DNA of 36,058 nt from Amoebidium appalachense (lineage: Eukaryota; Protista; Ichthyosporea): positions 1 through 36,058 of the forward strand of contig CAVNZM010000041.1 of assembly GCA_963693365.1 (NCBI GenBank). Reading direction: 5' to 3'. The translations under genes were made by a program, and so were the position numbers. The notes beneath the pieces are model-generated. The model searched no databases and was not told the DNA's origin. It was given only the letters and a program-made list of their open reading frames with translations. Positions within the stretch are counted from its first letter, which is position 1, and each line of letters starts with the position of its first letter. Positions 1 to 36,058 of this stretch are shown here, piece by piece.

Positions 1-583
1 TTGTTCGCATTCGAACATACTGGCAGTATATACTGAGACTATAACCAATATATGGTGTCCTTAGCTGTGTCCGTATTGGTGACAGTATCATAGATGTATT
101 CGTGACATTGCCAATACCACTTGTGCCTTAGATATTCGCAATAGGATAAAAGTTTTCTTGCTATATCATGTTTATGTTCTACTAATATGGATGTGATATG
201 GGTAGGATATGATCTACATAATGTCAGTATATGTCCACCCTAATACCACGGTATTAGCAATGTACTGCGCATACAAGGACTACACTCCGAACATGTTTGT
301 TGAACATGTGTTGGTAGGTAAAGTGACCTGATCTTTCATCCCCAATATTTTACCAATATATTGGCAATAAAATACACGCCCCATATTTTCGGTTGCTTTT
401 ACCTATTGATAATAGGTGCATAATAGTCTTGATATTGTGACGGATACATTGGCAATACATTTCGACCGAATTGAGATCCTATTATAATCATATCATAACC
501 CTATAACCAATAGCGACATTATGTTTGTATCGGCCATATTGATAATTCGCACAGATCTATTCGGACACTTTTGTCCTAATTAA
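1..583. repeat. Left arm of an AT-rich fold-back element (CMC/EnSpm-like subterminal array); its outer end lies outside the window
   Basis: Many copies of TATTG(G/C)CAATA, CCAATA and TATTGG variants. The inner end (ccatattgataattcgca...cggacacttttgtcctaattaa) is an imperfect inverted copy of 2586-2628. Confidence 0.6.
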
Positions 584-2585
584 CCTATTTTTAGACGATC
601 GCGCTATTTCTAGCGCACTTGCATAGTAACCAGGCCTCAAAAAGGTGAAAAACGTGAAATTCACGTCATTTCGACATAGTAACATATATAACATGTAGGG
701 TCTCCGACGCCATGTCTTGGGCGCATTTGGTCATCGAAGTTGGCGACCTTCTAAGAAAACACGTGGTTTTTCCGCTAAATTTTAATTTAAACTTATATAA
801 CTTTGGTTGTGTGTTTCTGGAGCGGCTAAGACCACTATGTGCTCCTAGCTAGAGATATAGGCTAACGCATGCAAAAAACCCGACCACCTAATCTTAATTC
901 TGAGGCAACCTACCTAAGGTCCAACTTAGGGCACTTTTATCGAGAAAACCTTAGCCACACTGTCCCTGTTACCACCCGTTCTACTTCTAAGACAATGTTT
1001 ACGACTTTTCTTCAATTTTCCTGCTAGTTAATGAGGAAAATAAGTACGAAAGGTTTTAAACGTGGTTCTTCTTTACACTTGTTGCTACTAGTTCCAGTCC
1101 CTTCTATTGTAGAAAGACAAAATAAAGGAAGCTTATACCCCACGAAAGGTATGCTCGAGATCACAAACCCAAAGCAGTCTGCAAAGTCTGCAACTTTACG
1201 TCCCCCCGTCCCCCCCCCCCCCCCCCCCCCCCCACCACCACCACCACCTCCTCTCTCTCACACACCTACTGCTCCTGCTCTGGTTCTGCGGTGGCGTACA
1301 GGCACCCCCTTTTCCAGGTGCAGCTCGTAGCAGTTGCGATCTGAAATTTTGTAGCACAATGCCACACCGCACCTTGCTGCACATCCAGCGCACCCTGCTG
1401 CGCTTGTATCCCTTTGATCCGTGCGCACGCACATAACACAGTCGAGCCGCTTGCCGGAACCAATAAGCACCGGGTGACAGAGGTTGCTTCGTTTGGCGGT
1501 TGTGGTGTTTGTTGACAGCGAGTTTAGTATGCGCGCGCTTTGTTTGCCGGCTTGCAGAAGTGGGTTGTTAAGAAGTTCACCCGCAAGTTTTTCGCGCCAC
1601 TGCTCGTTTGAAAGTGCATTCTTGTCCCCGTCTGCAATGAATTGCTTGTAGGCCAGGTAGGTGTTTACAAACACCATACCAACTAACCCAGCAAAGGTGC
1701 GGTGCCAGGGTGTGTGGGGGACCCATGCCTGCTCGAGTGAACTGTTCCCTTGCCGGAGTTTGTTGTGTACGTCTGCACTGTTGAAATATGTGAAGTATTC
1801 GCGCACTGCTTTTGGCATGGGCACTTGTGTTCCGTTTTTTGTGATACGGGGAGCTCCTGCTTCCGTACTTCCTGCCGTCGTTACTACACGCATGCTGAAA
1901 TCCTTATGCTGCCAACGTATGGGGGGGATGGGAGAGGGAGAGGGCGAGCCCCCCGCCCCCCCCCCCCCCTCCCCCCTCCCCCCAATAAAAAGGATATATA
2001 CACCTTCGCACATCCCACAACTAGCTGAATCTCGCTCCGTGGTACTTCTTCTACTTTCCCGTCGTAGTCTATGTGTACCAACCATTTATTGTTCTTTAAT
2101 ACTTGCACAGTTGTGCCTGTGAGCTGTTTCGTTTCCCATTCTTCACCAACCACTCTTTACTCCAACGTTCATCATCGTTCCTGACTTTACCGCCAAAGAT
2201 GCATGCAAAAACCCAAACTCTCTGGTCTTTCCTTAAACGCCTAACCATTTTCTTTTCTTTTCACTTATTTCTACCCTAATTCTACCTTGTTCTTTTTGTT
2301 TTCTAGCGCGCAAACTATCATGCGGTGTCTTTTAGTTCGGAAACCAAACGGTGTCCGTGATCGGACAGTCGGACACCCCAAAACTGGGGGAAAACGGTTG
2401 CACCCATGATCTTTTGCGCGCCAAAAGCTACTCACCCTGCAGTCCTATTGGTTTTCTATAAAGACAAAAAAGGCAGGAAAATACTAGACCTCATTGGCCA
2501 TACCCAGCTTGTGGGGTGTTTCCTAGCGAAAACAACGCTAGCGACGCCGCCGAAAACGATAGGACACTTTTGTCCTTTTTAGCCA
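584..2585 (-). mobile_element. Internally deleted piggyBac-like DNA transposon
   Basis: TTAA on both sides (580-583, 2586-2589). Contains a piggyBac-type transposase remnant. Short GCGCTA/TAGCG palindromes lie near both ends (about 600-616 and 2523-2541). TIRs are imperfect. Confidence 0.65.
1258..2248 (-). pseudogene. piggyBac-family transposase remnant (N-terminal piece plus C-terminal part; most of the catalytic core deleted)
   Basis: About 1920-1258 encodes PKAVREYFTYFNSADVHNKLR..PWHRTFAGLVGMVFVNTYLAY..WREKLAGELL and a Cys-rich C-terminus (CVMC..CAARCGVALC..CYELH), matching the piggyBac DYN..GGVD/WW..VNAY/FR..L and CRD pattern. 2248 to about 2003 is a frameshifted N-terminal piece (MVRRLRKDQRVWVF..). 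Confidence 0.8.
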
Positions 2586-2589
2586 TTAA

Positions 2590-3141
2590 TTAGGACCGAT
2601 TTGTCCGGTTATGCGGATTATCAATATGGGACATATGGGTTGGGTATATTGCCAATATCCCAAAATGGTCAGGAAAAATACATTCATAATATATTGGCAA
2701 TAGTCTTGCCACGTTGGATAATACCCTAATTTGACACAAAATTGTCCTACATTTTATATATTCATAACGTATTGACAATACTCCGCAAGCAATAGTATAA
2801 TACCGAATAAGTACATTGACAATATCGAAATTGTATTGTTAATAGGCACACGTACACGCATTTTGGGATATTGCCAGTACATTACTCATACGGTATATAG
2901 TTATTGGTGGTAGACCTGACATGGTATGACAATAATATAAAAATATTATGCCGATATATATTACGTCAATATTACAGTTCTATTACACTTCTATAGCGTC
3001 TCTACCACAGAAAATCTCTACTCGCAATACATTGGCAATGGATAATTGATATTACTTCAGTATTAATCTGGTGTTTTTACGATATTGGCAATAGATAATA
3101 GCCTCACAATATTGGCAATACCACGGGGAAGTTTGCTGATG
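2590..3141. repeat. Right arm of the AT-rich fold-back element; probable terminus ...CCACGGGGAAGTTTGCTG(ATG)
   Basis: Same TATTG(G/C)CAATA array as 1-583. It ends abruptly where identity with the VLTF3-like copy at 15203-15422 begins. The reverse complement of the end, CATCAGCAAAC, resembles CMC/EnSpm C(A/C)CAGCAAA termini. Confidence 0.55.
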
Positions 3142-3456
3142 AACAGGCTGTACGGGCACCCCCTCCCTAGGTTCACGTGCGAGCAGTTGGAGTTGCTGAC
3201 GGGCATGTTTAAGTTTTCCTTGTCGTGGCACCGCCGGTACAAGGACGAGGCAAGGAAGAACTTTGTGGGGTACCCCTTCCTACTGGTGAAAATGGTAGGG
3301 TTAGTGAGTGGCATGGACGCAGAGGTGGTGGCCAGGCTGGTGCCTGCCTTCAAAAGCAAGGTGACTAGAGCAAAGTGTGACAGGGTGTGGGTGCAGCTGG
3401 AGAGGGACCTCAAGAACTACCACATGCTTACGGAATACAACATGTTTTGCTTGTAG
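3139..3456 (+). pseudogene. VLTF3-like (poxvirus A2-type late transcription factor) C-terminal fragment, endogenous viral
   Basis: MNRLYGHPLPRFT..RKNFVGYPFLLVKM..FKSKVTRAKCDRVWVQL matches the NCLDV VLTF3 pattern RKNFLSYSYVLYK..LKS....D.IW. 5'-truncated by the upstream array. Confidence 0.78.
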
Positions 3457-3462
3457 CCTGGT

Positions 3463-4020
3463 GCTACTTGTACCTATAGACTTGGTGGACAAGACTTGTG
3501 CACAATACATTGGGGGTAGCAGGTGGCGGTAGGGGGTGTGCCAGCACGTACCCACACTACCATCGGCCCACTCCGGTTTATTTGAACACCACAGGTGCCG
3601 TGCGTATGGGCCGGTTGGCGTTGACACCAGACAACGGCACGGTGTAGGCCAACGGACGTTGCCGAAAGTCCCGTATGGTGGAGACGTCCATGACGTTCAA
3701 GTTGTTGTTCTGTTCCGGAAAGATGAACGGTTTCTTGCGTGTAGGGGGACCGCCAATGTTGAGCTCCATGTTGCTGGTAGTTGCCTTGGTGTTCGTGTGT
3801 GTGCGGGGTTTGGTGATCGTGTTGGGTTTCTGAGTAGCACGAGGCTGTGTAGGGGGAGGGGTGGGGAGGGTTTTCATGCCCTGGCCCGGAGTCTTGACTT
3901 TCTTCTGCGTTGGGGGCGGCGGTTTGACTGCCGTAGGCTTCTTGGCGTCACGTGTCAGGGTGCTTTCATTGTCCGAAAGTACCGGGTAGTCGTCAAATTC
4001 ACTGCAAACCCCTGCATTAG
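3463..4020 (-). pseudogene. Decayed intronless ORF converging on the VLTF3-like gene; unknown product, probably viral
   Basis: P/T/K-rich then globular reading frame (MELNIGGPPTRKKPFIFPEQ..). It continues past TAA/TAG stops that look like C>T changes of CAA/CAG and ends tail-to-tail with VLTF3. Confidence 0.35.
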
Positions 4021-4240
4021 AAAATCGTGCCCTACAAAGCACGACTGTGATCACTACTACATGGGTATAAAGTCGTGCCGGCCGATCGACGATGTCGTTC
4101 TGACTCTTTTCTCTACGGGATGGTGCGCGCGCGCGCCGCCGTATTCCGGGAATGCATTCTTGGCCGTGACTCATCATCACGGCGCACAGGAATGCATTCC
4201 TCGATCGAACGTGCGCACACACGCGCGCACGCGACCACAG

Positions 4241-4329
4241 ACTCTGCACCGATCAAAACAGGCACCGACCTTACCCGTCGCCCAACGCCCCCCGACTCTG
4301 AACCGATAAAAATAGGCACCGACCTTCCC
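4241..4329 (+). repeat. Two-copy direct repeat, 54-bp period
   Basis: actctgcaccgatcaaaacaggcaccgacctt at 4241 and actctgaaccgataaaaataggcaccgacctt at 4295. Confidence 0.8.
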
Positions 4330-4919
4330 CCGTCCCCCCCCCCCCCCCCCCTCCCCCCTCCCGTCCCCCCACCCACCCACCCACCCCCACACGTGCACGT
4401 GCACCAGGATCCTCGTATAGGCCTCCAAACCCTGCCACCTACTGAGATGGCTCCTTATTTTTCCTTACACATTCAGCGAACACTGGACTCCATCGAACCG
4501 TCGAGGCGCCGCGACAGAAAGCATGCACGCCGTCAGTACGTGTGAGCTCCAAACCGTTTATTGTGACGACAGTATTTATTCAGTTCGATGTCACCGACGC
4601 AGCTCATGCGTGCCACTTTTCACGTAGCCCAGGCACATGAACACAAGAGGAGCATAAACATCTAAATGTTAACGTTACAACGAAGTACTATGATATGGCA
4701 TCTAAATGTTACAACGATGAACTATGAGATGGAGAATACTAATATGTTAACACAGCAGAGCACCTACTTTGCACTATCCGGATTCTTTGGAGGTACTTCT
4801 AAGAAAATGATAATATGTTGTCACCTTGAGTCTTGCACGAGACAACACAGCTTAATGTATACACGTTCATAAACAGCTATCACTAACACAATATTCTATG
4901 TACTTGCACAGTTTGAGCT

Positions 4920-5018
4920 TACGTGTATGTGTGTGTATGTGATTTAGAGTTGGGGGGGGGGGGGGGGGAGGGGGAGGGGAGAGCGAGAGGGGGAGAAGCG
5001 AGGGAGAGAGACAGAGAG

Positions 5019-5049
<31 letters not shown>

Positions 5050-5108
5050 GGGAGATCGAGACGAGAAAGGAGAAGAGAGAGGAGAGAGAGAGGGAGAGAA
5101 AGAGAGAG

Positions 5109-5161
<53 letters not shown>

Positions 5162-5200
5162 CAGAGAGAGAGAGAGACAGAGAGAAGAAAGGGAGATAGA

Positions 5201-5232
<32 letters not shown>

Positions 5233-5444
5233 GTGGGTGTGTGTGTGTGTGGGGGGGGGGGGGGGTTGTTTTATCTGGTCGGGAACCGGGGGGGGGGGGG
5301 GGGGGAGAAGGTGAAAGGGCAAGAATAAGAGAAGAAGAAAGGGAAGCAGGAAGAGAAGGAGGAAAAGGTTAGAAAAAGAAGGGGCCTGGATCGAGAAGGG
5401 GATGTAGGAAACATGCAGAAGGGGGCACAACGGATGGATGGATG

Positions 5445-5481
<37 letters not shown>

Positions 5482-5770
5482 TACATGTGATTGTGTGTCA
5501 TATGAACGTCTACAAACATGTGCATACGTGTACGGACAAACACCTACATCTTCTACAAAAATAAACAAACACACACAAAAAGATACTGCAAACACATATA
5601 TGCCACAATAACGAAGCAAACCTAACCTTTAAGCACCCCCCCCCCCCCCCCCCCCCCGCCCCGCCCCCACTTACACCAGTACCACCCCCCTCCCTTCCCC
5701 TCCCCCCCCTCCCCACCTCTTCCCGTCCGTCCCTTTCCCTCCCATCCCCTTCTAACACAACACACACGGG
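4920..5770. repeat. Low-complexity block of poly-G/poly-C, (GA)n and (GT)n
   Basis: Seen directly; the ORFs called here are translations of simple repeats. Confidence 0.9.
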
Positions 5771-7182
5771 CACACACCATTCTCTACCGCCCGGCTACCA
5801 AGCTGCCCTTCAACTTTAAAGCATCACAGCCACCCACTGACACAGGCACGGTGCACACAGGTGTAGAGTGGCGTGTTTTTGGTGTGCGTGTGTGTGTGTG
5901 TGTGTACGTGTGAGTGATATTGTGTGTAGTAAAGTAAGAAAAAATTAGCATGTATTTCTATGGATAACGTATGGTATTAAGACGTGCATGAATGTTTAGG
6001 CAAGGCTTGGGTACACATTATTATCGTTTCATTATAAAGCCATGAATGCATGCAAAGGAGAGGCATGTCCAAAGTGCAAAACTCACTGGCCTGAAAATAC
6101 CTGTATGGGCTCGAATACATGCATACACAAACACAAACACCATAAAAAGACTCCTTCCCGATGCAAGAATGAAAGCCATGTGTTGAAAAAAAAAAAGGGA
6201 AGGAGTCAATGAAGAGAAAAGATGAACAGCAGTCCTAAACGAAGATCAAACACTGGCCTTGCAGGCGTGCCAGTACAGCGCGAGGGCAGGAAGAGGGTGG
6301 AGAGGCGAAGAGGGAGGGAAGGAGGCTGCGGACTTCAGAGTAGGGACGGGAGGGGGCCGGGGTGGGGGGGGGGGGGGGGGGGGGGATAAAACTAACCTGC
6401 CTGTTGTGGCAAGGAGTGCACACGTCCAGAATGTTTCGCCGCCATTTTTAATTAAAAAACCTAGAAGGTAGCACGGTTCGAATTGAACGCAGAAGTAGAG
6501 ATATTAAAAAAGGGTGTCAAAAAAAACACACCACGTCTTGTATATAACTGACAAACGATATGAACTTCGAGAACAACAGGAGTGGACTGATGACAAAGGA
6601 AAGGAAGTTCTCCCCGGCAGATGACCTGGTTGTAAAGGAAATAATGACTCTATGTTACAACCTCTGTTGCAATGACAAAGTTGACAGAGCGGCGCACGCA
6701 GTTTGACTACGGTAGCGTGCGCGAAACTTAGACTCCTTGCGTGCTTGCTCTTGGTCACGCACATTCACCTGCACTAATCGTTGCCGACTGGCACGTGTCA
6801 GTTCAAGCATCAAAGGATGTGTGCCTCGATCGCATTCCTGGGTGCGGCCCAAACCAATCAAGTGCTAGCCCGCAGGTGCGTGCGGTTCAGCCCAAACATA
6901 CGAGGCTCACGATCCACGATTCCCCGCGGATCGGACCCGAAATATCGGTGCAGTGTAGGACCGCACGCCGCATGGGCAACATTCCTGGAGAAGCAAAACA
7001 CATTCCACAAAAAATCGGTGAAAATCGTCCATCGGCCGGCCCTACCAGTTCATAATGTAACCCGGTCGTCACTCGTAGGTACCTACTTTCCTATGGCGGG
7101 ACTGGCAGTGATTCGCCCGCCATGGTTGAAGAGATGCTTAAATGATTGAAAGATGTGAGATTCTGAAGGATGCGAGTTTCTT

Positions 7183-7199
7183 GAACTGCGCGGTCGCCA
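7183..7199 (-). promoter_or_regulatory. Primer-binding site of the LTR element at 7201-7877
   Basis: On the minus strand the LTR end ...GTTTACA is followed by t-TGGCGACCGCGCAG, the TGG-starting pattern complementary to a tRNA CCA end. Confidence 0.7.
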
Positions 7200-7200
7200 A

Positions 7201-7877
7201 TGTAAACAGTTGGACTAGTTAGGATAAGGCAGAGTGCAACTGAATCAAAATAAAGACAGAGAACGGGTAGTAAGGCACGCGCGGCCAGGTTACTATTTAA
7301 TGTGCTCGTTCAGAGTGATCCCCCGTACTGGGACGGCTTGTTTATATAGCCCCCAGGTTCCGGATCATCTGGATGGGTGGCATTGATGCCTTCGTGACTT
7401 CTGACCAGTCAGAAGTTGCGATCGTCCTTATGTGCACACAGTGCACCCATAACAGGAAGCCAACTAAATAGGATAACTTTGTGGCAAATGATTGGTCAAC
7501 ACTTAAGCCCGTTTAGGTTTATACAAATGGGTCTGACTTCCTTATTGGTTCCGTTCGTTTAGCTACAGATGTTGCCTTCGTAGTGGATGAGACTTGCATT
7601 CCTATCCTAGCGGTTCTCGAATTGCTATTGGTTCGTACTGACTGCACGGCCACTGCATGTTGCCGGCGCCGCGGCTCAGTCGTGAGCCGCAGCCCGCGGC
7701 TGTCGCGTATGATATTGATCTGATCATATGTACGCGGCGCCTCAGTCGCGAGCCGCAGCCCGCGGCTGTCGCGTATAATATTGATCTGATGATATGTACA
7801 CAATATCTACGTGATCGCTATGATATGTACAGTATATTCGTAATAGTAAACATCTACGGCGTGTACAGATGTTTACA
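7201..7877 (-). mobile_element. 5' LTR of a second LTR retrotransposon family; internal region lost
   Basis: Terminal inverted TGTAAACA...TGTTTACA. First ~90 bp nearly identical to 28862 onward. Minus-strand TATA (gctatataaa, about 7341-7350) and adjacent PBS. Internal ~66-bp tandem duplication at about 7675-7800. Confidence 0.85.
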
Positions 7878-9304
7878 ACGGGGTGTACCACACTGCATTG
7901 GTGTTTTGTTAGAAGCACTCTTGTCTCAAACCTATGGTAGAGCTGTGGTTAATGGGCACCTTTCATATGGTTTTTCTCGTACTAGAGGTCTCTTGCAGGG
8001 TTCATTGCTTAGCCCCTTTTTGTTTAACCTATTTATAGATGATTTGGCTGTCAAGATTTATGCCGAAAACGATGACCCTATTAATAACTTTCCGCCTGCA
8101 CTTCTCTATGCTGATGATCTGTCCCTCCTTGCCCGTACCCCTAGATGCCTGCAAAGATTGTTCGATGAAGTGTCAGAGTGGTGCAAGGCAAACCTTATGA
8201 TCCTTAACATAGACAAATGTGGTGTTCTTGTACCTGATATAGCCAACAATTTACACACATTTACATTATCATCTAAAAATGTACCTATAGTTCCAGAATA
8301 CAAATATCTTGGTGTTCCGGTTAATTCTGTTGGTGTTATGTTTTCCCATATGGTTGAAAAGAGGGTAGAGCTGGCTCGTAAGCGGTTAGCTTTCTTCTCG
8401 GCTAATATTCTTAAAGACACCCCCCTCCATCCTTCGATTAGAATTACATTTATTCTCACTTTTGTCTTCCCGGCATGTGAATATGGTTTACCCCTTCTCG
8501 CCGCTTGGATAAAGAAAGAGAGAACTAGAGCGCTTAAACCCCTGGCAAATTTCCTTGAAGCAGAAGTTGCCTCCTTTCTATCTAACAACTGTTGTAAACC
8601 TGGGCCTGTAACGCTCTCGATATATGGTCTGGTCCCAATAGCTGCTAGAGTATCTCATCTCGCGCTGAAATTCAATAAGCACATAAGCCGCTTAAAGAAG
8701 TATTTGCCCTCCCACCCTCTCTTCTCTATCCACCTATCCCCTCTTTCCTTCCCTCTCTCTCTCCTTCTCCCCCGGGCACAAATACAAATAGACCCCACAA
8801 AAGTGTGTGTGTGACTTGGTACTGCCACTTACTTTTTAGACATGTACATAATCACAAAATAATTACGCAATATAACAAATGGAAAAAGATGCCACACGAC
8901 ACTAGACCCGATGAAAGCGTACACCTTGAAAAACTAAGCCTTATGTCTCGGTTTATATATAATGACCGCCTTAACCATATTACCAAATATGGCACTCGCA
9001 AATGTGTAACACCTAAATACACATTACCTTCCTGTAGAATAGGTCTTTCTCTAACTGATGGTATTATTGATCACATACCACGCTTTTACTGTACACGTGC
9101 TATACAGTGGAGATCTAACTTAATAAGTATAAGGTGGCATCATTTGCATGCCCAAACAACACACACACACACACCAGTTTAAACGATCATGTATCGCCAA
9201 ATGTAGTTTAATTGTTGGAATACGTCACCATGTATGACAGCAAGAGCCTTGAAGTATGTATGTGTCCTAGCTTGTTTGTATTCGTGTCTGCTTTCCTTCT
9301 TTGT

Positions 9305-9348
<44 letters not shown>

Positions 9349-10290
9349 CCCCCTCTCTCTCCCCCCCCCCCCCCCCCCCCCCCCGTATCTCTCTCTCCCT
9401 TGTTTCTGTGGGCACAGATATCTGTAGATCTGTGCACACCTGGCTCTCTTGCCTGATAAGAACTTATTGTATTTTATTTCTGTTTGCTCTCCTCTGTTTA
9501 TCTGAGAGGTAGCGTGATTGGCTAGCCTCACTCGTTGTCTTTCCTTTATTTCAAAATGGCTTAGTTTTGTTCTCAATAGGATGGCTCGCCAATAGTCGCG
9601 AGCGAGTACATCTGTAGATTGTGTTGTGCATTCCAGTCTATTAATATATGTGTGTTGTGATTGGACAATAGATATATATGGAATTCGGTTTATTGCAAAG
9701 TGTCTTCACTTTGAGAGTGTCGACTATTAGGAAATATATGTATTTAAATAAGTTTCTTTATAGAGACGAACATAAATATATATGTGAGTTAATAGTGACT
9801 AGATGTATAATTACTTAATTTATTTAAGTAAGAGTTTCTAAACTTTAGTTTAATCGGAAGTTGGAAAGCGTATGCTCTGTCGGAATGTGTTTTTCTATCT
9901 TCTGATAGAACCGATTGGTTCTCCCTCTTTAGTTGTGATAAGGTGATAAGTCGCAAGTACAAAAGGAACCGAGAGCACAATAAAGAATCAGTTGTTGTTT
10001 GAAATCTTTCAATGTCTCGTGAACAACTCCGATTGCCCTCTCATTAATGTGTTAGTCGTGTTTTACATGACACCTCTGTGCACTCTGCTCCCTTAGACCC
10101 GTACAAAAACAACATTAATAGACCACATTATACCGCAACACACACACACGACACATTCACAACAGACACCCAGAAAGATAGCCTACCTGAAAATTACAAC
10201 ATCCTTGATTTTATACTAAACACGCGTAACTACGACCTGTTTATTAGATGTATTGATTGGCTTGAGAAATACGTCATTACAAAACTCTAG
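7878..10290 (+). pseudogene. Non-LTR retrotransposon (LINE) reverse transcriptase, 3' part, interrupted by a solo Copia LTR
   Basis: GLLQGSLLSPFLFNLFIDDL, LLYADDL, LNIDKC and YKYLG RT motifs. The C-terminal part continues with frameshifts (8805-9212) and resumes after the LTR to ..ILDFILN..YVITKL*. Confidence 0.88.
9213..10114 (+). mobile_element. Solo LTR of the Copia family at 19518-26649, opposite orientation
   Basis: TGTTG...CAACA ends. 5-bp TSD TTAAT (9208-9212, 10115-10119). Near-identical reverse complement of the Copia LTRs. Confidence 0.95.
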
Positions 10291-10421
<131 letters not shown>

Positions 10422-11006
10422 CCAGCTGATACCGAGTGTCCCAGGGCAGCCCGAAAATAAAAAATAAATAAAAAAAAATAAAGAAATAATAAAATAAAAA
10501 ATAAAAAAAAACAAAAAAAAGAAACGGGGAACCCCAACTCATTGATTTTTCTTAGTCTCTATGGTGTCTCGTAGAGAAAGTAAACCCTGATATATAATCA
10601 TCACCAGACATCTATGTACGTGATCATGCTATACCGCCAAGGGGATATTCCGAGCAAAAACCCCTCATACCTGAGACTGGTCTCTCTTTGCCTCGAGTAA
10701 ACAGCGTAAATCCCCCATACCCATGTCTCTCATAACTGTGACACTGTGTTTTACGTGCCTGCGCATCATGTGTGGTCCGTACGCCCAACAGTGTAACCCC
10801 GTGACATACACAAGAAATCATACAATCACACACCGGTCCCACCTTCCGTGTGTCTATTTGTCCCTAGGCAACATCCCGTATACAGTACGTGCAACCCGTC
10901 CTCCCCTCCCCCCCCCCCCCCCCCCCCCCCCTCGCCCCTCGCCCCTTCTCCTCCCCCAAATCTCTCTCCTTCAAATTCACACCCAGGATAAACCCAGGAT
11001 AAACCC

Positions 11007-11634
11007 TCAATCCCCCTTCATCGCCACCACCTCCCCCTCCACCGCACCATCACTCTCCCCCAAACCCGACCTCTGTGTTGTTGACGTGTTCCTCCCGGAC
11101 AATCTCCGTGCGATTCGCGCCACGAACACAGGTGAAGACCTATTCCTCTTGATCGTCGAATCAGCGACCGAGGGCCTCCCAAGCTCCAAATCAGCAGAGT
11201 TGCCCTGTGTGTGTCTCCTCGTAGGAGGGGTGGCACCCGCGTCGGCGCGGTTTCTCTCCCCCGATGTTTTCTCCCCGAAATGGATGTATTCCTGTTGAAG
11301 CCTTTGCATGATTCTCTTCATCTCCCGCCTCGAAGGCGTAACTTCTATCCCCCCCGCGCGCGAACCAAACCCATCCTCGTTCCCTGCCATCCCTCCTGAA
11401 CCTGAGCCCATTGCACCCGAGAGGAACCCCGGGCTGCGTGGTTTCACCCTGGGTGATGGGTGTGTGTGCACGTCCAGGTGTGCGGCTGTTGGGGGCCTAT
11501 CTGCCGTGTATTGCTGCACGTATGGCTATAACTTCTCCTCAACCTCCTTTTGTACCCTCACTAGAAGGGTCTGTACACTCTCTGGCCCAATTTCGTGCCT
11601 CTCTTGGCCCAGTCCGTTCAAGCCGTTGGAGCTG
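11007..11634 (-). pseudogene. Probable terminal exon of a decayed gene, product unknown
   Basis: Polypyrimidine+CAG acceptor at about 11635. The frame SNGLNGLGQERHEIGPESVQTLLVRVQKEVEEKL*PYVQQ.. continues into ORF 11007-11519 with one in-frame TAG. Confidence 0.3.
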
Positions 11635-11873
11635 CAAAGGAGGGGGAGGAGGGGTGGGAGTGGGGGAGGGCGGGGGGGGGGAGGGGGGAGGGGGGGGGGA
11701 GAAGGGGCAGGGGGAGGGGGGAGAGGGGAGGAGAGTTAGAACTTGTTATAGAGTACGAAGACAACGTCAGCGGGTGCCCTCCCGGGGGGGGGGGGGGGGG
11801 GGGGGGGAGGGGGGGACCCTTCTCTCCCCACGCACACACACGCGCGCGCGCGCTCACCTACGCACACGTGCGT

Positions 11874-11941
<68 letters not shown>

Positions 11942-12042
11942 GTGTCCGTGTGTACGTGTGTGTGTGTGTTTGTATGTGTGTACGTGTGTGTGCGGCGCCT
12001 GTTTTGTGTGTGTGCGCGCGTGCGCACGCGCCGAGTGTGTAC

Positions 12043-12093
<51 letters not shown>

Positions 12094-12599
12094 ATTTGTA
12101 TGTGTGTACGTGTGTGTTCGTAGGTGCTGCACACTACAGAGATCCAGCACATAAAAGTTTACCAAAGCAGCAGGAAAGTTACAATACCTTGGTAGAGTGT
12201 GCAATACCTTGGTAGAGGCACCCAAAGGGGCAGAGGTGAACACTACTTCTCTGCACAACGTCTGCCTTTGTCTAGCACGAGGTCTCGTATACATGCATGC
12301 ATTCATGCTCTCGCGTGTCTGCATGTTCCGGCATGAACTTCATACGCCTTGACGAGTACATGCAACCCTCTCAACAGGTGAATGATTTCTCAAGTGTGCC
12401 CTTCTCTACGTGTGGAATGGGCCCTTATTATCTCGGTGTGGACACGTGCGGTGGGGTGTATCTTGGTGACGAACAGGGCTGTTGGCGACAACCACATGAG
12501 GTGCATGCAGCCCCTACCCTGCACACCACCCTCAGCCACGTGTTTCATGACCAGGCCACCACAGCCACTACGAGGCGACCATGGGCTGGAGCACCACTG

Positions 12600-12652
<53 letters not shown>

Positions 12653-12682
12653 CTCTCTCTCTCTCTCTCTCTCCCCCCCCCC

Positions 12683-12715
<33 letters not shown>

Positions 12716-13966
12716 ACCATTCAGCCTCGCACAACCATCTTCACACAATAACCCCTCATTAAGTTCCGGTTTGTGTGTAGAATCTAGAGTCATTGCCCGA
12801 GGAGATCTGTGTGACTGAAGATAGTGAGCCGAGGCGATGCGGTTACCCACTCACTTGAACGAGCCTTTCAGCAGACCAGCGCACTTGAACTTGGATGACG
12901 TGGAATAAAGAAAACAAAGAAGATAGAAACATGACCTGAAAGGGGGGGGCGGGGGGCGGGGGGGGGGATAAAACAGTTTTTCCACCCGCGTTTCGTCATC
13001 AGAGACCTAAAGAATGGTTCCGTCACAAAGACCTCAGATGCCATTGCGAGCTACTTCATCTGGCCATCGTATTTGCAAAGGTTGCTTATGCTAGCAAGAA
13101 CTGTAGGTGGATGTTTGGACTGAAGGAGGGGCCTTGGCATACAGATGCCAACGGGAATTCCTCCCTATAAGCCATCTGTGTGCTTTTCCTATCTCCAGCA
13201 TATGACGTAAGGTCGAGAACGCCCTGGACATCAATAGCCGTGCTTGAATGTCTCCAAGTAAGTGAAGGTCAAAGCCATGCCTAATGTGATTGTACTCTTC
13301 CACGGGTATGGTTAACACGTGACTGAAAGGACAGCGAAAAGAAGTGGCACATCATGCAGGTGCTGTGGGGGTGCAAGTCGTAAACATACACAAAACGCAT
13401 TTATTCTCACATAAGGATTTACTGTACTGGCAAGACTTTCTCTGTCACAGTGGCAGTGTGCAAGGAGTTCACTGGTTTAAAGCAACCTACGTTCCAGCTG
13501 TATTGTGCACCCTTGTACATTTTGACAGCTAGCCATGCAAACCAGCCCAAACAAAATCCTCCTCTAGGTCATCTTGCAGAAGGCCACCTGTGCCATCGGA
13601 AAGGAAAACAGCACCAGCATGCAATAAAAAAATAAAAAAATGCTAGCCATCCAATCCTGCAGCCCAAACGAGCCAATAGAAAGAAGCTGGTCAGGCAGTG
13701 AAACGTTATTAGAGGCGAGGTATCTAGCTGTGAAACAATCTGACAGGTACGTCGGAACTGCGAGCACGTGCACAAGGTACCCACAACCAGTCACAGCGTG
13801 TCTCTGACAAGAGCCCCGAGCACCGAAAGGGCACAGTAACCAACAGGGACTTGAGCACATCCAACATCTCGATCACTGTATGGGTAGACACCATCACCAG
13901 GCCCTGCCAGTCCACCTCAACACCCCCCATGCATCCCTATTCACCACGCTACCTATTGCTCAACCG

Positions 13967-14729
13967 CTAGACATCCTTCGTCACGACGTCGTCAACAAGT
14001 TGCTGGTTGATCCCTGCAGCTCGGCAAGCGCATTCAAAGCTGATGCGTTGCTCTTCAGTGTGAAACACGCCGTCGGGATCGGGAATTGCTAAAACTTCAA
14101 GGAACTGGTGATGGTGCATGGACGAAAACGCCATAAGGTTCTTGAAAGCGCTGATGATAATCTTGCGTCTCTCTTCGGTAGGGATAGCTTTGGCAACCTC
14201 GCCCAGAAATTCCCGACTACGGGCGAAGTCGGTTAGTGCCTCGGTTGTTGTAATTTTTTTTTTGCGCTGCAGATTCTCCCTGGGTTGTCCGCATTCTCGC
14301 CCTCTGTTCATCAGCAATGACCTCGAGCACAAAACGCACCGAGAGCTTCTGTTCTTGCAACTTGGAGTTTCTCAGCTGGTTCTCGAGGGTGTTGACTCTG
14401 TCCTTCGCAGCCCGAACTTCATCCTTCGCAGCCACAACTTCATCCTTCGCAGCCACTGTAATAGCCACAACTTCAGCCTTCGCAGCCACAACTTCAGCCT
14501 TCGCAGCCAACGCCTGGCTAAGAGCTGCGTCCTTCCCAGCCAACGCCTGGCTAACAGCTGCGTCCTTCTCGAAATACAACCGCCGCCAGAACTCAACTGA
14601 TGAAGGATCAGAGGTAGTCAGGGTACTAAGGGCACGTGTGCGCCATGAGGCCACAGTACTCACACTACTGATCGTGCATGCGGCGTGGCGCAAAAGAATG
14701 CGCGGTCGCATAAGCAAGGAGACAGCCAT
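13967..14729 (-). CDS. Coiled-coil protein with a mitochondrial-presequence-like N-terminus (about 253 aa; one-base frameshift in an A10 run)
   Basis: ORFs 14217-14729 and 13967-14332 join if one A is removed at 14254-14263. The first 40 aa are R/S/L/A/T-rich with no D/E. AAK(D/A)EVV heptads come from 21-bp tandem repeats. The C-terminal region contains LSVRFVLE..LMAFSSMHHH. Confidence 0.65.
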
Positions 14730-14974
14730 TCTTCCAAAGATGTAGTTAGTGCTTTGAAAAGACTACCGTCGATCAGTTACACACTACTGGGTAAATGTGG
14801 CTGCGTCATCGGATTCGAGGCAATCCGATCTTATTACCAATAAAAGCCGATGCGATCGCGGTTGTCCAATCAAGAAGTCCCAATCCCGTAATTTTGGACT
14901 GCTCCCCCTAGTTGAACAGTTTGGGGGGACTGGTGTAAGGGTTTTCGGGTCGGGCCGAAGGCCCTATTGGGCCG

Positions 14975-15204
14975 CCAAGCCCGGGGGCCCCGGGGACCAG
15001 GGGCCCCCCCACCCAGGGAGGCCCGGGACCGGGGGCCCCCCCACCCACGGAGGCCCGGGGGGCCACGGGGGCCCGGCGTTAGTTTACCGGGGGGCCACGG
15101 GGGCCCGGCGTTAGTTTACCGGGGGGCCACGGGGGCCCGGCGTTAGTTTACCGGGGGGCCACGGGGGCCCGGCGTTAGTTTACTACTAACGCCGGGCCCC
15201 CGTG
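14975..15204. repeat. GC-rich terminal repeat: two ~33-bp units, four perfect 32-bp units, ...ACTACT end and 20-bp hairpin
   Basis: (cggggggccacgggggcccggcgttagtttac)x4 at 15056-15183, then tact. Stem 15160-15179 pairs perfectly with 15185-15204 around loop TTACT. Confidence 0.95.
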
Positions 15205-15991
15205 CTTTTGACGGCAGGCACCAGCCTGGCCACCACCTCTGCGTCCATGCCACTCACTAACCCTACCATTTTCACCAGTAGGAAGGGGTACCCTACAAAG
15301 TTCTTCCTTGCCTCGTCCTTGTACCGGCGGTGCCACGACAAGGAAAACTTAAACATGCCCGTCAGCAACTCCAACTGCTCGCACGTGAACCTAGGGAGGG
15401 GGTGCCCGTACAGCCTGTTCATGATATAAGGTACGTGCACGTAGTGCCGTGTGAGCTTGTTCTGCCTCAACACCCTCCTTGCCTGGTCTGCACTCTCTCT
15501 GTGTTGCACGCCCCTGAATGCTGCCACCACCCCCTCCTGCATGTCCCCCATAGACGCATTCAATAGCCCTTGAACCGACTGCAGCAGCTGCTTGAAGTGG
15601 TTAATGTGTCTGTACGGCTGAGACCTCTTTCTGTCCCAGAAGGCCGTGCAGAGTCCCTCGTACGTCTTCCTCCCCTCACCGTCACTCCCCTCCCACCCCC
15701 TCCCGTCGTACACCCAGTCCTCCTCCTCCTCCTCCCCCTCCCCCCCTCCCTCCCCCCTCCTCGTACACGTACTCCTGGTCCCCTCTCACCGTCGTGCTCG
15801 TATTCGTCGTGTTCCCCCGTGCACGTCTCCCTCTCCTTGCAGGATGCCCACCAACATGCACACGGTGGCTGTGGTTTTGGTTGTGTGGTGGTGGTGTTGC
15901 AGTACATGTCATAGAGGAAGGGGCACAAGTCTAGCAGCTTCTCAGGGTCTGTGGTGTCGGCCACCATACTTAGCAGTGTGTCCTCGTCCAT
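15203..15991 (-). pseudogene. VLTF3-like late transcription factor, N-terminal and central part, endogenous viral
   Basis: PYRHINHFKQLLQSVQG..RRVLRQNKLTRHYVHVPYIMNRLYGHPLPRF..RKNFVGYPFLL follows the VLTF3 YKRINHF..YYEH...I..RKNF pattern. Cys-containing N-terminus with a frameshift near 15790. AT-rich AAAATTAAAATG start context. 3'-truncated by the hairpin. Confidence 0.82.
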
Positions 15992-16087
15992 TTTAATTTT
16001 AATTTTTTACGTGTGTGTGTGTGTGTGTGTGTGTGGCCTACGGGTGTTGCAAAAAGTGAAGTGTTTGTGTACATGTGTGTGCGCCTT

Positions 16088-16706
16088 TTATATGTTTTGG
16101 TGCCTGCTCTTTCTGGCAAGCCTCCCACCCTTGTATGCATGTACGGTGGTGGTGTTGGTGTTGTTTCTACCTGTGCCTGCATGTGGTGGTCTGCTGAACG
16201 ACACGTTTGTGTTTGTGTTTGCATTAAGTCCTGATTTTAATGGCTGTTGCCCCTCGTGCACACGGTGCACATGGTGTATACCTAAAAACACACTCTTTTT
16301 CTTTAAGTTCTTCTTCTGACCCCCCTGCCCGTGCACATGGTACCCTATTTTTCTATCTTTCAAAGCTAAGTTAACAGACACCTCATATAATTTTCAAATT
16401 TACTCTAATGTAACTTCAGGTGCTTAGATTACGTATGGTCCGCATGCTCTAACTAACCCCCTCCCCCAATCAAAACTGCAGCGTGCCCTCCGGTGCAGCC
16501 CACCCAATGGGGTAGCTGCGTACACTACCGTCTGCCGCCTCAAACACCCCCCTCTTGTCGAAGGCACCCGACTGTGTCTTGCGCTGGTCCTTGCTGGCCA
16601 GGTGGTAGTTGTGGGGGACCCCGGGCACGGGTTCACGGAGCAGCCGGTGGTTGGTGACGCTCACACTCGGCAGCTCGCCGTGCACCAGCCTACAGAGGTT
16701 GGGCAT
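16088..16706 (-). pseudogene. Decayed intronless ORF(s) upstream of and co-oriented with the VLTF3-like gene
   Basis: MPNLCRLVHGELP..GWAAPEGTLQF is followed by several TGA/TAG stops. No family recognised. Confidence 0.3.
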
Positions 16707-16746
16707 GTTGACGGTGTCGGCTGCACGGCGGGAGAGGGTGATGCCG

Positions 16747-18315
16747 CATCAGCAATCTTGCCGAAACATCCGGAACCCATAAAAGATACATTAAAGATAT
16801 CCATATACTCAAACCCATCCTGAACATAACCCTACATCCAGTTCATGGGTTTAAGATATGTAAATATAAATGGATATTAATCTTGGATATCTACGGCTAA
16901 TATGTATATAGATATCTGTTAAAACCCTGATATCCATTGGATAACTACTGTTAGGGATCCACTAGATATCCACGGGAAACGTGATATCCAGTGGATATCG
17001 AACACTAGATATGCAAATACACATGCACAACATATATACTGGATATGCAACGAAGGTATCCAGTGACTGGAAACCTGCCGAAAACCCTATCCATTATGAT
17101 ACGTAATATATATATATAACATGCATAAAAGGTGCACAATCGAGATCCAATTGATATGCTGTGGGTATTACTAACCTAAATCATATGTAATTGATACAAA
17201 AGAGATGTAATTTGATATGCAATACATATAGGTTGTGCATAGATTTATTACCGAAAATGCGGTTCATTAGATATACAGATAGCTATGTATATAGGCATAG
17301 AATACCTATATTGACTATATACAGTCAGGTCACCAATAGACCTCATAATAGTTGCCAAGTAGACCAAAGCATAGAGGTTTTATTTGTGGAAATTATTGAC
17401 ATAAATATTTTTCTGGGTAAACACGTAGGATGGGTGTTCGATACCAACATAACCATGTAGGCTTCATTTCGTGTTTTAGCAGTTAGCGGTTGGCTGCCCG
17501 CACACGGGCACCTATTAGCCAGTCAAAACATCAGATACCACAGATCACTAGACCGAGTTATGATTGGCTCGGAACAGATTTCACATATCACTAGATCGAT
17601 TTTTGATTGGTTCAGATCGGTAGGCTTAGGTATATAAGCACGACAGTTTTTAGCAGATCAGCAAGCTACAAACACATCTTCTGTGTTTAGCATCCACAGC
17701 CTTACAGCTATATATTCCTTTTCACCCACCCACCTACACCCACACACAACCCCCATTGATCCACACATACGTGCTGTTTTTTCACGGGGCGAAGCCTTCC
17801 CCCGTTTTTTGGGCACATGGACCTCACGGATCAATAAATTGATGACTGGGGGCTTGCCGTGGTTTACAACCATTGCAGGTTCACTTTCGTCCAAGGGGAT
17901 GTCCCCCTAGAGGCAACACACGTCCCGGAGTAGTTTTTCATAGATATCCAACATGCATCCCAGTATATATGCACTGGATCAGTAAATGAACAACGAAAAT
18001 GGATGTGATAGACGACCAAAAGACACCCTTTAGATATCGGCCCTTGCATATATTATATATATAAATAGACATATAGGCAGAAATCCGAACAACGTGTCTG
18101 GATATGTATGTTATATCCACAGTGATATCTAATACTTATCCGTTGCATGTATATCCTAAGGACTAATCTAATATATGAGTGATATCCAATCGGATATCAT
18201 CACTTCCGTGTCTGGATATGCACTAGATATCCAGTTTGATATAATTTAGCAGTCCATTAAATATATATCTCGATGAGTAGTCTAATATATAAATAATGCC
18301 CAATTGGATATGCAA
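16747..18315. repeat. AT-rich GGATATC/GATATCC array, probable left subterminal region of a large DNA transposon
   Basis: Many dispersed GATATC-type palindromes. Begins CATCAGCAATCTTGCC, 14/16 identical to the reverse complement of the end at 3141. Interrupted at 17376-17938. Confidence 0.6.
17376..17938 (+). mobile_element. Non-coding terminal-repeat relic of the Ngaro/DIRS-like family
   Basis: 17376 to about 17725 is a diverged inverted copy of 32618-32953, with the same ATTGG boxes and TATATAAG. Flanked by CATAGA at 17370-17375 and 17939-17944. Confidence 0.7.
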
Positions 18316-18616
18316 TACCCCCCCCCCCCCCCCTCGTTGGGATCTGGCACTTGCTCAACGACGGCAGCACAAGTCTTTATGTACACGTCATGCCCCACAG
18401 GAGCATGACCAGTTTTATCTAAGTCATGCTCACCAGGAGCATATGACACACAATCCAACACTTACTTTTGATTATGAACTATTACAGGGTCCAGTGACCT
18501 TCTTGCTTACAAACTACACATGTTTTTTTGTTACTACTATAAGACGTATTAATAAAGAAAAAAAAAAACACAAGATCAACTTGAACACACTGGGCACAAT
18601 CAAAGATAATTGTTTT

Positions 18617-18648
<32 letters not shown>

Positions 18649-19517
18649 CTTCCTTGCTTTTTTTGGTGGCGCGTTCCTCATCCTCCTCCTCATTGCGCAC
18701 CCTCTTCTTGCTGCCCTCATCCTCGCTGCCCTCGGCCTCGCTGCCCTCGGCCCCATCGCGCTCGCTGGCGTCGCCGTCCCTGTCCCCCTCTTCCTCGCTG
18801 ACATCAGCGTTCTTCACTTGCTCACGCTCGCTAGTCTCATCCTTGGGCTCGCTGTTGCTGCCATCTCCGCTGACCTGGCCACCGCTGCCGTCAGCCTCAA
18901 CCGCATCCTCATCACGGCCGCCGTCGTTGTCAGACCCCGGCTGCAAGGGGGAGACGGGGGGCTGCAGTTCTTGCTCGCCTGGGCTGTCATCCTTGTTGGC
19001 GTTGCCCCCCTTGCCCACCTCTAAGGCCACCTTGGCCTTGGCGCTTGCAGCCCTCTCGGCCAACTTCTTGGCCTGGTACTGGTCAGCCTTGAGCCTGATC
19101 TTGACCTTCTCCCAGTTCTTGATGTACTGTATATGGGGGGTATGTGCAAGCATGAATGATAAAAGGTTATAGAAATGGGGCGGAGGGAGGAGGGGGTGGG
19201 TGGGGGGGGGGGGGGGGGTAAATGTTAGTACCCAATATGTTTCAAGTCCAACAGCTATGTAAGAAGGATCAACTGAACACCCATCTAACAATGTGTATAC
19301 GGGGTGAAGCAGGCGACAGTTCCCTAAGCAGGATTCTAAACAGTAAATGTTGAATACAAACTGTTTGCTGACACCTAGGACACAAAAAGTAAACCATTCC
19401 ACTTGGCAAGGACTGTTCAAAAGTTTACAAGAAGATAAGTGCCAATAAAGCATAAAACAACCACTAAAATAAAGGATTACACAGCACACACACCTGCTTG
19501 ATGGTGGACAGCCTGGC

Positions 19518-20260
19518 TGTTGTTTTGTACGGGTCTAAGGGAGCAGAGTGCACAGAGGTGTCATGTAAAAACACGACTAACACATTAATGAGAGGGCAAT
19601 CGGAGTTGTTCACGAGACATTGAAAGATTTCAAACAACAACTGAATCTTTATTGTGCTCTCGGTTCCTTTTGTACTTGCGACTTATCACCTTATCACAAC
19701 TAAAGAGGGAGAACCAATCGGTTCTATCAGAAGATAGAAAAACACATTCCGACAGAGCATACGCATTCCAACTTCCGATTAAACTAAAGTGTAGAAACTC
19801 TTACTTAAATAAATTAAGTAATTATACATCTAGTCACTATTAACTCACATATATATTTATGTTCGTCTCTATAAAGAAACTTATTTAAATACATATATTT
19901 CCTAACAGTCGACACTCTCAAAGTGAAGACACTTTGCAATAAACCGAATTCCATATATATCTATTGTCCAATCACAACACACATATATTAACAGACAGGA
20001 ATGCACAACACAATCTACAGATGTACTCGCTCGCGACTATTGGCGAGCCATCCTTTTGAGAACAAACTAGGCCATTTTGAAATAAAGGAAAGACAACGAG
20101 TGAGGCTAGCCAATCACGCTACCTCTCAGATAAACAGAGGAGAGCAAATAGAAATAAAACACAATAAGTTCTTATCAGGCAAGAGAGCCAGGTGTGCACA
20201 GATCTACAGATATCTGTGCCCACAGAAACAAGGGAGAGAGAGATACGGGGGGGGGGGGGG

Positions 20261-20312
<52 letters not shown>

Positions 20313-20444
20313 GAGAGAGGGAGAGAGAGAGAGAGAGGGAGAGAGAGAGAGCACAAAGGAGGAAAGCAGACACGAATACAAACAAGCTAGGACACATACA
20401 TACTTCAAGGCTCTTGCTGTCATACATGGTGACGTATTCCAACA
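19518..20444 (-). repeat. Copia 3' LTR, preceded on the minus strand by PPT GAGTGGGGA (20445-20453)
   Basis: Direct repeat of 25717-26649; about 3 substitutions seen by eye plus microsatellite length differences. Confidence 0.97.
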
Positions 20445-21162
20445 TCCCCACTCAAGGGGTTGAAGTTTGTGTTCTCGTGTCTGTTGATGTGACGGTAGAT
20501 GAGGTCCAAACACAGGAGGGGCCGTCACACTCAAGTTTCCCCACTCGAGGATGCAAACCGAAGATCCTTGAGGTGGGAAGGAGAGAATCAAAACTGAAGA
20601 GGCACACAACGACGGTTGCCTCTGAAGACTCGAAATAAGAAATCATGGTGGTTATCGGCGATATATATATATAGATAGGAAACACTAGTGTATGTGTGAC
20701 GTGTTGGTGGCTAATGGTTTATACTGGGGACCACCCAGGTAAACACAAGACATGAACATCTTGTGGACTGATTTATAGACTGGTGGTCAACCAGTTAAGA
20801 CACGGGGAAGGTGCATCCCGTGGACTAGGTTTAGACTGGCAGTCAACCAGCACGTCATGGCTATAGATAATTATTTATACTGGGACGCCATCCCAGTTCG
20901 ACATATATATAAGTCGAATATAGAAGAAAACCAATATATATGGTGGGATATGAATATAAATAAACGACGGATGGTGGAGAATAATCGCCACTGAAGATGC
21001 ACACATATGACGATGGAAGACTGAGTCCCCACTGATGAAGAGAAACGATGAGGAGTAGTAGACTTTCGTTGGGAGGCATCTTGATCACCGTAGGTGTGTC
21101 AACTGCTGTCCAGGGCCCCAACCTACTCAGAAACCACTCGATGATGAACACCAGTGCACGGG

Positions 21163-23046
21163 TCAGTCACGGAGACTGAGGTTGGCACGGTGTGTGTCGT
21201 GGGCCGTACCAGCCAGAGGCTTGGTGAAGATGTCGGCCAGGTTCTTCTTGGTGTCGATGTAGGTGACAGTGACGTCCCCACTGTTGATGTAGTCCTTTGT
21301 GTTGAAGTAACGAACGGCAATGTGCTTGGTCCGGTGCTTGATGGTGTTGGAGTGGACCAGAGCAATGGTGGACTGATTGTCACAGTACACGGGGGTGGGC
21401 TCGGTCATGGGGTAGCCCAGCTCCTTTAGTAGATCACGGTGCCAGACAACATCTTGCACGGCAGCATTGAGGGCCAGGAGCTCGGCCTCACACGTGGAGG
21501 TTGCAGTGATCGTCTGCAGCTTGGAGTGGTAGGTGACGGGGGAGCCTTCGAGGAGGATGACGTACCCAGACGTGGAACGACGGGTGGTGGGGCAACCAGC
21601 AAAGTCAGAATCCGAGTAGCACTCAAGGATGGGCACCTTCAAGTTGCTGTTGGGGGCCTTCTTCTTGTAGTAGAGGCCGAGGTTGATGGTGCCGAGCAGG
21701 TAACGAACGACACGGAGGAGAAGCTCCCAGGCAGTCTTGGTGGGCTTGGAGCTGAATCGGCCGAGGTAGCCAATGGCATACGAGATGTCAGGCCGGGAGC
21801 ACCGAGCAACTTGAACCCACAGCAGACGGCCGAGGAGTTCACGGTAGGGGACGGTGGTGGGCAGGGATGAGTGGGAGGTCTCGTTGATGATGGTGCCCAC
21901 GGGAATAGGGGTGGCCTTAGGCTTGGCATCGACCAGGTTGAAGTCGGTGATGATGTCCTTGATGTAGGAGGACTGCAGCAGCTTGAGGGAGTCACGGGTG
22001 TACAGCAGTTGGGTGCCGAGGAAGATGTCTGGCAGACCGACCTTGCACTCGGCAGACTTCGTGATGTGACGAACAAGCCCCTGCATGATGGTGGAGTTCC
22101 GTGTGCAGGTGATGATGGCATCATCAACGTAGTTGCCCGAACGGATGATGTGCCCGTTGGGGAACTGACGGAAGTAGACACACGGATCGGAACGGAGACG
22201 GGTGAGGCCGTGGGCAATGAGAATGGAGTTGAAGAACTCGTACCATGCCAGGGATGCCTGCTTGAGTCCGTAGATGGCCTTCTTGAGTTTCCAGACTTTG
22301 TGTTCATTGCCAGGGAGGATAAAACCAGGAGGTTGCTCCATGTACAAAGTCTCGTCGAGGGGGCTGTTGAGGAAGGCCGTGCTGATGTCGAGTTGATGGA
22401 TCTCGTGGTCCTGTTGCACACCGAGGGCAAGCAGGGCACGGACGGAGGAGGACATGACGACGGGGGAAGAGTTTTCACCGTAGTCAACACCGTAGACTTG
22501 GGTGAAACCCTTGGCCACACCACGACCCTTGATCTTGGTGTCACCAGCAGAGTTGAGGGCCTTCTCCGTGACAATCCACTTGAATCGGATGATGTTGGCA
22601 TCGGAGGGGGGCTCAACTACGTCGAAGATGTCCTTGTCGATGAAAGCCTTGTACTCGGCAGTGAGGGCAGTCACCACTTCATCACCCTTGGTGCCAGAGC
22701 ACAGCTTCTGAATTGACCGGGGCAGCTGAGACACATCAAGGCTGGGTCGGGAGATGCTCACCATAGCCATAGCAGGCCGGGAGGCGAGACGGGAGGAACG
22801 ACGGGGAACGGTACGGAGGGGCTCAGGGGCCGGGGGGTTGTCTGTGACAGACACTCGGTGGTCGGGGATGGGGGCCTGGAAGCCAGGGATGGGTGCCGTG
22901 TTGAGGGGGGAGTCGGATAACACGGGGCTGGACGGGGCCGAGTGGAACTCCGGAGACCCAGGACGAACCGGGGTGAGATGACCAGGTACGTGGTCATTGA
23001 CGGCAGGGGCCGGCAGCAGGGGTTGCTGACCGGTGGGGGGGGGGGG
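21163..23046 (-). CDS. pol: Copia pol: reverse transcriptase and RNase H
   Basis: KGRGVAKGFTQVYGVDY, QLDISTAFLNS, KLKKAIYGLKQAS, YVDD, YSDSDFAG..RRSTSG, CDNQS, RTKHIAVRY, ADIFTKPL. Confidence 0.97.
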   Translation of the reverse strand, partial: PPPPTGQQPLLPAPAVNDHVPGHLTPVRPGSPEFHSAPSSPVLSDSPLNTAPIPGFQAPIPDHRVSVTDNPPAPEPLRTVPRRSSRLASRPAMAMVSISRPSLDVSQLPRSIQKLCSGTKGDEVVTALTAEYKAFIDKDIFDVVEPPSDANIIRFKWIVTEKALNSAGDTKIKGRGVAKGFTQVYGVDYGENSSPVVMSSSVRALLALGVQQDHEIHQLDISTAFLNSPLDETLYMEQPPGFILPGNEHKVWKLKKAIYGLKQASLAWYEFFNSILIAHGLTRLRSDPCVYFRQFPNGHIIRSGNYVDDAIITCTRNSTIMQGLVRHITKSAECKVGLPDIFLGTQLLYTRDSLKLLQSSYIKDIITDFNLVDAKPKATPIPVGTIINETSHSSLPTTVPYRELLGRLLWVQVARCSRPDISYAIGYLGRFSSKPTKTAWELLLRVVRYLLGTINLGLYYKKKAPNSNLKVPILECYSDSDFAGCPTTRRSTSGYVILLEGSPVTYHSKLQTITATSTCEAELLALNAAVQDVVWHRDLLKELGYPMTEPTPVYCDNQSTIALVHSNTIKHRTKHIAVRYFNTKDYINSGDVTVTYIDTKKNLADIFTKPLAGTAHDTHRANLSLRD

Positions 23047-25606
23047 TGGGTGGAGCCACGGGGGCAGGTACATGACGGGGGGAACGACGGATAATCACCG
23101 ACGGAATTTCATCGTCATCGGAATTGGAATTTCCGGAATGCAGGGATGAATCGATTGAGGTCGTCTGATTGGTGGCCTGCACGGAAATCTGATTGGATGC
23201 CGTGGTGAATTGTGATTCGTCGAAGACGACATCGCGGTAGAGGTTGACCGTGTTGCCACGTAGATTCATGATCTTGTGGGCTTTGTTGGTGATATCCCAG
23301 CCCACGTAGGTGCCGAGTTTGACGGTAGAGGCCAACTTGTCTCGTTTGGATGCAGGGACGTGTACATAGGCTGGGCAGCCGAACACGTGCAGGTGGGAGA
23401 TGTCAGGCTTGACACCGTAGAAAATTTCAAACGGTGTACGGCCATTGGCAGCTCTGGCCGGGGTCACGTTGATGATGTAGGCAGCATGCTTGAGAGCAGC
23501 TCCCCACAGTTTGGGGGAAAGGGAGTCGGCCTTGTCCTGATGAAGGAAGCACCGAACGATCTCCTGCAGATCCCTCATCTTACGTTCAACGAAGCCGTTG
23601 AGTTGGGGGCAGTCAACCGGGGCAAATTCTTGAATGATGCCCTTGGACTGGCAGTACTGCTCCATAGCGTGGGAGGTGAACTCGGACCCAGAGTCTGAAC
23701 GGAAGTGGGTCACCACCTTGTCGGGTTGCTTGTCAGTAGTCTCAACCAGGGCCTTGACGTATTCGAGAGTTTCGGATCGATCACGGAGGAGGTACACGAT
23801 GGTGTAGCCGGAGGCATCACAGGTACACACGAGGGCCACCTTGTAGCCACCATAGGAGGCACAGGGAGGCTCGAAGAAGTCCATGTGCCACTTGGCACCG
23901 GGGAAGGGGCACTGGGTTCTGGTGCCGGAGAATGGGGCCTTGGTGGTCTTGCCGGAGACACAACCGAAGCAGTCAGTGGTGTCAGCCACTGAGAGGGATG
24001 AGGGGAGGCCTGTCACGAGGTCACCTCTCACCATCTTGGTGAGGGTGGACAGGGCACGATGGCCGAGACGGTGGTGCCAGAGCTGAGGATCATTGTTGAC
24101 CTTGACGTTGGCTACCAGAGCAGTGACGGTCCGAGGGATGGAGGGACGTATCTCATAGTCAGTGATGAAGTACAGTCCATCTGTGCCTGTGAGGGAACAC
24201 ACGATGTTGCCACCACGAGTGTAGAGGTATGATGGGAATGCATCCTCATCATCGAGGTGGGCAAGGAGACCCGACTTGGAGGCCATTGAGGGTGATATCA
24301 GGAAGGCTGGGGAGTCGGGTACATAGAGGGTGTTGAGGCTCAGTACTGATGTTACTCCGTTGTAGGTGACGGCCAGGTTGATGACACCACGGTGATGTGC
24401 AGTGACGATGCCGAGGCCGTGGACGTCAGTCGGGGGGCATGGCTCAAGAGTAGAGAAGTACTCTTTTACTGGGCACACGTGGACGTTTGAAGCCGAGTCC
24501 CAGCAGGGGTCCATGGGTAGGGAGGCCGTGGTGGACACGAGGGCAAAATGCACCTCTTTTCCAGACTTGGTGTTGGCACGGTGACGACGGGCAATTGAGC
24601 AGCCAGGTTTGTCACACTGTGTGACATGATGGTCTTCGTGACAGTAGGCACAGTCGAGGGAGCCAGTGGTCTTGGCTCGGGGTGGCTGGGAATGACGGTT
24701 ACCCCCTTTACGTGGGGGGTAGGGTGACCGGGAACGATAGCCGGGGGAACGGGACCGTGAGTAATCACGGTCAACTGAGGGGGATCGATCGGTGGGACGA
24801 CCGCGGGGGTGACGGGAGACGGAGCTGTCACGTCGGGGGATCCGGTGTCTGAGGTCGTCCTTGGTGAGTACACGGCTTTGCAGGGCACGTGCTGTTCGGA
24901 CGGTGGAGGAGGACCCGGACCCAGAGTCGATGAGACCTTCACGGATCTCTGCAGCTCTGATGTCACTGATTAGACGGTTGTAGGTCTCGTAGTTAATGGT
25001 ACGACGGAAGTAGTCGGCAATCATGGCCTGGATGTCGGTACAAACTAACTTACGGTTCTTCTTGAGGTGGATGAAGAAGTTATCAACCATAGTCTTGTGA
25101 GGAATGGGCTCTTCGAGGATGTGCAGGGTAGTGCACAGACGGCGTGCCATGGTGAGGTAGGCCGTGACGGTCTTGAAGTCTTTGAGTTCAAGCTCATGGT
25201 AGTCGAGGAGGATTTGACGAGCACGATCTTCACGTTCAGCCGCATAGGTCATACGGAGGTTGTGGAAAGCTTGGGCAGGTGACACATCATCGTGGATTTG
25301 ACCAGAGTTATACAGCTCATCATTGGAGACGAGTTGAGTAAACATCTGTTCAAGGAGGTTGGAAGCCTCGGTGTAGGCCTCCTCAGTGTAGTAGCCGTGC
25401 CACTCATTCTGGTCGGAAGGGTCGACCCACTCGGGGGCCTTGATGACGGGCACTAACTTGGCCGCGGTGGTGGTACGTAGGTACCGGAAGATGACGGGTT
25501 CCCACTCATAATAGGTGAGACGTTTGCCGGACTTCTTGTCCGTGGTGTCATCCCCTTTCCAGGGGGTGAGGTTGAGATACGCAGGTTTCTCCGACATGGT
25601 GATCAA
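23035..25606 (-). CDS. gag-pol: Copia gag-protease-integrase; joins RT across a frameshift in a G12 run (23035-23046)
   Basis: CAYCHEDHHVTQC zinc knuckle, WDSASNVH protease, LWHHRLGH..CFGC, DDE integrase (HMD, RSDSGSEF, PQLNGFVER), HLHVFGC and RDKL. Confidence 0.96.
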
Positions 25607-25702
25607 TCAGTCAGATGATGCGTGAGAGAGGAATCAGATCGGTATTCAAATTTGAATATTTTTGATTGCAGCGAGAGTATGTGTTTGCGAGAGCGTGCGA
25701 AA

Positions 25703-25716
25703 ATGGGCCTTTAACC
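25703..25716 (-). promoter_or_regulatory. Copia primer-binding site of the half-tRNA type
   Basis: GGTTAAAGGCCCAT follows the 5' LTR directly; it resembles the GGTTATGGGCCCAG half-tRNA-iMet PBS. Confidence 0.7.
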
Positions 25717-26469
25717 TGTTGTTTTGTACGGGTTTAAGGGAGCAGAGTGCACAGAGGTGTCATGTAAAAACACGACTAACACATTAATGAGAGGGCAATC
25801 GGAGTTGTTCACGAGACATTGAAAGATTTCAAACAACAACTGAATCTTTATTGTGCTCTCGGTTCCTTTTGTACTTGCGACTTATCACCTTATCACAACT
25901 AAAGAGGGAGAACCAATCGGTTCTATCAGAAGATAGAAAAACACATTCCGACAGAGCATACACATTCCAACTTCCGATTAAACTAAAGTGTAGAAACTCT
26001 TACTTAAATAAATTAAGTAATTATACATCTAGTCACTATTAACTCACATATATATTAATGTTCGTCTCTATAAAGAAACTTATTTAAATACATATATTTC
26101 CTAACAGTCGACACTCTCAAAGTGAAGACACTTTGCAATAAACCGAATTCCATATATATCTATTGTCCAATCACAACACACATATATTAACAGACAGGAA
26201 TGCACAACACAATCTACAGATGTACTCGCTCGCGACTATTGGCGAGCCATCCTTTTGAGAACAAACTAGGCCATTTTGAAATAAAGGAAAGACAACGAGT
26301 GAGGCTAGCCAATCACGCTACCTCTCAGATAAACAGAGGAGAGCAAATAGAAATAAAACACAATAAGTTCTTATCAGGCAAGAGAGCCAGGTGTGCACAG
26401 ATCTACAGATATCTGTGCCCACAGAAACAAGGGAGAGAGAGATACGGGGGGGGGGGGGGGGGGGGGGGG

Positions 26470-26553
<84 letters not shown>

Positions 26554-26649
26554 GAGCACAAAGGAGGAAAGCAGACACGAATACAAACAAGCTAGGACAC
26601 ATACATACTTCAAGGCTCTTGCTGTCATACATGGTGACGTATTCCAACA
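25717..26649 (-). repeat. Copia 5' LTR
   Basis: Direct repeat of 19518-20444; followed by the PBS on the minus strand. Confidence 0.97.
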
Positions 26650-26914
26650 CTGGCGCCCCCGTTGTAGTCACCACCGACATTATAGTTGACGTGGGCCCAT
26701 TGGATGGGGGTAGACAGGCACTTGTGAGCGTTGGGGTCCTTCAGCAACGACTCCAGGCAGAAAACGACCATGCTAAAAAACTTGGGGTATTTCTCAGCAA
26801 TGTCCTGTTGTGTGTGTGATGGCAGCGTTTGTGCCGATGTGGGTTTGTGTGTGTTGGCAGTGTGTGTGTGGGTGTGTGTGTGTGTGTACTAGTAGTATGT
26901 GTATGTGTGTGCAT

Positions 26915-26945
<31 letters not shown>

Positions 26946-27143
26946 GATTTAGTGTCAACTAGTGTCTCATGATGAGGCAAGTGATCGGGAAGAACAGAGG
27001 AGGAGGGGGGGGGGGGGGGGGGGGGTCAAGTGAAGGGAAGAGGAAAGGAAAATAAGATAGACAGATAAGAGACAAGAGGGGGGGAGACAGAGAGAGGCGG
27101 GAAAAAAAGTCGCCTAATAGCAGTACACAGTACTAGTAGCAGT

Positions 27144-27189
<46 letters not shown>

Positions 27190-27828
27190 CTGGCATACCA
27201 TGGGAGTCAGAGAGCTGATGCGGGTCTTGATCCCCGTGAGCGTGATGCTCTCGAACACATGGTTGAACCCACGCCATCCGAATGGATGGAAGGTGTCTGG
27301 GTCAGCTGAATACTTGCGGCCACATGGATACCCCATCACCACAACCTCGTCGATCAGCTCCACCCACTTGGCCTCCCGGTCGTTACGGGAAGTGGCATAC
27401 TCCATGATCTGCAAACAATAAAAATCAGGGTGTCGTTGAAATCCTCCCAAGACGTGTATGAACAAATGCTAAACATATTAAACACGTATCAATCGGTTGT
27501 CCAACAGATAGGTAAGCATACGTTTGTTATCTCGATAGGGGTGTACACGACATGCAATATATATGTATTATCCAATGAACATGTATGTGAAAGGATATCC
27601 AACGGATACCCATTAAACGACTACCGCAGACCAACGGTTTAGTACTTTCTGTGCATGTGTAAACCATATTTGCATAATCATTATGGTGTGGATGTGGAAG
27701 TGATCGTAAATGTTCTCTTTTTTGATTTTTAAATTTTTTGGAGGTGATGGGGTGTGTGTTATGTTTGAGTGTGTCTGGGAGAGGGGGGGGGGGGGGGGGG
27801 GTGGGTATGTGTGTGCGCGCGCGTGTGT

Positions 27829-27859
<31 letters not shown>

Positions 27860-28305
27860 GGGGGGGGGGGAATACCGATGAGTTGGTGTCAGGCACTGGG
27901 TAGTGGACGAAGGCATTGCGTATGTTGCCGTGAACCATGGATCTGACTGTGGTCAGCCCCGTGCGGATGGCCGTAACGACCTTCTTGGCGTCTGTACCAC
28001 GGGTCGCGCTGGCCAACATGCTCGTCCAGTGTTCCTTGCCCCTTGAGCTCAGTACATCATGTGCAGTCGGCATCACAGTCTTGATGGCCTCGAGGGTAGC
28101 AAGGGCCAGACTACAATTGTCCAACTCGTTGACAGTGGGGTTGACCAACAGCATCACCTGGTAGACCTGGTGAGACTTGGTGAACTGCTTGACGTTGTCA
28201 TTCTGTGGCAAACATGGGAGAGTGGATGGTGTGGGTGTGTGCGTGCGTGTGCGTGCGTGCGTGTTTTTTTTTTTTGGGAGGGTGGGTGTTTTGGAAAGGG
28301 GGGGG

Positions 28306-28346
<41 letters not shown>

Positions 28347-28861
28347 GTTTGAGGTCACACAAACTGGCCATTAAAATACAAACGAAAACAGGAGTAAAAC
28401 CTAGTCAAGTTCGAAATTTGTGATGGTTTGATAGTACCAGGGAAAAACAAAGAAAAGAAAAAGGAAAAAAAGACAAAAAAAAAGGGGAACAAAATAAATG
28501 GGTGGCAATTAAGGGCAACTGTAATGCGTTTAGGGAAAAGCGAGAGTCTGCAAAAACCATCGAAAGAATATTTACAAGAGAGAATAACAATTTCTTCCCG
28601 TCATATTAGGAGTACCTACCAGCCACTTGACGGTCTTGCCAGGGGTCAACTTCTCAAGCACAGGGATGTCGTCGTCATCATCCTCATCCTCGCTATCCGA
28701 CGAAGGGGGGGTACGCTTGCGGCTGCTTTTGGACTTCTTGCGGGGACTAGGAGTCTCGTGCTCATTCTCCGCATCGCCCGATTCATCACCAGATGGGCCC
28801 TCCGGTGGGATGTTTTCAAACTCAACGAAATTCCCTTCCGGCATGGAATGGCCGGCACCGC

Positions 28862-29345
28862 TGTAAACAGTTGGACTAGTTAGGATAAGGCAGAGTACAA
28901 CTGAATCAAAATAAAGACAGAGAACGGGTAGAAAGGCACACGCGGCCAGGTTGCTTTTACTATGGGCCGACTCAGTCTGTCTCAGACTTCACTGATGTGA
29001 TCCCCGTACTGGGACGGCTTTCTTATATAGCCCCAGGTTTCGGATCAAGGCCCAGGATTGGTTCATCCGCGGCCAGCGCGGGTGGCAACATGCCATTCGT
29101 GATTCTGGTGCGGTCCGAGCCAGTCAGACCTTCGTCCTATTTAAGCTGTAAAAACATCTTATTGGTTCACTTCGTTGATGTGGTATGCAGCGGTAGAACC
29201 ATATATGGTTTATTTCTTAGGTAAGATTGATTCCTATTGGTGCGGACATAATATTTATGTGATATTCGTTACAAAGCAGGAATCGTGTGCTAGTACATCA
29301 CATTCTTTAGTAAACATATACAGTTCATGTGTACAGTTGTTTACA
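28862..29345 (-). mobile_element. Solo LTR related to 7201-7877
   Basis: TGTAAACA...TGTTTACA ends. TSD ACCGC (28857-28861, 29346-29350). Shares its first ~90 bp and the TATA region with 7201-7877. Confidence 0.93.
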
Positions 29346-30049
29346 ACCGCGCAGCGCAGCCAGCATCTCATCCCTGCCTGCAGCGTAGGTAGTCCGCAGC
29401 TTGTCCTTCATCGTGGTGGTAGGGTAGCGCTTGCAGACAACCGTAAGGTAGTAGGCCAACCTGATGTCGTCATCCGGAAGAAGGTACTGCCCGTCGGCAT
29501 CTTTAGGAAAGTCCTCGTCGGCTCCCCAAGACGACATGAGGCGTTTTGGTTTGTCACCGCTTGCAGGAGACTTGGATGTATCTGTGGATAAAAGTGGGAG
29601 TGAGCATGGGTGAAGAAGTAAACTGGAAGGAAGATTGTGTGGGAAACATCACGTGTATACTTTTTACCTTAAACCTAGTTTAGGGTCATTATATGAGATA
29701 GATATGCATTTTGCATATGCAAAGGCATGTAACAGATAATGGGAGAAATTGTAAAGTTTACATTTTGTGACGTGGTGCCACAACGGGGGTATTTTATTAG
29801 CATACGAATAGTAAATGCTGAGCTGGGGACCCGGCAGGAAAGATATCGACCAACGGGGACGGCCCGTCATGAGCGGTGTTCGGATACAAAAACACAGCAA
29901 AATATTGACATGAAAACATCCGAACGGGGCCTGCAAGTTCGTGTCAAATTATTCATATCATATCCAATTCGGATTCTGAGAGTCCACCAAGAAGACAAAA
30001 CGAACAAAAAACGTGCCCATCACAGATTTGTGGTGAAACACGTCTTCGG

Positions 30050-30285
30050 GGAAACACGTATTCCGGAATATATATTAGAATCAAAATAAGCATGTTCCAG
30101 GAGCCATAAGACGTGTCTGCAAGTCCATGAGCAAGACGTTATAGAAGTTAGACAGTATTGATACAAACATATTCCGGAATACGATATTATGGGACAAGTG
30201 GTTTTGCTGTGGTTTGGGTCACGTAAAGATCTCATAGCTGAGCAGTCCCCAACGTGCAGAAAAACACATATTCCGGAATATGTTA
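30050..30285. repeat. Three spaced copies of the palindrome TATTCCGGAATA
   Basis: At 30059, 30170 and 30269, each preceded by an AAACA-type flank. Confidence 0.85.
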
Positions 30286-31334
30286 ATCGGCCTATTGCAA
30301 ACCCAGTTTTGTGCATTCTCAACCATACATGCCCGTGCTATGGACCAGAAAAACTGATACACTTATTGGTGTCAAGAGAACCAACCCAACCCCACCCCAA
30401 TCCCAACCACCATCTACTCGAGCTAGTAGAGACAAAAGCCCTAAAACATAACATAACACAACATAACACAAAAAAAAAAAACACAAGCCCGTTCGTTCGT
30501 TTGTTCGTTCCATGAGCATGTAAAAATATGTCAAGATAAAATGTGGCTGAAGGACAGGAAGCCGTTTATTCATTCAATCATTCATTCATTCTTTACTTTC
30601 ACTGAACGACGAGTGAATTCTCTAGAACATGTGTTTCAATACAAATATTGATGCAAATGAATACAAATTTATATATACCCACAGGGTATAACGTGATGGT
30701 CATTCGAGCAAACATCATGGCCATTGCAGCTGTTGTTGTCATTTGGGGCGCAAGCGCTTTGCAATCGGCTAGAAAAACATACTAAGCGGCAAAGGTGGGG
30801 GTGGGCTGTCGGCATCATACTCAGCGTCTACACGGTGGGTTGCATGGTGTTGAGTGCTTTCCTGAATGATATCAGGTTCTCGGACACCATGTTCTTGACC
30901 TATGTTTGTGTGTGTGCGTGTGCGCGTGTGTGCGTGGGTGTGCGTGGGTGTGCGTGTGCGTGTGCGTGTGCGTGTGCGTGTGCGTGTGCGTGTGTGCGTG
31001 TGCGATAGATTGTTAGCAGACTTATTTTCAACAAAAGTCAAAAAAATTTCCTAGAATATCCTTTTCACCATCCGTAAAACCATTCATCTTCCGGTCGCAT
31101 TCTTCCAGTCCTGCGATATAAAGACCCGTGCTTTTCAATGTGGCGAATTGAGTTATACAATCTGTATGTGGACAACAAGTTGTCAAGGCGTAAGGCAATG
31201 CATGGTTCGTTGATAGCACGTAGCATCCTTTTCACCGTGTCGCGTGTTTTTGACCAATTTTTGGTATAGGTGTAAAATCGGTACGCCTTTGATTTTCGAT
31301 CAGAAGATTTCAGTTCGTTCTCTAAATAATCAAG

Positions 31335-31337
<3 letters not shown>

Positions 31338-31381
<44 letters not shown>

Positions 31382-32953
31382 CTATGTTCTAGCTGTGTGT
31401 GTGGGTGTGCGCGTAGACTAGGCATTGTGTTTGCAGTCTTTGCGGGGGTGTGTGCCAGAGCAGAGCGGGCACACGTGGGAGAAGGGGCAGGGCTGCTTAG
31501 CGCAGGACCGACCGTTAATGTGGAAATTCCTGCAGTGCGTCGCGGGTAGATCCACGGGTCGGGCCGGTTTTGCCGGGCCGGGTTGCGGGCCAGGGCGGTT
31601 AGGGGTTTGACCCCCGCCGGGCTTGTGGGGCGGCTTAAAGCCGTCAAGACCACAGCCGGGCTTGGGGTACATGGGGCAGGCCGCGCTGGGGTGGTCAGGG
31701 AAGCCACAGCGCTGACATGCGTCCGGGATGAGCAGAGTGGGTGGCAAGAGGAGATCCTGGTGGAGTTGGGCGAGCAGGTTGGGACACTCGATCGGAGCCC
31801 GACCCTGCTGGTGGGCAACGGTTCGGGCGTATACGTCATAGTTGTGGATCTGGGCCCACGGGTATCGGGTGCTGAGGCGAGTGATGTGCTGAGTCCAAAG
31901 TACGTCTTTGTCCGTGGGGAGGCCGAGGTGGTGCTTGGCGGCCATGTAATGGGTCCAAGCCTGGATCCAAATGACGAGTGAACGCAGGGGAACGGGTTTG
32001 TCTTGGCGAAAAGTCTCGATGCTGCCGTCGTCGGCCATGCGCAGATGCTGACCTTTCTTGGATGGGGCCAGGAGGGCGGCGGGGGTGAACTTATACAGGT
32101 CGACGAAACGATTGGCGCGCAAATCTGCCAGCACATCCGCGGGGGGAAGCGGGAGTGTGCCCGGCTGAATGTCGCCAGTGTTCTCACCTGTGATGGGGGG
32201 CGCGGGCAGGGCAGGTAGGTCTAGGTCAGGGCCGAGATGCAGCCCCGGGGAAACCTCCCCGGGTGCGGAGGGCGCGGCGGGGGGCGCGGGAGGGTCGCGG
32301 TTGGTGAGAGCAGCCAGGACGCCAGCCATCTGGGTGCTGATGGCGGTAAGGGCGGCAAGGACGGCGTCTTGAGAAGTCATCTGCGGGGACGGCGGGGCCT
32401 GAGGGGGGACTTCAGGAGGGGAGGGGAGACTAGCCGGCGGGTCCGGGTCCGTGGTGGTATGGGCCGCTGGAGGCGCGTCAGTGTCCGCGGGAGCGTTGGT
32501 CAGCCTGTGGCGGAGGTCGCTGCGGGTCAGGCGCTTGGGTGCCGCGGCAGGGGCGGTGGCTGAGGCCTGGCGCTTTTTCGGCGGCATGCTGACCGGCGTA
32601 CGGAAAGATAGGGAGAGTGAAAAGAAAATATAGCTGTAAAGCTGTAGGTGCTAAACACAGAAGATGTGTTGTTGCCCGCTGATCTGCTAAAAACTGTCGT
32701 GCTTATATACCTACGGCTACCGAACTGAGCCAATCAAAACCGATCTAGTGTTATGTGAAATCTTATCCTGAGCCAATCAGACTCGGTCTAGTGATCTGTG
32801 GAATCTGATGTTTTGATCGGCTAATAGGTGCCCGTATGCGGGCAGCCGAACGCGAACTGCTAAAACATGAAACAAAGCCTGTTGATATCGGACACCCATC
32901 CTACGTGTTTACCCAGAAAAATATTTATGTCAATAATTTCCACAAATAAAACC
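31338..32953 (-). mobile_element. Truncated Ngaro/DIRS-like (tyrosine-recombinase retrotransposon) insert: terminal repeat/promoter, gag, A40
   Basis: Boundaries are set by the interrupted host frame and by homology to 17376 onward. TATATAAG at about 32702-32709 with CCAAT boxes. No RT or YR present. Confidence 0.75.
31418..32587 (-). CDS. gag: Gag-like ORF1 of an Ngaro/DIRS retrotransposon, 389 aa
   Basis: RFVDLYKF, WIQAWTHY..YPWAQIHNYD, CQRCGFPDHPSAAC knuckle and C-terminal CRNFH..C....CPFSHVCPLCSGTHPRKDC zinc fingers. Confidence 0.85.
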   Translation of the reverse strand: MPPKKRQASATAPAAAPKRLTRSDLRHRLTNAPADTDAPPAAHTTTDPDPPASLPSPPEVPPQAPPSPQMTSQDAVLAALTAISTQMAGVLAALTNRDPPAPPAAPSAPGEVSPGLHLGPDLDLPALPAPPITGENTGDIQPGTLPLPPADVLADLRANRFVDLYKFTPAALLAPSKKGQHLRMADDGSIETFRQDKPVPLRSLVIWIQAWTHYMAAKHHLGLPTDKDVLWTQHITRLSTRYPWAQIHNYDVYARTVAHQQGRAPIECPNLLAQLHQDLLLPPTLLIPDACQRCGFPDHPSAACPMYPKPGCGLDGFKPPHKPGGGQTPNRPGPQPGPAKPARPVDLPATHCRNFHINGRSCAKQPCPFSHVCPLCSGTHPRKDCKHNA

Positions 32954-33912
32954 AAAACATAACCCGTCCACGTCATAACCCTTTCCGCCGCATCGACATC
33001 TCGCAGAAGCTGCATTATCTCCGGGTATCGATCTGAGCCACGAAATGCTGCCCGCATGTACTCAAGACTGATATCGTCGGGGCTGAGTGAGCCCATGTCG
33101 ATATCACTGAACCGTTTAGGGGGAGGAACCACTGGGGGGGGGGACCGTGTCCGTTTTCTTCGGTGCCTTTTCAATGAATATAAGTATGTTATACAATCTG
33201 TAAGAATTTAACAATCTATCAATGCGTTTTGCAGCTTCGCTTTCTCCGATACGTTGCATCCACGTCACCACCCGAGCAGGAGATAAGGGTGCCGTCGGTT
33301 CGGTAGGGCTATGGCGGTGAAAAGGAAACCAACGGGCTGCCATTGAATTGTAATCTACAGGGCCCACCGGCTGTTCATCCCACGAGGGGCGAAAAAAAAA
33401 TTGTAACCTGATGCAGCGATTTTCTCTTCTGCCTCGTCCAGGTCTTGCCACAGCTGCCTCATTTCAGGAAAAAAGGATGCTGTGCGCAAATGCGACTTCG
33501 CTAACTGGAACTTCAGCTCAGCATTATCCAATGACCCCACGTTGATATCACTGTACGATTTAGCGAGGCATTGTTCACAGGGGCCTTGATCTCCTTCCTG
33601 GCAGTGGCCAAGTGTATAAGTTACTCTAAACAAATATCAGCTGTAGCCGTGTTTCGTGTGAAAACCTAAAACTCGGTGCTATGTTTTAAAAGAGCGTACC
33701 AGTAGGTCGGTAGATCGTGTTAATTCACGAAAACGTTTGCGTGTACGAGCATGTTTGTGCGAGCTTCCGTGTGTGATTCTGTTCTTGTGTGTTGAATGTG
33801 GTGCATGTTTATGTGTTCAAGGGTTGGTATAATATGGGGTGTGAGCTCCGTGTGTGTGCATGTGTGCATGTGTGCGTGTGCATGATGCATGTGTGTGACT
33901 GAGTGCGCTCAC

Positions 33913-34256
33913 CTACATTGTGCATCGTTTCCCCGGCATCCCCATTTTCTTTGTGTTCCTCCATGGGTGTTGGAGACTGGGTGACAGGCACAGGTGAAGG
34001 AGACCGGGTGTCAGGTAAGCTGTCGTGGGGTTGGGGGTTCACTGTGGCAAAGGTGATGGTAAGTAGTTATAACTTGAGGCAGGCAACCAAACTTATCAAA
34101 AGAAAGCGCATCAATGATACGATACCTATGGATTGGATACACACTTTGTGTATTGCCAGTCATATCTTTGGGCAGACGTCTTTATATCTACATGTATTAG
34201 AGGGGAATAAGGGAATGGTTCATAGTTTTCCCTAGCTCAACTCCCAAAAGACGCCC

Positions 34257-34300
<44 letters not shown>

Positions 34301-35728
34301 AATTGAAAATGTTATGATACGAGACCCTGAGACGAGTAAATCTACTCACATATGATGTGACAGCTTCTACGTATTTCTGTATAACAGGCTCACCTTTAAC
34401 TGCCTCAGAGTCGCTGATCGTGCCGCCGTCTGTGGCCTTGGGAGGTGGTGGCAGATTTGGATCTGGAGATGGGAAGGGAATGGGGTTAGATGAAAGAAAC
34501 TCGATGCTGCTTACTTAACAGCCCGTCCGTCCCCACCCCCACCCCCACCCCCACCCCCACCCCCACCCCCACCCCCACCCCCACCCCCACCCCCACCCCC
34601 ACCCCCACCCCCACCCCCACCCCCACCCCCACCCCCACCCCCACCCCCACCCCCACCCCCCACCCCCACCCCCCACCCCCACCCCCCCTCTTTCGTTCCA
34701 CAAAAACAAAAACAGAAACAGAAACAGAAAACAAAAGGGAAAAAACAGAACACCCAAGTGATGTTCTACGTTTGTGCAGGTGTATGCATGCGGTAGTATA
34801 ATGCCATTTTATAGCAAACCGAGCATGTGCATCGTGGTAAAGGGCCAACAAATAACAGACAAGAAGATGCAAATGGAACCCTCACCGTGGAGTTGTTGCT
34901 TGAAGAGGCGGTAAACCCCAGGTGTTGTATGAGCGAGGAAGGTGTACAGGATATCGAAAGGACAATCCGCCACAGCCAAAATGAAGTGGCCCATGTCGCT
35001 GCTGGTCTTAGATACCATTTCGACAGGCCAATAGTGACCGTTGATCAGGGCAATGTAACAAATTCCCGAGACCCTTCCGTCAGGCATTTTCTCCCGTCGG
35101 GTACGGTTGACCTGGAATACTGGACGCACTGTGCGTTCGGCATCGTGCCCGGGTGTGTGACGTGGGGATATCGTGACCAACGCCAGGCCGAATTCGCTGA
35201 GCAGGTACGACTGCAGTTTACCTATCTCCGCGTGGGTGGCCCATCGTCTGTGTGTGGGGTTTCCAACCCAGTCTTGCCATTCAGCCAGCGTGGCAGGAGG
35301 CGCCTTTGTGCTATTATCCGGCGTGTATGCGAGCTTTTCGGATTCGAGATCCTCCTGTGTGAGAAGGGATGCGGTGAGGCGCCGAATGACCGGCATTGGC
35401 ACAGCGAAGATGGCTGCCACGGCATGATAGAAACAGCTTCCGTCATCAGGAACATACCGCAGGTGGAAAGACGTTCCCATATTTGTGGTCAAATTTGGGA
35501 TTGACGGTGCATTACTTCCCTTGTCAAGTGCCACCGTTGGTTCATCTGTCTCATCGTATAATCCATCGTGCCGTGTGATGAATCGTAGTCGCACGTCATC
35601 TTGAAGACCGGAACATGACTCTGGCACGAGGCCAGGAGGTTGGGGCAGAGGGGTTTGGCCAATTGGACTGGATTCTGATGTTGCATTTACCGGGGGTGGA
35701 CGGTCTTCTTGATCGTTGATGGTTAAGC
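33913..35728 (-). CDS. Spliced gene (internal exons) encoding an OTU-like cysteine protease
   Basis: VPDDGSCFYHAVA (catalytic D..C), WATHAEI and INGHYWPV (catalytic H) at about 35465-35020. Exons 35728-34886, 34462-34394 and 34041-33913 have CAG acceptors and GTGAG donors, all phase 1, with lengths divisible by 3. Confidence 0.8.
34531..34685. repeat. (CCCCCA)n hexamer array, intronic
   Basis: About 25 units seen directly, inside the predicted OTU-gene intron 34885-34463. Confidence 0.95.
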
Positions 35729-35806
35729 CTGTGAGGAGGCAATGATTGTGAGACACATTGAATTCCATCATGTTTATCATGTATCTAATCGCACGTGTGC
35801 ATATTC

Positions 35807-35843
<37 letters not shown>

Positions 35844-36058
35844 GGGGGGGGGTTTTTTTTGGATACCAAACGTGCAAGGACATACCAATCATGATGGGTT
35901 CAGGAGGGATATAAAGCACTGACGGATTTAAAGCAGAGTATACACCCTTGATTCATGTACTGATACAAAAACAAAGTGGTCACCAAATGTAAAATAAAAT
36001 TTATCCGATGTAATAGTTTTAGTCTCCCTATGTCCCTATCTCCCTCTCTCCCTCTCTC

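What the first reader, a model, noticed from the sequence alone, without database searches (positions are those of the whole stretch)
14975..15204. Terminus or origin of a virus-like replicon: 32-bp iterons, AGTAGT end and perfect hairpin
Seen: four identical 32-bp units each end in TAGTTTAC, then TACT, then a 17-nt inverted copy that completes a 20-bp stem with a TTACT loop. Read inward on the minus strand the end is 5'-AGTAGTAAAC. Known: AGTAGT-type ends are typical of protein-primed Polinton/adintovirus TIRs, and stem-loops with TAGTATTAC plus iterons are HUH rolling-circle origins. Inference A: a Polinton-like TIR end that folded back (ACT microhomology) and was joined to VLTF3 DNA through CA microhomology. 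Inference B: an HUH-type origin with a TAGTTTAC nick motif. Either way it marks the physical end of an uncharacterised element.
Basis: partly seen in the sequence, partly recalled or inferred. Interest (0 to 1): 0.8.

Follow-up and report, generated by a model that had tools for sequence, protein, structure and literature searches.

The report
Folded-back end of broken viral relic
Four identical 32-letter repeats end in a perfect hairpin fused to a cut-off viral transcription-factor gene; this is likely a one-off DNA-repair scar at what is probably the tip of a decayed Polinton-like virus lodged in a eukaryote's genome, rather than a working replication origin.

Summary
It is no assembly artefact: contigs of 3 of 5 public runs laid carry hairpin and join. 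The hairpin fits snap-back repair letter for letter: terminal ACT pairs with AGT, 17 nt are copied, TG anneals to VLTF3. Read inward the end is 5'-AGTAGT, the commonest Maverick/Polinton end motif, and about 300 bp inward other genomic sequences diverge from a shared segment, as at the inner edge of a terminal inverted repeat. But no other copy of this array was seen to stop at ACTACT, no second arm, target-site duplication, pPolB, integrase or capsid is in the window, and no genome is held. The HUH-origin reading fails: no Rep, the motif straddles stem and loop, and 2 of 3 runs show an uncompensated stem change. Best reading (0.45): degenerate Polinton/adintovirus-like end, folded back and fused once. 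VLTF3-bearing, often truncated endogenous adintoviruses are already described. Interest low.

The parts
15055..15182 (.). Four identical 32-nt GC-rich tandem units
   Evidence: unit contig present in X1, X2, X6 and X12
14989..15060 (.). Two degenerate 32-nt GC-rich units of a different consensus, variable between public contigs
   Evidence: 2.2 copies, 90%; 10-nt insertion at 15024 in X1 and X6
15182..15187 (-). Inferred element tip, 5'-AGTAGT (Maverick/Polinton-type (AGT)2 end motif)
   Evidence: sequence; motif per PMC8097293 passages; that it is a true tip is inferred
15188..15204 (+). 17-nt exact inverted copy of 15160-15176 (inferred snap-back synthesis); last 2 nt (TG) shared with VLTF3
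15160..15204 (.). Perfect 20-bp stem with 5-nt loop TTACT
   Evidence: in contigs of X1, X6, X12
14890..14988 (.). Segment shared with other genomic loci; other sequences join on its left at 14890-14894 (candidate inner edge of a terminal repeat, or outer end of a short element); small GGGCC hairpins vary between copies
   Evidence: loose ends before 14890/14893 (X1), 14890 (X2), 14894 (X6, 3 contigs), diverged relative in X2 record 11
13967..14729 (-). Intronless coiled-coil gene pointing inward from the repeats, behind three CCAAT words (14837-14884); frame broken in a homopolymer run near 14254 where public contigs differ in run length; no family found
   Evidence: no hits
15203..15991 (-). 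VLTF3-like viral late transcription factor gene, truncated at its 3' end by the hairpin join and broken in a low-complexity tract near 15730-15790
   Evidence: Pfam PF04947 E 5e-9; alignments; best relative P0001, 47%
3139..3456 (+). Second VLTF3 piece (3' part), inverted copy of 15200-15422 at 98.7% that runs on past the hairpin breakpoint; defines the breakpoint

Best explanation
The four identical 32-nt repeats and the 20-bp hairpin are fused to a truncated VLTF3 gene over a 2-nt overlap; the repeats are likely the terminal repeat of a decayed endogenous Polinton/adintovirus-like element ending in 5'-AGTAGT, and the hairpin is likely a one-off snap-back repair scar, not a functional origin. 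Steps: (1) shown: array, hairpin, overlap, truncated VLTF3, presence in 3 runs coded as 3 organisms. (2) Inferred, about 0.7 on its own: a free 3' end ...TTTACTACT paired its last ACT with AGT across a 5-nt loop, a polymerase copied 17 nt, and the new TG annealed to TG in a VLTF3 gene, giving the join (snap-back synthesis-dependent microhomology-mediated end joining). (3) Inferred, weaker: that free end was the tip of a protein-primed element whose terminal repeat runs about 300 bp inward to 14890-14894, with the coiled-coil gene as first internal gene. (4) Inferred: the event happened once, before the sampled lineages split, and has since drifted neutrally; what survives in the window is a fragment among other transposon debris.
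For: Letter-for-letter fit to the snap-back signature, primer inverted repeat + insertion + microhomology (model per PMC5728401 passages). A pre-existing ACTACT end gives a 3-bp primer over a 5-nt loop, whereas an end inside an ordinary unit would leave a 2-nt loop (sequence). (AGT)2//(ACT)2 is the commonest vertebrate Maverick end motif, TIRs 46-1447 bp, mean 402 (PMC8097293 passages). Different sequences join the shared segment on its left within 5 nt (14890-14894) in 3 of 4 runs. A graph model predicts unit:junction depth 3:1 for one 4-unit array; 2.73 (X1) and 3.17 (X6) were seen (depth is only a rough guide), and the junction contigs run unbroken through 15187 and 15204, so the join behaves as a single event. 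Stem arm 1 carries an uncompensated change in 2 of 3 junction contigs (1-nt gap at 15163 in X6, C>G at 15169 in X12). The partner is viral DNA: VLTF3, present as 2-3 diverged versions that continue intact past 15203 in X1, X2, X6. Endogenous adintoviruses that encode VLTF3 and are often truncated are described in a protist (PMC11244446 passages).
Against: No other copy of the array stopping at ACTACT: no loose end behind 15180-15204 among 18 of 20 rows shown and no joints. No second arm in the window, no 6-bp TSD, no pPolB, integrase, ATPase or capsid in 22 ORFs plus 120 stop-to-stop segments against Pfam or 21 against PHROGs. The (AGT)2 match needs only one base that is not already supplied by the unit and the inverted arm, so it can arise by chance. 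The DNA inward of 12850 is microsatellites, a LINE RT, a solo LTR and a piggyBac-like gene, not a compact virus. In X6 the three other left flanks average the same depth as the junction (75), which fits single-copy host flanks of a short element as well as inner arms. Host and VLTF3 clade are not identified; the adintovirus link is by analogy. X12's stem change rests on one contig at depth 9.5.
Confidence: 0.45

Rival explanations
1. The repeats are an ordinary GC-rich minisatellite upstream of a low-copy host or cargo gene; a chromosome break in it was healed by snap-back joining to viral DNA, and the AGTAGT is chance. No element end is involved.
For: Array appears once per junction; three CCAAT words and an ORF follow it; a nearly identical VLTF3 piece sits inverted 12 kb away, as in a duplication-inversion rearrangement; no Polinton core genes in the window.
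Against: Other loci share 14890-15000 with a sharp left edge, which points to a repeated element; a break inside a unit gives a poor fold-back primer (sequence).
Confidence: 0.18
2. The end is the terminus of a CMC-type (CACTA/Chapaev/Plavaka) cut-and-paste transposon: the minus strand starts 5'-CACGG at 15204 and the direct and inverted units would be subterminal transposase-binding repeats; the element would have inserted into VLTF3.
For: Minus strand at 15204 starts CACGGGGG; Chapaev TIRs begin with CAC (PMC3014272 passages); CACGGGG also stands at 3122, 17 nt from the other VLTF3 breakpoint. Direct/inverted subterminal repeats in CACTA elements are recalled, not looked up.
Against: Match at 3122 is 7 nt (10 such words outside the array), with no TSD and unrelated flanks; no 15-nt match within 3 mismatches elsewhere in the window; no CMC transposase found; the other half of the interrupted VLTF3 is not at a matching end.
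Confidence: 0.12
3. 14893-15204 is a non-autonomous rolling-circle element (Helentron/HINE-like) or an HUH origin: T-run at the left end, central tandem repeats, terminal palindrome recognised by a Rep encoded elsewhere.
For: Several flanks join at a T-run at 14890-14894, about single-copy depth each in X6; HINE/DINE-1 elements carry central repeats, a 3' palindrome and T flanks (PMC4067079 passages); mriyaviruses combine VLTF3 with an HUH endonuclease (PMC11253617 passages).
Against: No inverted partner of the candidate 13-nt subterminal repeat within 2 mismatches; no Rep/helicase in the window; TAGTTTAC (15176-15183) straddles stem and loop and neither recalled CRESS nonamer occurs in the window; the two flanks are unrelated, so not a clean insertion; uncompensated stem changes in 2 of 3 junction contigs; no match in viral or metagenome contigs.
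Confidence: 0.15
4. The element had a covalently closed hairpin telomere with adjacent tandem repeats (poxvirus-like layout, recalled); the hairpin was nicked off-centre at integration, leaving a palindromic overhang joined to VLTF3.
For: Off-centre opening of a hairpin gives the same perfect inverted duplication (general knowledge); partner gene VLTF3 is a Nucleocytoviricota marker (PMC11253617 passages).
Against: Free hairpin-ended molecules would branch the graph at 15205; contigs of X1, X6, X12 run on unbroken and no strand-switch joint was listed. The exact Maverick-type ACTACT would be coincidence.
Confidence: 0.07
5. The hairpin is a chimeric-read or assembly artefact.
Against: Hairpin and join stand in contigs of X1, X6 and X12, three studies, three organism codes; at most one is likely to be the window's source.
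Confidence: 0.03

Closest known systems
Maverick/Polinton (Polintoviricetes) termini, 5'-(AGT)2//(ACT)2-3' (PMC8097293, passages)
   Same: Same 6-bp end motif; candidate terminal repeat of about 300 bp lies within the reported 46-1447 bp; most Maverick loci are eroded, as here.
   Different: No second arm, 6-bp TSD or core gene shown; the end carries a fold-back and is fused to viral DNA, not to a host target site.
Endogenous adintoviruses of the protist Amoebidium (PMC11244446, passages of text and supplement legends)
   Same: Mid-sized endogenous viruses that encode VLTF3, carry terminal repeats, occur in many copies and are often truncated.
   Different: Host of this window not identified; their terminal sequences were not in the text I could see; capsid, PolB and Dam genes are not detected here.
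Snap-back synthesis-dependent MMEJ junctions (PMC5728401, passages)
   Same: Inverted primer repeat (AGT/ACT), templated insertion, microhomology (TG) forming a new longer inverted repeat.
   Different: Described at engineered breaks in Drosophila; here inferred from one natural junction, enzyme unknown.
Helentron/HINE/DINE-1 and Replitron HUH transposons; CRESS-type origins (PMC4067079, PMC10288648, passages)
   Same: Tandem repeats next to a terminal hairpin; T-run at one boundary.
   Different: No subterminal inverted pair, no Rep, no clean insertion, stem not conserved.
Chapaev/CMC transposons (PMC3014272, passages)
   Same: One end reads 5'-CAC.
   Different: No matching TIR, TSD or transposase.

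Membership tests
Maverick/Polinton/adintovirus | 5'-(AGT)2 or (AG)3 end motif | tested here: met
   AGTAGT at 15187-15182 minus; motif per PMC8097293; 13 other AGTAGT words in the window, so weak alone
Maverick/Polinton/adintovirus | Pair of terminal inverted repeats 12-40 kb apart | tested here: inconclusive
   None in the window; only 15 kb lie inward; no genome held; shared segment with a sharp left edge in public contigs
Maverick/Polinton/adintovirus | 6-bp target-site duplication | not testable with these tools
   Needs the other arm; this end is joined by fold-back
Maverick/Polinton/adintovirus | pPolB, integrase, ATPase, capsid genes inside | tested here: not met
   None in the window: Pfam on 22 ORFs and 120 segments, PHROGs on 21; the rve hit belongs to a Copia element; genes outside the window not testable
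Maverick/Polinton/adintovirus | Other copies of this end stop at ACTACT with varied flanks | tested here: not met
   Unbroken contigs through 15187 in X1, X6, X12; depth ratio fits one array; no such loose end in 18 of 20 rows; contigs drop rare variants
HUH rolling-circle origin (CRESS, mriyavirus, Replitron) | Conserved nick motif exposed in the loop | tested here: not met
   TAGTTTAC is 8 nt, half in the stem; recalled nonamers absent from the window
HUH rolling-circle origin (CRESS, mriyavirus, Replitron) | Linked HUH Rep gene | tested here: not met
   window only
HUH rolling-circle origin (CRESS, mriyavirus, Replitron) | Stem conserved or compensated across copies | tested here: not met
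   Uncompensated change in 2 of 3 junction contigs; small sample
Helentron/HINE | 11-15-bp subterminal inverted repeats | tested here: not met
   one match only
Helentron/HINE | Insertion in T-T without TSD, empty sites | tested here: inconclusive
   T-run at 14890-14895 with varied flanks, but left and right flanks unrelated
CMC (CACTA/Chapaev) | 5'-CAC terminus | tested here: met
   PMC3014272
CMC (CACTA/Chapaev) | Matching TIR with short TSD and transposase | tested here: not met
   window only
Snap-back SD-MMEJ scar | Inverted primer repeat + templated insertion + microhomology at the joint | tested here: met
   model in PMC5728401

The most novel reading that the evidence does not exclude
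A VLTF3-bearing Polinton-like virus whose (ACT)2 end, backed by 32-bp repeats, self-primes into a hairpin as part of its replication or integration: a living intermediate between protein-primed Polinton ends and the hairpin-plus-tandem-repeat telomeres of large DNA viruses, caught here at an integration junction.
Probability: 0.07. Interest if true: 0.65.

Novelty: new member of a known kind. Interest (0 to 1): 0.22.

Why it matters
If the best reading holds it is a modest finding: one more decayed Polinton/adintovirus-like insertion, useful as a base-level record of how a viral end is captured by fold-back repair and fused to other viral DNA, and as a probe (14890-15187) for locating intact family members. 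It would matter much more only if fold-back ends recur at many loci or in free molecules, which would speak to how hairpin-ended large DNA viruses arose from protein-primed ancestors; the public contigs examined show a single junction.

Tried and rejected
Exact DNA patterns from the array, tip and shared segment found 0 matches in viral contigs and 0 in metagenome contigs. Single-protein locus searches found no confirmed relative; an alignment search gave 80 loci kept of 123, all at 23-32% identity; none of the 80 held the end sequence or a relative of five other window ORF pieces. The coiled-coil gene had no homolog, no atlas hit, no PDB hit below E 0.74, a poor single-sequence model (pLDDT 56.5) and no Foldseek match at E<=0.001. 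The ORF at 16473-16748 had no hit. Rfam: only a chance match to MIR950, E 0.26, far below threshold. The Copia RT search did not identify the host (best hits 31-38% identity). X2 and X9 have no cover at 15185-15199, and X2's VLTF3 contig runs through 15203 into intact sequence: this may mean the join is missing in that sample, but contigs do not show absence. No RNA holder is listed; X12 (recorded 'DNA?') covers 13090-14772 deeply and lacks 14818-15019, which looks like a transcript of the coiled-coil gene but is not evidence. Earlier-findings look-ups returned nothing. I found no paper describing this end in searches; figures of the PMC11244446 supplement are pictures and could not be seen, and may show adintovirus ends.

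Full report
Observation. The window shows four identical 32-nt units at 15055-15182 and a perfect 20-bp stem, 15160-15179 with 15185-15204, around the loop TTACT. Two further GC-rich 32-nt units of another consensus precede them (14989-15060). The hairpin is one of 2 with a stem of 11 bp or more in the window, the other a microsatellite; 0 of 1000 shuffles reach 20 bp and the fold z-score is about -10.

Setting. The window is eukaryotic repeat debris: a piggyBac-like gene, a LINE RT, a Copia element with a solo LTR, many microsatellites. Right of the hairpin lies a VLTF3-like gene on the minus strand (PF04947, E 5e-9) that stops short at the hairpin; a second piece at 3139-3456, 98.7% identical over 223 nt and inverted, runs on to a stop codon. 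Comparing the two fixes the breakpoint at 15203-15204 with a 2-nt overlap. The best relative, P0001 (47%, 281 aa, E 3e-31), is unnamed and lies on a 17.8-kb contig; it, P0002 and the window's protein lack the cysteine pairs seen in three longer relatives. Left of the repeats, three CCAAT words precede an intronless coiled-coil gene at 14729-13967 with no detectable family. No pPolB, Polinton integrase, ATPase, capsid, Rep or CMC transposase was found in the window.

Is it real? No genome is held. 20 of 24 listed runs hold part of 13000-16000, from 5 studies. I laid 5 of them. Hairpin and join stand in contigs of 3 of 5: X1 (15154-15231, no difference, depth 218), X6 (15151-15232, one gap, 75.5) and X12 (15139-15232, one difference, 9.5); these have three organism codes and three study codes. 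X2 and X9 do not cover the second arm, which proves nothing. VLTF3 continuing intact past 15203 is seen in X1, X2 and X6, in 2-3 diverged versions.

How many copies? A k=31 model of one 4-unit array predicts a 59-nt unit contig at three times the depth of a junction contig starting at 15154. X1 shows exactly those contigs, ratio 2.73; X6 gives 3.17. Depth is only a rough guide, but the junction contigs also run unbroken through 15187 and 15204, no loose end lies behind 15180-15204 among 18 of 20 rows shown, and no strand-switch joint is listed. So this array seems to have one exit, the VLTF3 join; the prediction that other copies stop at ACTACT was not met. In 2 of 3 junction contigs arm 1 carries a change that arm 2 does not compensate, as expected of a neutral scar. 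Further in, the picture changes: other sequences join the segment from the left at 14890-14894 in X1 (2 contigs), X2 (1) and X6 (3), and a diverged relative with a different GC-rich repeat exists in X2. Bin arithmetic gives about 75 per flank in X6 (junction-like depth) and about 1070 in X1, so these may be inner arms of a family or host flanks of a short element; I cannot tell.

Mechanism. The join reads as primer P1 AGT (15177-15179), loop TTACT, primer P2 ACT (15185-15187), 17 copied bases, the last two shared with VLTF3. This is the signature of snap-back synthesis-dependent microhomology-mediated end joining (PMC5728401, passages). I put this step at about 0.7. The end that folded back reads 5'-AGTAGT inward, the commonest vertebrate Maverick end motif, with terminal repeats averaging 402 bp (PMC8097293, passages); the distance to the shared edge here is about 300 bp. 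A pre-existing ACTACT explains the primer naturally, but only one base of it is not supplied by the unit and the arm, and AGTAGT occurs 13 more times in the window. VLTF3-encoding, often truncated endogenous adintoviruses are known from a protist (PMC11244446, passages of text and supplement legends), and VLTF3 also occurs in some Polinton-like virus groups (10.64898/2026.06.19.733378, passages) and in mriyaviruses (PMC11253617, passages). The host here is not identified. Together: 0.45 for a folded-back Polinton/adintovirus-like tip.

Rivals. A promoter-side minisatellite broken and healed the same way (0.18). A Helentron-like element or HUH origin (0.15): it has the T-run edge, central repeats and palindrome (PMC4067079, PMC10288648, passages) but no subterminal inverted pair, no Rep, a motif half in the stem (the nonamers are recalled) and an unconserved stem. 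A CMC transposon end (0.12): CAC start (PMC3014272, passages) but no partner, TSD or transposase. A hairpin telomere opened off-centre (0.07): same footprint, but no free hairpin form shows in the contigs. Artefact (0.03). PMC12220804 (passages) was read for terminal-repeat features and added only general TIR/TSD background.

Membership and novelty. It works like a repaired Polinton end; membership is not established, since core genes were not found in the window and arm pairing and TSD could not be tested. No relative of the end was found in viral or metagenome contigs nor a description in nine paper searches. I file it as a probable new, decayed member of a known kind. Interest 0.22; the boldest reading not excluded, a self-priming Polinton-like end bridging to hairpin telomeres, has probability 0.07 and would merit 0.65.

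Noticed in passing
window 17376-17731 and 32611-32953: 357-nt inverted repeats at 87% identity bracket 15.6 kb holding a gag-like ORF with Cys/His knuckles (31421-32587, minus) and a nested Copia; resembles an inverted-repeat (DIRS-like) retroelement, resemblance recalled, no Pfam hit.
   Followed up: no
window 19518-26649; solo LTR 9213-10114: Copia element with TG...CA LTRs 98.6% identical, pol in two ORFs (integrase 22994-25606, RT 21163-23073), plus an inverted solo LTR at about 95%. The LTRs contain poly-G and (GA)n tracts.
   Followed up: partly
window 34809-35888 (minus): ORF with an OTU-like protease motif; 12 weak PDB hits (E 0.16-0.75), all to the same stretch, several being viral polymerase N-terminal domains and one named ubiquitin thioesterase; no Pfam hit.
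   Followed up: partly
window 1-3128: piggyBac-like transposase piece (1258-2085, DDE_Tnp_1_7, E 0.008, below cut-off) flanked by long AT-rich regions with repeated ATTGGCAATA words; it ends at CCACGGGG just before the inverted VLTF3 piece.
   Followed up: partly
window 15430 / about 16480 (run X12, record 15): A 1205-nt public contig joins VLTF3 at 15430 to sequence resembling window 16480, i.e. another deleted derivative of the VLTF3 element; a further different join appears behind 15232.
   Followed up: no
window 3581-4348: Unassigned 224-aa ORF (minus) and a 54-nt two-copy repeat downstream of the second VLTF3 piece; possibly more of the same element (no family).
   Followed up: partly
window 7642-8814: LINE-type RT fragment (RVT_1, E 3e-15) starting with a 66-nt two-copy repeat; 7201-7367 recurs at 28862-29047 (82%).
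   Followed up: no
window 16750-17375 and 17940-18300: AT-rich stretches full of GATATC words on both sides of the left inverted repeat; they cut off the VLTF3 element on its right.
   Followed up: no

Follow-up and report, generated by a model that had tools for sequence, protein, structure and literature searches.

Avoidance of restriction sites by phages and suppression of CpG in animal RNA viruses are examples of a host-recognised motif that has been lost through synonymous change. Among retrotransposons, the Arabidopsis copia element ONSEN has a promoter free of CG and CHG, which has been read as avoidance of stable silencing (PMC3907296), while the flanking preference of DNMT3C and the sequence of young mouse retrotransposons have been proposed to co-evolve (PMC11099192; both according to the accessible parts of these sources). 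In Amoebidium, methylation in the CGC/GCG context is widespread and is the default also for transcribed genes; this mark does not track expression, silencing is accompanied by methylation of the other CG contexts, the methylation of silenced DNA being context-independent, and the youngest insertions carry the highest methylation (PMC11244446, in the portion available to us). Loss of CGC/GCG in a transposable element was not reported in the literature that we searched; the accessible text of PMC11244446 deals with methylation levels rather than sequence loss in transposable elements (the words “copia” and “escape” do not occur in it), and its fig. S3 could bear on the point.

Within the 36,058-nucleotide stretch analysed here (the window), a Copia element has a coding region that lacks about nine-tenths of its CGC/GCG triplets while ordinary CG has been kept. 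Like ONSEN, it is a copia element without sequence targets of host methyltransferases, but ONSEN has purged its LTR, whereas in the present case it is the coding body that is purged, CG itself is retained and the avoidance is limited to its flanking context, and the mark avoided is the default mark of the host rather than its silencing mark (PMC3907296, accessible part). An ONSEN-type absence of targets from the LTR promoter is not found, as the two LTRs have motif ratios (observed/expected) of 1.14 and 1.22. The exact methylase context of the likely host has been lost from the body beyond chance, the context being identical to that described for Amoebidium (PMC11244446, available portion), as the initial annotation had stated. 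In the mouse, preferred sites are enriched in the DNMT3C targets (PMC11099192, in part), whereas this element has lost the preferred context. In contrast to the phage and RNA-virus examples, this system has no known cutting enzyme or RNA sensor, the motif persists in the LTR and most of the plain CpG is still present.

The element (19518..26649, minus strand, as are all its parts) is full-length and shares with Ty1/copia (Pseudoviridae) the LTRs, a 5-base target duplication (CTGGC), the order gag-protease-integrase-RT-RNase H and the Pfam domains rve and RVT_2. Its 5′ LTR (25717..26649, 933 bp) and 3′ LTR (19518..20444, 927 bp) have TG...CA ends and differ at 7 mismatched positions and by one gap of 6 bases, simple repeats accounting for most of these differences, and the empty site is represented by a contig of run X11 that connects 19512 directly to 26650. 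It is a recent insertion of a young element. The start of the leader (25598..25716) resembles a half-tRNA type site and is, from its position, a candidate primer-binding site; no tRNA genes were found within the window. The frame for gag, protease and integrase (22994..25597; Pfam Pol_BBD, gag_pre-integrs, rve, SH3_retrovirus) overlaps that for a linker, reverse transcriptase and RNase H (21163..23094; RVT_2, PF07727, E 5e-59), the two meeting at a run of 12 G (23035..23046, no strand assigned). One contig of run X20 gives a different length for this G run and X11 does not; the break between the frames may have arisen as a slip, either in the assembly or in this particular copy. The integrase precedes the reverse transcriptase and RNase H according to Pfam, and motifs of these enzymes were also located. 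A 3′ internal non-coding region (20445..21162), with a short purine tract adjoining the LTR, completes the element, and a solo LTR of the same family (9213..10114, plus strand) is about 95% identical. The element is divergent: its closest protein relatives show at most 39% identity among the best 120 of 2634 matches, and 37% among the 150 matches listed in a further comparison. No relative was found in a single-sequence metagenome scan or in the viral and prokaryotic collections, and none of the solved structures matched. The flanking proteins had no named matches either. The sample comprises this one full copy, with host comparisons drawn from the window and the contigs aligned to it.

Between 21163 and 25606 (57% GC) there are 255 CG but only 5 CGC and 6 GCG, together 11 triplets that occupy 8 places from 22784 onwards, and GCGC is absent; the initial estimate by eye, of about 11 triplets with none in 21163-22780 and no GCGC, was exact. 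Synonymous-codon shuffling (3000 shuffles), which had been proposed as the check, gave an expectation of 88.8±6.7 triplets with a minimum of 63, far above the observed number. Because the shuffle preserves codon usage, the loss within codons lies outside this expectation. In a frame-free table, CGC/GCG has an observed/expected ratio of 0.12 and is the most depleted of the 32 strand-pooled triplets, the next lowest being at 0.58. The retention of CpG, also noted initially, holds with the qualification that CpG is mildly down overall (255 vs 329 in the shuffles). The depletion affects CGC as well as its reverse complement GCG, with CCG/CGG and GCC/GGC plentiful, and such a loss on both strands points to a reader of double-stranded DNA. 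The share of C is 52/103 before G (not GC) and 129/178 before A or T.

The motif is unevenly distributed along the element. Within the coding body, its share of CG is highest in the gag part (7/68), falls to 3/77 in protease-integrase and is nil in RT-RNase H (0/82, against 33 motifs expected; Fisher P 0.003 for RT-RNase H vs gag), so that the loss in the body grows from 5′ to 3′. The LTRs (6/21 CG in the 5′ copy, 7/22 in the 3′ copy) and the leader (5/6) are spared, the solo LTR retains the motif (7/22), and the value for the 3′ internal region (3/26) is not significant. Four of the six motif CGs of the 5′ LTR are clustered around a CCAAT word at 26226..26247; the cluster is retained in the solo LTR too and is a candidate promoter element. 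A general avoidance of palindromes was considered and rejected: CTAG, CATG, GATC and CCGG were low in a Markov test, but CATG and GATC were normal in synonymous shuffles, and the signal is weak for a set of 13 palindromes tested (CTAG 0 vs 3.1, P 0.024; CCGG P 0.039). An excess of CGCG likewise disappeared against the shuffles (3 vs 4.5).

The initial annotation regarded the loss as specific to the element, and the features that it named as motif-rich are indeed normal, with ratios of 1.14 for the intact Ngaro-labelled gag, 1.01 for the piggyBac remnant, 1.03 for the ORF at 13967-14729 and 1.18 for the exon at 18644..19128 (minus strand, first given as 18644-19126), where the motif accounts for 22/32 CG; a LINE is not depleted either. 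Specificity in the strict sense did not hold, as the stretches 29652-30705 (1/40 CG; 0/5000 permutations as low), 15336-16432 and 16894-18335 (4/40 each, P 0.024) are depleted as well, while parts of the element itself, the LTRs and leader, are not. The depletion in the window includes a virus-derived VLTF3-like stretch (5/35 CG, ratio 0.35; scan-corrected P 0.024). Outside the window, the lowest motif ratio among 40 scorable Copia RT regions was 0.54, and 12 GC-rich ones prefer CGC (138 vs 68 CGT); the triplet bias is unseen in these scorable relatives. The ratio covers 40 of 80 loci; the other 40 had fewer than 10 expected motifs, among them five with zero motifs and 1–8 CG each.

The loss is symmetric between the strands, confined to the body, and extends to codon positions at which only the adjacent base is free to change. 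Arginine is mostly CGT, as initially described, although third positions otherwise favour C: the CGN codons (n=86) are CGT 61, CGG 12, CGA 10 and CGC 3; as the remaining four-fold boxes carry C in 56% of their third positions, 48 CGC would be expected (P 4.5e-26). Alanine GCG is found in 3/103 (10.3 expected). A G directly before arginine CGN does not occur (0/86 vs 12.3±2.6; 0/3000 shuffles as low), and lysine and glutamate before arginine are AAA 2, AAG 0, GAA 2 and GAG 0, despite the overall dominance of AAG and GAG. Selection is well supported, since deamination cannot silently remove either arginine CGC or a G before CGN. Together with the lack of strong hypermutation between repeat pairs (see below), this agrees with the initial argument that passive deamination alone is inadequate. 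A codon preference of the host does not account for the CGT bias, as the remaining frames of the window together have CGC 47 and CGT 25 (Fisher P 2e-14). In RT-RNase H all 25 arginines are CGN and none is CGC; at ten conserved positions (arginine in at least half of 60 homologs) the codons are CGT 7, CGG 2 and CGA 1. The arginine count is normal (23 vs 25.7±4.1), so the residues have been retained and the codon changed. The strongest loss falls on the most constrained part, whereas a decay checked by protein constraint would give the reverse. Before alanine, G often stands in place of C (13/36 and 9/14), which deamination underpredicts at P<0.01 in 14 of 16 model settings; a selection model fits better in 12 of the 16 and deamination is favoured in 4. 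Codon patterns of this kind indicate that there has probably been selection against the motif in the coding body.

Cytosine-converted run X20 bears on the methylation state. For the element, all 21 C>T differences listed are at non-CG cytosines, and the sole 5 cytosines missing between them are CGs in the contexts CCGG, TCGG and CCGA; ACGA at 21011 keeps its C in a loose end of 6 contigs. Loose ends in which CG lacks its C occur at 23184 (in the element) and at 27971, where CCGT and GCGG are both converted. With 5/5 non-motif CGs between the listed differences apparently unconverted, the family appears to carry the silencing-type mark, which suggests that it is methylated at its other CGs and that full escape from methylation is not the case, with the reservation that these are listed differences from pooled contigs, selected at 80% likeness, a threshold by which contigs with less conversion are favoured. 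The host exon interrupted by the element (26650..26805, minus strand) served as an internal control for gene-body methylation: ACGA at 26748 and 26765 are converted (2/2 scorable non-motif CGs), whereas at least 27/29 CGs are kept in four pieces of the silent gene at 27225-28826. This split between expressed exon and silent gene is consistent with the Amoebidium pattern (PMC11244446, available portion) in 5 contig pieces, two non-motif CGs being scorable in the exon and the retention at GCGT 26729 being read from an absent difference.

Of several possible explanations, we favour, at even chances, a process in which selection acting between transposing copies cleared the body of sites for the default methylase and so would have delayed silencing. 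The host would be Amoebidium-like, with default methylation at CGC/GCG and targeted all-CG methylation on silenced repeats. A fresh, unmethylated insertion would first be marked at CGC/GCG by the default CG methylase, and from these marks the change to methylation in all contexts would start or be accelerated, so that a body lacking the motif would remain active for a somewhat longer time. Silencing would eventually reach most copies, the gain being a longer active window and not invisibility; as copies appear methylated at other CGs, motif loss may delay rather than prevent silencing. It is in this form that we infer a cost of the motif to the element. The initial annotation had stated that silencing acts through CGC/GCG methylation, which is not supported: host genes carry this mark and stay expressed, so it is not silencing by itself, and silencing goes with other CGs (PMC11244446, as far as accessible). 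In favour of such selection, a related protist has copia families whose synonymous sites are under selection (PMC6875170, accessible part). Several observations stand against a delay of silencing: LTRs and leader retain the motif, though seeds should cost most there; the Ngaro-labelled gag, the LINE and the piggyBac remnant are undepleted; the youngest insertions are the most methylated in Amoebidium (PMC11244446, in part); and deamination products are enriched, with 4/16 model settings on the side of deamination.

The last point counts equally for mutational load, which we consider unlikely: active copies would be methylated at body CGC/GCG like host genes, and fast mutation would cause silent decay and make motif-bearing essential codons lethal to lineages. 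It would explain the spared promoter and leader and the growth of the loss from 5′ to 3′. All four deamination products exceed the shuffle expectation (TGC 89 vs 59.9, CAC 133 vs 110.7, GTG 95 vs 73.2, GCA 57 vs 48.0), and, of the three differences that separate the LTRs outside repeats, one is a transition within the motif. However, the 61-fold CGC:CGT shift requires a scaled selection of about 4, which by rough estimate would take a hypermutability of tens-fold, whereas in four repeat pairs transitions affect 3/34 motif bases and 28/568 non-CG G/C bases, a ratio of 1.8 (interval 0.4–4.8); a strong RIP-like excess at the motif was not seen in this small sample. Among the copies in X11, C>T/G>A changes do not predominate (33 places, vs 38 for T>C/A>G), host exons and other transposable elements are undepleted, and 5mC has been described as having no strong effect on base composition across protists (PMC12695648, in the part available). 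Motif-creating substitutions at 22785 and 20987, which differ from all covering contigs, were discarded as evidence (2/11 internal variants listed, 9.5% by chance, P 0.28).

A third possibility reverses the role of the mark. If default methylation labels self, and the unmarked motif is confined to promoters and incoming DNA, motif-rich fresh cDNA could be flagged as foreign by its unmethylated CGC/GCG, or could fire cryptic promoters; the body would therefore be purged while the true promoter retained the motif. Such a signal would fit the retained LTR cluster and leader and the depleted VLTF3-like stretch, and would give a purpose to a mark that is independent of expression (PMC11244446, in part); against it, no sensor is known, and Ngaro-like and LINE elements, which also transit an unmethylated state, are undepleted. 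We regard it as quite unlikely. In a broader form, which we hold to be unlikely, the unmarked motif is a handle for recognising new DNA, as in the restriction-modification systems of bacteria, except that the new DNA would be silenced instead of cut, and the element, perhaps with the VLTF3-like fragment and two further stretches, would be a eukaryotic counterpart of restriction-site avoidance. A cutting enzyme is itself unlikely because the LTRs keep CGC/GCG sites.

A bias that has nothing to do with methylation in this host, inherited from an earlier host or due to an RNA-level or translational constraint of the lineage, is very unlikely. The best matches listed are at most 39% identical, leaving no close relative for comparison, but none of the 40 outside regions approaches the observed loss, which crosses codon borders, is strand-symmetric and affects the one context singled out in the likely host (PMC11244446, in part). 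It is extremely unlikely that copies without CGC/GCG are left unmethylated and escape silencing, as initially proposed, since, although the lost motif is exactly the preferred context and a minority of unmethylated copies could hide in pooled contigs, silencing methylation in Amoebidium is context-independent (PMC11244446, accessible portion), X20 suggests that the non-motif CGs are methylated, and the motif is retained in the promoter region, the part in which stealth ought to count most.

That the most conserved enzyme of the element has been recoded to avoid exactly CGC/GCG suggests that incoming DNA pays some price for the mark or for the motif, which bears on what gene-body-type methylation does in unicellular relatives of animals. 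As the effect is large, any genome could be scanned from its sequence alone and its families ranked by loss; in existing data, this ranking could be set against the age, copy number, expression and methylation of the families. There is also a bearing on the coding of transgenes for Amoebidium-like hosts, and, if the mark does denote self, parasite sequences would reveal the purpose of a methylation context that is otherwise unexplained.

None of the runs listed as containing the element was RNA, which says nothing about its expression. Expression of the interrupted exon is indicated by the RNA-like run X24, in which a 733-letter contig spans 26650..26805, extends past 26650 and joins an exon absent from the window; judging by how long this contig is, the downstream exon at 18644..19128 is probably part of the same host gene. 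The stretch 27184-28785 is not covered in X24, which is uninformative taken alone. In run X8, by contrast with X24, an intron is read through with no joint, as would be the case for DNA.

The coding region of the Ty1/copia element (21163-25606) has kept its CG dinucleotides and has almost lost the triplet CGC/GCG. The initial annotation had estimated this near-absence by eye, and exact counting bears it out, with 5 CGC and 6 GCG among 255 CGs. Among 32 triplet pairs in the region the motif ranks lowest (0.12; next 0.58), and the claim also withstood 3000 synonymous shuffles in the correct frames, which gave 88.8±6.7 motifs as opposed to the 11 present. Every codon-position class is hit (observed vs expected; hyphen, codon boundary): C-GCN (3 vs 45.1), NGC-G (2 vs 16.6), NCG-C (0 vs 8.9), G-CGN (0 vs 12.3), and the codons CGC (3 vs 48) and GCG (3 vs 10.3). 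The sequence bias is real and extreme, and has probably been selected.

Structurally this is an ordinary element, and a new one. It is full-length (19518-26649, minus strand), as judged from its LTR pair, a flanking target duplication of 5 bases and Pfam domains in the order protease, integrase, RT. The LTRs (927 and 933 bp) differ by 7 mismatches and one 6-base gap, mainly within simple repeats, and two frames overlap at a 12-G run (23035-23046). Protein collections contained no close relative, the best identity among the matches listed being 39% or less. A solo LTR of the family lies at 9213-10114. The primer-binding position (25704-25716, minus strand) is unlike the usual site for the initiator-tRNA 3' end, and presumably resembles half-tRNA priming sites. 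At 19517/26650 the element breaks a coding exon, and the insertion is polymorphic, as other samples carry the empty site, which is joined by one contig of the public run X11. The disrupted gene is probably expressed in the sample of run X24 (RNA by a tool's guess), because an RNA-like contig of that run covers the flanking exon 26650-26805 and continues past 26650.

Motif loss is restricted to the body and rises from 5' to 3'. Motif CGs account for 7 of 68 CGs in gag, 3 of 77 in protease-integrase, 1 of 27 in the linker and 0 of 82 in RT-RNase H (gag vs remaining body, P 0.01); the leader has 5 of 6, the 5' LTR 6 of 21 and the 3' LTR 7 of 22. Four of 6 motif CGs in the LTR form a single cluster around a CCAAT word, which is also present in the solo LTR. 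The view that depletion is specific to the element stands in part: most other features of the window have normal counts, including the gag-like frame and the piggyBac remnant chosen as undepleted comparisons in the initial annotation, but a permutation scan of the 1229 non-Copia CGs found three low stretches, 29652-30705, 15336-16432 (VLTF3-like) and 16894-18335.

The first of these stretches is non-coding, with 1 motif CG of 40 (0 of 5000 permutations were that low), and lies upstream of a silent intron-bearing gene with normal exon counts, the opposite layout to that of the Copia. The VLTF3-like gene (15186-16006, minus strand; Pfam Pox_VLTF3, E 8e-9), for which homology searches found no relatives, has two frames around C-rich runs and 5 motif CGs of 35; it adjoins GC-rich tandem repeats (15000-15200), and its part 15200-15422 recurs inverted at 3139-3361 (98.7%). 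The third stretch is AT-rich with many GATATC words and 4 motif CGs of 40 (P 0.024), upstream of an unexplained exon-like frame (16491-16739).

Deamination of a methylated CG can remove the motif silently where C is the third codon base or G the third base of NCG. Where CG opens an Arg codon, silent loss is possible only through a neighbouring base, never through deamination, and these classes are emptied too, including 10 conserved Arg positions (each present in half or more of the 60 homologs aligned, of 120 listed). Arg is not scarce; its codon box keeps the preference for pyrimidine endings (74%), taking T where other boxes take C, a 61-fold shift, and the other frames of the window favour CGC (47 vs 25). 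Before Ala, C is frequently exchanged for G. Among 16 settings of simple equilibrium models, 12 favoured selection and 4 deamination, and strong hypermutation at the motif was not seen in four repeat pairs of the window (transitions 3/34 vs 28/568, interval 0.4-4.8), a small sample in which sites gone from both copies are uncounted. The Arg classes, the repeat pairs and the model settings uphold the earlier proposal of selection beyond passive decay, and we consider selection against the motif, whatever its cause and mutational load included, highly likely.

With 104 C>T places vs 11-16 in three other runs, the public run X20 behaves, to judge from this pattern, as a cytosine-converted library. 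In exon 26650-26805, the ACGA sites 26748 and 26765 are converted completely in X20, and GCGT at 26729 is absent among the converted rows (piece with 27 C and 26 other letters). Across 27225-28826 of the intron-bearing gene, the other-letter counts of four X20 pieces equal the non-CG count or lie one above it, and therefore the mark is retained, in all contexts, at 27 or more of the 29 CGs; one loose end has both CCGT and GCGG converted. According to the accessible parts of the Amoebidium methylome study (PMC11244446), CGC/GCG is about 70% methylated and other CGs about 20%, and expressed genes bear chiefly the CGC/GCG mark. The idea of host silencing through CGC/GCG therefore holds as regards the preferred context, but not the silencing, as transposable elements and silent genes are methylated there in every CG context. 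The X20 split between exon and silent gene agrees with this published pattern, so that an Amoebidium-like host is likely. The silent gene (27190-29580, minus strand; exon-like frames 29325-29580, 28620-28860, 27876-28205 and 27190-27412) bears methylation at CGs of every context in X20, and homology searches found no homologs. It probably sits within a host-gene intron, since exon 26650-26805 is linked by the X24 contig to an exon outside the window.

Within the Copia, all 21 C>T rows listed for X20 are non-CG, and only 5 cytosines are missing between the listed rows, all CGs in non-motif contexts (40 of 326 rows). A loose end of 6 contigs has ACGA at 21011 unconverted; another, consisting of 2 contigs (23184), does not retain its CG. 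Since the table combines all copies and is biased towards less-converted contigs, it indicates the presence of Copia methylation, not its level. Methylation of the family at non-motif CGs agrees with the parts of PMC11244446 available and argues against the full escape that had been suggested initially.

One triplet has thus been lost strand-symmetrically, in the body only, including from codons that required a neighbouring-base change. We favour selection against this triplet as the presumed default methylase target of the host. Fresh copies may be marked first at CGC/GCG, such marks would putatively hasten the change to silencing in all contexts, and bodies lacking the motif could remain active longer. 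We give this delay model an even chance; its main problems are that LTRs and leader keep motifs and that Ngaro-like, LINE and piggyBac sequences are undepleted. Mutational load within active copies is unlikely though the best of the rivals; deamination products are above shuffle level, as selection and deamination models alike predict. Somewhat less probable still is that unmarked CGC/GCG acts as a foreign or promoter signal. A cause independent of this host's methylation is doubtful: among 80 Copia RT loci from metagenomes (hosts not identified), the median ratio is 0.92 (minimum 0.54) for the 40 in which 10 or more motifs are expected, and the RT-RNase H analyzed here has 0 motifs vs 33 expected. 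Full stealth is very improbable, being opposed by the X20 methylation in the Copia and by the available parts of PMC11244446.

As far as the literature covered extends, selection of this kind is a form of methylation-target avoidance that differs from known cases in place, level and mark. Restriction-site avoidance in phages and CpG suppression in viruses are further cases of comparison. The ONSEN promoter has lost methylase targets (PMC3907296), co-evolution with the flanking preference of a methylase has been proposed for DNMT3C (PMC11099192), and selection on the codon use of transposable elements is reported in a choanoflagellate (PMC6875170), each according to the portions available. In contrast to ONSEN, loss here is in the coding body; it operates at the level of flanking context, with CG itself kept, and the avoided mark is the default one, not that of silencing. 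The accessible portions of PMC12344493, bioRxiv 10.64898/2026.05.21.726589 and PMC12695648 contain no description of such motif loss.

Several other features were noted in the window. A short repeat of very high depth (28862-29300), whose left end at 28862 is sharp in 3 of 3 runs and which has a second copy at 7201-7367 (82%), is possibly a small non-autonomous element. A 249-aa frame (34812-35558, minus strand) with a weak otubain-like match (PF10275, E 0.22) lies beside a (CACCCC)n tract (about 34530-34690). The intact gag-like frame 31421-32950, putatively labelled Ngaro in the initial annotation, has a weak CCCH match (E 0.062), and its upstream end recurs inverted at 17376-17731 (87%). 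The piggyBac-like remnant (1258-2085, minus strand; E 0.008) and a LINE-type RT fragment (7642-8814, plus strand; RVT_1, E 3e-15) both have normal motif counts, and the latter holds a 66-base tandem duplication at 7667-7799.
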